DNA of 64,000 nt from Candidatus Marinacidobacterales bacterium (GCA_965237955.1 OZ250169.1:6334766-6398765); one strand, 5' to 3'. Positions 1 to 64,000 are shown, counted from the stretch's first letter. Numbers and translations: made by a program. Notes: generated by a model from the sequence alone, not told the origin.

Positions 1-1
1 A

Positions 2-367
2 CAATGTGTTAAGCACTATCAACCTCTCCTCGACGATCTCACCTTCGATGAGATGTTTTTGAAGAATCTCTTCGAGCACGTCGGGCGTGCACCCGCCGTA
101 CCATGCCCCTTCGGGGTACACGACCGCGATCGGGCCGCCTTCGCAAATGCGCAGGCAGTTCGCTTTCGTGCGCGCTACGCCACCCGATTCGGATAGCTCG
201 AGCTCCTTGAGCCGTTTCTTGAGATAGGCCCACGACTCGAGCGACAGTTCTTTGTCGCAACACTTCGGCTCTGTTTGATCGCAGCAAAGAAAGATGTGTC
301 GGCGCGTCGAGGGAATGCCCACGGCACTCGCTGCAAGCTGTAGTCTCAGCTGGAGATCGTCGTTCAT
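2..367 (-). CDS. Thioredoxin-like [2Fe-2S] ferredoxin-domain protein (C-terminus beyond window edge)
   Basis: Own minus-strand translation from ATG at 367: [46 protein letters not shown]...[27 protein letters not shown]. Cys spacing and the GGP..VYP motif fit TRX-like ferredoxins. Not in the ORF track because there is no stop inside the window. 4-nt overlap with the upstream permease gene. Confidence 0.6.
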
Positions 368-1077
368 CGCGCGAGCTCGAAGATAAATGACAAGCCAATG
401 AGAACGGCGGCAACGCCGATGATGCCTTGAAGGCCGTTGTGAAACGACTTCGACGTAATCAGTCGCGCTGAATAACGGAGCGGCATCGAAATCGCGACCG
501 ATAGGAGCGCCATGCCGAGTATCGATCCGGCACCGAACACGCCGATGTAGAGAATGCCCATCGCGACGGATGGCGCCTTCGCGATTGCCAAGAGAACGAG
601 CGCCGCCGATCCCGCTATGCCGTGCATCAGGCCGACGACCAGGGCGCGTCCTGGAAACCCATGGCCATGCTCATGACAGTGTCCGTTTTCCTCGGCATGA
701 GAGTGTGCATGAAAATGCGTCGTCCCGTCGTCGTGCGCGTGCACGTGGAAATGCACTCGGTCGCGTAGAAGTCGCCGCAGGACATCGGCGCCAAGTCCGA
801 CCAGCATGACGCCAACGGCGAGCTCGAGCCCCCATGCGATGCGCTCGGGTACGACCGTATCCGCCAGGAGAACGATCGTGCCAACGATGAAGAGCGTAAG
901 TGTGTGGCCCAAGCCCCAGACGGCACCTATTCGAAGAGCTTGGACCCAGGACGTCGGGCGCGTCGACAGGCTGGTGAGTGCCGCGACGTGATCCGCCTCC
1001 AGGGCGTGACGCATGCCGAGTAGAAAGCCGATCGTGGCGAGGCCGACCCAGCTCATGAAGACCAGAGCATACTGCAA
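364..1077 (-). CDS. NiCoT/HoxN-UreH-type nickel/cobalt permease
   Basis: 237-aa polytopic [11 protein letters not shown] (HX4DH NiCoT signature) near the N-terminus. His-rich loop [31 protein letters not shown]. Confidence 0.8.
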
Positions 1078-1259
1078 TCAACCGACGCGCGCTTTTGCCG
1101 GTGCCGCAGCGCTTTTTCGGATGCGATGCGCGAGCTTCGACATCGTCACCGCGTTTCCGAGGGCATGTGGTAGCCGTAGCCACTCGTTCCCACGTGAATC
1201 ATCGTTCAGGCACACGCATCCTGTTCAAACTGACAGTTTCGACGAGCTCGGTCGCAATC

Positions 1260-1526
1260 TCAGCGAGCCCGGCCTGTTAAAATCGCCCGGCTGTCTTCGG
1301 CTATCTGGTCCTGGAGCGCTTCGGCGTCGCCGAGATCCGATTCGAGTCGCGCGAGGCGGTCGACGAGGCGATGGCGAGCCGAGACGGCCGCATCGCTGTA
1401 GTGGATCTCCACCGCGTGGCGAATGAGATCGCTCACCGATCGTTCGTGCAACAAAGAGAGTCGCTCGAACTCACGATAGAGCTCGAGCGGTATCGGTATA
1501 CTTTTGAGGGCGCCTCGACGTTCCAT
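1260..1526 (-). CDS. Ribbon-helix-helix (CopG/Arc-like) DNA-binding protein
   Basis: Internal Met of the 176-aa ORF: MERRGALKSIPIPLELYREFERLSLLHERSVSDLIRHAVEIHY, a beta-strand plus two helices pattern. Lies just downstream of lexA. No clear SD and no partner toxin. Confidence 0.5.
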   Translation of the reverse strand: MERRGALKSIPIPLELYREFERLSLLHERSVSDLIRHAVEIHYSDAAVSARHRLVDRLARLESDLGDAEALQDQIAEDSRAILTGRAR

Positions 1527-1557
1527 AGAACACTTACCCAACTTACTTACGTCAGGC

Positions 1558-2163
1558 TTATGCCAAGGAGCGAACCAGGCCCACAACGACGCCTCGCACT
1601 TGCACCGACGCGGCGTCGGCCAGGATCGGGGAGTAGCGATCGTTCGCCGGGCGAAGCTCGATTTGATCTCCCTGCCGATAGAATCGCTTGACCGTGGCTT
1701 CACCTTCCACGAGCGCCACGACCATCTGCCCCGCTTCCGCGGTCTCACGCTGCTGCACGACCAGCAGGTCGCCTTCGCGAATGCCGTCATCCACCATGCT
1801 GTCGCCGGTCACGCGCAACGCAAAATGCTCTCCTCGCCGCAACAACGACTCGGGTACATCCACCGTCTCCGGAATCTCCTCGGAGTCGAGGGGAACACCC
1901 GCGACAACGGAGCCCAACAACGGGAGCTTCGCCGCCTTGGGCGCCTCCTCGCGTTCGACGATCTCGAGTGCTCGCTTCTGATTCTTCCACGGCGAGCGGA
2001 TGAATCCTTTTCGGTGTAGCTGCAGGAGGTGCTTCCGGGCCGAGTTCAACGACGCAAAGCCGAACTCTTGCCGGATCTCCTCGTACGAAGGCGGCATCCC
2101 GTGCTCGCGTCGATAGTCTTTCAAGAACTGTAAAACTGCACGTTGTTTTGGTGTCAAGTCCAT
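1558..2163 (-). CDS. lexA: LexA repressor (S24 autopeptidase)
   Basis: MDLTPKQRAVLQFLKDYRREHGMPPSYEEI winged-helix N-terminus, VAG cleavage site, GDSM Ser nucleophile and VKRF Lys. Start moved to Met27 of the 227-aa ORF. Confidence 0.93.
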   Translation of the reverse strand: MDLTPKQRAVLQFLKDYRREHGMPPSYEEIRQEFGFASLNSARKHLLQLHRKGFIRSPWKNQKRALEIVEREEAPKAAKLPLLGSVVAGVPLDSEEIPETVDVPESLLRRGEHFALRVTGDSMVDDGIREGDLLVVQQRETAEAGQMVVALVEGEATVKRFYRQGDQIELRPANDRYSPILADAASVQVRGVVVGLVRSLA

Positions 2164-2201
2164 GGTGGCGCTAGCATAGGTGAAAGTAGGGTATATCTGC
2201 A

Positions 2202-2251
2202 ACCGCAAAATATAGTAGTTCCTGCTGACATACACCCCCATATATTGCGGT
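2202..2251. promoter_or_regulatory. Inverted repeat ACCGCAAAATATA / TATATTGCGGT in the lexA divergent intergenic region
   Basis: Arms at 2202-2214 and 2241-2251, reverse complementary apart from one extra A, 26-nt spacer. Only 131 bp separate lexA from the rnfD-like gene. Confidence 0.3.
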
Positions 2252-2294
2252 CCAGACGGTTGGAATCTTTTTCTACACCGCTGGTATACCCCGC

Positions 2295-3125
2295 ATGAGC
2301 CAAAGCCGAGATCCCCGGAGCTACCAAATCGCGACCCTCGTCGCCCTGGTCGTGTACGGCCTCATCGGATTGGATCTCGAGATCCAACCGGGGATGGCGT
2401 TCACCATTCTGATCGTCGCCCTGGCGGCGCAGCTCGCAGGCACCCGTCTCGCCGGACTCCCCCGCTTCGACCCCAAGAGCGCGCTCATCTCGTCGCTGTC
2501 TTTGTGTCTTCTGCTGCGAACCGATTCGCTCGTGCTCGCGGCCATCACGGCGGTGGTCACGATCGCGAGCAAGTTCCTTTTGCGTATCGACGACCGACAC
2601 ATGTTCAACCCAACCAACTTCGGACTGGCCGTGATGATGGCTCTGGGCACGAGTGTCTGGGTGTCTCCGGGCCAATGGGGCGCCGGAGCCTTCTTCGCGT
2701 TTCTTCTCGCCGGTTGCGGTGGCCTCGTGATCCGCCGCGCGGCGCGAAGCGACGTCACCTACGCCTTCATCGGTTTCTATAGCGCGATCGTCTTCGCCCG
2801 TGCAGCGTTTCTCGGCGACCCCCTCGCGATTCCCCTTCACCATCTTCAAAACGGCGCGTTCCTCTTGTTCGCGTTCTTCATGATCTCGGATCCCAAGACG
2901 ACGCCCGATTCCCGAGCCGGCCGTATCGTGTTTGCTCTCATGGTCGCCCTCGGAGCCGGCTTGGTTCATTTCGTCTTGTTCCAACCGAACGGATTGCTTT
3001 GGTCTCTCGTCCTCTCGGCCCCTATCACCCCTTTGTTGAACCGGCTGCTTCCCGGCCCGCTTTACCAGTGGCACGCGCCTTCGGCGACACCAGCCGAAAC
3101 ATTTTCCGGAAGGAGCTTCGCATGA
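2295..3125 (+). CDS. NQR2/RnfD/RnfE-superfamily-like polytopic membrane protein
   Basis: 276 aa and very hydrophobic. FFMISDPKTTP resembles the FFMxTDP motif of RnfD/NqrB. No other Rnf/Nqr subunits nearby. ATGA overlap with the next gene. Confidence 0.55.
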   Translation: MSQSRDPRSYQIATLVALVVYGLIGLDLEIQPGMAFTILIVALAAQLAGTRLAGLPRFDPKSALISSLSLCLLLRTDSLVLAAITAVVTIASKFLLRIDDRHMFNPTNFGLAVMMALGTSVWVSPGQWGAGAFFAFLLAGCGGLVIRRAARSDVTYAFIGFYSAIVFARAAFLGDPLAIPLHHLQNGAFLLFAFFMISDPKTTPDSRAGRIVFALMVALGAGLVHFVLFQPNGLLWSLVLSAPITPLLNRLLPGPLYQWHAPSATPAETFSGRSFA

Positions 3126-4465
3126 AACGTTCCATGACACTGCTCGGGGCATCGCTCGTCTGCGCTCTCATGTGGTCGAGTCCAACCGTCCGAGCCTTTT
3201 GCGGCTTCTACGTCGCGAAAGCAGATGTCGAGCTCTTCAACCAGGCGTCGCAAGTCGTTCTCGTCCGGCACCGCGACAAGACCGTCATCACCATGGTCAA
3301 CGACTTTCGAGGCGAGCCGAAAGAGTTCGCGATGGTGGTTCCCGTACCGACGTTCATCGAGCGGGAGCAGATCCATGTGACCAACAATGCGCTCATCGAT
3401 CATCTCGATGCGTTCACGTCGCCGCGTCTCGTCGAGTACTTCGATGGCGACCCGTGCATGCGCGTCGAGGAATACGACTTCGCGACGACTAACGGGGTAC
3501 GACGATCGCGCGGCGCGGCCGGGAAACGAGCGCGCGCCAATGCCCTCGGCGTTAACATCGAAGCGCAGTACATCGTGGGCGAGTACGACATCATCATCCT
3601 CTCCGCGGAACAGTCCGATGGACTGCAGACGTGGCTCGAAGAGAACGGCTACCGCACACCGCCAGGTGCATCGCGTGTGCTCGCGAGCTACATCCGCCAA
3701 AACGTTCGCTTCTTCGTCGCCAAGGTCAACTTGAAAGAGCAGTCGAGGCTCGGGTTCAACTCCTTGAGGCCACTTCAGGTCGCGTTCGAATCGCCCAAGT
3801 TCATGCTCCCCATCCGGCTCGGCACCATCAACGCCAACGGACCTCAAGATCTCGTTCTCTACACGCTCACGCGCAACGGGCGGGTCGAGACCACGAACTA
3901 CCGAACGGTCAAGCTCCCGACCGGCATGAACGTTCCCGTGTTCACGAAAAACGAGTTCGGCGACTTCTACAAGGCGATGTTTGCCGAGCAAGTCCGCAAA
4001 GAGAACATGCGCAGCGTCTTCCTCGAATACGCCTGGGACATGTCGTGGTGCGACCCGTGTGCCGCCGACCCGCTGTCCTCGAGCCAACTCCGCGAGCTCG
4101 GCGTGTTCTGGATCGGCGATAACGTCGCAACCCGCCGCGGCAAAGCGGGTGCTCAGAACGCGTTCGTCACTCGGCTTCACGTCCGCTACGACGGCGAGCA
4201 CTTCCCGGAAGACCTCGTTTTCCAGGAAACCTCGGACCGAAGCAACTTCCAAGGCCGCTACGTATTGCAGCACCCGTACCAGGGTGCGATCACGTGCGGC
4301 GCCGACGGCTGCCTCCAGCAAGTCCGCGAGCGCGAAGAGCGCGAGGCACAGACGCTGGCGTCTCTCACCGGGTGGGACATCCGGGACATTCGCACGAAGA
4401 TGAACCTCGATAGCAAGCCTCAACGTCAAGGCAGCTGGTGGCAGCGCCTGTGGAAACAGAACTAA
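3122..4465 (+). CDS. Secreted DUF2330-family protein, paralog 1
   Basis: GGAAGGAG SD before ATG 3122. Signal peptide, then FCGFYVAKAD...VVPVPTFIEREQIHV...WCDPCAADPL, recalled as DUF2330. About 90% identical to the next gene over the C-terminal 300 aa. Confidence 0.75.
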   Translation: MKRSMTLLGASLVCALMWSSPTVRAFCGFYVAKADVELFNQASQVVLVRHRDKTVITMVNDFRGEPKEFAMVVPVPTFIEREQIHVTNNALIDHLDAFTSPRLVEYFDGDPCMRVEEYDFATTNGVRRSRGAAGKRARANALGVNIEAQYIVGEYDIIILSAEQSDGLQTWLEENGYRTPPGASRVLASYIRQNVRFFVAKVNLKEQSRLGFNSLRPLQVAFESPKFMLPIRLGTINANGPQDLVLYTLTRNGRVETTNYRTVKLPTGMNVPVFTKNEFGDFYKAMFAEQVRKENMRSVFLEYAWDMSWCDPCAADPLSSSQLRELGVFWIGDNVATRRGKAGAQNAFVTRLHVRYDGEHFPEDLVFQETSDRSNFQGRYVLQHPYQGAITCGADGCLQQVREREEREAQTLASLTGWDIRDIRTKMNLDSKPQRQGSWWQRLWKQN

Positions 4466-4477
4466 AGGAGCACCAAA

Positions 4478-5815
4478 ATGAAACGTCTACTCACCATCAC
4501 CGCGCTCGTGAGCGCATTGGTGGCTGCAGCTATGACGCCCGGCGTGCGCGCCTTCTGCGGCTTCTACGTCGCCAAAGCAGACGCCGAGCTCTTCAACAAT
4601 TCCTCACAAGTCGTCCTCGTGCGCCACGATGACAAGACGGTCATCACCATGGTTAACGATTTTCAAGGCGACCCGAAAGAGTTCGCGCTCGTGGTCCCGG
4701 TGCCGACCTTCATCGAGCGCGAACAGATCCACGTCGCCAACAAGGCGCTCGTCGACCACCTCGACGCGTTCACGTCGCCTCGGCTCGTCGAGTACTTCGA
4801 CCAGGATCCCTGTAGCGTATACCCGATGTCACGACGGATGAGCCGCGCGCCAGCGTGGCTGGCCTTGGAATCCGGCCGCGACGTGAAAGCGAACGCACTC
4901 GGCGTGAAGATCGAAGCGGAATATACCGTCGGCGAGTACGACATCATCATCCTATCCGCCGAGCAGTCCGATGGCCTGCAGAGGTGGCTCGACGAGAACG
5001 GCTATCGCACACCGCCGGGCGCCTCCCGCGTGCTCGCGAGCTACATCCGCCAAAACGTTCGTTTCTTCGTGGCCAAGGTCAACCTGAAAGAGCAATCGAA
5101 GCTCGGGTTCAGCTACTTGAGACCGCTCCAAGTCGCGTTCGAGTCGCCGAAGTTCATGCTTCCCATCCGGCTCGGAACCATCAACGCCAACGGTCCACAA
5201 GATCTCGTCCTCTACACGCTCACGCGCAACGGGCGCGTCGAGACCACGAACTACCGCACGGTGAAGCTTCCGACCGGCATGGACCTTCCTGTATTCGTCA
5301 AAAACGAGTTTGGCGATTTCTACAAAGCGATGTTCAACCAGCAAGTCCGCAAAGAGAACATGCGAAGCGTTTTCCTCGAGTACGCCTGGGACATGTCGTG
5401 GTGCGACCCCTGTGCCGCCGACCCGCTGTCCTCGAGCCAACTCCGCGAGCTCGGCGTGTTCTGGATCGGCGATAACGTCGCCCCACGCCGCGGCAAAGCG
5501 GGTGCTCAGAACGCGTTCGTCACTCGGCTTCACGTCCGCTACGACGGCGAGCACTTCCCGGAAGACCTCGTTTTCCAGGAAACCTCGGACCGAAGCAACT
5601 TCCAGGGCCGCTACGTCCTCCGCCACCCGTTCACGGGAGAGATGACGTGTGGCGCCGACGGCTACCGCCAGCAAGTGAGCCAACGACAGGAGCGAGAAGC
5701 GCAGACGCTCGCGTCGCTCACCGGCTGGGACGTCGCGGACATCCGCAACCAGATGAACCTTAGTGGCGCAAGCCCCGCCGAAGGCAGCTGGTGGGAGCGC
5801 CTGTGGAAGAACTGA
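4478..5815 (+). CDS. Secreted DUF2330-family protein, paralog 2
   Basis: 445 aa with a signal peptide (MKRLLTITALVSALVAAAMTPGVRA) and the same conserved blocks as paralog 1. It differs in an internal loop (residues about 110-135). Confidence 0.78.
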   Translation: MKRLLTITALVSALVAAAMTPGVRAFCGFYVAKADAELFNNSSQVVLVRHDDKTVITMVNDFQGDPKEFALVVPVPTFIEREQIHVANKALVDHLDAFTSPRLVEYFDQDPCSVYPMSRRMSRAPAWLALESGRDVKANALGVKIEAEYTVGEYDIIILSAEQSDGLQRWLDENGYRTPPGASRVLASYIRQNVRFFVAKVNLKEQSKLGFSYLRPLQVAFESPKFMLPIRLGTINANGPQDLVLYTLTRNGRVETTNYRTVKLPTGMDLPVFVKNEFGDFYKAMFNQQVRKENMRSVFLEYAWDMSWCDPCAADPLSSSQLRELGVFWIGDNVAPRRGKAGAQNAFVTRLHVRYDGEHFPEDLVFQETSDRSNFQGRYVLRHPFTGEMTCGADGYRQQVSQRQEREAQTLASLTGWDVADIRNQMNLSGASPAEGSWWERLWKN

Positions 5816-5858
5816 CATGCTGTGAGACATTCCCGCCGCCAGCGCCCGGTGAGCTAAC

Positions 5859-6392
5859 GTGGGGGGTATGAACTTCGACCTCGAACGAACTTTCGAAATC
5901 TTGGAACGAACCCCGGAAGCCCTGTCCGCTCTCCTGACAGGGCTTTCGGACGAGTGGCTACTCAGAAACGAAGGAGCCGACACCTTCAGCCCGAAAGACG
6001 TCGTCGGCCACCTCATTGCCGGTGAAGAGACCGACTGGGTAGAAAGGACCGAGATCATCCTCGAGCACGGCGTCGATCGCCCGTTCACGCCGTTCGACCG
6101 TTTCAGCTTCCGCAAGGACTACAAGGACGACTCGCTCGCCGAGTTGCTCGAGAAGTTTCGTGAGCTCCGCTCGAGAAACCTCGACCGCATTCGTGGTCTC
6201 GAGCTCGACGAGACCAAGCTCGAGCTCGAGGGGACGCACCCCGAGCTCGGCAAGGTCCGGCTTCGCCAGCTACTCGCCACGTGGGCGTTCACGATCTCGG
6301 CCACATCCGCCAAATCACGCGGGTGATGGCGAAGCTAGTACCGCGACGCCGTCGGCCCGTGGAGGCAGTACTTGCGGGTATTGGAAGAGTAG
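5859..6392 (+). pseudogene. DinB-family (DinB_2-like) protein with two compensating frameshifts
   Basis: Frame 0 gives ...RLRQLLATWAFTISATSAKSRG*. The conserved VHDLGHIRQITRVMAK is in frame 2 (6287-6334). Frame 0 then resumes with YRDAVGPWRQYLRVLEE* ending at 6392. Confidence 0.7.
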
Positions 6393-6536
6393 CGGCTACG
6401 CAACTCGAAGGGCTGTATCGGCCCATCATGAAACGACTACTCGCGGTCTGCCTAGCGTACTGCATACCGCTCGGAGCCCACTTTGAACTCCTGCACGTCG
6501 CGCCAGCGCCGCCCTTATATAATGTGGGGCGACACC

Positions 6537-8567
6537 ATGCATCGCATCCAACCAGCAAAGGTGAATCCTGGCGCCTCGACCGAAACCGCGAGAACGGAAA
6601 ACACCGCGACCGCGGCACGAGCGTCGAATCGCCTCGAGGGCAGAGCCCTCATCTTCTGGGACCCAAAGCGTCCGGACGCAAAGCTCGACGCCATCGATAC
6701 CGACCAAATCACGCCGGCGAAAGACTGCGTCTCCGAGAGCCTCGACTCCTTGGACGAGAAATGGAAAGAGGGCGCGTTTCGCTACCTCATGCCGGATTTC
6801 CGGAAGCGGGTGCACGCGGGCGAAACGTTCGTCATCGCCGGCGACCGCTTCGCCATCGGCTCGTCCCGTGAGATGAGCCCGGCGGGACTCAAAGCCGTCG
6901 CCGAGGAGGTCGGACTCGAACTGGTCATCGTCTGTGGCGACAACATGGGCGACATCTTCCGCCGGAACGCGTTCAACCTCGGCCTCGAGGTCGTCCAAGC
7001 GCCCGACGCCGTTCGAGACGCAAAAGACGGCGACACGTTCGCTTACCATCCGGATTCGCGCAAGCTCGACAACATCACCCAATCCAAGAGCTACGAGCCG
7101 CTACCTCTCACCGCAAAAGAAGACGAGATCCGCCGCTCCGGTGGGATCTTCGCGGTGGGTCGACGGGAGTTTCCCGCTTCGGTTGCCACCGAGCCTTCGA
7201 TCGAGTGGCCCGACGACGAAACCGCTCGTCGACTCACGACGACCGAGCAAATCATCTGGGCGCATCGGGTCGACAAAGACGCCGAGGTCAAGCCTGGACA
7301 GACGCTGCGAGTCTACGCGGACCTTCTCCCCGCGTCCGATGGGACCGCACCCTTCGCGATCCACACGTTCAACCAGATCACCGGGGGCGGCACGATCTAT
7401 CCGCGCCAGGCCGCCGTCGCCAACGACCATTTCGTGTTCACCGGGCTCGACGCGGACGACAAACAAACCGCGATCGGACGCGAGTTCGCGGCCCAGCAAG
7501 GAATGGTCAAGCCTTATTACTCGACGCCCGGGGACGGCATCTTTCACTTTTACTTTCCCGAGCAGGGACTCATCCTGCCCGGACAGTTCGTTCCCGGCGC
7601 CGACTCCCATAGCCGCGCATATGGCGCGTACGGCGCGATCGGCATCGGTGTGGGCTCGACCACGCTCGGCTTCGGCTGGTCCACCGGCTACATTTACGCA
7701 ACACTCGCGAAAGCGCGCCGCGTTGTGTTCCAACGCGAGCTGCAACCGTGGGTCAGCGGAAAGGATATCGTCCTCGCGCTTCTCGAACGCTGGGGCGCGG
7801 CGCAATCGCAGGGCATGTCGGTGGAGTTCGTCGACGCCAACCAGGAGCTCCCGATCGCCTATCGCAACACCATCTGCAACATGATGGCGGAAGGAGAAGC
7901 GCAAAACGGTATTTTCGCGCAGGACGACGTGACCTACGAGTGGTATCGAGACAACGGTATCACCGAGCTTCCGTACCCCCGCATCCAACCGGGCGCGTAC
8001 GCTCGTTACGAGATCGATGAAAGCCTCGACCTCTCGGAGGTCGTGCCGATGATTGCGAAACCGTTCTCCCCCGGCAACGCTTTTCGGGCCGACGACGTCG
8101 CCAAAGAACACCTCGAGTTCGACAAGGCGTACATCGGCTCGTGCACCAACGGGAGCTACCAGGATCTTCTCCAAGCCGCTCTCGTCCTCTTCGCCGCGGC
8201 CAAGAACGGCCACGCCAAAGTCGCGTGTGATTTCGTGATTTTCCCGGGCTCCGGTGGCGTCAAAAAACAGATCGAACGGCCGGAGCCACGCCTCGACGGC
8301 GAGTCGATTGCGAACGTGCTTCGCGCCGCGGGCGGGCAGATCCGCGATTCGTGGTGCGGACCGTGTTTCGGCCAGGGCGCCGACGCTCTCGAGGAAGGGG
8401 AAAAAGCGATCACGACGTTCAACCGCAACTGGCAAAACCGCATGGGCGTTGGCGGGCTCGGTTTCCTCGCAAGCCCCGCCGTCGTCGCGGCATCGGCGCT
8501 CCTCGGCTACATGGCCCCACCGAGCGAGCTAGGCCTCGCGTGGAGCGCAGAGGAGTTCGGTGTTTAA
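6537..8567 (+). CDS. Aconitase/isopropylmalate-isomerase superfamily protein, swivel (LeuD-like) domain N-terminal to catalytic domains
   Basis: N-terminus GDRFAIGSSREMSP...VIVCGDNMGDIFRRNAFNLGL is LeuD-like. Then GADSHS, YIGSCTNGS and WCGPCFGQG, which are Fe-S ligand motifs. The start could also be 6483 or 6522. Confidence 0.8.
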   Translation: MHRIQPAKVNPGASTETARTENTATAARASNRLEGRALIFWDPKRPDAKLDAIDTDQITPAKDCVSESLDSLDEKWKEGAFRYLMPDFRKRVHAGETFVIAGDRFAIGSSREMSPAGLKAVAEEVGLELVIVCGDNMGDIFRRNAFNLGLEVVQAPDAVRDAKDGDTFAYHPDSRKLDNITQSKSYEPLPLTAKEDEIRRSGGIFAVGRREFPASVATEPSIEWPDDETARRLTTTEQIIWAHRVDKDAEVKPGQTLRVYADLLPASDGTAPFAIHTFNQITGGGTIYPRQAAVANDHFVFTGLDADDKQTAIGREFAAQQGMVKPYYSTPGDGIFHFYFPEQGLILPGQFVPGADSHSRAYGAYGAIGIGVGSTTLGFGWSTGYIYATLAKARRVVFQRELQPWVSGKDIVLALLERWGAAQSQGMSVEFVDANQELPIAYRNTICNMMAEGEAQNGIFAQDDVTYEWYRDNGITELPYPRIQPGAYARYEIDESLDLSEVVPMIAKPFSPGNAFRADDVAKEHLEFDKAYIGSCTNGSYQDLLQAALVLFAAAKNGHAKVACDFVIFPGSGGVKKQIERPEPRLDGESIANVLRAAGGQIRDSWCGPCFGQGADALEEGEKAITTFNRNWQNRMGVGGLGFLASPAVVAASALLGYMAPPSELGLAWSAEEFGV

Positions 8568-10207
8568 TGAAATCTTTCGTTCCTGCTGAGTACCAACCTG
8601 CCCTTCCCGTCGACGAGCTCATGCACGAGGACAAGCCCGACGCCGAAGCCGTTCCCATGGACGTCGTGTTCGTCGGCGGCGGACCGGCTGGTCTCGCGGG
8701 CGCGATCGAGCTCGCCAAGCTCGCGAAAAACGACCCCGAGCTCGGTGAGATCGAGATCGGCGTGCTCGAAAAATCGGAAGAGCTCGGCCAGCATTGTTTG
8801 TCCGGCGCTGTGGTCAACCCGGTCGCGTTTCGCGAGCTCTTTCCCGATCTTTCCGATACCGACTTCCCGTTTCGCACCAGAGTCGACAAAGAGCGGGTCT
8901 ACTTCGTGACCGAGTCCGGCTCGATACGCATTCCGACACCGCCGACGATGCAAAACCACGGTAACTACGTCGCATCGATTTCGGAAGTGGTCCGATGGCT
9001 CGGAGGCAAAGCCGAAGCGGCAGGGGTAAACCTCTTCACCGGTTTTCCCGCTGACTCCCTTCTCGTCGAGGGAAACCGCGTCGTCGGTGTGCGTACGACA
9101 CCGGGCGGACTGACGAAAGACGGCAAGCCCGGCGGGAGCTACATGCCCCCGACCGACGTGACCGCTCGCGTCACGGTGCTTGCGGAAGGCACCCGCGGTC
9201 CGCTGACGCAGGCGTATCTGCAAAAGCTCGCAATCGCATCGCCGAACCCTCAAACCTTCGCTCTCGGCGTGAAGGAGCTCTGGGAGATCAAGCGCCCGCT
9301 CGACACCGTCATCCACACCCTGGGCTGGCCGCTACCACGGGATGCGTTCGGGGGGAGTTTTTTCTACCCGCTTGCCGATAACCTCGCCGCCATCGGCCTC
9401 GTGGTGGGACTCGACTATCAAGATTCATCGCTGGACGTGCACGCGCTCTTACAGGATGTGAAGGGCCATCCGCTGTTCCGCCCCTATATCGAAGGCGGCG
9501 AGATGCTCGAGTGGGGAGCGAAGACGATTCCCGAGGGCGGCTACTATTCCCTTCCCGAGCGGCTCCATGGCGATGGGCTGCTCATGGTCGGCGACGCCGT
9601 CGGTTTCGTGGACGTGCCTTCGCTCAAAGGCATCCACTATGCGATGCAATCCGGCATGCTCGCCGCACGATCGATTTACGACGCGCTCAAGAAAAACGAT
9701 ACGTCGGCCGCGGCGCTATCCTCGTACGACACCGCGATCCACGACAGTTTCATCCGACGCGACATGTACAAAACGCGCAACATGCGCCTCGGATTCAAAT
9801 CAGGCTTTTACGTCGGCGGCTTCAAGGCAGGCATGATGACGGTGACCGGCGGCGCCGCTTTCGGCGGCAAGATAGACGTCGAAGAAGATGCCGCCGAGGC
9901 GAAGACCGTTACGCCGTCACGAAAGCTCGAGGCAGACGGCGAGCTCACGTTCAGCAAACTGGACGGTGTGTTCCGATCGGGTAACAACACCCGAGACGAC
10001 ATGCCATCTCATCTGAGTGCGCAAGAGGTTCCCGCCGACGTCGCGCAATTCTACGTGGACATGTGTCCGGCCGCGGTGTACGAACGGCAAGGCGACGATC
10101 TCGTCGTCAATTTTTCCAACTGTGTCGACTGCAAAACTACAGACGTGCTCGGCCCGAGGTGGCGCCCACGTGAGGGCGGTGCGGGAACGAAGTATAGGAG
10201 GATGTAA
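8567..10207 (+). CDS. Electron-transfer flavoprotein:ubiquinone oxidoreductase (ETF-QO/FixC-like)
   Basis: VVFVGGGPAGLAGA FAD fold. C-terminal MCPAAVYE...NCVDCKTTD 4Fe-4S-like segment. Start ATG overlaps the upstream TAA (TAATG). The 618-aa ORF was trimmed to MKSFVPAEY. Confidence 0.9.
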   Translation: MKSFVPAEYQPALPVDELMHEDKPDAEAVPMDVVFVGGGPAGLAGAIELAKLAKNDPELGEIEIGVLEKSEELGQHCLSGAVVNPVAFRELFPDLSDTDFPFRTRVDKERVYFVTESGSIRIPTPPTMQNHGNYVASISEVVRWLGGKAEAAGVNLFTGFPADSLLVEGNRVVGVRTTPGGLTKDGKPGGSYMPPTDVTARVTVLAEGTRGPLTQAYLQKLAIASPNPQTFALGVKELWEIKRPLDTVIHTLGWPLPRDAFGGSFFYPLADNLAAIGLVVGLDYQDSSLDVHALLQDVKGHPLFRPYIEGGEMLEWGAKTIPEGGYYSLPERLHGDGLLMVGDAVGFVDVPSLKGIHYAMQSGMLAARSIYDALKKNDTSAAALSSYDTAIHDSFIRRDMYKTRNMRLGFKSGFYVGGFKAGMMTVTGGAAFGGKIDVEEDAAEAKTVTPSRKLEADGELTFSKLDGVFRSGNNTRDDMPSHLSAQEVPADVAQFYVDMCPAAVYERQGDDLVVNFSNCVDCKTTDVLGPRWRPREGGAGTKYRRM

Positions 10208-10210
10208 TTT

Positions 10211-12300
10211 ATGTTTGCCATCGGCCATAGGCCATCGGCCATCAGCTCGGTGCTTCTCGGCGCCATCGTGTTGTGTGGCAACGCTTTTGCGCAGGAAGAC
10301 GAAATGGGGTGGCCGCGGGAGATCGAGGACCCGCGGGCACGTATCGTCATGTATCAGCCGCAAGTCGATTCGTTCGTGGGAAACGAGCTCACCGCACGCA
10401 CGGCGATCTCGGTGACGCTCACGGGCAAAACCCAGCCGGTCTTCGGCGCGGCGTGGCTCGAATCGCGCGTCGATACCGATCGAGATGATCGTACGGTCAC
10501 CATCCTCGAGACCCGCGTGCCCCAGGTGCGATTTCCGGATGCGAGCGACGAGCAAGAGAAGGAGCTGTCCAATATTCTCGTCGAAGAGCTCAGCGGACGG
10601 GCGCTCACGATCTCGCTCGACCGCCTCCTCACGTCGCTCGATCTCGCCGAGCATGAGCGCCTGGAAGCCGAAGGCTTTGACAACGACCCTCCGAAAATCG
10701 AGTTCGTCAACTACCCCGCGATCCTGGTGACCATCGACGGCCAGCCACAGCTTCGCGACATCGAAGGACAAAGTGGTCTCAAGCATGTGGTGAACTCCGC
10801 GTTCATGATCATTGTCTCGGGACCGAACAACTATCTCTACGCCGGAAGCGGGCAGTGGTACGCGTCCTCGCAAATCATGGGGCCATGGAAGTTCACCCAA
10901 AGCGTGCCTACCCAGGTGAAATCGCTCGCGCCCGTCGAAGAAGAAAAAAGAGGCCCGCGCTCAGGCGGAAGCCGCCATGGAAGAAGCCGGCGAAGAGCTC
11001 GACCCGGGCTCGCCGTCGCCACCAGCCATCCTCATCGCCACCGAGCCGACGGAGCTCATCGTCACCAACGGAGAACCCGCCTACAAACCGGTCGGGAGTG
11101 ACCTTCTCTACATCGAAAACAGCGAGAGCGACGTTCTGATGGAGATAGCGACCCAACGACACTTCGTCCTACTCTCGGGGCGTTGGTTCGCCAGTGAAGG
11201 ACTTCAAGGCCTTCAAGGATCGTGGAGCTTCGTCGCCGCGAACGAGCTACCGGCAGCGTTCGCCGACATTCCCGAGGACTCCGACATCTCTCACGTACGC
11301 GTGTGGGTGTCGGGCACCGAAGAAGCGAGAGAAGCGGTCTTAGACGCCAGTATTCCGCAAACCGCGGCCGTTTCCCGAAGCGCCACCTTCCAAGTGACCT
11401 ACGATGGAAACCCGCGTTTCGAGAACATCGAAGGGACGAGCCTTCAACACGCCACCAACACCGCGGAACAGGTCATCAAAGACGGCAACAGTTACTACTG
11501 TGCGAAAGACGGCGTTTGGTACGTCGCCGATCAGGCCTATGGACCATGGGCGGTTGCGACCGCAATTCCCGAAGCCGTTCGTACCATCCCACCATCGAGT
11601 CCCGTCTACAACACCAAATACATTTACATCTATGACACGACTCCCGACGTCGTCTACGTCGGGTATCTCCCCGGCTACACGCACAGCTACGTCTATAACG
11701 GTGTGATCGTCTACGGCACCGGGTGGTACTACAGCCCGTGGTGGGGAACGATGTACTACCCGCGCGCCACCACCTACGGCTTCCACGTCCGCTGGAATCC
11801 CTGGTGGGGGTGGAGCTTCGGAGCCAGCTGGAGCAGCGGACGATTCACGTTCGGGATCGGCTTCGGTGGATGGGGTGGATGGCATCGCGCCGGCTGGTGG
11901 GGGTCCAGTGGGTTACCGGCCTTATCATCGGGGTTACGCTCGAGGATGGCATCACGGCTACCGCTCAGGCGCCCGCGCCGGGTATGCGGCGGGACGGCTC
12001 GACAGCCGCTACCGCTCGCAGAATCTCTACCGCCGCAACAACGTCCCGCGGGCAACACCGGCGACGCGAGCGGGCAACCGCGCCACGCCGATGCCTAGCC
12101 GGGCGAACAACATGTACGCCGATCGATCGGGGAACGTCCATCAGCGCGCGCAAAACGGTCAGTGGCAGCAGCGATCGGGCACGGCAAGGAGCAGCGGGAC
12201 AATCCCGTCGAACATGAATCGTCAATACCAGTCTCGCCAGAACGGCGCCGCCAGAACGCAGAGCTACAGGCGCAGCGGTGGCGGCGGCCGGCGGCGTTAG
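10211..12300 (+). pseudogene. Long secreted repeat protein (GxW[YF]...GPW repeats, Gly/Trp/Tyr-rich and Arg/Gly-rich tail) split by two homopolymer frameshifts
   Basis: Three overlapping ORFs (10211-11101, 10977-12098, 11866-12300) join into one sensible protein if the frame shifts in the A6 run at 10944-10949 and the G5 run at 11899-11903. Signal peptide at the N-terminus. Confidence 0.65.
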
Positions 12301-13145
12301 CCCGTTCCGCAGAGAAAGAATTGACGAGGTCGAAGTGACGGCGGTGCGTGTGGAGCGTCTGCTTCACCTTTTCGCGGCTACCAGCGAAGGATCAACCTGT
12401 TCTACGTCAAACGAGAACCGGGTGACCTCGATTGGTCCGCTCCCCTTGCGAGTGAACAGCGAGGACGGAATCGCGAGGCGCTACGGTGTCATCACCCGCT
12501 TGTAAAACGTTGCCTTTGACTCTTGGCTGTCAAGTGACGGATACGGCCTGTTGGAAAAGCATCAGAAGTTGTTTCGTATGCAACAATCCTTTCCTGATTC
12601 GTTTCCGCAATTTTGCCGTAATGCATTGCAAATAATGTAGTTCCAGGCTGCGCACAAGTTGGCGCGCTGATTGCACCGCGGCGTTTGCGGCTTTACAACG
12701 GAGAAATGAGGGGCATCCGTTCCAATGCGACCGACCTGCACACTGCTCGTGCGGCCCGTCACTCGGGCCTGGTCACATAGCCAACCGTTCGGGCCTGCCT
12801 GCGGCGACGAGTTTTTTGCTCGCGGCCCGCAGCCCGTCCCTTCCTGGGCTCCCCGCGCTGGCGGATCGGAGACGCGCCGACACGAAGGACCTACACCTTG
12901 GAAACCGGCATCCCGTCGGCGCGTTTCCGGCCCTTGGGGCCGCGTCCCTTTTGGCCCATCACCGCCCGAGCCAAGCCGCGACCGTCGGTCGATGAGAAAG
13001 GTGCGGGTGAAAACGCCTACCGGAGGCAACCCTGGATGTCGGAACGTGTCACCGAGCGGCTCTCAGGGGACGTGATGGGCTCCTTTCTGTTTCCTGCTGC
13101 AAGGGAACCCAACAGATACACCACGCGCAAGGAGGGGAACCGAGC

Positions 13146-14483
13146 ATGAGCACCAGACTGGGGACATTGAAAGGTGGAGTCTTGGTACTACTCTCGACGC
13201 TGTGCGTCGCGCCACGCGTTCTGACTGGGGAGGCCCAGGAGAAGCTTGGCGGGGAGCCCGTTCTTCGTTTAGCGGATCTGGAGCGCATGGCACTCGACAA
13301 CAATCCGACGATCGCCCAGGCAGCCGCTGGGATTCGTGCGGCCGAGGGGCGAACGCTTCAGGCAGGTCTCTACCCCAATCCCATCATGGGCTACATCGGT
13401 GCGGAGATCAGCGGGCGTGCCCCTACCAAGACGAGTGAGCATCTGTTTTTCATGGAGCAGGCGATCGTCACCGCGGGGAAACTGAAGCATAACCGGAGCA
13501 TTTTTGCGCAAGCACGGAGCGAGGCCGAGGCCGAAGCCGAAGCGCAGAGACTGCGCGTGCTGAACGCGGTCCGCCTTTTCTATTATGCAGCGCTCGGGGC
13601 GCAGGAGATGGTGACTCTCCGCGAGAACCTCGCTGAAATCGCGCGGACAGCGGCAGCCACCTCCGAGCAGCTCTTCAACGTCGGTGCGGCCGACCGGCCG
13701 GATCTTCTGGAAAGTCAGATCGAGCTACACCAGTCGGAGATCGATCTCATGGAAGCGGAGAACGACCGCGATCGCGTTTGGCAGATGCTGGCAGCTGTGG
13801 TGGGCAACCCCTGGCTCGAGCCGGCTTCCCTCGAGGGGAACTTGGAAGCGGAAATACCGAGGTTCGACCGCGAATCCACGCTGGCCACCTTGCTCGCCGA
13901 CAGCCCTGAGCTCAGGAAGGCCCAGGTGGGCGTCGAGCGGGCCCGGGCCACGCTCAGGCTGGAGAAGGCGGAGCCCGTTCCCGATGTGCTTTTGCGCGGC
14001 GGCGTCGGCTACAACTTCGAGGAGCTTGATGCCCTCGGTGGTCGAGTGGGATTGGAAGCTTTCATCGAAGTGGGATTCCAGGTGCCGCTCTTCAATCGCA
14101 ACCAGGGGAACATCGCCGCGGCGCAGGCGGAGATCGACCAGGCAGAACGAGATGTGACACGGCTGGATCTGGCCTTGCACGCGCGACTCGCCATGGCCTT
14201 TGATCGGTACCTGGACAGCCTGGGGCTCACAGAGCGGTATCAGACAGAGGTGCTACCGCGAGCCCAGGAAGCCTACGACTTGTATCTGGCGAGGTTCCAG
14301 CAGATGGCGGCCGCCTACCCTCAAGTGCTGATCTCTCAGCGCACGCTGTTTCAGGTGCGCGTCCAATACATAGAAGCCCTGGTGGAGCTATGGCAGAACG
14401 CGGTTCTCATTCGAGGGATGCTCTTGGCCGGCGGCCTGGAACCTCCGGAGCCGAGCCAGCCAGGCCCGGGTAGGGCGCGGTGA
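13146..14483 (+). CDS. TolC/CzcC-family outer membrane efflux factor
   Basis: 445 aa with a signal peptide. LERMALDNNPTIAQAAAGIRAAEG and a second coiled-coil repeat are typical of OMF proteins. Confidence 0.85.
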   Translation: MSTRLGTLKGGVLVLLSTLCVAPRVLTGEAQEKLGGEPVLRLADLERMALDNNPTIAQAAAGIRAAEGRTLQAGLYPNPIMGYIGAEISGRAPTKTSEHLFFMEQAIVTAGKLKHNRSIFAQARSEAEAEAEAQRLRVLNAVRLFYYAALGAQEMVTLRENLAEIARTAAATSEQLFNVGAADRPDLLESQIELHQSEIDLMEAENDRDRVWQMLAAVVGNPWLEPASLEGNLEAEIPRFDRESTLATLLADSPELRKAQVGVERARATLRLEKAEPVPDVLLRGGVGYNFEELDALGGRVGLEAFIEVGFQVPLFNRNQGNIAAAQAEIDQAERDVTRLDLALHARLAMAFDRYLDSLGLTERYQTEVLPRAQEAYDLYLARFQQMAAAYPQVLISQRTLFQVRVQYIEALVELWQNAVLIRGMLLAGGLEPPEPSQPGPGRAR

Positions 14484-14536
14484 GAGGCCTGCGTGATGCG
14501 AAGAAATCCTGTCAACAGACAAAGGAACAGAGGGGT

Positions 14537-15967
14537 ATGGAGATGAACAACAACCGAAGAAATTTTCTGCGCGGTTTGGCCTTCGCCGGCAGCGGTTTCG
14601 TTGCTGGCCGCAAGGCCGCGGCCCAACACCAGCACCACGAGCCCGCCGAAACACAGCAGGCTGACTTGGCGCCGGCGGCGGCGCGCGATGAGCCTTTCCT
14701 CCCGGTCCATACTCCCGACATCCCGAAGCTTCCCTACGAGCTCGACAACGGCGTGAAGGTCTTTCACCTGATCGCCGAGCCAGTGAAGCGGGAGTTTGTG
14801 CCTGCTTCCGCCTGGAGCCCAGCCCGGGTTGTCGATGCCTGGGGCTACAACGGAAGCGTTCCGGGACCAACCATCGAGGTCACCGAGGGGGACCGGGTGC
14901 GAATCATCGCGGACAATCACTTGCCCGAGCCGACCAGCGTTCACTGGCACGGCTTCGAGATTCCCATCGAGATGGACGGAGTTCCGGGCCTCACCCAGGA
15001 CCCGATTCCCCCGGGTGGCCGTTTCGTCTATGAGTTCACCTTGCACCAGAAGGGAACCTTCTTCTACCACTCGCATATGCCCATGCAGGAAATGCTGGGG
15101 ATGATCGGTATGTTCATCATGCATCCGAAGACACCGGAACGCCCGCGGGTGGACAAGGACTTTGGGCTCATCCTTCAGGAGTGGGCCATCCTACCCAACA
15201 ACACGATTCCCAACACCTTGTCGATGGAGTTCAACTGGCTGACGTTGAACGGAAAGGCGGGCCCTGCCACGACGCCCTTGATTGTGAAGCAGGGAAAACG
15301 GGTACGGATTCGACTCGTGAATCTGGGAATGGATCATCACCCGATGCACCTCCACGGGGTCCAGTTCGATATCACGGGCACGGAGGGAGGAAGGGTTCCG
15401 CGATCGGCCTGGTATCCGACGAACACAGTGCTGGTGGGGGTTGCCCAGGCCAAAGACATCGAGTTTGAGGCGATTTATCCGGGCGACTGGATCTTCCATT
15501 GCCACCTTCCGCACCACATGATGAATCAAATGGTCTCGATGGTGGGGCCCATGGCGCATGTGGGCTCGGGGATGCACTCCGGCATGGGTATGGAGGACGG
15601 CATGGGGATCATTCGGCAGGGCCAGGCCCTGTCAGAAGATCTCGGGCCAAGCATGGGACGCGCCATCGGATTGCCCAACCGGGAGAGGAAGACCTCCCAC
15701 CTGGTAGGCCAGGAGAGTACAGGGCAACATCAGCGCCATAGCGGCGCCGGCGCCCAAGACCCTTGGAGTGTACCGGGGTTCCCCCAGGACATGTGGATGG
15801 TCATGGACGAGACGGTGGCGAAACCGGAGACCTTCGGAATGCGTCCGGGCTGGAGTGGTGGGGTCATGGGAATGATGACCGTAGTTCGAGTCCTCCCAGA
15901 GGAGATGTACGACAAGGTGATGGCGCTCGTCGGGGAGAAAAAGCAAGCGTCAGCGGCTGCAGATTGA
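14537..15967 (+). CDS. Multicopper oxidase (CopA/PcoA/CueO-like) with Tat signal and Met/His-rich segment
   Basis: NNNRRNFLRGLAF twin-arginine signal. Cu ligand motifs SVHWHG, HPMHLHG and HCHLPHHMMNQM. Met-rich GPMAHVGSGMHSGMGMEDGMG. Start set at the Met after an SD-like GGAACAGAGGGG. Confidence 0.9.
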   Translation: MEMNNNRRNFLRGLAFAGSGFVAGRKAAAQHQHHEPAETQQADLAPAAARDEPFLPVHTPDIPKLPYELDNGVKVFHLIAEPVKREFVPASAWSPARVVDAWGYNGSVPGPTIEVTEGDRVRIIADNHLPEPTSVHWHGFEIPIEMDGVPGLTQDPIPPGGRFVYEFTLHQKGTFFYHSHMPMQEMLGMIGMFIMHPKTPERPRVDKDFGLILQEWAILPNNTIPNTLSMEFNWLTLNGKAGPATTPLIVKQGKRVRIRLVNLGMDHHPMHLHGVQFDITGTEGGRVPRSAWYPTNTVLVGVAQAKDIEFEAIYPGDWIFHCHLPHHMMNQMVSMVGPMAHVGSGMHSGMGMEDGMGIIRQGQALSEDLGPSMGRAIGLPNRERKTSHLVGQESTGQHQRHSGAGAQDPWSVPGFPQDMWMVMDETVAKPETFGMRPGWSGGVMGMMTVVRVLPEEMYDKVMALVGEKKQASAAAD

Positions 15968-16295
15968 CGGTGATGGGCGGCTGGTTCAATGGCGCCGGCT
16001 TAGGTTCGCTGTTTTGCGGTCGAGATAATCAGGCTCGTCTCTTCCGGCTTGATCGCTTGCTTCGGACGCGCTCAGCAAAGGAAGAGGGAAGGCTGCCTGG
16101 GAGATGAAAGAGGAAAATCAACCAAAGCGAGCTCCCGCCGCCACGGGGCTCGCCGAGGCCGGCGGGATTTAGGATGATGCATGATCCGGCACGCGGCCAC
16201 CCGCTTGACCACACAGAATTTCGATGCGCCAGCTCCGGATCCACCTACCGGGTGGGCTCGGGCGGCGCCTTCAATCACACGAAAGGAGCAACAGT

Positions 16296-16721
16296 ATGAA
16301 GAGAACAGCCGTACTTCTGTCTTGCGTTGGTCTCGTGGTGGCCTTTGTTTCCTGTCGGTCGTCGCAGGGTGCTACCCGGGAGGAAACACAACACACCGAA
16401 CACACCGAACAACACGCCGATTCGCCAGCTGGGGAGCAATTGGAGCAAATCAGGGCGTCGCTCTTGGAAGTGACGGCCGAGTTGAATGAGCAGGGGAAAT
16501 ACAATTGCTGTATCGAGCCGCGCTGCAGCTGGTGTGCGCTCCACGAAGGTGAGTGTGAGTGCTTCAGCAATCTTCAACAAGGCGAAGAGGTGTGCCCGGG
16601 ATGCGGATTGGGCTGGCACAACGGGAACGGCATCGTCGAGGGTGTCAGCGCCAGCGAAGTGAAGTGGAACATTGCTCACAGTCATGGCGAACATGGCTCG
16701 GAGGAGCAACCCGAGCATTAA
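16296..16721 (+). CDS. Cys-rich, His-flanked putative metal-binding lipoprotein
   Basis: AAAGGAG SD. MKRTAVLLSCVGLVVAFVSC signal/lipobox-like. Then YNCCIEPRCSWCALHEGECECF...CPGCGLGWHNG (9 Cys) with His/Glu-rich ends. Stop overlaps the cusA stop (TTAA). Confidence 0.6.
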   Translation: MKRTAVLLSCVGLVVAFVSCRSSQGATREETQHTEHTEQHADSPAGEQLEQIRASLLEVTAELNEQGKYNCCIEPRCSWCALHEGECECFSNLQQGEEVCPGCGLGWHNGNGIVEGVSASEVKWNIAHSHGEHGSEEQPEH

Positions 16722-19700
16722 TCCAATGGCCGGGTACTCCTGGGCAGCTCTCGTTTCTTCCAGATGGCGAAGATGGCCGGATAGATAGTCAATCCGAATG
16801 CGAAGGACGTCACCAATCCTCCGACCATTGGCGCGGCAATCCGCTTCATCACGTCGGCTCCAGTGCCGGTGCTCCACATGACCGGCAAGAGCCCGATCAT
16901 GGTGGTCAGCACCGCCATCACCTTCGGACGAATCCGGCGAGCGGCTCCCTCCACGATCGTTTCGCGAAGGTCCTCGAAGGACCGTAGGCGACCTTCGCGT
17001 TGACTTCGAACGTAAGCGAGCTTGAGATAGAGCAGCATGATCACACCCGTCTCGGCGTCGAGCCCGGCGAGGGCGATAAGTCCCACCCAGACGGCGATGC
17101 TCATGTTGTAGTCGAGAAGCCACAGGAGCCAGATGGCACCCACGAGAGAGAACGGAACCGCCAGCAAGACGATGCCGGTCTCAGTGATGGAGCCGGTGTT
17201 CATGTAGAGAAGCATGAAAACGATGAGGAGTGTGACGGGGACGCCGATCTTGAGTCGCTCCTTCGCCCGCTCCAAGTAAACGAACTGACCCGCCCACTCG
17301 AGCCGGACTCCTGGAGGAAGCTCCACGCGCTCGTTGACGAGGCGCCGCGCTTCGTCCACATAGTCGCCGAGGGGCCGGCCGACGATGTCGACGAAGACGA
17401 AGTTCACAAGCTGTCCGTCCTCGCTTCGGATCATCGGGGGGCCCGTCGCGAAGCCTATCTCGGCTACCTGAGGCAGAGGCACTTGGACACCGGTCGGCGT
17501 CGCGACGAGTACTCTTTTGAGGGCGTCGGGATGGTCGCGAAACTCGCGCGCGTAGCGCACCTGAATCGGATAGCGTTCCCGGCCTTCGACGGTTTCCGAG
17601 ACGTTCCTGCCGCCGATAGCGGTCATGACGACTTCGTTGACGTCCTGAACGCTCAGCCCATATCGAGACGCCGCCTGCCGGTTCACCTTTACGTCTAGGA
17701 AGAAGCCACCCGTCGCTCGCTCGGCGAAGGCACTCCGGGTTCCCGAAACCTCCCGTAGCGCTTGCTCGATCGCGATCGAAGCCTCCTCGAGCTCGCTCAA
17801 GTCGTCGCCGAAGACCTTAATGCCGAGCTGGCTTCGGATGCCGGTGGTAAGCATTTCGACGCGTGTCTGGATGGGCATCCACCAGATGTTGGGCATGCCG
17901 GGGTAGTCGAGCTCTCGGTCCATCTCGGCAATGAGGTCGTCCCACGTCAATCCGGGGCGCCACTGGTCTTTCGGTTTCAGCAATACGACGCTCTCAACCA
18001 TGCCCACGGGAGCGGGATCGGTTGCGGTGCGCGCACGGCCCATCTTTCCGAACACCCGCTCCACCTCGGGAAATTGCCGGAGCTTACGGTCCATCGATTG
18101 GAGGACTGTAGCAGCCTCGGTAATGGACATGCCCGGCGGCGCCGTAGGCATGTAGAGGATGGCGCCTTCATTGAGAGGCGGCATGAACTCACTTCCGAGG
18201 TCGAGGAACGCGGGGATGGTGGCGAGCATGATGAGCAGCGCAGCCACAACGGCGGTTTTCCGAAACCGCACGACCAGGCGGACGATGGGCGCATAGGCCA
18301 GAACGAGCCACCGGTTGAGCAGATTCTTTTCCTCACCACGGATCCTGCCGCGGATGAATGTGGCGGCGAGCGCCGGCGTGAGGGTCACTGCAAGAATCGC
18401 AGCGAATCCCATCGAATAGGTCTTGGTGAAGGCGAGGGGTTTGAAGAGGCGACCCTCTACACCCTCGAGCGTGAAGACCGGCATGAAGGCGACGGTGATG
18501 ACGAGCAACGAGAAGAAGACGCTCGGGCCGACCTCCTGCATAGCTTCGATGATCGCGGTCGTGCGGCCGCCCGGACTGCCATCATCCTTCCACTGTTCCA
18601 ACTTCTTGTGAATGTTCTCAATAATAATGATCGCGGCGTCGACCATGGCGCCAATGGCAACCGCGATCCCTCCCAGGGACATGATGTTGATCGTGAGGCC
18701 CTGGTAGTACATGGGAACGAACGCGAACAAAACCCCGAGCGGCAACGTGATGATGGGGATGAGGGCGCTGCGAACGTGCATCAGGAAGAGGAAGATGACG
18801 ACGCTCACGATGATCATCTCCTCGATGAGTGTGTGCTGGAGTGTTTCGATGGATGCCTCGATGAGCCCCGACCGATCGTAGGTCACGACGATCTCCACTC
18901 CGTCGGGGAGACTCCGTTCGATGTCCCCGAGGCGCTCTTTCACGGCGTGGATGACGTCGAGCGCGTTCTCGCCGTAGCGCATCACCACGATGCCTCCCAC
19001 GACTTCGCCTTCCCCATCGAGCTCGGCGAGTCCACGCCGCATGTCCGGACCGAGCTTCACCTCGGCCACGTCCTTGATGGTGATCGGGACCCCGGCGTCG
19101 TTCACCGCGAGGGGAGCCTGCTCCAGGTCTTCTATCGACGTGACGTAGCCCCGCCCGCGCACCATCTGCTCGTGGCCGGCGATCTCGATCACCCGGCCGC
19201 CAGCCTCATGATTCGACTCGCGGACGGCCTGGATCACCCGGCGCAGCGGAATGTCGTAGCCGAGTAGCTTGTTGGGATCGATGATGACCTGATACTGCTT
19301 GACGAATCCGCCCACTGAGGCCACCTCGGCGACTCCGGGGACGCTCTCGAGGGCGTACCGGAGGTTCCAGTCCTGGAGGCTCCGGAGCTGCTGAAGGTCG
19401 AAGTTTCCCGTCCGGTCGACGAGGGCGTACTCGAATACCCACCCCACTCCCGTCGCGTCGGGACCGAGCGTCGGGGTGACACCGGCGGGCAAGGCTCCCT
19501 GCACCTCGTTCAAGTACTCGAGCACCCTGGAGCGCGCCCAGTACATGTCGGTGCCGTCTTCGAAGATGACGTAGACGAACGACAGGCCAAAAAAGGATTG
19601 TCCGCGTACGAGCTTCACCTGAGGTGCCGCCAGAAGGCTCGACGAGATCGGGAACGTGATCTGATCTTCCATGATATCGGGACTCTGGCCAGGCCACTCC

Positions 19701-19888
19701 GTGAACACGATGACCTGGACGTCGGAAAGATCAGGGATCGCGTCGAGCGGACCGTGGGTCATCCCGTAGTAGCCCCAGACCGCGAGACCGGCGACGAAGA
19801 GGACCGTCAGGAAGCGATTACGTGCGCTGGATTCGATAACACGTGCGATGAAACCACCGTGGCTTGCCGGTTCCATAACGCCTACCAC
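16718..19888 (-). CDS. cusA: HME-RND inner-membrane pump, CusA-like
   Basis: 1056 aa. GAMVDAAIIIIENIHKKLEQW and the overall RND 12-TM architecture resemble CusA/CzcA. Operon with MFP and OMF genes. Confidence 0.92.
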   Translation of the reverse strand: MVGVMEPASHGGFIARVIESSARNRFLTVLFVAGLAVWGYYGMTHGPLDAIPDLSDVQVIVFTEWPGQSPDIMEDQITFPISSSLLAAPQVKLVRGQSFFGLSFVYVIFEDGTDMYWARSRVLEYLNEVQGALPAGVTPTLGPDATGVGWVFEYALVDRTGNFDLQQLRSLQDWNLRYALESVPGVAEVASVGGFVKQYQVIIDPNKLLGYDIPLRRVIQAVRESNHEAGGRVIEIAGHEQMVRGRGYVTSIEDLEQAPLAVNDAGVPITIKDVAEVKLGPDMRRGLAELDGEGEVVGGIVVMRYGENALDVIHAVKERLGDIERSLPDGVEIVVTYDRSGLIEASIETLQHTLIEEMIIVSVVIFLFLMHVRSALIPIITLPLGVLFAFVPMYYQGLTINIMSLGGIAVAIGAMVDAAIIIIENIHKKLEQWKDDGSPGGRTTAIIEAMQEVGPSVFFSLLVITVAFMPVFTLEGVEGRLFKPLAFTKTYSMGFAAILAVTLTPALAATFIRGRIRGEEKNLLNRWLVLAYAPIVRLVVRFRKTAVVAALLIMLATIPAFLDLGSEFMPPLNEGAILYMPTAPPGMSITEAATVLQSMDRKLRQFPEVERVFGKMGRARTATDPAPVGMVESVVLLKPKDQWRPGLTWDDLIAEMDRELDYPGMPNIWWMPIQTRVEMLTTGIRSQLGIKVFGDDLSELEEASIAIEQALREVSGTRSAFAERATGGFFLDVKVNRQAASRYGLSVQDVNEVVMTAIGGRNVSETVEGRERYPIQVRYAREFRDHPDALKRVLVATPTGVQVPLPQVAEIGFATGPPMIRSEDGQLVNFVFVDIVGRPLGDYVDEARRLVNERVELPPGVRLEWAGQFVYLERAKERLKIGVPVTLLIVFMLLYMNTGSITETGIVLLAVPFSLVGAIWLLWLLDYNMSIAVWVGLIALAGLDAETGVIMLLYLKLAYVRSQREGRLRSFEDLRETIVEGAARRIRPKVMAVLTTMIGLLPVMWSTGTGADVMKRIAAPMVGGLVTSFAFGLTIYPAIFAIWKKRELPRSTRPLD

Positions 19889-21645
19889 TGCTTCGTCGCC
19901 GACTTGAGCCGGCTTTCCGCGGCGACGAGAAAATTGCCGGAGGTGACGACAACGTCGCCCTCGGCAAGACCGGAGAGCACTTCGTAGTCGTCTCCGGATT
20001 TCACGCCGATTTCGATCTCCTGCGGTCGCAGCCGGCCCTCACCGAGATCGAGGAAGACGAGACGCCGGGGACCGGCGTACAGCACAGCTTCTTCGGGGAC
20101 CACGAGTCTCTCGCCGCGTTCGCTGATGAGCTCGACGTTCGCGTACATGTCGGGCTTCAGCTCAAGGCCCGGGTTCGGGAGCTCGACACGGATCCGCCCC
20201 GTCCGCGTGCGATCTTCGAGATACGGATAGATGAAGGACACCCGTCCTTGGAACTTCCTCCCAGGGAGGTACGGTAACGTCACCTCTGCTTTCTGGCCTT
20301 CCGAAATCGAGGGCAGCTCCGATTCGTAGACCTCGGCATCGATCCAGATACGGTCGAGTCCCGCGACCCGGTAGAGCACCTCGCCGGGCTCCACCGTCGC
20401 CCCGGCGAAGACGTTTTTCTCGATTACGTAACCGTCTACGGGCGACATGATCGGGAGGTATTGCTCGGGCTCGCCTCGGCTGACGATCTCGTCGACCTGC
20501 CACTCTTGAAGATCCCAGAGTCGAAGCCGCTTCCGAGCCGCGTCAACCAGATAGTCGGCCCGGGTTGGCGCCGAGGTCTCGCGCGCAGCACGCTGGCTTT
20601 CGAGGGCGGTGAGAAGCTCCTCCTGAGCGGCGTAGAGCTCGGGGCTGTAGAGAGTGAAAAGAGGTTTTCCTCTGCGCACACGCACCCCGGTGGCATCGGC
20701 ATGGAGCTTTCCCACCCAACCGCGGTATTTGACCGTCACTTCGGCGAGGCGCCGCTCGTCATAGGTAACCTTTCCTACGGCGCGGAGGCGAACCGACACG
20801 TCTCGTCGAGCGACCGTTGCCGTCCGGACCCCGATCGCCTGGCGGTGCTGGGCGTCCATGAAGATGACGCCGGTGTCGACTTCCTCCTGGGTCACGGGAA
20901 CGAGATCCATCGAGCAGATGGGACAGGTTCCCGGCTCCTGGCTCTTGACCGAAGGGTGCATCGAGCAGGTGTAGTGGGAGATTTCTCCTTCGTGAGCGTG
21001 CTCGACGTGGGCTTCAATCTCTGGGAGGGTAGTAGGCTGAGCGACGGTTGAGTCCGTCTCGACTCCGCAGTTCGGCATGGCCTGACCCATGAAGGGGTTC
21101 TCGAGCTCCTCCCTGGGCTGCATCCACTTCGGAAACGTCGACGTCGTGGGACAGGAATAGACGTGCCACCCTTCGAGTACACGAGTGTCGACATTGGCGA
21201 GAACGAGAAGAAGTCGGCTCAGCTCGCCAAACGCTTGGCGTGCAGCTTCCAGATCCGTTGCCTCGGCGAGAGGCGTCGCGACCCGGACAGACTCGGAAAC
21301 GATGCTTTGGACACGGGGTGAGAGAGACCCGCTCTGGCCTTCGACCTCTTCCAGGGAGGAAGCGATGGCGGCAGCAGGAGCTCCGACGTCGTCGAGCCGG
21401 TCGTAGGCGAGCGCGATCCGAGCTTGTTCGTAGGCGGAAAGCGCCTCGCGCAGCGCTTCGAGGACCGGCTCGGGAAACTCCTCTCTCTCGAGAGCCGGGG
21501 CTCGCGTGCTCTTCATGCTCGACGTCGAGGCGCCCTCGTCTTTCGAACAGCTCGTGACACCGAGAGCTCCTGAAACGATCAGTAACGTCGCGGCGATAGG
21601 CCACGTCCGTCGCGGGCTTCTTTTATGGGCCTGATGGGCGTTCAC
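19882..21645 (-). CDS. cusB: CusB-like membrane fusion protein with N-terminal extension and CxxC metal-binding module
   Basis: Lipoprotein-like N-terminus, a helical extension, then HYTCSMHPSVKSQEPGTCPICSMDLVPV (heavy-metal-binding Zn-ribbon-like module), followed by HlyD/MFP barrel-sandwich and beta-barrel regions. Confidence 0.87.
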   Translation of the reverse strand: MNAHQAHKRSPRRTWPIAATLLIVSGALGVTSCSKDEGASTSSMKSTRAPALEREEFPEPVLEALREALSAYEQARIALAYDRLDDVGAPAAAIASSLEEVEGQSGSLSPRVQSIVSESVRVATPLAEATDLEAARQAFGELSRLLLVLANVDTRVLEGWHVYSCPTTSTFPKWMQPREELENPFMGQAMPNCGVETDSTVAQPTTLPEIEAHVEHAHEGEISHYTCSMHPSVKSQEPGTCPICSMDLVPVTQEEVDTGVIFMDAQHRQAIGVRTATVARRDVSVRLRAVGKVTYDERRLAEVTVKYRGWVGKLHADATGVRVRRGKPLFTLYSPELYAAQEELLTALESQRAARETSAPTRADYLVDAARKRLRLWDLQEWQVDEIVSRGEPEQYLPIMSPVDGYVIEKNVFAGATVEPGEVLYRVAGLDRIWIDAEVYESELPSISEGQKAEVTLPYLPGRKFQGRVSFIYPYLEDRTRTGRIRVELPNPGLELKPDMYANVELISERGERLVVPEEAVLYAGPRRLVFLDLGEGRLRPQEIEIGVKSGDDYEVLSGLAEGDVVVTSGNFLVAAESRLKSATKQW

Positions 21646-23075
21646 TTCATACCTCCTTCGAGGGCCTTGTCCCTCGGTGCGTCTCGTCCGCTGCCGCTTT
21701 CATCTGCGATGGACAGGGCTGGAATCCTGCCGAGAGCGCGGTCCAGCTCAGCGCGGCGCCGGTAAAAGTCGGTGAGAGCCTCTTCGTAGCCGAGCTGGAC
21801 GCTCCGCTGATTGCGTTCGGCTTCGATGAGCGCGAGAAAACTGTTCTGGCCGGTCTCGAACCCGGCCCTGGCAGCGCGAATCTGATCCCTCGAGGGGGGG
21901 AGGAGCCGGCTCCGATAAAGCTCCACGACGTGCTCGGCTTCGAGCAGTCTTTCCTGAGCCATGTAGACTTCGGCCCGGATCGTGTCCTCGAGCGCCGTGC
22001 GCGCACTTTCTGCCTGTTTGAGGGTCGCCGCCGCCTCGGCGGATGCGGCGCGGAGGCGATCGCGGCGAATGGGGATGTTGATGCCAATCCCGACCGTCCA
22101 CCGATGCTCCGAATTACCCCACCTGGAATTGAACGAGGTCGTCGCCTCGAAGTCGGGGTAGAAATCCTTCTCGCGCAGACGGACCTCCACCTCTCGGGCT
22201 TCGATCTCCGCGAGGCGGGCCTTGAGCTCCGGTCGTTTGGCGAGCGCCCGGTCCGCCTGCCCCGTGATGTCGAGCTCCCGAGGCGCGGGCACAGCGAGCT
22301 CGGATGGGGGAGGAGGGAGGCTCGCGTCCGGCGCCCGATGAAGAAGCGCGTTCAACTGCGCGACGATTGTCCGCTGGCTCGTTCGTAGTACGACATCGCG
22401 ATGGAGAACGTGCGCGACCTCGACCTCGGCCTGAAGCGGATCCTGCTGTGCGGCAAGCCCCGATACGTAGCGGGCCGTCGCGATGCGCTGGAAGTCCTCC
22501 AACAGACCGATGTGCTCGGCGTTGATTTCGAGCGCACGGACGACAAAGTAGTAATCGTCGAAGAGCAAGGAGGCCAACGTCGCTAGCTGCAGCCGCACAG
22601 CCTGGTAATCGTGACGAGCCGCTTCGGCCTCGGCGCGAGCGATCTCTCCTCTGAGGCGAAGCTTGCCCGGGTAAGGGAGGCGCTGGGCAAAACCGATGCT
22701 CTGCCCGTAGCGCACGTCGCCGGCGCCAATGCTGAGCGGGGCGACGCTGTACGAGACACTGGGATCGTCGAGGCTCGACAACTGAGGCTCTCGCTCCCGC
22801 GCCGCCTCCCAGGCTTGGCGCGCTGCTTCGATCGCAGGGTTACGCTCGACTACGGCGCGGATCACCGTCTCGCGATCGAGCCGGTCGAGCTCGGAAAGAG
22901 GATCCCGCTGCGGTTCTTGAGCGAGTAAGAGCGCCGAGCTCAGTTCCAATGCCGCAAACTTCAGTAAGTAGTATAGGAAAACGTTTCGCAAATTGGCCTC
23001 CCGCGCCTGCACGAGCGGCAGACGTTGTCCAAGTGATTGGATGGATTTAAGGAGGCGGCGGAAGGAGTACCGCAC
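21642..23075 (-). CDS. cusC: TolC/CusC-family outer membrane factor
   Basis: 477 aa. OMF repeats (VVERNPAIEAARQAWEAA..., LKQAESARTALEDT...). Overlaps the cusB start by 4 nt. Confidence 0.85.
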   Translation of the reverse strand: MRYSFRRLLKSIQSLGQRLPLVQAREANLRNVFLYYLLKFAALELSSALLLAQEPQRDPLSELDRLDRETVIRAVVERNPAIEAARQAWEAAREREPQLSSLDDPSVSYSVAPLSIGAGDVRYGQSIGFAQRLPYPGKLRLRGEIARAEAEAARHDYQAVRLQLATLASLLFDDYYFVVRALEINAEHIGLLEDFQRIATARYVSGLAAQQDPLQAEVEVAHVLHRDVVLRTSQRTIVAQLNALLHRAPDASLPPPPSELAVPAPRELDITGQADRALAKRPELKARLAEIEAREVEVRLREKDFYPDFEATTSFNSRWGNSEHRWTVGIGINIPIRRDRLRAASAEAAATLKQAESARTALEDTIRAEVYMAQERLLEAEHVVELYRSRLLPPSRDQIRAARAGFETGQNSFLALIEAERNQRSVQLGYEEALTDFYRRRAELDRALGRIPALSIADESGSGRDAPRDKALEGGMK

Positions 23076-23106
23076 GCCCTCGCCCGTGCAGACGGGCGCT
23101 AGGGCA

Positions 23107-23484
23107 TCAACTCAGGAGTGGAATGTCGAGGGGTTGGTTCGCCAGTAAGGGGGGCGATCCGCGCGAAGACGAAAACGGAATGACTCTGTAGCCGGCGTCG
23201 GGCGCGGTGACGACAGCGGCTAGGACGGCCGCGCCTGGGGCGCCCTTGACGTCCATAGAGGACGGGAAGGGCGATTCCACCGACGCAGGGTTCTGCGAAG
23301 TTCTATCCGGCTTGCAGCAGTCCTCAGTCTTCTCAGGCATGTTGCAATGGTGAGCATCGCCGCGGCAGCACTCCATCGCCTGCTTGTCGTCCGGTCCATC
23401 GGCACAGACGAGACCGGCCAGCGAAGAGAGGACCAGGACGAGCACAAGACACCCGCCGGCCGTCTTCGAGGCTAATCCTGCCAT
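23107..23484 (-). CDS. Small exported Cys-rich protein, first gene of the cusCBA-like operon
   Basis: 125 aa. N-terminal hydrophobic segment, ECCRGDAHHCNMPEKTEDCC cluster, C-terminal ...GYRVIPFSSSRGSPPLL. No family recognised. Confidence 0.55.
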   Translation of the reverse strand: MAGLASKTAGGCLVLVLVLSSLAGLVCADGPDDKQAMECCRGDAHHCNMPEKTEDCCKPDRTSQNPASVESPFPSSMDVKGAPGAAVLAAVVTAPDAGYRVIPFSSSRGSPPLLANQPLDIPLLS

Positions 23485-23538
23485 GTGCCTACTATAGCCT
23501 GGCCCACTTCAAGTTTCGAGCCTGCTAGAGACATTATT

Positions 23539-25254
23539 GCCTCTCCTGCCATTTCAGTGGATCCTCTCGAGGGTGAGACCGCCACAGTTTAGGTAGACGA
23601 GACTGATGAGAGCTTCGGCAGAGTGGAGTCCAAAGCTGCGGTGGCTCAGCAGCCGGATTTTGTTGTTCATTCCTTCGAGTCGGCCGTTGCTGAGTCTCCA
23701 CGTGACCCACGCGATGACGCCATCGAAGTGGCTGCTCATCTTCGCCGCGCGTTTGACGGGCTCTATCCTCGAGCTCATAGCGCGCCGCAGCCATCCTCGG
23801 AGAAACTTCTTGGCCCATGTCTCGGTTTTGTAGGTGTAGAGGTCCATGAAGTTGTCGCGCAGAAGCATGGCGCGGTAGAGGCGACGATTAGCTCGCACCT
23901 GCTCGCGGAGCACCCGTTTGTCTTTCGCGCTGCGGTTGTGTTTGGCCTTGAGAAGGGGAAACTTGGTGTTCTTGAGGTTGCGCCGGGCAGTCCCTTTGAG
24001 CTCGCGCACCAGCTCGCGCCGGGTCTTATCCACGGCCTCGTTCAGATGCTTGACGATGTGGAAGCGGTCAAAGATCACCCGTGCCTGAGGAGCCTTTTTG
24101 CCGACGACAGTTATGTACGGCTCCCACATGTCCATGCTGACCGCTTCGAGCTCCGCGGCTCTTTGTGGTCCGAGCTTGCGGAAAAACCGCAGCAGCGTCT
24201 TGGCCTTGCGCTCCTTTCCCGCCCAGACGACCCGGCCGCTGAGATGGTCTATTACCACTGTTAAGTACTTGTGGCGTTTGCGGTAGCTGATCTCGTCCAT
24301 CCCAATCACCCGCAATCCATCGAGCTCGCGCCGCTCATCCCGCTGCTCGGCAACCACTCGCTGGATGATCCGTCGCACCGAACGCCACGTCACTCGGAAA
24401 TAGTTCGCTACGGCGCTGACGTCCGTCCTCTGTGCCAGCCACGCTACCTCTTGTTCGAAGCTTTTGGTAAAGCGGCTTCCCTTGTCGGCCCAAGGCACCT
24501 TTTCTCTGACCACTCCACACCGCCGACATACTACTCGTCGGATCGAGTAGCGAAGATAGGTCCGGACTCCGAACAGGTCCAAGTGCCGCCAGTAGCGATT
24601 GTAGCGATCTTTGTTCTTGCGGACCTTTCGTCCGCAAATCCCGCACAGAGGCTTCCTCCTCCGTGGTACTACATCCACCACCACTCTGGCTTTGTCCGCC
24701 TGGAAGTGGAAACCTCGGACCCACAGGCCTTGCAATCCGATGAGCTTGTTGACTAACGTAGTAACGCGCATCGCTGGAACGCTCTTTTCTCTTTCGGAAA
24801 AAAAGATTCTAGCGTTCTCGCCGATGCGCATCTACACATGGCTTACCCTCTCAACCCACGGGCCTCACCAAATGCCACTGCCCCTCAGCGGGAGACGAGG
24901 CTGTGGGAAACGCCCCCACGGTTCTGGTCGTTCAGACCTTGCTCACGACTGAGTTCTCTTCGAAGCCTGGAAGGGCGTTTTCCATAGCCTCCACTAATCG
25001 AGCCCCCCCTTCCTTATTCCATATGAATTAATCTTTCTTGTATATATATCAGGAGGGGCCTGTGGGCGCTCGTGGGAAACGCGAAGCGTTTTCCAAGCGA
25101 TTGTGGAAAACGCCGCTCCACGTTTGTACGTGCTCACAACCTTTCCCTAAACGCCTCTCTCGCCCGGAGTTTCCGGCGTTTTCCACAATCGCGGCAGCGT
25201 CCATAGGCCATGCCCTCCAACACAAATCAGATCCCCCGAAACGACAGGAGAACC
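23539..25254 (-). mobile_element. ISL3-family insertion sequence, copy 1 (1716 bp)
   Basis: Ends GCCTCTCCTGCC... / ...GACAGGAGAACC (imperfect IR). Flanked by a perfect 8-bp direct repeat ACATTATT (23531-23538 and 25255-25262). Confidence 0.9.
23554..24831 (-). CDS. ISL3-family transposase
   Basis: 425 aa. zf-ISL3-like CGICG...CRRCG, and DEISYRKRHKYLTVVIDHLSGRVVWAGKERKAKTL...FDRFHIVKHLNEAVD typical of ISL3 DDE transposases. Has a 3-nt deletion relative to copies 2 and 3. Confidence 0.92.
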   Translation of the reverse strand: MRIGENARIFFSEREKSVPAMRVTTLVNKLIGLQGLWVRGFHFQADKARVVVDVVPRRRKPLCGICGRKVRKNKDRYNRYWRHLDLFGVRTYLRYSIRRVVCRRCGVVREKVPWADKGSRFTKSFEQEVAWLAQRTDVSAVANYFRVTWRSVRRIIQRVVAEQRDERRELDGLRVIGMDEISYRKRHKYLTVVIDHLSGRVVWAGKERKAKTLLRFFRKLGPQRAAELEAVSMDMWEPYITVVGKKAPQARVIFDRFHIVKHLNEAVDKTRRELVRELKGTARRNLKNTKFPLLKAKHNRSAKDKRVLREQVRANRRLYRAMLLRDNFMDLYTYKTETWAKKFLRGWLRRAMSSRIEPVKRAAKMSSHFDGVIAWVTWRLSNGRLEGMNNKIRLLSHRSFGLHSAEALISLVYLNCGGLTLERIH

Positions 25255-25262
25255 ACATTATT

Positions 25263-25700
25263 AAAGGCGCGGTGCAACGTGGTCTAACGGTAACGTCGCC
25301 CAATTCGGGCTAACGCCGACTCGCGGTGCTACATCATCCGCTACGGTTTCTACAGAACGAGGTCAGGGAAACGCCGTCGATATCGCTGCGTCGGGTGCGG
25401 AAAGACGTTCCCCGACGAAAGGCACGCCCTACTACAGTCTCCAGCATCGGCGAGCTACGTTCGATGCGGTCGTGGCGCTCAGAGTTGAGGGCGTCAGCAT
25501 TTCCGCGATTGCTCGGATCGAAGGGATTGCCTGGAACACCGTCAGAGAGGCCCGGGCGATCGATGGCAACGCGATGACGGCGAGATGGTAGACGGAGGTA
25601 ACGGAGGCGTGCCTGGGCGAAAGGAAACTCGCCACCACGGTGGATCGCGTTCCGCGTCGGCTCACGAAATATCCATCGACCTCTTCTCGAGCACTTTGGT
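25263..25700 (+). pseudogene. IS1-like zinc-ribbon/HTH transposase N-terminal relic with frameshifts
   Basis: Frames give RCYIIRYGFYRTRSGKRRRYRCVGCGKTF, then (shifted) TKGTPYYSLQHRRATFDAVVALRVEGVSISAIARIEGIAWNTV. I recall this pattern from IS1-family orfA-like proteins. Stops and shifts occur on both sides. Confidence 0.45.
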
Positions 25701-25758
25701 TCGGAGAGAGCGGTCGGGAAGTTTGACTTAGCGCGAAGCTTCGGGGAGAATCAACGTT

Positions 25759-26220
25759 GTGAAGGGCCATGTCCATAGGATTGTCACTGCAAGCCTCCAG
25801 ATAGCTGCGCTGATCGTTTTCTCGGCTGCGGCTCCTCTGGCTCATCTTCATCAAGGTCAAGGTCAACGCGGTCGAGGTCACTTCGATCATCACGAACGTC
25901 ACGGGGAGCTCCCGCCACATCACGGGATCACATTTCATGCTCATTTAGACGGCCACCCGCACGGCTCGAACCAAGAGTCCACTGAGGATCCTAGCGGCCG
26001 GGGTGAGAGCCAAGACGATTCCCTGAACATCTCGCACGGCCGGATGGACTCAACCCGCATCGAGCGGCCCGCGGGTCCCCACCTCGCGCTCGCGGCCACG
26101 GTCGAGCTCAGTCCCCCATCGACTACGTGTCCTGCCCTCGCCAGCGCTGGTTTTGACGTCTATCGCCCGCCGCCGCTTCTCTTCCGAAAGCCTGTCCGTG
26201 CCCCACCCTCCTCTTGCTAA
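25759..26220 (+). CDS. Small His-rich exported protein, first gene of the second HME-RND operon
   Basis: GTG start. Hydrophobic N-terminus, HLHQGQGQRGRGHFDHHERHGELPPHHGITFHAHLDGHPHG, C-terminal ...AGFDVYRPPPLLFRKPVRAPP. Same layout as the 23107-23484 product. Confidence 0.5.
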   Translation: MKGHVHRIVTASLQIAALIVFSAAAPLAHLHQGQGQRGRGHFDHHERHGELPPHHGITFHAHLDGHPHGSNQESTEDPSGRGESQDDSLNISHGRMDSTRIERPAGPHLALAATVELSPPSTTCPALASAGFDVYRPPPLLFRKPVRAPPSSC

Positions 26221-26323
26221 GAGGTAAGTGAGTCTGCCTTTCTAAAGGCACATCCACTTTTTCTTTTTTTTCCGAATTCTTAGCATTCTTAACTGGGTTG
26301 ATGCCCGCATCGGAAGGACGTGT

Positions 26324-27649
26324 ATGTCCGAAAAGGTGACGATCGCATTGGGTCTCGGACGGAACTTGTTTCTCACGACGCTGACTGCGGTTTCCGCGGT
26401 CCTGCCCCAGGTATCGGCGCCCCAGGTATCCGCGGAAGAGTCCGTCCAGCGAATCACCCTCGAGCAGGCGTTAGAGATGTTCGAAGAGAACAACCTGGAG
26501 CTCCGTGTAGTAGCGGCCGAGCGTGACCGGGCACTCGGCTTCGCCGAGCAGGCCAAAGCGCATCCAAATCCGGTGGCGGCAGTTAGCCACGAGGGTTTGT
26601 CTGAGAGTGGGCGAGACTACTCGGAAAGCTACTTCACGCTCAGCCAGCGTCTGGAGTGGCCAGGACGACGTGGGGCGCGAGCAGAGACGTCGGGCGGGGA
26701 GGCGGCCGCGCTGGAATCGAGGCTCGATGCGGAGCGCCATCGACTCGCGTTCGAGGTGAAGCGGACCTTCATCGAGGCGGTGGATGCGGAGGAACGGGTG
26801 GCCGTTGCCTCTGAAGTCCGCTCGGTTTTCCGGATGGCGGAGAATAGCGGCCGGGAGCGTTTCCGCGAGGGGGACCTATCCGGCTATGACGCGCGACGAC
26901 TTCGCATCGAGCGAGCGCGTTACGAAAACCTTGGCGCGTCGGCCGAAATTGATCTCAAGAACGCGCGTCTACGGCTCGCGTCCTTGATTCTCCCCGGAGC
27001 GCCCGGACAAGACCTCCAGGAGATCGCCCCAACGGCGGCGCCCGAGGGCGTACCTCCGTCCGTCCGGGAGCTTCAGGAGAAAACGGCGGTAGCACTCGCT
27101 CTCGAGCGGCGGGCGGACATGCGAAGCGCTGAGGCGCAGATGGCCGCGGCGGACGCTTCCATCCGGTATCTCTCGACCTTCACGGGGCCGGATGTGACGT
27201 TGACAGGAGGCTACAAGCGGCAATCCGATGGCTTCGATGGCTTTTTCTTGGGAGTGAACGTTCCGCTTCCCACGTTCGACCGTCGGAAAGGGGACCTCGA
27301 AGCCGCCGAGGCCGGTTTGCGTGCCGCGATCGCGCGGGTTGATCTCACCCGGCGTTCGATCGAGAACGACGTGCGGAGCTCGCTGGCAGCGTATGCGTCC
27401 GTCTCCGAGCGCATCGTCCTGATTCGCAACCAGCTCCTGACTGGAACCGACGATCTGCTTCGGATCGCGCGCGTGAGCTACAGCGAGGGCGAGATGTCTC
27501 TGCTGGAGCTCCTCGATGCCGCCGAAGCGTTCACAGAATTACAGACCATGGAGTCGCAACTCAAGTCGGAGCACTGGATTCGTTACTACGACCTCGAGCG
27601 CGCGACGGGTACAGCCATCAGCGTCATGACAGGGGAAATCGAGCCATGA
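26324..27649 (+). CDS. TolC/CzcC-family outer membrane factor
   Basis: 441 aa. Signal-like N-terminus, ITLEQALEMFEENNLELRV and a second OMF repeat. 4-nt overlap with the MFP gene. Confidence 0.85.
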   Translation: MSEKVTIALGLGRNLFLTTLTAVSAVLPQVSAPQVSAEESVQRITLEQALEMFEENNLELRVVAAERDRALGFAEQAKAHPNPVAAVSHEGLSESGRDYSESYFTLSQRLEWPGRRGARAETSGGEAAALESRLDAERHRLAFEVKRTFIEAVDAEERVAVASEVRSVFRMAENSGRERFREGDLSGYDARRLRIERARYENLGASAEIDLKNARLRLASLILPGAPGQDLQEIAPTAAPEGVPPSVRELQEKTAVALALERRADMRSAEAQMAAADASIRYLSTFTGPDVTLTGGYKRQSDGFDGFFLGVNVPLPTFDRRKGDLEAAEAGLRAAIARVDLTRRSIENDVRSSLAAYASVSERIVLIRNQLLTGTDDLLRIARVSYSEGEMSLLELLDAAEAFTELQTMESQLKSEHWIRYYDLERATGTAISVMTGEIEP

Positions 27650-29158
27650 AGACATCGGCGAATGCGTTGACCGTGGATCTTGCTATCGTCCTCCTTGCGT
27701 TCGGCCTTACGAGCTGCGTCGAACCAAGGCCGAGCGGTGACGTAAGCCAGGAGGAGGATCACGAGCACGGGGGCGGAGCGGCGGTCACGATCTGGACAGA
27801 GAACGTGGAGCTCTTTTTCGAGTATCCCCCTATGGTGGCGGGTGGGGCCGGCGAACCGTGGGCCATCCATCTGACCTTTCTCGAGGACTTCCAGCCGGTG
27901 AGAGAGGGCAAACTGACGCTCCGCTTCGTCGGACCGGATCAGAAGGAGTACACGAGCGTCGCCGAGACTCCGGCGCGAGACGGGATCTTCACGCCGGCCC
28001 CCTCGCTTCCGAACGAAGAGGCTTACCAACTCACGATGACCCTCGAAAGCCCGAGGGGGGAGGAAGAGATTCCGGTGGGCGAGATCCGCGTCTTCGGCTC
28101 GAGCGCAGAGCTCCCGCACGCAGAGGACGCTCCCGCCGCCGGCATCTCTTTCCTCAAGGAGCAGCAGTGGACCACTCCCTTCGCCACCGCGCCCGCGATC
28201 GAGCGCGAGCTCAAGCGGTCGATATCGGCGAACGGCGAAATCGTTCCGGTCCCGAATGCCGTCGCTCGAGTTACGGCGCCAGTGGAAGGAATCGTCCGCG
28301 CGAAGCACAACCTCGGCGCACCCATTCCCGGTGATTGGGTGGAAGCGGGAGAGCGAATCGCCGTTTTGTCCCCCGTCCCGGAGGAGAACGCCTACGCGGC
28401 GCTCAAGGCCAAGGTGGAAGCGCTTGGAGCGCGAAGTCGAGCGTGCCGAGCGGCTGAGCGCGGTCGAGGCCATCCCGGAGAGACGGCTCGTCGAAGCGCG
28501 GCACGACCTGGAAGTGAGCCGCGCCGCGCTCGAAGCCGTCGGCGACGTGGACGGAGAGGGTTACGAGCTGACGCTCACCGCTCCCATCAACGGTCTCGTG
28601 ACGGAGCGTAATCTGACAATAGGCGAGAGGGTTCGTGCAGGCGAACGCCTGTTCAGCATCGTCGACCCAAAAACGCTGTGGCTACGCGTCCAGATTCCCG
28701 CTCGGGAGGCGGCAATCGTGTCCGAGGTTTCGAGTGGGTCGTTTACAGTCGAAGGGAGCCCACGGGTGTACGACGGTGCCCGGCTCGTCTCTGTCGGAGC
28801 CGCTATCGACCCCGAACGGCGCACGCTTCCGGTGGTCCTCGAAACGCGAAATCGAGACGGAAGGCTGAAGGTCGGGATGCTCGTCGAAGCCCGGCTCTTC
28901 CTCGCCGAAAGCGTTGAGGGAGTCGCGGTCCCCTCACGGGCGCTCCGCAAAGAGGACGCCCTCGACGTGGCGTACGTCCAAGTAGGTGGAGAGAGCTTCG
29001 AGCGGCGTGTGCTTGCGCTCGGGCCCTCAGACGGCAAGTGGACCCTGGTGACGGGCGGTATCCGTTCTGGCGAGCGCGTCGTCACCGAAGGTGCTTATCA
29101 GGTTCGCCTCGCGTCGCTCAACGCGTCGGAGATCGCGGATCACGGCCACCCACATTAG
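27646..29158 (+). pseudogene. CzcB/HlyD-family membrane fusion protein, frameshifted
   Basis: ORFs 27646-28611 and 28256-29158 join as ...ENAYAALKAKVEAL|EREVERAERLSAVEAIPERRL... if one nt is dropped near 28424-28427. Lipoprotein-like N-terminus plus an Ig-like extension. Confidence 0.8.
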
Positions 29159-29169
29159 AAGACTGCATA

Positions 29170-32100
29170 ATGCTGGACAAAGTCATCCGTTGGTCTCTGC
29201 AAAACCGCCTGGTCACGCTTTTCGGCGCTGCCGCGGTATTGGCCGGAGGCCTCTATTCGGCGGTAACGATCCCTATCGATGTCTTCCCGGACTTGACCGC
29301 GCCCACGGTGACCGTGCTCACGGAAGCGCACGGCATGGCGGCCGAGGAGGTCGAGCTTCTCGTCACCTTCCCCATCGAGACCGCGGTCAACGGCGCCGCC
29401 GGCGTGAGGCGGGTGCGCTCGTCGTCCGCTCAAGGAATCAGCATCGTCTGGGTCGAGTTCGACTGGGGTGAGGACATCTACCGTGCGCGCCAGATCGTAA
29501 GTGAGAAGCTTCAGCTTGTCGCCGCCCAGCTCCCCCGGAGCACGAGCCCACCGGTTCTCGCACCCATCACTTCCATCATGGGTGAGATCTTGCTCGTGGG
29601 CCTCACGAGCGAAAGTCTCCCTCCGATGGAGGTACGAACCGTCGCCGACTGGGTGGTTAGGAAGCGGCTTCTCGCCATTCCGGGCGTGGCTCAAGTCGTT
29701 CCCATCGGAGGAGCGGTGAAGCAGTATCAGGTCCTGGTTCACCCCGATCGTCTGCGTTCCTACGGTGTGACGCTTTCGGACGTGCTCCGCGCCGCCGAGA
29801 GCTCGAACGCCATTGCCTCGGGCGGTGTCTATCTCGAGAGCGGGCAGGAGATCCTCATCCGGGGCCTAGGCCGCGTTCAGCAGCTCGCGGACATTGAAAA
29901 AACGGTGGTGCGCCTCTCGAGCGGCACTCCCGTCCGTATCGGCGACGTCGCCGACGTTTCGATCGGCGCCAAGCCTCGTTTCGGGACCGCCTCCGTCAAC
30001 GCCGAGCCTGCCGTCGTCCTTTCTATCCAGAAACAGCCGAACGCGAACACACTCGAGCTGACGAAGCGGATCGACGAGGAGCTCGACCGGCTGAAGGCGA
30101 GCCTCCCCGAGGGGATCGCCATCAACCGGGGGATCTTCCGGCAAGCCGACTTCATCTCTTTGGCGGTAGACAACGTTTTTGAGGCGCTTCGCGACGGCGC
30201 GCTTCTCGTCGTCGTCATCCTGTTCCTCTTCCTCTGGAACTTCCGCACCACACTGATTTCCATCGTCGCCATCCCGCTGTCGCTCGCTGTCGCCGTCATC
30301 ACGATGAAGCTCCTCGGAATCACGATCAACACCATGACCCTCGGCGGGATGGCGATCGCGATCGGCGCCCTCGTGGACGATGCGATCATCGACGTCGAGA
30401 ATACCTTCCGCCGCCTGAGGGAGAACCGCCGCCTTCCGGAGCCAGAGCGCCGGCGGGCTCTCCCCGTCGTTTACGACGCAGCGCGAGAGATTCGTGCTCC
30501 CATCGTGAAGGCCACGGTCATTATTTCGATTGTCTTCGTTCCTCTGTTCTTCCTCTCCGGAGTCGAGGGCTGCATGCTTCAGCCTCTGGGCTTTGCTTAC
30601 ATCGTCAGCATCCTCGCGTCGCTCGGGGTGGCGGTTACCGTCACGCCGGTCCTCTGTTCGTTCCTGCTTCCCCGAGCAGGTTTCCTCGACCGGGAGCGTG
30701 AGAGCTGGCTAGTGGAACGCTTGAAGGGAGTCTACGCGCGGACGCTCGCCCTCGTTCTGAAACACCCGACGGCGGTCACGATCGCAGCGGTGCCCTTCGT
30801 CGTCGTGACGGTAGCACTCTTCCCGTTCCTGGGTCGGGGCTTTCTACCGGAGTTCCAGGAGGGAACGCTCACCGTGTCCGCGGTGACCGTGCCGGGAACG
30901 GGCATCGTAGAGTCTGACGAGCTCGGGCGGCTGGTCGAGCGGAAGATGCTAGCGCACCCTGCGGTGGTTTCCACCGCGCGGCGCACAGGGCGAGCCGAGC
31001 TCGACGAGCACGCTCAGGGTGTGAACGCCTCCGAGATCGACGTTGTCTTGATCAGCGATCTTTCCCAGGCAGAGCTCTCAGACGTCATGGACGAGCTCCG
31101 GGTGGAGCTCGCCACCGTTCCCGGAACCAACATCACGATGGGTCAGCCGATCGGCCATCGTATCGACCACATGCTCTCCGGCACGCGTGCTGCGATCGCC
31201 GTCAAGATCTTCGGGCCCGAGCTGCACGAGCTCCGCCGGATCGCGGAGGCTGTGAGGACCGCTGTTGAGGACGTGCCCAGAGTAGCCGACCTGGCGGTCG
31301 AGCAGCAGGCGGACGTACCCCAACTTCGCATCGCCGCCGATCGCGACGCCATGAGCAAGTACGGCGTGACTCCGGGGACTCTTGCCGAGGCCATCGATGT
31401 AGCCTTCTATGGAGAACCCGTCTCTCAGGTGCTCGAAGGACAAAACGCCTTCGACCTCGTCGTGCGCTTCGATGCGGAACATCGTGGAAGTGCCGAGAAG
31501 ATACGGAACACGGTCATCGATACGCCTCTCGGCGCGAGGGTTGAGCTTGCATGGCTCGCCTAGATCGCGGAGGACCGCGGGCCCAACACGGTCTCCCGGG
31601 AGAACGTCCAGAGAAAGATTGTGGTGCAATCGAACGTCAGCGGCCGTGACGTGGCGAGCGTGGTCGAGGAATTCCGCGAGAGAATCGACACGAGCATCGA
31701 ACTTCCCCAGGGCTACTACGTCGAGTACGGCGGCCAGTTCGAAAGCGGTGAGGCGGCGGCTCGCGCGATCAGCGTTTTATCGGCCGTTTCCATTCTCGCC
31801 ATCTTCCTGATCCTCTACCAGGAGTTCGGAAGTGCTAGCACCGCGCTTCTCATCATGGTCAACTTGCCGCTGGCTCTGATCGGCGGTGTAGGGGCGCTTC
31901 TCGCATCGGGTGGGGTGCTGAACGTTGCCTCGTTGGTGGGTTTCATCACCCTGTTCGGCATCGCCGTCAGAAACGGCATTCTTCTCGTTAGCCACTACAA
32001 TCGCCTGATGGTGGAAGGCGAGCCTCGCCGAGAGGCGGTCGTCCGGGGCTCCCTCGAGCGGCTGAATCCCATTCTCATGACGGCCTTGACCGCGGCTCTC

Positions 32101-32274
32101 GCGCTCATTCCACTCGCCATCGGCGGTGGTGAGGCAGGAAAGGAGATCCAGTCCCCGATGGCGATCGTGGTGCTAGGAGGACTTTTGAGCTCGGCCGCCC
32201 TCAACATGGTCGTGGTGCCCGCTCTTTTCCTTCGCTATGGGAAGCAGGCGCGAGCCACGGAGGTCCTTGAATGA
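29170..32274 (+). pseudogene. CzcA/CusA-family HME-RND pump interrupted by an in-frame TAG
   Basis: MLDKVIRWSLQNRLVTLFG... runs to ...GARVELAWLA, then TAG at 31561-31563. The same frame continues IAEDRGPNTVSRENVQRKIVVQSN... to 32274. GALVDDAIIDVEN motif present. Confidence 0.85.
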
Positions 32275-32615
32275 AGAAGCGCTCGCTAGCGAGGAAGCCG
32301 TACTACCCACGAAACACTTGTGCAATGATGCCGGGCCCTGGCTCGCTTAACAACCATGTGGACAGTTGGTGTCAACCGGCGTTGACACTTCCGCGAAACC
32401 GCTTTTTCCCTGGAAACCAAGAACTTGTCCGCCCAGGCCACTCTCGACCCCCGCGCGTGGACGCTCACCGACAACCGCCGTTGACACTCTTCGGCATTCG
32501 TGAGCGTCCGCCCCGCCTGAAGTGCTGGCTTCAAGTCGTTGTGCGTGGTGGCGTTGATGCAGTTCCTCGGCGCTTACCCAAGCTTGGCACGCGCTTCGCC
32601 TTCGAACCGCTTTTT

Positions 32616-32742
32616 GTGCAAGCGGCCACAAAAACCCTCATTCCGAAGCCAGAACCGGCGCTGTACCGTCCGAGAAAGCCGCAACTTTCCGACCTGTACC
32701 AACTCCTCGAGACCCACTACGATGACATCAAGGCTCACTGGG
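32616..32742 (+). pseudogene. IS91-family transposase N-terminal relic cut by IS21
   Basis: ...PALYRPRKPQLSDLYQLLETHYDDIKAHW resembles IS91-type transposase N-termini (recalled). It ends exactly at the IS21 left terminus and has no continuation downstream. Confidence 0.3.
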
Positions 32743-32754
32743 TGCGTATTCCGG

Positions 32755-32900
32755 GGCATCGTGAACGCAGATTCCAGCCGAAGGTGAACATCCATTCCAA
32801 AGCATCGTGAACACGGATTCCGGGGATCGTGAACATCGATTCCGGGGAAGGTGAACACGGATTCCAGGCAACGTGAACGCCGGTTCCGGCATCGCGAACG
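32755..32900 (+). repeat. About 22-bp tandem subterminal repeats (CGTGAACAnnGATTCCrGGG, 6-7 units) at the IS21 left end
   Basis: GTGAAC recurs at 32761, 32784, 32807, 32829, 32851 and 32873 (GCGAAC at 32894). Inverted copies (GTTCAC) lie near the right end at 35558 and 35661. Confidence 0.8.
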
Positions 32901-32962
32901 CTCATCGATAGCACGTTTCAAGGCAACTCTAGGTCGTACCCGGAAGGAGGACGATCTAGGAA

Positions 32963-34519
32963 ATGGCAGCTAAGAGGTTATCGATGAGAAAAATACGAGA
33001 GGTTCTAAGGTTAAAGTACGAGCTGGGTTTTACTCACCGCATGATCGCAAAGGCACTTCGCGTGGCGGTTGGAACGGTGAGTGAGTACCTGGCCAAGGCG
33101 AAGAAGGGTGGTCTGAGCTGGCCGCTCCCGGAGGAGCTGAGCGAAGGGGAGCTGGAGGCAGGGCTGTTTCCGCCGCCGGGCTCGTCTGGCGCACGGCCGG
33201 GTCTGGACTATGCCCACATCCACGAGGAGCTGAGGCGTCACCGAGAGCTGACGTTGCTGCAGCTGTGGGTGGAGTACGCGGAGAATAAGCCGGGAGCGTA
33301 CGGCTACAGCCGTTATTGCGAGCTGTACGGTCAGTGGAAGAAGAAGCTGAACCCGACGATGCGTCAACGGCATCGAGCAGGCGAGAAGACATTCGTCTAT
33401 TTTTCGGGGAAGAAGCCTCACATCGTCGATCCGAAAACGGGAGAGCTCGTCGAAATGGAGCTGTTCGTCGGGACGTTGGGCGCGAGCAGTTACACCTACG
33501 TCGAAGCGACACTGAACCAGTCGCTGGAATCGTGGGCGAAGGCCCATAAGGGGATGTCGGATTACTTCGGTGGCAGTACGGAGATCTGGGTTCCGGACAA
33601 CTTGAAGAGCGGCGTGGATTTGGTGGACCGTTACGAGCCAGGGATCAACCGGACGTACGAAGAGCTGGCGACGCATTACGGTGCGGTTGTGGTCCCGGCT
33701 CGGGTGTTCAAGCCGAAAGACAAAGCGAAGGTGGAGTCGGCAGTGCAGGTGGCGCAGCGCTGGATCCTGGCGGTGCTTCGTCATCGCACGTTCTTCAGCC
33801 TGGCGGAACTGAACGAAGCCATCTGGGAGAAGTTAGAGGTCCTGAATGCGCGTCCGATGCAGAAGCTCGGTGTGAGTCGGCGGGAGTTGTACGAAAGGCT
33901 AGACCGGCCCGTACTGAAACCGCTACCGCAGGAGAGCTACGAGTTATCGACGTGGAAGCGGTGCAGAGTGAACATCGACTACCACGTGGAGGTGGAGAAC
34001 AACTTGTACAGCGTTCCCTATCAGCTCATTCACGAGAAAGTCGAGGCACGGGTGACGGCCTCGGTGGTGGAGGTCCTGTTCAAGGGAAAGCGCGTCGCGT
34101 CGCATCCCCGCAAGAAAGGAAAGGGGCACTACTCCACGAACCCGGAGCATATGCCACGTTCGCATCGGGAGCACCTGGAGTGGACGCCGTCGCGGCTGCT
34201 CCACTGGGCGGAGCAGTCAGGTCGCGCCACGGGAAGGCTGGTTGCGGGGATTCTAGAGAGTCGGCCTCACCCGGAGCAGGGATTTCGCTCTTGCCTGGGA
34301 GTCATGCGACTAGGCAGCCGCTGGGGCAGTGAGCGTCTCGAGGCCGCTTGCGCACGAGCGGAAGCTTTGAGCTCTTACAGCTATCGCACGGTGAAAAACA
34401 TTCTCTCGGCTGGTCTGGATCGTGTGGTGCTCGAATCGGACGCCGAAGCGAAACCGCGAGAGGAGCACGAGAACATCCGAGGCGCGGATCACTACGAAGG
34501 AGGAGAGTCCCGATGCTGA
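32963..34519 (+). CDS. istA: IS21-family transposase IstA
   Basis: 518 aa. N-terminal HTH MRKIREVLRLKYELGFTHRMIAKALRVAVGTVSEYL plus a DDE core. Followed by an overlapping istB. Confidence 0.92.
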   Translation: MAAKRLSMRKIREVLRLKYELGFTHRMIAKALRVAVGTVSEYLAKAKKGGLSWPLPEELSEGELEAGLFPPPGSSGARPGLDYAHIHEELRRHRELTLLQLWVEYAENKPGAYGYSRYCELYGQWKKKLNPTMRQRHRAGEKTFVYFSGKKPHIVDPKTGELVEMELFVGTLGASSYTYVEATLNQSLESWAKAHKGMSDYFGGSTEIWVPDNLKSGVDLVDRYEPGINRTYEELATHYGAVVVPARVFKPKDKAKVESAVQVAQRWILAVLRHRTFFSLAELNEAIWEKLEVLNARPMQKLGVSRRELYERLDRPVLKPLPQESYELSTWKRCRVNIDYHVEVENNLYSVPYQLIHEKVEARVTASVVEVLFKGKRVASHPRKKGKGHYSTNPEHMPRSHREHLEWTPSRLLHWAEQSGRATGRLVAGILESRPHPEQGFRSCLGVMRLGSRWGSERLEAACARAEALSSYSYRTVKNILSAGLDRVVLESDAEAKPREEHENIRGADHYEGGESRC

Positions 34520-35271
34520 CACCCGAAACGATAGAAAAGATGAACGCCATGAAGTTGTTCGGCTTGGTGTCCGCGTTCGAAACCCAGTTGAGCTCGAGCG
34601 AATACAAGGAGCTGAGCTTCGAGGAACGTGTGGGACTCCTGGTCGATGCCGAGTGGACCGCCCGCGAACAGCGTAAGCTTTCTCGACGACTGCGAGCGGC
34701 AAAGCTCCGCTATCCGGCATGTTTGGAGAACGTGAACTTCCAAGCGCCTCGAGGCTTAAACCGCGAACAGATCTTGAGCCTGGGCAACTGCCGCTTTGTC
34801 GGTGAGCGCCATAACCTGCTCATCACCGGCCCGACGGGGATTGGCAAATCGTTCTTGGCTTGCGCCTTCGTGGAGCGGGCCTGTCGTCGCGGCTTCACCG
34901 GATGCTACGTGCGAGCACCGCGCTTGCTCCACGAGCTCGCGGTCGCTCGTGGTGATGGTTCCTACGCCCGGCTTTTGACGAAACTCGCCAAGCTGGACTT
35001 ACTGGCTATCGATGATTGGCTGCTTCACCCGCTGAAAGAATCGGAGAGACGGGATCTAATGGAGGTCATCGAAGACCGCGCCGAGCGTGGCTCCACACTC
35101 ATCGCGACCCAGATTCCGCTCAAGCAGTGGCACGAAGCGATTGGCGACCCAAACCAGGCAGACGCTATCTGCGATCGCATTCTCCACAGCGCGCACCGCA
35201 TCACTCTCAAAGGAGCTTCTCTGAGAAAGACCAAGGCTGCGCCAAAGGCATTTGACAACGCCGATGCATGA
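34513..35271 (+). CDS. istB: IS21-family helper ATPase IstB
   Basis: MLTPETIEKMNAMKLFG..., Walker A GPTGIGKS, LLAIDDW Walker B. ATG 34513 overlaps the istA stop. Confidence 0.92.
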   Translation: MLTPETIEKMNAMKLFGLVSAFETQLSSSEYKELSFEERVGLLVDAEWTAREQRKLSRRLRAAKLRYPACLENVNFQAPRGLNREQILSLGNCRFVGERHNLLITGPTGIGKSFLACAFVERACRRGFTGCYVRAPRLLHELAVARGDGSYARLLTKLAKLDLLAIDDWLLHPLKESERRDLMEVIEDRAERGSTLIATQIPLKQWHEAIGDPNQADAICDRILHSAHRITLKGASLRKTKAAPKAFDNADA

Positions 35272-35715
35272 GCGAGCGAGGGACCACAGCGTCGATGCGA
35301 TAAAAACGGGTGAAACCGCCAAACCCGGGGCCAGACGATGCGGCGCCAAAACGACGCGCGAGAATGCCTCAGGAAGCGTCTTCTCGAGCCAGGCCATACC
35401 CCAGCAACCCCCCGAAACCAGCCCCACATCGCCCGGGGTTCGGCCGCGGCAGGTCGCTGCCTACGGGAGCGGGAAGGTCGCTTCGCGTCTTTCCTTACGC
35501 CCGCTCCCTCCGGCACCGACCTGCCGCCCCTTGCTACACAACACGCAGGTAAGATAGGTTCACGTTTTCAATCAGTGGGAAGGAGGTCACCCAACACTTC
35601 ATCGCTTCGATGAGCGTTCGGCTTCACCGGATTCGCTGTTCAGCTTGCTCTGGATTCGGCGTTCACGATGGCTGGAATACGCACTTAGGGCCGGCGACAA
35701 AATAAGTTCCCGTTT

Positions 35716-36627
35716 TCAAGACGGTCGGATGGTGTAGTTCCATTTGGGTAGAGTCTGGTCCTTTGTAACGGAAAGCGCCTGCATCCGCTCGTCAGTGATT
35801 TTGACGCCCTTCGGATAACGACGCCGGATAAGGTGTGCGCGTACTCGCAAACCGGAAGAGGTGGTGGTCGTGCGGATGTATTTGAGGATGGTTTCGTAGC
35901 TGTCGAGAGGCCTGCCCGCCCAGTTCTTGCTGATCTCGCTGAACAGACGGTGCTCCACTGGATTCCACTTGGATGTACCGGACGGATAGTGGGCTATGGT
36001 GATAGCGATGTCGTGGCGATTGCAAATCCGCGTTTGAAGCCCGTGCTTCCAACCCCGACACCGATAGCCATTGCTGCCCCCGGCGTCTGCCAATATCGCG
36101 AGGTCACGGGCTGCAGGATAGCGTCGCCGTCCTTCCGTTCGCCACCACTTCTCGATGGCATTCACGGCGAAGTCCGGGGTGTTGTACGAGGTACCAATGA
36201 ACACTGTCCCGCGGTTCGCGAGCAGATCGTAGACGCCGTAGGGGATTGCGATGCCGTTCGATTCGGAACGGAAGTCATGGTCTTTGACGAGAGTCGGCTC
36301 GCGGTTCCAGGCCTGCCCGCCGTTTTTGAATAATCCCACCAGCTCCCGTTTCTTCGTGTCTACGCTGATGATGGGATGACCAGCTGCGGCAAAACGCTCG
36401 CGCAGTTCGGCGATACACGCGAATTGGGTATCGCGATCTTCGGACGTGGCACCGCACAGCTTCTTGTGGTTCACCCGCAACGAGAAGCCGAGCTGTTTGA
36501 GCAGTCGACCGACGGTTTTGCTGCTGACGTTCACACCGAGGCTTCTTAGCTCGCAAGCAATCTTGTCGGTGGTCCGCCGCGTCCATTTCACTCCCGTCAT
36601 CGGATCGCCCGCGGTGTCGTGCTTCAT
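35716..36627 (-). CDS. ISAzo13-family transposase, DDE catalytic part (downstream frame)
   Basis: MKHDTAGDPMTGVKWTRRTT...ISVDTKKRELVG...ADAGGSNG...SKWNPVEHRLFS matches my memory of the Rhodopirellula-type DDE (ISAzo13) transposases. Confidence 0.85.
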   Translation of the reverse strand: MKHDTAGDPMTGVKWTRRTTDKIACELRSLGVNVSSKTVGRLLKQLGFSLRVNHKKLCGATSEDRDTQFACIAELRERFAAAGHPIISVDTKKRELVGLFKNGGQAWNREPTLVKDHDFRSESNGIAIPYGVYDLLANRGTVFIGTSYNTPDFAVNAIEKWWRTEGRRRYPAARDLAILADAGGSNGYRCRGWKHGLQTRICNRHDIAITIAHYPSGTSKWNPVEHRLFSEISKNWAGRPLDSYETILKYIRTTTTSSGLRVRAHLIRRRYPKGVKITDERMQALSVTKDQTLPKWNYTIRPS

Positions 36628-37412
36628 GAGTTCTTCGATCTTGGCGATGACTTCTGGCGTTTTTTTTGCACGGCGCGCCGTCCGCCACCCTTTCGCCGAA
36701 CTCCGTCGAGCTCAACATCTCTCATTAGCAATTCCCTACGACCTCTGGCTACCGTGCTCGGATCCATCCCGAGCAGTTCGGCAATCTGTTGGTCGCCACC
36801 GTGACCGAGCTTCATGGCCTCGACTCCCGCGTAGAGACGGCGCTGCTTTTCATCGAGCAGGCTGTAGAAAAGAACGATCGCAGCCTTCAACTCCACGGGG
36901 AGCACGCGGACTCCCCCGACCCAGCCCAACGTGGAAGGTGACGCCTCATGTACCTGGCGGGCCGAGAGCTGTTGCTTGCGCGTGCTCACATCGGTGGCCA
37001 GATACAGATATCGGCCGAACACCTGCTCGCGCGCCAATCTTTTCTCTCGGACTAGTTTCAACAGAGGAGCCTTGACGTCAACCTGCACCTCGTCCTCGAG
37101 CTCGTCGACGTAGTAGCCTGCCTCACAGGCCGCGACCAACGCTTTTACCGTCGCAAGCAACGTCCCGTACTTCGAGAACCACACTGAGCGCAACGACCAA
37201 AGACCTTTTCGATCGAACTGGGCGATCTCGTCCAACGTGTAGTAGCTACCACGGTGGGAGTAGCTTGTCCGATACGCCAACTCATTGAGCTTTCGGAAGA
37301 CGGTCGAGTCCACATCGGTACCCAACACTGCCTTCAAATCATCGAGGGTAGCTATTTTGTGCTTCCTCAACAGGCGGTCGAGATCTTCAGACTGATAGCT
37401 CGTAGGTCTCAT
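36624..37412 (-). CDS. ISAzo13-family transposase, N-terminal HTH part (upstream frame)
   Basis: 262 aa ending ...GVRRKGGGRRAVQKK then out of frame. The -1 frame continues TPEVIAKIEELMKHDTAGDP into the DDE ORF. Confidence 0.8.
   Translation of the reverse strand: MRPTSYQSEDLDRLLRKHKIATLDDLKAVLGTDVDSTVFRKLNELAYRTSYSHRGSYYTLDEIAQFDRKGLWSLRSVWFSKYGTLLATVKALVAACEAGYYVDELEDEVQVDVKAPLLKLVREKRLAREQVFGRYLYLATDVSTRKQQLSARQVHEASPSTLGWVGGVRVLPVELKAAIVLFYSLLDEKQRRLYAGVEAMKLGHGGDQQIAELLGMDPSTVARGRRELLMRDVELDGVRRKGGGRRAVQKKRQKSSPRSKNS
36660..36667 (-). other. A8 slippery run joining the two ISAzo13 transposase frames (-1)
   Basis: Coding strand reads GTG CAA AAA AAA CGC. Re-reading from the last A gives ACG CCA GAA GTC (TPEV). 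Confidence 0.55.
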
Positions 37413-37705
37413 AATAGGAGAAGTGCTCCTTGGTAGGCGTAATCCTCCCTAAAATGAGGACCGTTTGTCAAACACGCGCTGGTTGCTGAAGATCTACAAA
37501 TGTTCCGTTTCTAGGGAGCTTGCCAGGCTCTCGTGATGCCAGACGACATCGCGATCACGACCTGAAACAGGAAGAGTGTGCTCAAAACTAGACAGTTATT
37601 TTGTCGGCGGCCCTTAGATAGAGAGAAATTGATTGAACCTTTAAGGAGGTAAGTATGAAGAGTAAGGCGTATGTTGAAATCACTCTTAAAGTATCAGATA
37701 AAAAT

Positions 37706-39424
37706 GCCTCTCCTGCCATTTCAGTGGATCCTCTCGAGGGTGAGACCGCCACAGTTTAGGTAGACGAGACTGATGAGAGCTTCGGCAGAGTGGAGTCCAA
37801 AGCTGCGGTGGCTCAGCAGCCTGATTTTGTTGTTCATTCCTTCGAGTCGGCCGTTGCTGAGTCTCCACGTGACCCACGCGATGACGCCATCGAAGTGGCT
37901 GCGGATCATCTTCGCCGCGCGTTTGACGGGCTCTATCCTCGAGCTCATAGCGCGCCGCAGCCATCCTCGGAGAAACTTCTTGGCCCATGTCTCGGTTTTG
38001 TAGGTGTAGAGGTCCATGAAGTCGTCGCGCAGAAGCATGGCGCGGTAGAGGCGACGATTAGCTCGCACCTGCTCGCGGAGCACCCGTTTGTCTTTCGCGC
38101 TGCGGTTGTGTTTGGCCTTGAGAAGGGGAAACTTGGTGTTCTTGAGGTTGCGCCGGGCAGTCCCTTTGAGCTCGCGCACCAGCTCGCGCCGGGTCTTATC
38201 CACGGCCTCGTTCAGATGCTTGACGATGTGGAAGCGGTCAAAGATCACCCGTGCCTGAGGAGCCTTTTTGCCGACGACAGTTATGTACGGCTCCCACATG
38301 TCCATGCTGACCGCTTCGAGCTCCGCGGCTCTTTGTGGTCCGAGCTTGCGGAAAAACCGCAGCAGCGTCTTGGCCTTGCGCTCCTTTCCCGCCCAGACGA
38401 CCCGGCCGCTGAGATGGTCTATTACCACTGTTAAGTACTTGTGGCGTTTGCGGTAGCTGATCTCGTCCATCCCAATCACCCGCAATCCATCGAGCTCGCG
38501 CCGCTCATCCCGCTGCTCGGCAACCACTCGCTGGATGATCCGTCGCACCGAACGCCACGTCACTCGGAAATAGTTCGCTACGGCGCTGACGTCCGTCCTC
38601 TGTGCCAGCCACGCTACCTCTTGTTCGAAGCTTTTGGTAAAGCGGCTTCCCTTGTCGGCCCAAGGCACCTTTTCTCTGACCACTCCACACCGCCGACATA
38701 CCACTCGTCGGATCGAGTAGCGAAGATAGGTCCGGACTCCGAACAGGTCCAAGTGCCGCCAGTAGCGATTGTAGCGATCTTTGTTCTTGCGGACCTTTCG
38801 TCCGCAAATCCCGTACAGAGGCTTCCTCCTCCGTGGTACTACATCCACCACCACTCTGGCTTTGTCCGCCTGGAAGTGGAAACCTCGGACCCACAGGCCT
38901 TGCAATCCGATGAGCTTGTTGACTAACGTAGTAACGCGCATCGCGGGAACGCTCTTTTCTCTTTCGGAAAAAAAGATTCTGGCGTTCTCGCCGATGCGCA
39001 TCTACACATGGCTTACCCTCTCAACCCACGGGCCTCACCAAATGCCACTGCCCCTCAGCGGGAGACGAGGCTGTGGGAAACGCCCCCACGGTTCTGGTCG
39101 TTCAGACCTTGCTCACGACTGAGTTCTCTTCGAAGCCTGGAAGGGCGTTTTCCATAGCCTCCACTAATCGAGCCCCCCCTTCCTTATTCCATATGAATTA
39201 ATCTTTCTTGTATATATATCAGGAGGGGCCTGTGGGCGCTCGTGGGAAACGCGAAGCGTTTTCCAAGCGATTGTGGAAAACGCCGCTCCACGTTTGTACG
39301 TGCTCACAACCTTTCCCTAAACGCCTCTCTCGCCCGGAGTTTCCGGCGTTTTCCACAATCGCGGCAGCGTCCATAGGCCATGCCCTCCAACACAAATCAG
39401 ATCCCCCGAAACGGCAGGAGAACC
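37706..39424 (-). mobile_element. ISL3-family insertion sequence, copy 2 (1719 bp)
   Basis: Same termini as copy 1. Perfect 8-bp TSD ATAAAAAT (37698-37705 and 39425-39432). Confidence 0.9.
37721..39001 (-). CDS. ISL3-family transposase (copy 2, Cys-to-Tyr change in zinc finger)
   Basis: 426 aa, near-identical to the other copies. RRRKPLYGICG here versus RRRKPLCGICG in copies 1 and 3. Confidence 0.9.
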   Translation of the reverse strand: MRIGENARIFFSEREKSVPAMRVTTLVNKLIGLQGLWVRGFHFQADKARVVVDVVPRRRKPLYGICGRKVRKNKDRYNRYWRHLDLFGVRTYLRYSIRRVVCRRCGVVREKVPWADKGSRFTKSFEQEVAWLAQRTDVSAVANYFRVTWRSVRRIIQRVVAEQRDERRELDGLRVIGMDEISYRKRHKYLTVVIDHLSGRVVWAGKERKAKTLLRFFRKLGPQRAAELEAVSMDMWEPYITVVGKKAPQARVIFDRFHIVKHLNEAVDKTRRELVRELKGTARRNLKNTKFPLLKAKHNRSAKDKRVLREQVRANRRLYRAMLLRDDFMDLYTYKTETWAKKFLRGWLRRAMSSRIEPVKRAAKMIRSHFDGVIAWVTWRLSNGRLEGMNNKIRLLSHRSFGLHSAEALISLVYLNCGGLTLERIH

Positions 39425-39686
39425 ATAAAAATAGAGGCGACGCCGCTGGTGTTTACGAGAAGTATAAAGATCCATTTTTAGAGAAAATCTCAGGGGCGGA
39501 GTCTAAGGAGCTTCTTATCAGAGGCGAAGATGTTCAGGTGCTTAACGGTTTTTCCAGTAAGGCAAAAGCGGAGGCGTATCTTAAATCTGATTTCTTTGAA
39601 AAAGATATTGTTAGAGAGCTTACTCCTCTTCTTGAGGCTCCACCAGAAATTAGAGTTTACGAAGCAATGTAGCACCGGAGGATGAC

Positions 39687-40346
39687 ATGGAATACCCTTA
39701 CAATTTGGATTACGCTAAGAAACTAGTCATTAACGCCAATGAAAAAGAAGGGGTTCCATAGAGTTTACCTGCTGTGGATAGGTGTATGCTGGAACGGGAA
39801 AGTGCAGAAGCAGGGATTACAACAAGTGTCGTTACCTATGCACCTAATTCCCATTTCTCCGCTCACACACACCCCAAGGGCGAAGAGATCTTCGTCCTTG
39901 AGGGTGTTTTCTCAGATGAGAATGGTGACTATGAAGCGGGTACTTATATTCGAAATCCTGCTGGAAGCAGCCATTCCCGTTTTAGTAAAGAAGGCTGTAA
40001 ACTATTTGTAAAACTGAACCAGTTCTTGCCTGCTGATGATCAACCAATTACTGTCAATGCTAATAAGCAAGAATGGCACCCTGGTCACGGTGAGCTTAAG
40101 GTGATGTTGCTTTCAAGTTTTGGAACAACAGGTACAGCACTAGTCAAATGGCCTCCTGGAGCACGCTTCACACCCCAAAGTCATTTTGGAGGGGAAGAGA
40201 TTTTTGTTCTAACAGGAACTTTTATTGATGAGCATGGAAGATACCCTGCTGGAACTTGGATAAGAAGTCCTCACTTGTCGAGTCACAATCCTTACGTTGA
40301 TGAGGGGTGCATTATTTTTGTGAAAACGGGTCATCTTTTGGACTGA
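39687..40346 (+). pseudogene. ChrR-like bicupin (two cupin domains) with an in-frame TAG at codon 25
   Basis: GGAGG SD, then ATG 39687: MEYPYNLDYAKKLVINANEKEGVP-TAG(39759)-SLPAVDRCMLERESAEAGITTSVVTYAPNSHFSAHTHPKGEEIFVLEGVF... The stop sits where ChrR-cupin homologs have a conserved Trp (recalled). Confidence 0.65.
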
Positions 40347-40596
40347 CGTGGAGGTTTATAACTGGGAACAGCGACCGATAACTCCCTCTTCTGTCAAATA
40401 GGAGATGTCCCACTCGTTGTTGAATTTGAGGTAGCGGCGGCTCCTTGGCCGGCCTGAGAATAGGTCTGCCAATAAACCGTCTTCAGAGAGGCGCAAGGAG
40501 CCGCTAATGCATGGCTTTGGTGCATGAATAGCTCTTGACTTCGGCAACCGCTTCGACTCAGCTTCTCGATACATCGAATATCGAGGAGATGAACCC

Positions 40597-41187
40597 ATGG
40601 CCGCGCGCAAGTCCACCAGAGTGAACCGCAAATACAAGACGAAGTATCGCGTGACCAACTGGCCGGAGTATGAGCGTGGTCTCAAGAGCCGTGGCGACAT
40701 CACGGTCTGGTTCAGCCAAGAGGCGCGCGAAGCCTGGACGCCACCGCGGAACGGCCGTCGCGGTGGCCAGCCGCGCTACTCGAATCTGGCAATCGTGACG
40801 GCTAAGACGTTGCGCATGGTCTTTCACCTTCCGCTCCGACAGACCGAGGGATTCCTCGACTCGTTGTTGCGGTTGATGGAGCTCGACCTGAAAGCACCGG
40901 ACCACACCACGCTGTCGCGGCGGAACAAAGACGTCGACGTGCCTCGTCCACCTTGTCCCACCAGAGCGCACGCTGGCGCGCTCCATCTGATTGTCGACTC
41001 GAAAGGACTCAAAATCTTGGGTGCCGGTGAGTGGCACGCCCATAGGCACAGGAGCTCGAAGGTTCGACAATGGCGGAAGCTGCACGTCGGGGTGGATGAC
41101 GATGGCTTCATCGTGGCGGCGAAGCTCACGAAGAGCAGCGAGGACGATCCGTCCACTGTCCCCCTGTCTGCTCGAACAGGTCGATGA
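40597..41187 (+). pseudogene. IS903-like transposase, N-terminal part
   Basis: YKTKYRVTNWPEYERGLKSRGDITVWF...HLIVDSKGLKILGAGEW...KLHVGVDDDGFIVAAKLT. An extra frameshift precedes LLEQVDDLAPVS. Confidence 0.75.
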
Positions 41188-41215
41188 TCTTGCTCCGGTT
41201 TCGTGGACATGTTTG

Positions 41216-42091
41216 CTAAGCAACTCGCTTCTCTTTCAGGAGTGTGCGTTCGAATTCGATCGGGCTGATGTTGCCGAGAGTCGAGTGGCGCCGCGTCGGG
41301 TTGTAGAAGTTGGCGATGTAGTCGACGGTGGCCCAGCGCGCTTGAGCGCGAGTAGGAAGAACCAGTCGATAGAGAGCCTCGGTCTTTAGCGTGCCGAAGA
41401 AGCTCTCGACAACGGCGTTATCCCAGCAGTCACCTTTGCCGCTCATGCTGCACTCGATTCCGTGGCGTCGCAAGAACTCTCGATACTCTCGGCTCGCGTA
41501 CTGCACACCACGATCCGAATGGTGAATCATTCCGCGCGGCGGTCTTCGATAACGCACGGCCATTTGAAGCGCGGAGATAGCGAGGTCTGTCCGAAGGTGA
41601 CTCGCCGTCGCCCAACCGATCACACGTCTCGAGAATAGGTCGATGACCACGGCCAAGTACAACCAGCCTTCCCACGTGCGGATGTAGGTAATGTCCGCGG
41701 CCCAGGTTTCGTTGGGTGTCTTGGGAAAGAACTGCCGCTGCACGAGATTGGGAGCCACGGGTCGCAAATGCGAAGAATCCGTCGTCTTCCGAAAACGTTT
41801 CGGGAGACGTGCGCACAGCCCGCTTTCTCTCATCAAACGAGCCACGCGCCGACGTCCAACGGACTCGCCATCTGCTCGGAGCTCGTCGACCATGCGAGGG
41901 CTCCCGTACACCTCACGGTTTGCCCGGAAGGACGATACGACTTTCGCAGACAAGCGTCGGTCTTCGAGCGCGCGACGACTCGGTTTCCGCTTCAGCCACG
42001 CGTAGAAACCGCTTCGCGATACTTCGAGTTGACGGCACATCCACGAGACATTGAACTCGAGGCGTTGAGCAACGATCGCCGCAAACTTCAT
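41216..42091 (-). CDS. IS3-family transposase OrfB (DDE/rve)
   Basis: 291 aa. ...WAADITYIRTWEGWLYLAVVIDLFSRRVIGW...HHSDRGVQYAS...DNAVVESFFGTLKTE, the classic IS3 DDE. Confidence 0.9.
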   Translation of the reverse strand: MKFAAIVAQRLEFNVSWMCRQLEVSRSGFYAWLKRKPSRRALEDRRLSAKVVSSFRANREVYGSPRMVDELRADGESVGRRRVARLMRESGLCARLPKRFRKTTDSSHLRPVAPNLVQRQFFPKTPNETWAADITYIRTWEGWLYLAVVIDLFSRRVIGWATASHLRTDLAISALQMAVRYRRPPRGMIHHSDRGVQYASREYREFLRRHGIECSMSGKGDCWDNAVVESFFGTLKTEALYRLVLPTRAQARWATVDYIANFYNPTRRHSTLGNISPIEFERTLLKEKRVA

Positions 42092-42399
42092 TTCTTCACG
42101 CTCGCGAAGTACGCCGCCGTTTTTTTTAGGAAATCTCGCTCCATCCGAAGATCGCGCACTTCTTTTCGTAGGCTTCGCAGCTCTTCAAGTTCTTCGCTTG
42201 TCAGCGTGCCAGGCCCGCCCTCACCACGGTCGATTCTGTCCTGTCTCACCCAAGCATACAGAGACGTCTCCGTCACATCGATATCCCGCGCTAGCTCGCT
42301 CACCGGCTTACCCGTCTCGCGCACCAGGCGAACCGCCTCGGCTCTGAACTCCTTCGTGAATTGACGACGCTTCTTTTTCTCTGCCATTTGAACACCCAT
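42088..42399 (-). CDS. IS3-family transposase OrfA (HTH)
   Basis: MAEKKKRRQFTKEFRAEAVRLV...LRMERDFLKKTAAYFA. ATGA overlap with orfB. Confidence 0.88.
   Translation of the reverse strand: MGVQMAEKKKRRQFTKEFRAEAVRLVRETGKPVSELARDIDVTETSLYAWVRQDRIDRGEGGPGTLTSEELEELRSLRKEVRDLRMERDFLKKTAAYFASVKK
42120..42127 (-). other. Programmed -1 frameshift site (A AAA AAA) of the IS3 orfAB
   Basis: Coding strand reads TTC CTA AAA AAA ACG. The -1 frame reads KKNGGVLREREEMKFAAIV in frame with orfB. Confidence 0.7.
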
Positions 42400-42418
42400 A
42401 TATATCTCCGTTCGTTAG

Positions 42419-42850
42419 GTGTCCACTGAAGCGAAGCAAGTCCATGACTCTCCGATCCGACGTTTCACAGCCGATGGGGCCTACGACACGCGGTCGGTGT
42501 ATGAGCTGCTCGGTGAGGTCGGCACCGCGAACATCAAGATCGTGATCCCACCTCGACGAGGGGCGGTGCCTTTGGATAGCGCCGAGGGCACGTGGGGGCG
42601 GCGGAACGCAACCCTCGAGACGATTCGCAATGTCGGACGCCAAGGCTGGCAGCGGGAGTCACGGTATCGTCGACAGGGCGGACAGGGCGCCGTCGAGAAT
42701 CTTTTCTTCGGGTACACGCGCACGCTCGGAAACAGCCTTCGCGCGCGCGGCTACGAATCGCAGAAGCGGGAGGCAAGGATCGGGTGCAACGTATTGAACC
42801 GGATGGCTAAGCTGGGCAAGACTGAGTGCCACGCGATCGTTGGGGAGTAA
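42419..42850 (+). pseudogene. IS903-like transposase, C-terminal part
   Basis: ...KQVHDSPIRRFTADGAYDTRSVYELL...NATLETIRNVGRQGWQRESRYRRQG..VENLFFGYTRTLGNSLRARGYESQKREARIGCNVLNRM. Confidence 0.75.
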
Positions 42851-42965
42851 GTTGAGCCGCCAAAAGGTCCCGTGTCCGCCCCGAACGGATTCATGCACCA
42901 ACGCCATGCGGGATCCGATTAGCTTGCAGCCCGTCGGCCGACGCCGATTATTCCGAATGTGAACT

Positions 42966-43961
42966 TCAGCTAATACGAATCCGCGTTCCCATGCCTCGCT
43001 CTTCGGCAAGCTGTACGGCCAGGTGTCCGGACACGAGATCCTGGAAGGCCAGACCTGTTGCGTCGAATAGCGTGATCTCCTCGGCGTTTCTGCGGCCCGG
43101 CTTCCGGCCGGCTAGGATCTCTCCCAGCGTTGCCGGGATGTCCTCGGGGCGCAAGAGGCCCAGGGATACGGGATGTTGTGTTTCCCCGATAGTAGTGGCC
43201 TGGACCACGTCGTCAACCACCAGCGTCGCCCGCTGAAACAGACGGGCTTCGATCTCTACTTTTCCACGAGTGTCCGTTCCAAAGGCGCTCACGTGCATCC
43301 CAGGCTCGATCCAATCGTCAAAAAGAACGGGCTGTTTTCCCGGTGTCGCCGTCACCACCACGTCCGCGCCCTGGACAGCTTCCTGGGGACTCCGTGAAAT
43401 TCGCACCTCCACTCTCTGTGTTCGAAGAGTTTTGGCGAATCGCTCGGAGTTCGCCGGCACGACGTCAAAGGCGCGGATTTCTCTAATGGGACGGACATAA
43501 CACAGGGCTTCGGCCTGCCCCGTCCCCTGTGTGCCGCACCCCAGAATCGCCGCGACCTGTGCATCTTCCCGTGCCAAGTGCCGAGCAGCCAGTGCTCCAA
43601 CCGCAGCAGTGCGAACTGTAGTGATATGGTTGCCGTCCATAAAGGCGGTCGGCAAACCGGAACGTGGGTCGAACATCACCGTTGTTGACTGGTGTGCGGT
43701 GCGTCCCTGGTTCGGGTTGTCAAGCCAGTAGCCACCAGCCTTCAAGCCGATAACTTGTTCATCCATCAGATACCCGGACTTGATTCCAAAAATCCCGCGG
43801 TGTTCCTCGACGGATTCGCGCACCACCGGGTAGGCCACCGTCCGGCGATTTGCGAAGGCCACGAATGCTCTCTCGATGGCTGGGACGACGGTTTCCAGCG
43901 TGAGGAGGACTTTCAACTCGGCCCGGTTCAAGACGAGTATTTCTACACCTGGATTTTCCAT
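42966..43961 (-). CDS. Ornithine cyclodeaminase/mu-crystallin family protein
   Basis: 331 aa. ...GIKSGYLMDEQVIGLKAGGYW..., ITTVRTAAVGALAARHLA, ILGCGTQGTGQAEAL Rossmann motif. Confidence 0.87.
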   Translation of the reverse strand: MENPGVEILVLNRAELKVLLTLETVVPAIERAFVAFANRRTVAYPVVRESVEEHRGIFGIKSGYLMDEQVIGLKAGGYWLDNPNQGRTAHQSTTVMFDPRSGLPTAFMDGNHITTVRTAAVGALAARHLAREDAQVAAILGCGTQGTGQAEALCYVRPIREIRAFDVVPANSERFAKTLRTQRVEVRISRSPQEAVQGADVVVTATPGKQPVLFDDWIEPGMHVSAFGTDTRGKVEIEARLFQRATLVVDDVVQATTIGETQHPVSLGLLRPEDIPATLGEILAGRKPGRRNAEEITLFDATGLAFQDLVSGHLAVQLAEERGMGTRIRIS

Positions 43962-44407
43962 GGAAATATTATATATCGACCAGAAGATGATCCTCGATCA
44001 GGTGAAGGCTCGCCTCGACCACTCTGATGACAGGGAGCTCGAGCGCATCGCCCAGGGACTCCCGGGCCTGATCACGGCGGTGGAGGAGGAACTGTACCAG
44101 GTTGGGTCGCAGGCCCCTTTCGTGTCAAAACCTACTCTAAGAGCTCGGAGCATGCGTTTTTCCAAAGAGAACAGCGACTCGCGACTCCGCCGGCATGATC
44201 GCGCGGTGCACACCTTGCTCCCACGGCGATTCGATGAGCTACGCCATGATCCTCAGATCCTCAGGAAGCGAGGGAGACGCGAACCAGTTTGTCATCAACG
44301 AGTTCCGCGCAATCCGCTACCTCGTGGCGTTCCCGGGTACGCGTCGTCCAAGCGAGCTTGCGCGCCGTTAGAGTAGGTTTTCGTTTCAAAGGGGCCTGTG
44401 ACCCGAG

Positions 44408-44772
44408 ATGCCCGCCCATCACAACCTCGAGGCCTATCTGGATGCCTACCTGAACGCCGCGGGCATCCGCGGTGCGAAGAAAACGCCGCTCTTCTGGAGC
44501 ACTCTTGGAAGGACGAAAAAACTCACCACAAACCCGATGGCGCGTGTCGACGTCTATCGCATGGTTCGGCGGGGAGCTCGCGATGCCGACATTCAGACGT
44601 CCATCGGCTGCCACTCGTTTCGGGCCACCGGCATCACGGCGTACTTAAAGAATGGCGCCGCCTCGAGCTTGCCCAGCAGATGGCGGCGTATGTTTCCGCA
44701 CGCACTACCGGGCTCTACGATCGGCGCGACGAGGAAATCACCCTCGATGAGGTGGAACGGATTACGATTTGA
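44408..44772 (+). pseudogene. Tyrosine recombinase (phage-integrase family) C-terminal relic, frameshifted
   Basis: MPAHHNLEAYLDAYLNAAGI...IGCHSFRATGITAYLKNG, then a shift near 44654-44660 to RLELAQQMAAYVSARTTGLYDRRDEEITLDEVERITI*. Degenerate upstream codons with stops extend back to about 44250. Confidence 0.7.
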
Positions 44773-45117
44773 TAAGAACAACTATAATGCATTGTTGTTG
44801 CCTCTCCTCTCCGTCCACCAAAGACCTCGCCACGTTTATACGGATATCCGGCAGGCGCTTGAAGCATATCAGTCTGTGCTCTATCTTTGTTTCGCTCCAA
44901 GACGTTGACTCTTGGGCGGATAACGCCCGTGAATTTCGACTCGTCTACTGAGTATCTAGCGACTCCCACACGGATATCCTATACTCTTCTCGTACACATC
45001 TAGTTATTCAGTCTCGAAGAAACTCTCTCAAGAACGAATTGTCGAAAGCGCAACGATGCTTGAGATCCCATCCCGAGCTCATTTCGATGGCGCTTTGCCC
45101 CACGAGAACTCAGCTGT

Positions 45118-45223
45118 ATAACCGAGCACTGGAGCAGTCGGCCCGGCAGGCCGTCTGCTTCACTGGATAAAAACGGGTATGCTCGGGCTCACGGCGCCGG
45201 GCCGCAGCTCAGCGCTACGTTAT
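45118..45223 (+). repeat. attC-like imperfect palindrome A (106 bp)
   Basis: ATAACCGAGCACTGGAGCAGTCGGCCCGGC ... GCCGGGCCGCAGCTCAGCGCTACGTTAT. Arms pair with bulged T and G on the 5' arm. Confidence 0.65.
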
Positions 45224-45982
45224 TTGGATGCCTTCAACAGCAGTGGCAACTGTATCGAAGCAGGAAGCGGCCACGGAAATCACGACCGTTACAGCGCGCC
45301 CTCTGTGCCGCGTATTGAACTATGAATAGTCTCAAAGCGACCTTCCGCCGCGTGTGGATCACTGCCGGCCAGAGTGAACTGTGGAACTGCAACAGTACTT
45401 ACTGTGCCGTGCCCTACGATTACCTCCCCACGGTAGACGGCGCCACTGACGATCTTGCGTGGCTCGACCGCGTCAGCCCAGGACTTCGGCAGACCGTGGA
45501 CGGTACCTGCACGCTAGACAGCGAGGAGAACCAAATCGCGCACCTGGACGACATCGTCGCGAAGGCACGTGGTCTTGGATTAAGCCTTCCTGAACCCTTT
45601 CAGCGTTTTATGACGATGGTGACTTACAGCAAAAGGTCCCGACGTCCACCGCTTGCTTTTTGGAGTTGTCGAGGGACTTCATACCGATCCGGGAGGCTGA
45701 CGGGCATTTCCTCCTGCGTTTCCTCAACGACTCTAAAGCTGCGTCATGTGGTATCTGTGTATCGGGCCCAAGGAGTCGACTGCCGTCATTGCATCGTATT
45801 ACTTCTTCGAGCCCGACTATTTCGACGCGATGGAATATGAGGACATCGAGCATGAGGATCTCGTGTCGAAAGCATTTTTCTGTGCTGGCACGTTTACGGA
45901 GTTCTTATACCGATTCTGGGTTGAGGGAGGTGCCCCCACCATAGTTGAAGGTTCGAGGTGGTGGCGGCTCCTGACACATGGT

Positions 45983-47272
45983 TTACCCGACTTTGGCGTG
46001 CTTGTCGAGCGCTTGATTCTCAGTGACCTCCGCTAACTTCGCTTCGAGGATCGGTAGCGATTGGTATCCAATGATACGACGGAAATTTTTCTCCGTGGCG
46101 AGCAGAGCCGAAGCGGCCCATCTCAGAACCATCTTGCCATTGCGCCAGCGGGTGACGCGACGGGTACGACCTCGCGCACCGCTGAAGTACGACTCGATGA
46201 TGTTCGTCGATCCAAGGCAGCGTTTCAGAGATGCGGGGAGGTCGAGCTCGTTGATGGTGAACATCTCGTCGAGCCCCTCCCGGATGCTCTCCGCCGCCGA
46301 GGGGTAGTCGTCCTCGAGCCACTTCGCCTGTTGCTCCAACCGCGCTTTGCCCTTCTTTGCTGGGAGCTGCCAGGCCGAACGCAGGCTCGCTTGCACTTGC
46401 GGCTTCAGCTCCTGCGGCAGATAACCGAGCACATTGCGCTCCTTGTGCTTCCTGCAACGCTGGACCTTGTTGTGGGTACCGAACACAGCGTCGACGGCGA
46501 GCCGTAGCGCCTTGGAGCCATCGATCACGAACAGCCGACACCGCTCTGGGCTCAGGCCTCGTTCGACCAGGTCCTCCAGCAGCGCCTTGCACACTATCTG
46601 GTTCTCCGATGCTCCATCCCGAAGCCCCAGAACATGCTTGTATCCCTCTGTATCTACGCCGATTGCCGCCAGCGCGTGGTGCTCGCCGAAGCGAATCCCG
46701 TCCAGGTACACGACCGCGATCTCCAGCTCGTCCAGCGGACGCTCCATCAGCCCCTGCAACTGCTCCGCGCTTGCTTCCACGAACTCACGGCTCACCTCGC
46801 TCTTGCTAACCCCTACCGTCTCCGCCATCTCGGGAAGAACCGACGCGTACTTGCGCGTCGACACACCCAGCATCAGGATTTCCCAGATGCGTTGGCTCAG
46901 CCGAGACGAGTTGTTCACCGCTTCGTAGGCAGGAATCGCAACCTCCCCTCCCTCTGCCTTTCCCTTACGCCGCAGACGTGGCCGGCTCACTCTCAACTTC
47001 CGCTCCGCAAGGCTTACTACGCCACCCTGCCGGCCGTGCCAGCGAACATCGCTACCCTTCTTCCCCGGGTGTTTCTCCCCAGCCACACTTTGGGCTGACA
47101 GATCCAAGACCGCTTCGATCGTCGCTCGGCCAGCAACGTCGATCACTTCGTCGATCGCTATCTCGGTTCGCTCAATCGCATCCAAGAACGGCAACAGAGC
47201 TTGCCCCTTCGAGCTCAGTATCTCTCGAAGCTTCTTCCTGTTCTTCGCATCGATGATTTGGTAATTTGACAT
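45983..47272 (-). CDS. IS256-family (mutator-type) transposase
   Basis: MSNYQIIDAKNRKKL...VVYLDGIRFGEHHALAAIGVDTEGYKHVLGL...FVIDGSKALRLAV...QRCRKHKERNVL. The first 80 codons of the 509-aa track ORF are read-through from the ISL3 end. Confidence 0.88.
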   Translation of the reverse strand: MSNYQIIDAKNRKKLREILSSKGQALLPFLDAIERTEIAIDEVIDVAGRATIEAVLDLSAQSVAGEKHPGKKGSDVRWHGRQGGVVSLAERKLRVSRPRLRRKGKAEGGEVAIPAYEAVNNSSRLSQRIWEILMLGVSTRKYASVLPEMAETVGVSKSEVSREFVEASAEQLQGLMERPLDELEIAVVYLDGIRFGEHHALAAIGVDTEGYKHVLGLRDGASENQIVCKALLEDLVERGLSPERCRLFVIDGSKALRLAVDAVFGTHNKVQRCRKHKERNVLGYLPQELKPQVQASLRSAWQLPAKKGKARLEQQAKWLEDDYPSAAESIREGLDEMFTINELDLPASLKRCLGSTNIIESYFSGARGRTRRVTRWRNGKMVLRWAASALLATEKNFRRIIGYQSLPILEAKLAEVTENQALDKHAKVG

Positions 47273-47295
47273 CGTGGTGGCTCCTTTCTTTTTCC

Positions 47296-49014
47296 GGTTC
47301 TCCTGTCGTTTCGGGGGATCTGATTTGTGTTGGAGGGCATGGCCTATGGACGCTGCCGCGATTGTGGAAAACGCCGGAAACTCCGGGCGAGAGAGGCGTT
47401 TAGGGAAAGGTTGTGAGCACGTACAAACGTGGAGCGGCGTTTTCCACAATCGCTTGGAAAACGCTTCGCGTTTCCCACGAGCGCCCACAGGCCCCTCCTG
47501 ATATATATACAAGAAAGATTAATTCATATGGAATAAGGAAGGGGGGGCTCGATTAGTGGAGGCTATGGAAAACGCCCTTCCAGGCTTCGAAGAGAACTCA
47601 GTCGTGAGCAAGGTCTGAACGACCAGAACCGTGGGGGCGTTTCCCACAGCCTCGTCTCCCGCTGAGGGGCAGTGGCATTTGGTGAGGCCCGTGGGTTGAG
47701 AGGGTAAGCCATGTGTAGATGCGCATCGGCGAGAACGCTAGAATCTTTTTTTCCGAAAGAGAAAAGAGCGTTCCCGCGATGCGCGTTACTACGTTAGTCA
47801 ACAAGCTCATCGGATTGCAAGGCCTGTGGGTCCGAGGTTTCCACTTCCAGGCGGACAAAGCCAGAGTGGTGGTGGATGTAGTACCACGGAGGAGGAAGCC
47901 TCTGTGCGGGATTTGCGGACGAAAGGTCCGCAAGAACAAAGATCGCTACAATCGCTACTGGCGGCACTTGGACCTGTTCGGAGTCCGGACCTATCTTCGC
48001 TACTCGATCCGACGAGTAGTATGTCGGCGGTGTGGAGTGGTCAGAGAAAAGGTGCCTTGGGCCGACAAGGGAAGCCGCTTTACCAAAAGCTTCGAACAAG
48101 AGGTAGCGTGGCTGGCACAGAGGACGGACGTCAGCGCCGTAGCGAACTATTTCCGAGTGACGTGGCGTTCGGTGCGACGGATCATCCAGCGAGTGGTTGC
48201 CGAGCAGCGGGATGAGCGGCGCGAGCTCGATGGATTGCGGGTGATTGGGATGGACGAGATCAGCTACCGCAAACGCCACAAGTACTTAACAGTGGTAATA
48301 GACCATCTCAGCGGCCGGGTCGTCTGGGCGGGAAAGGAGCGCAAGGCCAAGACGCTGCTGCGGTTTTTCCGCAAGCTCGGACCACAAAGAGCCGCGGAGC
48401 TCGAAGCGGTCAGCATGGACATGTGGGAGCCGTACATAACTGTCGTCGGCAAAAAGGCTCCTCAGGCACGGGTGATCTTTGACCGCTTCCACATCGTCAA
48501 GCATCTGAACGAGGCCGTGGATAAGACCCGGCGCGAGCTGGTGCGCGAGCTCAAAGGGACTGCCCGGCGCAACCTCAAGAACACCAAGTTTCCCCTTCTC
48601 AAGGCCAAACACAACCGCAGCGCGAAAGACAAACGGGTGCTCCGCGAGCAGGTGCGAGCTAATCGTCGCCTCTACCGCGCCATGCTTCTGCGCGACGACT
48701 TCATGGACCTCTACACCTACAAAACCGAGACATGGGCCAAGAAGTTTCTCCGAGGATGGCTGCGGCGCGCTATGAGCTCGAGGATAGAGCCCGTCAAACG
48801 CGCGGCGAAGATGATCCGCAGCCACTTCGATGGCGTCATCGCGTGGGTCACGTGGAGACTCAGCAACGGCCGACTCGAAGGAATGAACAACAAAATCCGG
48901 CTGCTGAGCCACCGCAGCTTTGGACTCCACTCTGCCGAAGCTCTCATCAGTCTCGTCTACCTAAACTGTGGCGGTCTCACCCTCGAGAGGATCCACTGAA
49001 ATGGCAGGAGAGGC
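47296..49014 (+). mobile_element. ISL3-family insertion sequence, copy 3 (1719 bp), nested in IS256
   Basis: Same termini as copies 1 and 2. Flanking 8-mers CTTTTTCC (47288-47295) and CTTATTCC (49015-49022) match 7 of 8. Inserted 24 bp upstream of the IS256 transposase ATG. Confidence 0.88.
47719..48999 (+). CDS. ISL3-family transposase (copy 3)
   Basis: 426 aa, identical to copy 2 except for the zinc-finger Cys. Confidence 0.92.
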   Translation: MRIGENARIFFSEREKSVPAMRVTTLVNKLIGLQGLWVRGFHFQADKARVVVDVVPRRRKPLCGICGRKVRKNKDRYNRYWRHLDLFGVRTYLRYSIRRVVCRRCGVVREKVPWADKGSRFTKSFEQEVAWLAQRTDVSAVANYFRVTWRSVRRIIQRVVAEQRDERRELDGLRVIGMDEISYRKRHKYLTVVIDHLSGRVVWAGKERKAKTLLRFFRKLGPQRAAELEAVSMDMWEPYITVVGKKAPQARVIFDRFHIVKHLNEAVDKTRRELVRELKGTARRNLKNTKFPLLKAKHNRSAKDKRVLREQVRANRRLYRAMLLRDDFMDLYTYKTETWAKKFLRGWLRRAMSSRIEPVKRAAKMIRSHFDGVIAWVTWRLSNGRLEGMNNKIRLLSHRSFGLHSAEALISLVYLNCGGLTLERIH

Positions 49015-49307
49015 CTTATTCCTTCACAGCCGGATTCTATCGAACCCGGCCTTAGGAGCCGCCACTCCTAACCTTCAACTATCTCAGGGGCATCTCCGGG
49101 TTGAGAATACGATCTGGTATTCGCTTCATGACGGATTGCAGTTGACACCCATTCAGAAGGAATACCGGAGCCAAATCTCGAGAAAGTTGTACACGCGATG
49201 ACCAGGTGTTCCCGAGCGTCCGGCGTTCTGGAAACGCCATCGCCCCGTCTATGCTCGAGAAGTCGGATGCGCAGAGTCGTCGCCGACCACTGGGCGTCGG
49301 GCACCAA

Positions 49308-49384
49308 ATAACAGCACGTGCAGCCGTCGGGCGCCAACATGACTTCTTCGATTGTCGGCGTCCGCAGCTGACGTGTTACGTTAT
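49308..49384 (+). repeat. attC-like imperfect palindrome E (77 bp)
   Basis: ATAACAGCACGTGCAGCCGTCGGGCGCC ... GGCGTCCGCAGCTGACGTGTTACGTTAT. Arms pair with bulged T and G. About 105 bp after the SUKH-like stop. Confidence 0.65.
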
Positions 49385-49463
49385 TCGGACTAGCTACTGT
49401 GAGATAAAGTGACGCGGGAGAATCGGTGTCGAAGCCGTTTCGAGCCAGTTTGAAGTCGAGCCT

Positions 49464-49793
49464 ATGGCGAACATCTTCCATGTCATTGGAACATTTCACA
49501 TCACCGGTCGCACTGTGTTCTTTGTCTACGGGGACATAGTACAGGGTGTAGCACGGGCTGGAATGTTTGCGCGTGTGAGCCGTAGATCCGCTATGCCCAT
49601 GGAACTGCCAGTTGATGCGGTCGAGTTCGTTGACCTAGCAAACGGTGAGTTCCACCTGGCACTGGGCTTTAAGTACGAGAACGAGGAGCAACTCGACCGC
49701 TGGAAGCGTCTCAACATCGGTGACGAAGACCTAGAGTTGATCGATGAGAAATCGCGTTTCGGTGAGCCGAGGTCTGAAGGTGTGTCGCCGTAG
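49464..49793 (+). CDS. Cassette ORF, hypothetical (109 aa)
   Basis: MANIFHVIGTFHITGRTVFFVYGDIVQG...; bounded by attC-like sites E and B; no family recognised. Confidence 0.45.
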   Translation: MANIFHVIGTFHITGRTVFFVYGDIVQGVARAGMFARVSRRSAMPMELPVDAVEFVDLANGEFHLALGFKYENEEQLDRWKRLNIGDEDLELIDEKSRFGEPRSEGVSP

Positions 49794-49825
49794 CGACCAC
49801 CGAATGCGCACCATGCGGGAGCCGC

Positions 49826-49928
49826 ATAACATCCGCTTGAGCAGACGGCCGGCACTCAGGATTCGACTGATGAATCAGCTTTACGGTATCTTCGACTAAA
49901 GCCGGCCGCAGCTCAGCGGCGACGTTAG
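49826..49928 (+). repeat. attC-like imperfect palindrome B (103 bp)
   Basis: ATAACATCCGCTTGAGCAGACGGCCGGC ... GCCGGCCGCAGCTCAGCGGCGACGTTAG. Bulged A and T on the 5' arm. Confidence 0.65.
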
Positions 49929-49949
49929 CTGGGTCTTCGGGGTCAGGCG

Positions 49950-50258
49950 GTGGGGATTAAGATGCTAACTCAGGTGTGTTTGGATTATTTGCTCCTTCTT
50001 GTGGACGGCGATGATTCGGTGATCGATAGCCGATACTGTGAGAAAACGCTGGGTCCCCTTCTTGACGATATGCAGGAAGCAACGGAATCCGAAAAGCAGG
50101 CCTTAGCCGCCGCGGCACGTGAAAGGTTGGCATGGCTACTTCGTGAGCCAGATGAACACGGATATACCCCACGGAAGCTCGTCTCTCAAGAAACACGCGA
50201 TTTCTTAACCGCCCTCGGTGAGGGAACCGTCTTGCAGGCGCGCGAAGGGACCAGCTAA
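49950..50258 (+). CDS. Cassette ORF, hypothetical (102 aa)
   Basis: ...MLTQVCLDYLLLLVDGDDSVIDSRYCEKTLGPLLDDMQEATESEKQAL.... The stop TAA is embedded in the CTAAC of the next attC-like site. Confidence 0.45.
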   Translation: MGIKMLTQVCLDYLLLLVDGDDSVIDSRYCEKTLGPLLDDMQEATESEKQALAAAARERLAWLLREPDEHGYTPRKLVSQETRDFLTALGEGTVLQAREGTS

Positions 50259-50313
50259 CCCTCGCTGGCTGGCTCGACGGCGAGCGCCGCTCGCCGCTGA
50301 GCTCTAACGTTCG
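50255..50313 (+). repeat. attC-like imperfect palindrome C (59 bp, short form)
   Basis: CTAACCCTCGCTGGCTGGCTCGACGGCGAGCG C CGCTCGCCGCTGAGCTCTAACGTTCG. The 3' arm is nearly identical to site D. Pairing of the outer boxes is weaker (TAAC vs GTTC). Confidence 0.5.
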
Positions 50314-50327
50314 CCGGACTAGGGCGT

Positions 50328-50895
50328 ATGAGCACCAAGGCAGAGCTAAACTCCATACTCTTTATCGCAATCGTGCTCGCGGTCTCTTGTCAGGATCAAT
50401 CTAATCAAACCCCCTCAACGTCAACCGCGCGACGCACGCCCTCAGGCTTCCTCATCGTCCGCCTGGCCCAACGCCCTCGCAGGAGAGTGGCGCGTGGTTG
50501 AGTGGTTTCCAGCGCGCATCGGAACGTGGTCCTCCGAGGAGGGCGAGCGGGTCGTCGGTCAGGTCGCGCGGTTGTATGCGAATGACCTGGTGGTTCCGGC
50601 GTACGGGTGCGAGCGCCCGCACTTTGCCGTCTCCGACACCGGCGAGTTCTGGGGGCAGCTCGAGAGGTGCCAAACTGACGAGCCGCCTGCCAGTTGTCGG
50701 GACATCTGGTGGGCCCGTGATTCTATGCTCAAGTGTGCGGGCTCGGAGAACCGCCCATCACCGCTAGCTCAGGTGGCCGTCAGTTGTCCCGACGGAGAGG
50801 GGCTCGGGTTCAGCGTTGCGCAGCTCTCGGACGCGCGGGCCGTTCTCGGTTTGCCGGATGGCCGAGGTTTCCTCTGCCTGGAGTTGATGGAGTAG
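50328..50895 (+). pseudogene. Putative lipoprotein cassette ORF with a probable frameshift near 50440
   Basis: ATG 50328: MSTKAELNSILFIAIVLAVSCQDQSNQTPSTSTA (lipobox-like) stops at 50501. The +1 frame continues ...PQASSSSAWPNALAGEWRVVEWFPARIGTW...LCLELME* (track ORF 50494-50895). Confidence 0.4.
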
Positions 50896-50998
50896 CGGCT
50901 GGGGCGAGTCGTGACGACCGCGTCGATGCGGGCGTTACTTGGCTTGATGTTAGCGATGTGCTGCAGTGTGAACCGCCCCGGGTTTTCCGGAGACTGTT

Positions 50999-51916
50999 TT
51001 AGTTGAGTCTCGCCATCTCTAGCGAGCCTTCCTGCGACCGATAGTAGTTCATCTCGTACTCGACGGGGGAGACATTTCCGATCGGCTCCAAGAGTCGTTG
51101 CGTGTTGTACCAATGGACCCACTCGAGGGTGGCGAACTCAACGTCTTCGAGACCACGCCAGGGCCCACGTCGACGGATCACCTCGGTCTTGTAGAGGCCG
51201 ATGATGGATTCAGCCAAAGCGTTATCGTAAGAGTCGCCTCGGCTGCCGACGGACGGCTCAATGCCCGCCTCGGCGAGCCGCTCGGTGTAACGGATCGAGA
51301 CGTACTGCACGCCGCGATCGCTGTGATGCACCAATTGATCTTCTGGGTTTAGTCGGCGCTCGTGCAACGCCTGCTCCAACGCATCGAGAGCGATGCCGGC
51401 AGTCAACGATGTCGTCGCTCGCCAACCGACGCTGAGTCGAGCGAAGACGTCGATGACGAAGGCGACATACACGAAGCCGCGCCACGTGGCGATGTAGGTC
51501 AGGTCCGAAACCCAGAGCTCGTTCGGGCGTGTGGCGTTGAAGTCGCCCTCCACGAGGTCCATCGGGCGAGCGCCGCTCGAATCCGGCTTCGTCGTCTTGA
51601 ATCGACGTCCACGGACCGCGCCCTGGAGACCCATTTCACGCATCAGACGGGCCACCGTGCATCGAGCCACGTCGCGGCCCTCACGGCACAGCTGACGCCA
51701 GACCTTGCGCACGCCATACACGTCAAAGTTCTCTTGCCGTACACGACGAATCTCGCCGCGGAGTTGGACGTCGCGCTTCGCTCTCGCTGGCAGGCGGCTT
51801 GGGTCCTTCTCTCGCGCTTTCTGCTCGTAATAGGTCGACGGGGCGATCGGAAGCATCCGGCAGATCGGCGCGTCCCCGTAATTTTCACGGTTCGCGTCCA
51901 CGAACAACACATTCAC
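50999..51916 (-). CDS. IS3-family transposase OrfB (DDE/rve)
   Basis: 305 aa. ...LWVSDLTYIATWRGFVYVAFVIDVFARLSVGW...HHSDRGVQYVS...DNALAESIIGLYKTE. Confidence 0.9.
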   Translation of the reverse strand: MNVLFVDANRENYGDAPICRMLPIAPSTYYEQKAREKDPSRLPARAKRDVQLRGEIRRVRQENFDVYGVRKVWRQLCREGRDVARCTVARLMREMGLQGAVRGRRFKTTKPDSSGARPMDLVEGDFNATRPNELWVSDLTYIATWRGFVYVAFVIDVFARLSVGWRATTSLTAGIALDALEQALHERRLNPEDQLVHHSDRGVQYVSIRYTERLAEAGIEPSVGSRGDSYDNALAESIIGLYKTEVIRRRGPWRGLEDVEFATLEWVHWYNTQRLLEPIGNVSPVEYEMNYYRSQEGSLEMARLN

Positions 51917-52233
51917 CTCGGTCGGCGGTCGAGCTCCGCCTGGGCGAAAAACGCCGACGCCTTGCGAAGGATCTCGTTCGCCCGCTTTAGCTCACGGTTC
52001 TCTCGCTCAAGCTCCTTCAGCCGCTGACGCTCGTCCGTCGTCAGTCCCGCTCGTTTCCCAGCATCACGCTCTGCTCGCCGCACCCACGTGCGTAGCGTTT
52101 CCCGCGTACAGTCAATCTTCGACGCAATCGATGAGATCGCTGACCACTGAGATTCGTGCTGAGCCTGCTGGTCGAAAACCATCCGCACTGCGCGCTCTTT
52201 TACCTCCGGTGAATACCTGCTTCGTCTTGTCAT
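51913..52233 (-). CDS. IS3-family transposase OrfA (HTH)
   Basis: MTRRSRYSPEVKERAVRMVFDQ...LERENRELKRANEILRKASAFFAQAE. Overlaps orfB. Confidence 0.88.
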   Translation of the reverse strand: MTRRSRYSPEVKERAVRMVFDQQAQHESQWSAISSIASKIDCTRETLRTWVRRAERDAGKRAGLTTDERQRLKELERENRELKRANEILRKASAFFAQAELDRRPR

Positions 52234-52284
52234 GACTCCATCCTCTCAAGAGTTGGAGTCTCCGGAAAACCCGGGGCGGTTCAT

Positions 52285-52485
52285 GAGAAGTTTCTAGCGG
52301 AGTCGACGCGGCCGAACGGTTGGACGATAACCAATGTCTTCGTCATCGGTTGGGACGGCACCGGCAATCCTTTTGGCATCCATCGTCAAAGCGGTCGCAT
52401 CTTAGTGGAGGACCACAACTTTGGAGGTGTCCACGAACTGGCCCCGTCGCTGGCGGTGTTCTTGCTTCAGGGGCTCAACATGTAA
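52285..52485 (+). pseudogene. SMI1/KNR4 (SUKH)-like C-terminal segment downstream of IS3 no. 2
   Basis: Own translation: EKFLAESTRPNGWTITNVFVIGWDGTGNPFGIHRQSGRILVEDHNFGGVHELAPSLAVFLLQGLNM*. The IG.DG.GN...DH....LAPS...FL pattern is recalled from SUKH-1 proteins. Confidence 0.45.
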
Positions 52486-52494
52486 GGGAAACGT

Positions 52495-52585
52495 CTAACA
52501 TCAGCTGCAACGGACGAGCGGCGATATGTTGTTTAGAATGAAAAGACTTACGGCGAGCGCCGCTCGCCGCTGAGCTTTTCGTTAT
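52495..52585 (+). repeat. attC-like imperfect palindrome D (91 bp)
   Basis: CTAACATCAGCTGCAACGGACGAGCGGCG ... CGCCGCTCGCCGCTGAGCTTTTCGTTAT. GTCTAAC fits RYYYAAC. Bulged A and G on the 5' arm. Confidence 0.65.
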
Positions 52586-52671
52586 ACTCGCCTCGAATTC
52601 AAAGAAGATCTGCCAGAGAGTCGGCGGCGAAGTCCTGAAATCGATCGATGGCAACTACTTAGGGCCAGTGA

Positions 52672-53139
52672 TTACTTGCGATGTTTTAGAAGTCGCTCGT
52701 CAAAGCCGAAAGCCGTGTCCTTGTCGATGCGGACGCCGGCGAACTCCGGATGCGCCGGGTTCAGGAGCACGTTGTGGTCGTCGACGACGACCGCGGAGGG
52801 AACTCTCAACATGAGGGTTTGCCGGCTTGCGGCCCAGCGTGTTCCGATCTCGGCAAGTGCCGCCGGAGCAGGGAATGTCTTCCAATCCTCTGGCAAGGAC
52901 TCGGAATCGATCGTACGCGAAGACGCCGCATCGGGAACATCGATGAACACCAGGCGGAGGTCGGATGGTTGGAGATTCGCGTCGACGTGAACGAGCAACT
53001 CCACGGTGGCCAGGGCAGGGCTGCTCGCGGTGTACAAGATCGAGGTCCCTTTCTGATTCCAGCGTGCACCGTACATTCGGGCGCCGGTACCGCTGAGGTC
53101 TTGCGCGTACGCGGCCTTTGATATGCGATAGAGGATCAA
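52672..53139 (-). CDS. RES-domain toxin (MbcT/ParT-like)
   Basis: 155 aa. (TTG)ILYRISKAAYAQDLSGTGARMYGARWNQKGTSILYTASSPALATVELLVH. R, E and S residues sit in the expected order. Confidence 0.85.
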   Translation of the reverse strand: MILYRISKAAYAQDLSGTGARMYGARWNQKGTSILYTASSPALATVELLVHVDANLQPSDLRLVFIDVPDAASSRTIDSESLPEDWKTFPAPAALAEIGTRWAASRQTLMLRVPSAVVVDDHNVLLNPAHPEFAGVRIDKDTAFGFDERLLKHRK

Positions 53140-53567
53140 GACACGAGGCCGTGCTCGACGCGACCCAGCTCGTCAACTACCAGATCGATCCCGAGCTTGG
53201 ACGCCACGAGGTCCATCGGCTTGCGATTGCCGAGCGCCACATTCGACCGCTGCATCCAAGCGAGGAACCTATCCTTGTCCTCAAAGACGTCGACGCCACG
53301 AACGACGACGCGCGCGATCTCCAGAAGATGATCCGAGACAGCCCGGCTTAGGCGGGTCGAACGTGAGTACCGCTGGATGGTGCGTTCCGTGATCGGGAGC
53401 AAGCGCGCCATCTGGGCCGTTGAGAGCTCCAAAAAGTTTGCCAGCTCCAGCAAGGACGCTTTGGTAAGCCCCTTCTCGCCGAGGTCGACGAGATCCAGCA
53501 TCGTCTCGAACTTCCCCCGGAACGTTTTAGGACCTCCGAGCAGCTCGAGAACGGCGGCTGGATTCAT
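53136..53567 (-). CDS. Xre-like antitoxin with C-terminal RES-toxin-binding domain (DUF2384/MbcA/ParS-like)
   Basis: MNPAAVLELLGG...LSTAQMARLLPITERTIQRY...VFEDKDRFLAWMQRSNVALGNRKPMDLV...GRVEHG. Stop overlaps the toxin start. Confidence 0.85.
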   Translation of the reverse strand: MNPAAVLELLGGPKTFRGKFETMLDLVDLGEKGLTKASLLELANFLELSTAQMARLLPITERTIQRYSRSTRLSRAVSDHLLEIARVVVRGVDVFEDKDRFLAWMQRSNVALGNRKPMDLVASKLGIDLVVDELGRVEHGLVS

Positions 53568-53821
53568 GTAGATAGCTCCGTCATTTGACGTAATTATACC
53601 GTCACTTGTCGCAAAGATCAAACTGAGGGGCTTTGGCCCGTTCCGGGCCCTCTGAAAGCGCCGCTTTTCGAGCTCTCCTCAGAATCGCATGGAAACATGT
53701 CCATCGTCAAAACTCGTCCGTCCTTGAAATCAGGCACTTACACCGACCCAAGCCTGGGCTAGGAGCTGGTTCTCTGAGATTCCGCCGTGGGAAGGGCAAA
53801 ACCGTGCTGCTCACACAGGCA

Positions 53822-55120
53822 TCATGCAGATTTCCGAGCAGGTTTTCGACGAGGCCCTGTTCTGGTGACACTCCGGACAGCAGGGCCAGCGCGTGAAGAG
53901 TCGCAGCGACGACAACTCGCTGCTTGATTTGCCGCGCTCCTGACCCACTGCGCGGTTTTGCGCTGCTCGGAGAGCCGCTCAAGCACATTCTCCTCTCGGC
54001 CGAAGTACACCTCGTCCGGCGTGCGAGCGCCGAGAACGGCGCGCGGTATCTTTTCATTGTGCTCACGGACGTAGAACGCGACGAGACGCCGCACGGCCAC
54101 CGTGCTGTCGAGCGTGTTTAGGAAAAGCCAACCATGCTTCAATTGTCGCCAGAACGCCTCGATCAATGAGTTCGAGGAGATGATGTCGATCTGCGCGAGC
54201 ACACGACTCAGAGAACCAGAATCCTCTAGAAGCTGGTCGACCTCGCCAAAGTTCTCCGAACCGCCGTCGGTGACAACAAGTACGTTAGCGTTTGCGGCGG
54301 TGCGGGGGAGGTCGCCTGACGCCTCGATGAGCAGCTCCCGCGTGGTCGCCGAGCTCAGGGTGTCGCTCACCCGCCAGGCGAGAATCCTTCGGCTGAAATT
54401 GTGGATGACCGCCTGGAGGTAGATTCGGACGCCGGTCGTCAGCCGGATCACTGTTGTGTCAATTTGCCAATACTCGTTTGGGCGCGTTGCTCTGAGGCCT
54501 TCTTTGGGCTTGGCGGGATGCACCCGCCTTCGGGGACGCCTCCACCCGCGCTCGTGGATCAACTTGTACCAGGTGCTTGCAGACGCGAAGAGCTTGCCAA
54601 GACGCTGCGCGTAAAGCGCTAGATTCTGGACCGCGATGTCGCGATACGTCTCGGACTCGACGAAATCCCTCATCGTCGAGACTTCGTCACGCGTGAGCTG
54701 GCTAGGGAAGGACTTCGGACAGCTCGGCTGGTCGTAGAGCCCGCAGCCTTCCTCCTTGCGCCTCCACGCGTGATAGCGCGCGGACGAGATACCGACAATC
54801 CTGAGGACGGTGTCCAGGACGAGCAGCTTGGACCCCGAGGCAACCGCACGGAGAATCGCCGATTTGCTTGCCCCATCAGGAACGCGATCGCCGTCGAGTT
54901 TGCCTCCGCGGACGTTCAGCAGCCTCACCAGCAATCCGATGATCGCCGCCTGCTGCTTGGCGCGCTGTCGTAGGCGGTCGATGTGGAGTTGGAGGTCTAC
55001 GAGCTGTTGGAGCAGGTCGACCAAACGGACGCACCTCGCCGCGCGCCCACCTGCGTCGCGTGGATGCCGGTATCGGGACGTTCCGGAACAGATACGCGTT
55101 ACCCGTCGCGGCGATGGCAT
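53822..55120 (-). CDS. rve-domain (DDE integrase-core) transposase, IS3/IS481-like
   Basis: ...RPNEYWQIDTTVIRLTTGVRIYLQAVIHNFSRRILAW...VVTDGGSENFG...SNSLIEAFWRQLKHGW. The N-terminal start is uncertain. Confidence 0.75.
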   Translation of the reverse strand: MPSPRRVTRICSGTSRYRHPRDAGGRAARCVRLVDLLQQLVDLQLHIDRLRQRAKQQAAIIGLLVRLLNVRGGKLDGDRVPDGASKSAILRAVASGSKLLVLDTVLRIVGISSARYHAWRRKEEGCGLYDQPSCPKSFPSQLTRDEVSTMRDFVESETYRDIAVQNLALYAQRLGKLFASASTWYKLIHERGWRRPRRRVHPAKPKEGLRATRPNEYWQIDTTVIRLTTGVRIYLQAVIHNFSRRILAWRVSDTLSSATTRELLIEASGDLPRTAANANVLVVTDGGSENFGEVDQLLEDSGSLSRVLAQIDIISSNSLIEAFWRQLKHGWLFLNTLDSTVAVRRLVAFYVREHNEKIPRAVLGARTPDEVYFGREENVLERLSEQRKTAQWVRSAANQAASCRRCDSSRAGPAVRSVTRTGPRRKPARKSA

Positions 55121-55506
55121 CGCGCAGCCTATGGTCGTAGCTCCGGCGCACTCGCTGGGTTCTATTCATACCCAAGAATGACAGGGAGCTATTCCCATGG
55201 CCAGCCGGCCGATAATGGCTGTCTGCAAAGGATCTTGTCGAACGTTCGCTCTCCATCCTCCACAATGATCGTGCGAGGAGCACGGCTTTGTCGGGCACCG
55301 AAGCGTTATCGCCGAGGTAATCGGCATTGTCACGACGAGCGACAGCGGGGCAGATCAGTGTAGCGGCAGCGGATCAGCCGGAGCCTCCTAACAACCGCAT
55401 GCAACGGACGGTCGCCGAGTCATGCTATTTTCCTGTGTTGGCGGGTAGGTGTGCTACCCTCCCACTCTCGAGCTACATCCACACGATGCGCGAAGGGAGG
55501 ACCGCC

Positions 55507-57570
55507 ATGTTGAAGCGTTCGCTGATTGTAGCCTCTCTCGCCCTCTGCCTCGTGAGCCAAGCTACCGCCCAAACGAGCGGCAACCGGTTGACGCTTGAAG
55601 GGTACCTCGATTACGAGACCGTCGACGACCCCAGACTGTCTCCCGACGGAAGCCGCGTCGTCTACACGCGCCAGTGGTTCGACAAGCTGGCCGATCGGCA
55701 GCAATCGTCCGTCTGGATCGTGAACGCCGACGGCACCCGCAATCGCTTTCTGATCGATGGCTCGAATGCTCGTTGGTCTCCCTCGGGCGACCGGTTGGCA
55801 TTCGTCGCGCCTGGCGAGCCCAAGGGGCCACAAGTATTCGTACGCTGGATGGATGCAGAAGGGTCCGTCACTCAAATCACCCGCGTCGACCAATCCCCTT
55901 CCAACGTCGCATGGTCTCCGGACGGCACCAAGATAGCTTTCACCATGTTGGTAGAAAAGAAGAACGAGTGGCCCATCGATCTGCCGAAGCCGCCCCAAGG
56001 AGCCAAGTGGACCGAGTCCCCCAAGATCATCGAGCGGCTCGAATACCGCCGGGATGGTATCGGCTATATCGATACAGGGTACCTTCACATCTTTGTCGTT
56101 GCCGCGGAAGGCGGCACACCGCGGCAGATCACTTCGGGCGACTACGACCACCCCGGGAGAGACCCTACTGCGAACAACAATCTGGCCTGGACGCCGGATA
56201 GCAAACAGATCCTCTTCAGCGGGCTCCGTGCCCAAGATGCCGACTATCAATGGCGGGAGTCCGAGATCTACGCGGTCGATGTCGCCACGAGCGAGGTGCA
56301 TCGCCTCACCGATCGCAAAGGCCAAGATCAGACACCGAGAGTCTCGCCCGATGGAACGAAAGTCGCCTACAGGGGTTACGACTGGCACCGCGACTTTTAT
56401 ATGCACAAGATCTACGTCATGGACATCGACGGCCGGAATCCTCGACTGGTCTCCGGCGATTGGGACCGTCGCTCGAAAGCCCTTTTCTGGGGAAGCGACA
56501 GCGACAGGCTCTACTTTACGGCCGAGAACGAAGGCAGCCGCAACCTTTACGCCCTTCCTCTGACCGGACCTAAGGCCAACAAAGTGGTGCCGGTGACGGA
56601 AGGTAACCATTGGGTCACGGTGTCCGAGATCAGTCCCAAAGGCCAGGCCGTTGCGGTTCGGACCGATTTCCATCGGCCGCAGGACGTCGTTCTCTTCGAC
56701 GTTGCCCGAGCCGGAGCGATGAAGCAGCTGACGCACGTCAACGACGATATCCTCGAAGGCATCGATCTCGGGGAAGTGGAGGAGATCTGGTACGAAGCGC
56801 CGGACGGTGTTCGCGTCCAAGGCTGGTATATGACACCGCCGGATTTCGATGCGACGAAGACCTATTCCATGCAGCTTCACATCCACGGTGGCCCTCACGC
56901 CATGTACGGAGCACAGTTCAAATACAGCTGGCACGAGCACGCGGCCAACGATTACGTCATCCTGTTTACCAACCCCCGAGGCAGCAGCGGTTATGGCAGC
57001 AAGTTTGGAAACTTGATCGCCGACGCCTACCCCGGCCCGGACTATCAGGATTTGATGGCCGGCGTCGACACGATGCTGGAAAAGGGCTTCGTCGACGAGC
57101 AGAATCTCTTCGTCACCGGCTGCAGCGGAGGGGGCATCCTCACGGCATGGGTCGTTACCCAGACGGATCGATTCGCTGCAGCCTCTTCCAACTGCACCAT
57201 CGTGGATTGGGTGAGCCTGCTGGGCACCACGGACATCACCTGGGCCTTCTATCACTTATTCCTCAAGCTTCCCTGGGAAGACCCGACATTGTGGTTGAAG
57301 CACTCCCCCATCAATCACGTGGAGAACGTGAAGACACCGACGATGCTCATCACCGGAGAGGAAGACCTGAGAACGCCGGTCACCCAAGCTGAGCAGTTCT
57401 ATCGGGCCTTGAAGTTCTTGAAAGTCCCGACAGCGCTTCTGCGCTACAAAGACCAGGCTCACGGAACCGGGAGCCGTCCTTCCAACTTCATGAGGACTCA
57501 GCTCTATTTGCGCTACTGGTTCGACAAATACAAACGCCCATCGGGGCGGGCAACGGACCATCAGGAGTAG
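55507..57570 (+). CDS. S9-family serine peptidase (prolyl oligopeptidase/acylaminoacyl peptidase-like) with N-terminal beta-propeller
   Basis: GGGAGG SD. Signal peptide MLKRSLIVASLALCLVSQATA. Repeated SPDG/WSPDG propeller motifs. VTGCSGGG nucleophile elbow. Late GEEDLRTP and QAHG. Confidence 0.9.
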   Translation: MLKRSLIVASLALCLVSQATAQTSGNRLTLEGYLDYETVDDPRLSPDGSRVVYTRQWFDKLADRQQSSVWIVNADGTRNRFLIDGSNARWSPSGDRLAFVAPGEPKGPQVFVRWMDAEGSVTQITRVDQSPSNVAWSPDGTKIAFTMLVEKKNEWPIDLPKPPQGAKWTESPKIIERLEYRRDGIGYIDTGYLHIFVVAAEGGTPRQITSGDYDHPGRDPTANNNLAWTPDSKQILFSGLRAQDADYQWRESEIYAVDVATSEVHRLTDRKGQDQTPRVSPDGTKVAYRGYDWHRDFYMHKIYVMDIDGRNPRLVSGDWDRRSKALFWGSDSDRLYFTAENEGSRNLYALPLTGPKANKVVPVTEGNHWVTVSEISPKGQAVAVRTDFHRPQDVVLFDVARAGAMKQLTHVNDDILEGIDLGEVEEIWYEAPDGVRVQGWYMTPPDFDATKTYSMQLHIHGGPHAMYGAQFKYSWHEHAANDYVILFTNPRGSSGYGSKFGNLIADAYPGPDYQDLMAGVDTMLEKGFVDEQNLFVTGCSGGGILTAWVVTQTDRFAAASSNCTIVDWVSLLGTTDITWAFYHLFLKLPWEDPTLWLKHSPINHVENVKTPTMLITGEEDLRTPVTQAEQFYRALKFLKVPTALLRYKDQAHGTGSRPSNFMRTQLYLRYWFDKYKRPSGRATDHQE

Positions 57571-57702
57571 GATCACTGCCGCGCCTTCGCCTCCCGCGTG
57601 ACCCGGATTTGCCTCCCACCCCCCCGGTGGCGAGCGAGGCGACCTCCAAGTTTTCTCTTTTCCTTTTGGCGTCAATGGGTTGCCGTGCTACTCAAACAGA
57701 CC

Positions 57703-58179
57703 TTATGGAGATGCACGAGCAGGTTTTCGACGAGCTCGGGTTCTAGCGGACTTCCGCGCCGCGGTTCGTGTACCTGAAGATTGGCAGCGCTGACAACTCG
57801 CTGCTCGATTCACCGCGTTCCTGGCCCGCTGCGCTTTCTTGCGTTGCTCGGAGAGGCGCTCTAACAGGTTCTCCTCGCGGCCGAAGTAGACCTCGTCCGG
57901 CGTACGACCTCCGAGAACGGCGCGCGGGATCTTTTCATTGTGCTCGCGGACGTAGAACGCGACGAGACGCCTCACGGCCACCGTACTGTCGAGGATGTTC
58001 AGGAACAGCCACGCGTGCTTCAATTGTCGCCAAATCGTTCCTGCGATGTCTGATGCGTCTTCCACAGAGAGCTCGAAGACACCCATTGCTCTACTCCCTG
58101 TCTGCAGAACACCGGGATGAGCGGCGGCACGGCGAAGGTGTCGACCGAGACCGCCAACGTTATCTACCCAGTGTCTCAT
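57703..58179 (-). pseudogene. Truncated paralog of the rve transposase (C-terminal about 110 codons)
   Basis: WRQLKHAWLFLNILDSTVAVRRLVAFYVREHNEKIPRAVLGGRTPDEVYFGREE... About 85% nt identity to 53822-54150 by eye. Homology ends near 58030. Confidence 0.7.
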
Positions 58180-58950
58180 GTCTGCCCGAAGGCTCGGTGC
58201 CGTCCGCTCAATCGCGTTGTTATGTGTCCATTCCGTCGTCCCGGAGGAATCGATGCCCTTGCACCCGCTCAGAATGTAAAGACTAAATAGTGACAGGAAA
58301 GATAGTCAGGATACTCAATCCTTTGGCTCTCCGCTGCTTCGAGGACCCCGAGTCGTCCATCCGAACGCGAGAAAAGGCGCACATTGTTGTTGTTTGGGTA
58401 TCCCGAACTCCTTGCCTGTAAAGAGCGCGAACTCATAAGTGGTCCTATCGTCCCACTCGCGGAGTAGATTTCCCAGACTTCGACTAAAGACTCGCGCCTC
58501 CCCATCTGCTATCTGTCCACGCAACCACCTTTGATAAGTCGCGTCAGCTTGTTCCCGAAGGCGCTTGAACGCGAGGTAATCTGACTCATCTTCACGACTC
58601 GCCCAATAAACATCCTCCGCTACCCGATTTGCAAAAACTCATCGTGATGCCTAGCCACAACATGATCAAACGAAGGGCGACCGCAAGTACGGCGATATGG
58701 TTTCTGAGCAGCGCTGGACCGACACGGCACATATCGCGTGCATCACAAGAGAGAAACGCAGACCAGAGCCGTACCGTCCCGATGACAGGCTCACCCCGCA
58801 GTTTGTCGCGGCGAGATTGCGGTAGTCCCGTCAACTCAATCCTGAATTGCCAACCACGGCTTTCGGGGCAGTTCCTGCCGCTTCAACAAAGTACACATAA
58901 CGTACCGATGAGCTGCCGCCGGGCTTCTACCTAGGAAATTCCAGGAAGTC

Positions 58951-60041
58951 GGTGCCTTGGTGCACAACTCGCGATCTCGGTCCACAATTGTCCTTTACTC
59001 ACGGATTCGAGGTTCCCCATGAGCATTTTCAAACGCACTCAGCGGAAGTATGTGAAGAAGGCCTATCGCGTGAGGAATTGGCGTGAATATGAGGCGGGTC
59101 TACGCAACCGTGGGAGCCTGACCGTCTGGATCTCGCTCACCGTCGGCAAGCTTGTGAACTGGGACGCGCCCCGGCCGAGGAGGAGGAAACCGGGCCGTCA
59201 ACGCAAGTACTCGAACCACGCCATCGAGACGGCTGTCACCCTGGGCATGGTGTTTCATCTGTCATCTAGGCAGAGCGAGGGATTGCTGCGATCGTTGTTC
59301 GCTCTGATGAAGCTAGACAATGATGTGCCCGATCACACCACGATCTCGAGGCGCAAGGCGAAGCTGGGTAAGGTCCCCTTCTACCAAGACAAGCAGAAGA
59401 CGCCGTTGCACATCTTGATCGACAGCAGCGGTCTCGCTGTCCACGCCGGCCAGCTGCGCAGAGCACCAAAGAGCAGGGACTATCGCAAGCTCCATCTGTG
59501 TGTCGACGAGCAGAGTGGCGAAGTCGTCGCCGGCGAGCTGACGAGCAAAAGAGCCCGCGATTCATCGCGGGTTGCATCGCTTGTCGGACAGATCGACAGT
59601 CCCATCTCATCGGCCAGAGCTGACACCGCATACGACGCCGGCGGCGTCTATGAGGCGATCGAGAATCACAGCGCTCATTGCTCGCCGAGGGTGCTGATAC
59701 CGCCGCGCAAGGGCGCCCAGCTCGCATCGGGGCCGGCGAGCAGCCGACAGCGCAATCGCAACATTGCAGCACAAGATCGGCTCGGCAAACGAAAGTGGCA
59801 CACAGAATCGGGCTACAGCAAACGGAGCAAAGTCGAGACAACGTTCCATCGCTACAAGGCTATCGTGGGCTCAGCGATGCGAGCGAGAGGGTTGGCGGCA
59901 CAGAGAGTCGAGGCAAGGATCGGGTGCAAGATTCTCAACACGATGACGGCGCTCGGGATGCCTGATAGCGAGATGATCGGATGATGGGAGTCGGGGCCAA
60001 GCGAGCTCTCGGCCTCTATCGGAGTTGTGCACCAAGGCAGC
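58951..60041 (+). mobile_element. IS5-family (IS903-group-like) insertion sequence (1091 bp), apparently intact
   Basis: IRs GGTGCCTTGGTGCACAACTC (58951-) and rc GCTGCCTTGGTGCACAACTC (-60041). Single 321-aa transposase. Confidence 0.82.
59019..59984 (+). CDS. IS903-like DDE transposase
   Basis: YVKKAYRVRNWREYEAGLRNRGSLTVWI...HILIDSSGLAVHAGQ...ADTAYDAGGVYEAI...GYSKRSKVETTFHRYKAIVG. Confidence 0.9.
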   Translation: MSIFKRTQRKYVKKAYRVRNWREYEAGLRNRGSLTVWISLTVGKLVNWDAPRPRRRKPGRQRKYSNHAIETAVTLGMVFHLSSRQSEGLLRSLFALMKLDNDVPDHTTISRRKAKLGKVPFYQDKQKTPLHILIDSSGLAVHAGQLRRAPKSRDYRKLHLCVDEQSGEVVAGELTSKRARDSSRVASLVGQIDSPISSARADTAYDAGGVYEAIENHSAHCSPRVLIPPRKGAQLASGPASSRQRNRNIAAQDRLGKRKWHTESGYSKRSKVETTFHRYKAIVGSAMRARGLAAQRVEARIGCKILNTMTALGMPDSEMIG

Positions 60042-60160
60042 ATGTCGGCGTGGATGACGACGGCTTCATCGTGGCGGCGAAGCTCACGAAGAGCAGCGAA
60101 GACGATCCGTCAGCGATACCTCGCGATCTTCATCAGGGACGGCGAGCTAAAGTCATAGCC
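60042..60160 (+). pseudogene. Relic of the other IS903-like type (matches 41083-41165)
   Basis: Encodes HVGVDDDGFIVAAKLTKSSEDDPSAIP, about 92% nt identical by eye to the 40597-41187 fragment. Confidence 0.6.
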
Positions 60161-60161
60161 G

Positions 60162-61070
60162 TCACTTCTTATGGCCGTAGCTGTTCGAATTTACTAGCCG
60201 GTCGAAGTACTGATACGCGGCTAGAGCGATCTCCGAGATGGCGAGCTCGGCCTCCGCGCCGTCCAGTAGCCAGTTCGCCATGGCAGCCACGATGAACGGC
60301 CGTTCTTCCAGATAGACAATCCCTACGTCGACGACCACCCCCGACACGGTCCCGGTCTTGTGCGCCACGCGTGTGCCCGGCGGCAGTAGCGAACGGATGC
60401 GGCTCGATTTCGGGATCGTGAGGATGTGAAGGATTTCATTGCGCGACGCCAAGCTCAGCACGTCGCCTCGATAAATCAGCTCGAGGAGCTGCGCTTGCTC
60501 GTTCGGCGTCGAGAGATTCTCCCGATCCGCGATCCAGGCCTCGGTGTCCATCATCTTCCGCTGGAGCTTCGTGTGCGATAGCCCGAGCCCCGACATGGTG
60601 GCGTTGACGTTGTCCATACCGACCCGATCGATGATCATGTTGGTGGCGGTGTTGTCGCTCACGGTAACCATGAGCGTCGCCACATCGCCGAGCGTCATGC
60701 GCACGCTCCCCGGGGTGAGCTGCTGGAGCACTCCACTCCCCGGGACGATGTCGTCGGGCCGGAGCGTTACCACCTCGTTGAGGCTGTAGCGTCCCTCTTC
60801 CACCTGGCGAAAGAGCTCCACGAGAACCGGCAGTTTGATAGCACTCGCCTGCGTGAACACGATGTCGCCGTTCACGGAAAAGCTCTCATCGGTCTTGAGG
60901 TCCGTTATCGTGACGCCGACGACCCCGTCCACGCCGTCGGATAGAGCCTGAACTCTGTGCTCGAATCGAGCGCGGAGAATCTCCTGCGGGGTTTCGACCG
61001 GCAACACGGCAAGCACGAACATCCATAGGTTCATAGGCACGATTCTGCTCCATGCGCTTTCGCCTCGCAA
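60162..61070 (-). CDS. Class A beta-lactamase-family serine hydrolase
   Basis: 302 aa. Signal-like N-terminus. SxxK as QASAIKL, SDN as VSDNTATN, KTG as HKTGT. Confidence 0.8.
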   Translation of the reverse strand: MRGESAWSRIVPMNLWMFVLAVLPVETPQEILRARFEHRVQALSDGVDGVVGVTITDLKTDESFSVNGDIVFTQASAIKLPVLVELFRQVEEGRYSLNEVVTLRPDDIVPGSGVLQQLTPGSVRMTLGDVATLMVTVSDNTATNMIIDRVGMDNVNATMSGLGLSHTKLQRKMMDTEAWIADRENLSTPNEQAQLLELIYRGDVLSLASRNEILHILTIPKSSRIRSLLPPGTRVAHKTGTVSGVVVDVGIVYLEERPFIVAAMANWLLDGAEAELAISEIALAAYQYFDRLVNSNSYGHKK

Positions 61071-61275
61071 CCTTCAACGCATAGGCTGCACAGATTGTCA
61101 GGAGGCTCCCAATGAGAAGAATTGCAATGGCTTTTTGCGATGGCAAGCGTCGCTGGCGCCCAGGATCGCCTCGAAGATCTGGGTGCTTGCGTCATCAAAG
61201 TGTTGGTGATATGACGCCAGTTGAAACGTTCCCCTTGCGCTGCAATCCTCTAAGGAGTGTCCCTTAGTCGAGCTG

Positions 61276-62577
61276 TCAGCCATGCTTCCTGCTCCAGAAG
61301 TTCATCGTCAAATACACCACACTCAACAGTGCAAGAAAAATCAACATCGCACTGAGCTCGTTAGGTGGCAAGTGCGACAAGAACCACAGAATTGCGAGCA
61401 CGGACGTAGCCGGTATGAAATACCCGCCAGGCATTTTGTACGCTCCCGCCATATCCTGTTTGGCTATCCTGTATTTGATGACCGCTAGAATGACCCCCAG
61501 GTAAATCAACAAGAAAGAAGCGCTCGCTAACATCGCGAGTTGCCTGAACTCCCCGGTGCAGGCAAAAAAGCATGCAAGCACGGCGTAGCTGATGATCGCG
61601 ATATGTGGAGTTGAATAACGTGGATGGATGTTGGCGAGACTCTTTGGCAGGATGACCTCGTCTCTTGCTGCTGCGAAAATGATTCTGGGCATATTGAGGG
61701 CAAAACCGCTCAGATTGCCAAACATTGAAAAGCATGCACCGACAACGACGAGGGTTGCGCCCAACGGCCCGATCATCGTTTTGCCGACTTCGGCGAGCGG
61801 GGCATCCTTGAAATTGGGCAAGGTTGCACCAAGCACGCCTTGAGCCGTAAGTTGGATAAGTGTGTACAACAGCACGACGCTCAGCGCGCTCAACATGATG
61901 CCTTTGGGAATCGTCGTTTGCGGCTTCTTGATTTCCCCGCTGACGTTCAACGCAATCTCGATTCCCATGAATGCAAAAAGCAAGATCAAAGACGCTTCGC
62001 CGAGGTCCGTCAGCGAAGGCGTGGATGTCCAGGAAAAATTTGAGGGCGAGAACGACAGCCACCCGAAAAGGACGATGAAAAGTAGCGGAGTCAATTTGGC
62101 GACGGTGTTGAACTTGACCAGGAACAGGCCTTTCTTGAGACCTTTGATGTTTAAATACGCGAAACTGGTAAACATTGCGACGAAGAGCAGTACCCGCATC
62201 CCCTGAGCTTTGAAAACCGGAAAGAAGTAGGCCAAGGTGCCAGCCAACGCATTTGCAACAGCAGCGTTGGCCATGATCGCACCGCCAAAGATGAAGATGT
62301 TCGTAGTGAGGAAGCCCGCATATTTGCCGAAAGCGACTTCGATGTACGCGTAGGCGCCGCCGGTGACAGTGATTCGACTGCCGATTTCGGCGAAGCAGAG
62401 CATGATGAGCACTATGAGAACGCCGCATATGACATATGCGAGGACACTGGCGGTTCCCAATCGTTCGGCAACAATTGCTGGTAGGATAAAAATACCCGCA
62501 CCGACGACGATATTGATGGAATTTGAGACCAGGCCCCAAACCCCAATTTCTCTTTTTAGGCCGTCGTTTTCACTCAT
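61276..62577 (-). CDS. APC-superfamily amino acid permease
   Basis: 433 aa, about 12 TM. GVWGLVSNSINIVVGAGIFILPAIVAERLG and FAEIGSRITVTGGAYAYIE. GC visibly lower than the neighbours. Confidence 0.87.
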   Translation of the reverse strand: MSENDGLKREIGVWGLVSNSINIVVGAGIFILPAIVAERLGTASVLAYVICGVLIVLIMLCFAEIGSRITVTGGAYAYIEVAFGKYAGFLTTNIFIFGGAIMANAAVANALAGTLAYFFPVFKAQGMRVLLFVAMFTSFAYLNIKGLKKGLFLVKFNTVAKLTPLLFIVLFGWLSFSPSNFSWTSTPSLTDLGEASLILLFAFMGIEIALNVSGEIKKPQTTIPKGIMLSALSVVLLYTLIQLTAQGVLGATLPNFKDAPLAEVGKTMIGPLGATLVVVGACFSMFGNLSGFALNMPRIIFAAARDEVILPKSLANIHPRYSTPHIAIISYAVLACFFACTGEFRQLAMLASASFLLIYLGVILAVIKYRIAKQDMAGAYKMPGGYFIPATSVLAILWFLSHLPPNELSAMLIFLALLSVVYLTMNFWSRKHG

Positions 62578-62891
62578 CCTAACCTCGAGATCGAGCTGCG
62601 TCGCTAAGCGTTCGAAGGTGGGGTGATCCCGTCACCTTACTCCTTCGAGCGCGGTTCGATATCCACGCGGGCGATCGCCAGGCCATCAGGTGCATGATGG
62701 CAAGCGCGCCTGGGGGCAGGATCATACGTCTCGGACGATCGATTCACCACCCGCCGCGGGGAAAGCGATCGCATACTGAATGCCTCGCTTTGACCCCCAA
62801 CGAGGAGAGTGTGGAAGGACGCTCGCTCCGGCGGTCTCTTCGTTTTTCACGGTATGATGCCGCTGCCTTATCGGGTAGAAAAGAGGGCTCT

Positions 62892-63164
62892 ATGTTTGGG
62901 GCACGAGACGGATTGTTGGGTTGCCTTATCGCCGTCGCGGTGGGATGCGGCGCTTCCGAAACCGACGAGGCCGAACAACGTCCCACTTCAGTCGTAACGG
63001 AAACAATATCGAGGCTGATACATGCCGCTTCGCCGGACGCGCAGCTGGCCAATATCGATTTGCAGAACATGCTGCAGAAGCAGTAGCAGACCCTACAGAT
63101 GCTCTCAAATATCTCCAAGATGCTTCACGATACCGCCATGGGAGTGACCAGGAAGATCGGGTGA
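62892..63164 (+). pseudogene. Small lipoprotein-like ORF with an in-frame TAG before a conserved-looking tail
   Basis: MFGARDGLLGCLIAVAVGCGASE...ANIDLQNMLQKQ-TAG(63084)-QTLQMLSNISKMLHDTAMGVTRKIG*. The Gln-rich heptad pattern continues across the stop. Confidence 0.4.
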
Positions 63165-63418
63165 AGCGCCCAGAAGCGAAGTATCGCCCCCGACGCTTAG
63201 AACGACGGCACAGTAAGGATCGCATTCGGACGACATCCCACCGGGTCGAGCCCAAACCTGCTGATACCCTATCAGACGTTCAATGTTATAGTGAACAACC
63301 ACCGCCTATAAGACTGTGGCTTCAAGGGTTGTCAATTGGAAATTGACTGTCGTCACGTTGCTACCCGCCGATCGCAAGGCGCCGAAATCGATTCGGTAGC
63401 GCAAAAAGGAGAAAATTG

Positions 63419-64000
63419 ATGAGCTCACTCGACCGCCGAACTTTCTTGAAGACCACCGCGGCTAGTCTCGCGGTTGTGCCTGCGAGCCGGGCGCTGGCAG
63501 CACCCTCCGACGAGGACCCTCTGGGTGTGCGCCACGACTTCCCAATCACCGACACGCATACCTACCTCAACACTGCCGGCACCGGACCCTTTCCGATAGC
63601 GGTGAGGGATGCCGCCGTCGCTTTCGCGGACGAGATCATGCGCACGCCTTTCTCCGCCCGTAGGGGACAGACTCGAGAGGAGGCGCGCGAGCGGTTTGCC
63701 GCGCTATTCGGCGCCAAGCCCGAAGAGATCGCCATTCTCTACTCCACGAGCGACGGTGAGAACATCGTCGCCAGCGCTCTCGACCTCGGACCCGGCGACA
63801 ACGTCGTCATCGACGAGCTCCACTTCGTGACGAGCTTCGTCCTGTACCGAGAACTCGAGAAAGAGAAAGGCATCGAGCTCCGTATCGTGCCTCAGCGAGA
63901 CGGTCGCTCGGACATGGAGGATTTCGACGCCCGCATCGATGGCAAAACGAAGCTCGTGTCGGTGGCGTGGGTCTCGAATCGTAACGGCTTTCGCGAGGAC
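63419..64000 (+). CDS. Class-V aminotransferase-fold PLP enzyme with Tat signal (3' end beyond window)
   Basis: AAGGAG SD. Own translation MSSLDRRTFLKTTAASLAVVPASRALA...THTYLNTAGTGPFP...ILYSTSDGENIVASAL...KLVSVAWVSNRNG. No stop before the window end. Confidence 0.7.
   Translation, partial: MSSLDRRTFLKTTAASLAVVPASRALAAPSDEDPLGVRHDFPITDTHTYLNTAGTGPFPIAVRDAAVAFADEIMRTPFSARRGQTREEARERFAALFGAKPEEIAILYSTSDGENIVASALDLGPGDNVVIDELHFVTSFVLYRELEKEKGIELRIVPQRDGRSDMEDFDARIDGKTKLVSVAWVSNRNGFRED

Follow-up and report, generated by a model that had tools for sequence, protein, structure and literature searches.

A decaying cassette array without a local integron integrase, very probably a CALIN, in a marine acidobacterial genome

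Background

The single-stranded bottom strand of an attC site folds into a hairpin in which an unpaired spacer separates an R box, with the conserved 5'-AAC-3', from an L box that has extrahelical bases, and whose loop is variable. The integron integrase (IntI) recognises this hairpin and cleaves between A and C, which lets cassettes leave as circles and reinsert at G/TT. Degenerate chromosomal integrons, with an inactivated intI and arrays disrupted by insertion sequences (IS), are found in Xanthomonas, where a remnant of intI is still present in the arrays, next to a conserved chromosomal gene. IntegronFinder defines a further class, the CALIN, and Néron et al. 2022 is also said to be a source of that definition. 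A CALIN is a cluster of attC sites lacking an integron-integrase (Cury et al. 2016, PMC4889954), for which loss of intI, rearrangement and insertion at secondary sites have been proposed as origins (PMC4889954). The same study found fewer than six attC sites in 83% of CALINs, no recognisable intI pseudogene near 95% of them, and IS in a fourth of complete integrons (PMC4889954). Taxon-specific models of chromosomal attC sites are available for Acidobacteria, Deltaproteobacteria, Planctomycetes and others (Ghaly et al. 2021, PMC8352920).

We analysed a 64-kb stretch of DNA, called the window below, from a Vicinamibacteria (Candidatus Marinacidobacterales-like) genome of roughly 8 Mb. A region of this marine acidobacterial window is very probably a CALIN and a fragment of a chromosomal integron's array of cassettes; CALINs are an already known class, of which the locus is a real but ordinary example. 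A first-pass annotation had read it as an integron-type cassette array without an integron integrase, and this reading is borne out by four sites (A, B, C and E) that pass a model derived from class 1 attC sites, by a bottom-strand architecture with extrahelical bases on the '' arm in the same four, and by related genomes in which the same attC subfamilies form same-strand arrays, one site on a Desulfobacterales contig adjoining a bona fide IntI.

The sites and their closest known counterparts

The sites and half-sites of the region are:

45118-45223, plus strand: attC site A, 106 nt, G/TT point between 45219 and 45220
49308-49384, plus strand: attC site B, 77 nt, G/TT point between 49380 and 49381
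49826-49928, plus strand: attC site C, 103 nt, G/TT point between 49924 and 49925
50255-50313, plus strand: site D, a defective attC of the E subfamily, with R'', R' and the L' arm kept
52495-52585, plus strand: attC site E, 91 nt, G/TT point between 52581 and 52582
55386-55417, plus strand: half-site H, the R''-L'' half of an E-type attC, CTAACAACCGCATGCAACGGACGGTCGCCG, with no 3' half present
58105-58223, minus strand: attC site F, inverted, its top strand being the minus strand of the window; cassette boundary between 58110 and 58109
58895-58924, minus strand: half-site G, the R'-L' half of an A/C-type attC, ACATAACGTACCGATGAGCTGCCGCCGGGC on the plus strand, adjoining an IS5-family element

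Sites A to E lie where the first-pass annotation had placed them, with 5' (A/C)TAAC and 3' CGTTA (CGTTC in D), and the conservation it saw among the 3' arms is confirmed by an exact 27-mer common to D and E and by CCGCAGCTCAGCG, common to A and C. The count of five needs amending: A, B, C and E are sound, D is not an intact short site, and the list was incomplete, as it lacked the inverted F, the inverted half-site G and half-site H. Aligned with E, D has lost 34 nt including the L'' arm, and is an internally deleted E-type attC. Half-site G was identified by reading the sequence and fits the pattern TAACGTN5TGAGCTGCSGCC that retrieved attC arrays elsewhere; a second, inverted mini-array lies 5.5 kb from the main one. 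The inverse core R'' (RYYYAAC) and the core R' (G/TTRRRY) are represented in A to F by ..TAAC (..ATAAC in F) and GTT.., with flanking R/Y positions that fit only partly (e.g. GTTATTT, GTTAGCT, GTTCGCC). At least three attC subfamilies are mixed in the array, which is not one homogeneous repeat.

Like the CALINs of Cury et al. (PMC4889954), the locus has at least two same-strand attC sites (B and C 442 bp apart, C and E 2567 bp) and no IntI nearby, contains IS, is small, is without a recognisable intI pseudogene in its vicinity, and holds unknown or orphan cassette genes and no resistance genes. Its IS load, however, is heavy (nested IS256/ISL3, IS3, IS3/IS481-like), and it has one internally deleted attC, two orphan half-sites and the inverted mini-array. 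Site A, moreover, is just outside the default 4-kb clustering rule (PMC4889954) because inserted IS widen the gap between A and B to 4084 bp; under this rule A would be a singleton, and B, C and E alone would make up the CALIN.

The likeness to the taxon-specific chromosomal families lies in full-length homologues of A, B, C and E (75-88% identical for each, loop included) in arrays of Ca. Marinacidobacterales MAGs and in an R'-L' arm motif that recurs in Desulfobacterales, Planctomycetaceae and Anaerolineae arrays; the difference is the mixture of subfamilies. With class 1 attC sites (of aadA, aac(6')-Ib, blaVIM-2, dfrA17 and other cassettes) the locus shares the hairpin architecture and part of the arm sequence (TAACG...AGC.GCGG / CCGTC.GCT...GTTA), and covariance models give reciprocal recognition. 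In contrast to class 1, the loops are longer (sites of 77-119 nt, against mostly 63-78 nt for the class 1 matches) and the array is located in a chromosome and lacks resistance genes as well as intI1, attI1 and Pc. As in the degenerate integrons of Xanthomonas, a sedentary array without a working local integrase is gathering pseudogenes and IS, but no intI remnant is detectable here.

Covariance models and folding

Three covariance models (R1, R2 and R3) were run with filters off over both strands of the 64 kb. R2 rests on 41 sites, all from other genomes and none from the window; 92.4% of the cells of its alignment are paired, with compensatory change in 13 of the 22 pairs. On 91 kb of clinical class 1 loci, whose cassettes are encoded on the minus strand of the loci, 19 of 19 R2 matches (E <= 0.3) fell on the strand expected for cassettes, nearly all of them directly 3' of annotated cassette genes. 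R3, a surrogate for the IntegronFinder model, was made exclusively of those 19 clinical class 1 attC sites. With a column layout inherited from R2 and R1 and E-values from a shortened calibration, it scored C at 42.1 bits (E 4e-8), E at 39.7 (1.5e-7), F at 37.2 (6e-7), A at 34.4 (3e-6) and B at 28.5 (9e-5), and listed nothing else better than E 0.38 in the 64 kb. The corresponding R2 scores are 62.7 bits for A, 63.3 for B, 75.3 for C, 58.9 for E and 38.9 for F, and F reaches 24.9 bits with R1. Measured by the surrogate, four of the five sites first proposed pass and D fails: it is at or below chance level with every model, as R1 does not list it, R2 gives it 15.5 bits (E 0.16) and R3 gives it 13.9 bits (E 0.38), under any safe threshold. 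Half-site H has 15.9 bits with R2 (E 0.14). Chance is excluded as the source of the sites, because the significant matches of three models in 64 kb are these sites only.

The predicted bottom strands of A, B, C and E have an R-box stem (TAAC/GTTA), a small unpaired spacer, a long stem and a variable loop. In each of A, B, C, E and F the 3' ('') arm of the bottom strand has two to three single-base bulges and the other arm has none; E has two, and the bulges are 6 nt apart in B and E. This arrangement agrees with the EHBs, UCS and VTS described for attC sites (PMC5027507). Against shuffled sequences, the bottom-strand folds have z-scores of -4.05 for A (-28 kcal/mol), -4.67 for B, -4.52 for C and -2.4 for E, and F, folded as the plus strand of the window, reaches -28 kcal/mol (z -2.68). 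D does not share the architecture, and its minimum free energy (MFE) structure leaves the R box unpaired (z -1.7); for the stretch of H, the fold does not surpass those of shuffled sequences (z 0.17). In A, B and C the bottom strand has an energy 2.2-2.6 kcal/mol below that of the top strand. In E the top strand is slightly lower (-20.5 vs -20.1 kcal/mol; -20.5 vs -18.7 in a second computation) because an internal palindrome gives it another fold, and the two strands of the exact F site tie (-26.3 vs -26.2).

Cassettes and their genes

Each cassette is a small, mostly promoterless unit closed by an attC site. The units and their genes are:

45220-49380, plus strand: cassette 1, 981 bp without the IS
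49381-49924, plus strand: cassette 2, 544 bp, with an ORF at 49464-49793 (109 aa)
49925-50309, plus strand: cassette 3, 385 bp, with an ORF at 49950/49962-50258 (about 100 aa)
50310-52581, plus strand: composite 'cassette 4', with lipoprotein-like ORF(s), an IS3 and an SMI1_KNR4 remnant
52672-53139, minus strand: RES toxin, Pfam RES 95.1 bits
53136-53621, minus strand: Xre/MbcA-type antitoxin, Xre_MbcA_ParS_C 54.7 bits
58110-58900, minus strand: inverted cassette between G and F, 791 bp

Between G/TT points, and with the IS removed, the four main-array cassettes measure 981, 544, 385 and 957 bp; the spacing is hence 0.39-0.98 kb per site rather than the 0.4-0.8 kb reported at first. The ORFs are on the same strand as the sites and end 0-107 nt before them, at distances that match the earlier description: the stop of cassette 1 (49201) is 107 nt before B, that of cassette 2 (49793) 33 nt before C, and that of the SMI1 remnant (52485) 10 nt before E, and the TAA stop of cassette 3 (50256-50258) lies inside the CTAAC of D.

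The ORF of cassette 1 (start 45322, stop 49201) is IS-interrupted, broken in frame at least twice and without a Pfam family; it is a pseudogene. The ORF of cassette 2 is an orphan that matched only itself among 5.8 billion proteins, and that of cassette 3 belongs to no family. In composite cassette 4 the frame of the lipoprotein-like ORF(s) (50328-50895) is broken near 50500, and only the C-terminal 67 codons of SMI1_KNR4 are left (52284-52485). The RES-Xre pair (52672-53621) closes the array as its last unit, reversed in orientation, and is not followed by an intact 3' attC; in none of the genomes examined is it bounded by attC on its 3' side. The pair is the only unit of the array with a recognisable, intact function. 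The 791-bp inverted cassette has only short ORFs without a family.

Insertion sequences and decay

The following mobile elements were delimited:

45926-49097, minus strand: IS256-family element with 40-nt imperfect inverted repeats and an 8-bp target duplication, GGGTTGAG, at 45918-45925 and 49098-49105
47283-49014: ISL3 copy nested in the IS256-family element
50969-52283, minus strand: IS3-family element (NCBIfam IS3) with perfect 27-nt inverted repeats
53802-55288, minus strand: IS3/IS481-like element with an rve transposase, limits approximate
58953-60039, plus strand: IS5-family element with 18-nt perfect inverted repeats

The IS3-family element has a frameshift pseudoknot (Rfam ALIL, 90.2 bits) and is without a target duplication. 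The array is in decay, because three IS insertions are found in or beside cassettes (one of them nested), frames are broken in two ORFs and sites are truncated, D lacking its L'' arm and two half-sites being orphans. A deletion adjacent to the IS3 probably took one cassette, a full attC and half of SMI1_KNR4: in the relatives, homology resumes exactly at 52282, and an intact 137-aa SMI1_KNR4 gene is preceded by another cassette and a full attC.

Cassette turnover in near-identical genomes

Gain or loss of cassettes at G/TT had been set beforehand as a test of the array reading, and it proved positive against near-identical relatives (L067-L069). These match the window at 98-99% as far as 45222, which lies in the GTTA of A, and from 52282 on they match it again; between the two breakpoints they carry, in order, a site A', a small cassette, a full D/E-type attC, an intact SMI1_KNR4 and E. 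Near-identical genomes hence hold two variants of the array, that of the window and L001 and that of L067-L069, and the position of the breakpoint indicates that a cassette exchange took place at the GTTA core of A. Such a breakpoint could also result from homologous recombination between similar attC sites; identity is only 90.5% between the A region and A', against 98.5% for the flanks.

The arm pattern retrieved 51 DNA stretches, many with several same-strand matches 0.5-1.3 kb apart. In one of them (L008) an IntI in two pieces (TIGR02249, 294 + 137 bits) is divergent from the first cassette, whose attC has 32.8 bits with R1, and in another (L044) a C-terminal IntI remnant heads a four-site array. 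E-type sites are present in six metagenome contigs, mostly as same-strand arrays.

The integrase and the origin of the array

The first-pass statement that the window has no IntI-type gene is upheld by tblastn with IntI1 (a probe 100% identical to annotated IntI1) and environmental IntI, which gave nothing at E < 0.8 in the 64 kb; nor is there a sigma-70-type promoter consensus upstream of A, so that the locus is no complete integron. An attI is not recognisable by sequence. The exchange at A would have been catalysed in trans by an IntI whose gene lies elsewhere in the roughly 8-Mb genome or has since disappeared. We speculate, tentatively, that the cluster is not dead and that an IntI elsewhere in the genome still shuffles its cassettes in trans, the two variants being snapshots of this process.

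It is rather unlikely that the cluster never had an integrase of its own and arose when an IntI from elsewhere inserted cassettes at a secondary chromosomal site. That route is among those listed for CALINs by Cury et al. (PMC4889954), and in four of four genomes examined the array begins without transition behind a pseudogene, where neither attI nor intI has left a recognisable remnant; yet 15 kb contain an inverted site, two half-sites and six IS, whole or as remnants, which suggests rearrangement and fragmentation, the same attC subfamilies occur with the IntI remnant of the related genome L044, and the 64-kb window alone does not separate such an origin from loss of intI or the splitting of a larger integron.

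Two features lie upstream of A:

44405-44772, plus strand: tyrosine recombinase catalytic-domain remnant, found in a three-frame translation, Pfam PF00589 28.7 bits
44800-45002, no strand assigned: non-coding insertion, 203 nt, absent from near-identical relatives

About 170 nt of the insertion resemble a block inside a cassette of the L044 array, and it matches no Rfam family and contains neither a promoter nor a terminator consensus. The recombinase remnant, with a frameshift near 44660 and H>Y in its ...HxSxRTT... motif, is a pseudogene of a family unrelated to IntI. That it once served the array, as the non-IntI integrase of an integron-like system, is highly improbable, even though it is in the same orientation immediately before A, as in the L044 layout where the integrase reads towards the cassettes, and the same pseudogene heads the array in L067-L069. 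Against this role, it has 21.7 bits with TIGR02249 (cut-off 265) and scores higher with XerD and XerA; it has no BLASTP similarity to the C-terminal half of IntI; and its beta-hairpin and HxxR are separated by some 30 aa fewer than those of IntI, which means that it lacks the IntI-specific insertion. Its family is widespread (more than 3000 homologues), often as 5'-truncated fragments in unrelated contexts, with no homologue beside the attC arrays of the 51 retrieved stretches and no attC match in three neighbourhoods of family members.

Hardly credible either is the idea that the palindromes are REP/MITE-like repeats or transcription terminators mimicking attC among ordinary small genes: they are indeed GC-rich, imperfect and just 3' of ORFs, and three stretches (L009, L022, L029) show one match each in the 8 kb fetched, but their bulges are strand-asymmetric, the conservation of their AAC/GTT ends coincides exactly with the limits of the cassettes, near-identical genomes differ in cassette content at G/TT, the model made from clinical sites finds them and nothing else in 64 kb, matches are confined to 45.1-58.9 kb with no copy in the other ~50 kb of the window, those in other genomes are clustered, same-strand and cassette-spaced (one adjoining IntI), and there is no T-run, nor a terminator consensus in the interval scanned, 44700-45400, which holds A.

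Implications

For annotation, the CALIN calls for caution on two counts: default 4-kb clustering would leave out site A, and D would go unnoticed, so that cassettes 3 and 4 would appear as one. Our understanding of integrons is unchanged by the locus, which contributes a well-documented CALIN of a marine Vicinamibacteria (Candidatus Marinacidobacterales-like) lineage, with attC subfamilies common to several large MAGs, and a clear case of cassette turnover at G/TT between near-identical genomes. It displays in one place several routes by which an array without an integrase erodes, namely the insertion of IS, a deletion beside an IS that joins cassettes together, the internal loss of an attC arm, and half-sites left as orphans. 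If an IntI elsewhere in the genome does still act on the cluster, exchange at attC A would be going on while IS elements dismantle the same array, and the locus would be a natural, sequence-resolved case of the generation and maintenance of a CALIN in a little-studied phylum.

Sequence and fold of the attC sites

The five palindromes that the first-pass annotation proposed as attC sites are confirmed at their positions in the sequence, and their alignment bears out the box ends and conserved 3′ arm read there, all five opening with TAAC, closing with CGTT and having a 3′ arm in common. An exact 27-mer, ACGGCGAGCGCCGCTCGCCGCTGAGCT, is common to D and E. The sites are as follows, together with a sixth, inverted one (F):

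45118-45223, site A
49308-49384, site B
49826-49928, site C
50255-50313, site D, defective
52495-52585, site E
58105-58223, site F, inverted

As single-stranded DNA, sites A, B, C and E each fold on the bottom strand into a single long hairpin, in which a TAAC/GTTA stem, an unpaired spacer of 0-4 nt, a stem of 19-25 bp and a loop of 13-34 nt follow one another (z-scores against shuffles of -4.05, -4.67, -4.52 and -2.37, respectively). Single-base bulges are confined to the 3′ arm of this hairpin, a pair of them being spaced 6 nt apart in B and E. These hairpins match the published attC layout (PMC5027507), in which the R box contains a conserved 5′-AAC-3′, the central spacer is unpaired, extrahelical bases occur close to L″ and the terminal structure varies. 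The bottom strand is the more stable one in A, B and C and ties with the top strand in F; the order is reversed in E because of an internal palindrome.

Covariance models from independent sites

An Rfam scan of the window at gathering thresholds found no attC-like family, its sole match being the ALIL pseudoknot of an IS3 element. A covariance model trained on A, B, C and E of the window (R1) gave one new match beyond its training sites, at 58101-58228 on the opposite strand (site F). Such a model is circular as a test of the window's own sites; a second model (R2) was therefore built from other genomes only, and a third (R3) from clinical integrons only.

Scanning a genome collection with the arm pattern TAACGTN{5,6}TGAGCTGCSGCC yielded 51 DNA stretches, about half of which hold R1 matches, often several each, on one strand and spaced 0.5-1.3 kb. 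They come from Candidatus Marinacidobacterales, other Acidobacteriota, Desulfobacterales, Planctomycetaceae and other MAGs. One match, in L008, is the attC of a first cassette and adjoins a divergently transcribed IntI in two pieces (TIGR02249 294 and 137 bits, cut-off 265), and a four-site array in L044 is headed by an IntI C-terminal remnant. R2 was trained on 41 sites from these other genomes, with none from the window; 92.4% of the cells in its alignment are paired, with compensatory changes in 13 of 22 pairs, and pairing is 22-44% once the partners are slid. In the window it scores C at 75.3 bits, B at 63.3, A at 62.7, E at 58.9 and F at 38.9.

Eight plasmids supplied class 1 integron loci whose cassette genes are annotated, and seven of the loci (91 kb) were searched with R2, filters off. 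All 19 matches at E <= 0.3 lie on the strand expected for minus-strand-encoded cassettes, with none at that threshold on the opposite strand of the 91 kb, and nearly all immediately follow the 3′ end of an annotated cassette gene (six of six in L064, four of four in L059). R3 was trained on these 19 clinical attC sites only. Its search of both strands of the window, filters off, with a column layout inherited from R1 and R2 and a shortened calibration that affects the E-values, returned C at 42.1 bits (E 4e-8), E at 39.7, F at 37.2, A at 34.4 and B at 28.5 (E 9e-5), followed by D at 13.9 bits (E 0.38) and then by noise. Thus A, B, C and E hold up as attC sites by a model from clinical integrons, and D does not; the search is the closest available stand-in for an IntegronFinder test. 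We consider it very probable that the locus is an array of attC cassettes with no integrase of its own nearby.

Cassette content and insertion sequences

The intervals between sites hold short ORFs on the plus strand and three insertion sequences (IS). With the IS removed, the cassettes following A, B, C and D (cassettes 1-4) measure 981, 544, 385 and 957 bp from G|TT to G|TT. The cassette 1 ORF has at least two frame breaks. No Pfam family was found in any of cassettes 1-3, and a SUKH-like identity of the cassette-1 protein is not claimed here, Pfam giving no match even at E <= 1. The cassette-2 protein has no homologues among 5.8 billion proteins and is an orphan, with no relatives by which to trace cassette mobility; a comparison of the cassette proteins with the 51 attC-bearing stretches revealed no cassette in common. 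On the 3′ side of E follow a RES toxin and an Xre/MbcA antitoxin, both on the minus strand, and then an IS3/IS481-like element. The insertion sequences across the whole window are:

23538-25255, ISL3 copy
35684-37617, further IS
37706-39437, ISL3 copy
41216-42399, further IS
45926-49097, IS256-family element with an 8-bp target duplication, GGGTTGAG, splitting the cassette 1 ORF
47283-49014, ISL3 copy nested in the IS256 element, 99.5-99.7% identical to the two other ISL3 copies
50969-52283, IS3 between D and E, with perfect 27-nt inverted repeats and an ALIL frameshift pseudoknot
53802-55288, IS3/IS481-like element
58953-60039, IS5

The whole set comprises three ISL3 copies (mutually 99.4-99.7% identical), IS256, a frameshifted ISAzo13-family element, two IS3, the IS3/IS481-like element and IS5, and this very high load points to a recent IS expansion. 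The ISAzo13-family element is about 99.2-99.3% identical to a copy in one MAG of Ca. Marinacidobacterales, an order of the class Vicinamibacteria, and the IS3/IS481-like element shares 82% identity with a copy in another; the window's attC subfamilies are found again in several MAGs of the order. On this basis the host is probably a Ca. Marinacidobacterales-like bacterium. Elsewhere in the window, two adjoining segments of about 1.27 kb (3187-4455 and 4543-5808), 84% identical, represent a gene of about 445 aa duplicated in tandem.

Cassette turnover between near-identical genomes

Exact-protein look-ups with the flanking ornithine cyclodeaminase-family protein and the RES toxin led to syntenic contigs in other assemblies (L067-L070). 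The relatives are 98.2-98.5% identical to the window over 42446-44799, 90.5% over 45003-45222 (site A and 115 nt upstream) and 99.2-99.3% over 52282-53745. Homology stops at the GTTA of A, the recombination point being 45219|45220, and picks up again precisely where the IS3 ends on the right. Between these breakpoints the relatives start with their own site A′, followed by a small cassette of some 280 bp, a complete D/E-type attC (R3 44.8 bits), an SMI1_KNR4 gene intact at 137 aa, and E. In the window this interval is filled by cassettes 1-4a, with sites B, C and D, and by the IS3, after which no more than the final 67 codons of SMI1_KNR4 remain. Near-identical genomes thus differ in cassette content, and one of the breakpoints is at the G|TT of A; the comparison for cassette gain or loss at G|TT junctions that the first-pass annotation suggested therefore comes out positive. 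The second breakpoint may have been erased by a deletion adjacent to the IS3, as the absence of a target duplication around that element suggests. The window's array variant also occurs, at 99.94% identity over 49043-50699, in a metagenome contig of a different sample (L001), whose last 31 nt (1658-1688) are wholly unlike window 50700-50730; this may reflect a further array variant, an IS junction or a chimeric assembly.

A non-coding insertion of 203 nt at 44800-45002 is absent from the 98-99% identical relatives, and about 170 nt of it resemble L044 4534-4700, a block lying shortly before a methyltransferase ORF in a cassette of another acidobacterial array. Upstream of A, the insertion included, no promoter or terminator consensus and no known RNA (Rfam) was found. 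The relatives also contain a repeated hairpin of about 57 nt (L069 8689-8745 and 16024-16080, L067 6318-6374), to which R3 gives a weak 14.1 bits. Its surroundings hold genes of the IS200/IS605 type (Y1_Tnp), the closest of them some 20 nt to 0.4 kb off, and it is probably a transposon-end hairpin rather than an attC site.

The missing integrase and the upstream recombinase pseudogene

The reported lack of an IntI gene in the window is upheld by tblastn, both with an environmental IntI and with IntI1 (a probe that matches the IntI1 annotated on at least 5000 plasmids at 100% identity), neither of which gave a match. Just upstream of A lies one candidate:

44405-44772, same orientation as the array, tyrosine recombinase remnant

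A decayed IntI is rejected for this pseudogene, which is not the integrase of the array. It matches the generic catalytic domain only, scoring 21.7 bits with TIGR02249 (cut-off 265) and higher with XerD and XerA; it is without the IntI-specific insertion of about 30 aa, and BLASTP finds no similarity to the C-terminal half of IntI. Its family has more than 3000 members, often 5′-truncated fragments in unrelated contexts, and the best-matching ones are mostly fragments of 121-215 aa with a truncated 5′ end, one of 176 aa being identical on 24 contigs. No attC was found in three neighbourhoods of such truncated members.

In L020, from a Ca. Marinacidobacterales MAG, an attC-like match (2122-2187, R2 46.5 bits) directly precedes a XerC/D-like recombinase gene, in a recombinase/IS91 transposase operon at 2323-4388, with two more attC sites downstream. 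This 288-aa recombinase was likewise rejected as an IntI, as its partner is an IS91 transposase and it falls below the IntI cut-off.

Decay of sites and an inverted mini-array

A metagenome scan with the D/E arm gave six contigs, each with an E-like site of about 100 nt, mostly inside same-strand arrays. Aligned with these, D lacks 34 nt including the L″ arm (TGCAACGGACGAGCGGCGAT...) and retains R″, the loop end, L′ and R′; this explains why it fails in each of the three models and folds atypically. Two half-sites lie further downstream:

55386-55417, plus strand, half-site H, an E-type R″-L″ half without a 3′ partner
58895-58924, inverted, half-site G, an A/C-type R′-L′ half adjoining IS5

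The intact site F and G bound one inverted cassette of 791 bp, forming a second, inverted mini-array flanked by a truncated IS3/IS481-like remnant (57682-58032) and IS5. That G and H are one attC split by inversion is rejected, H being E-type, G A/C-type and their arms not complementary. Nor does the missing half of G lie beyond IS5, where the sequence is a DDE-transposase fragment with a second copy at 41079-41153. This 75-nt repeat (41079-41153 and 60037-60111, 93% identical, reading ..VDDDGFIVAAKLTKSSEDDPS..) adjoins IS ends in both copies, which are remnants of a further IS. An S9 peptidase gene probably starts about 70 nt downstream of H; at this position L067-L069 have different genes.

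Just past the IS5 bordering the inverted cassette is a class A beta-lactamase-family gene (60162-61070, minus strand), with 238.9 bits for Pfam Beta-lactamase2, 144 bits for NCBIfam bla_class_A, under the cut-off of 200, and an S-x-x-K motif. It was rejected as a cassette, no attC following it.

A known kind of element

Integrase-less clusters of attC sites (CALINs) form a defined and common category, of which Cury et al. counted 279; the majority contain fewer than six sites, an intI pseudogene is absent from the vicinity of 95% of them, and they have been suggested to arise through loss of intI, through rearrangement or through insertion at secondary sites (PMC4889954). Models for the chromosomal attC families of Acidobacteria have already been published (Ghaly et al. 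2021, PMC8352920). Calling the window's array such an element is thus a correct identification of a kind already known, and what is notable in it is the clean evidence of cassette turnover, together with several modes of decay.
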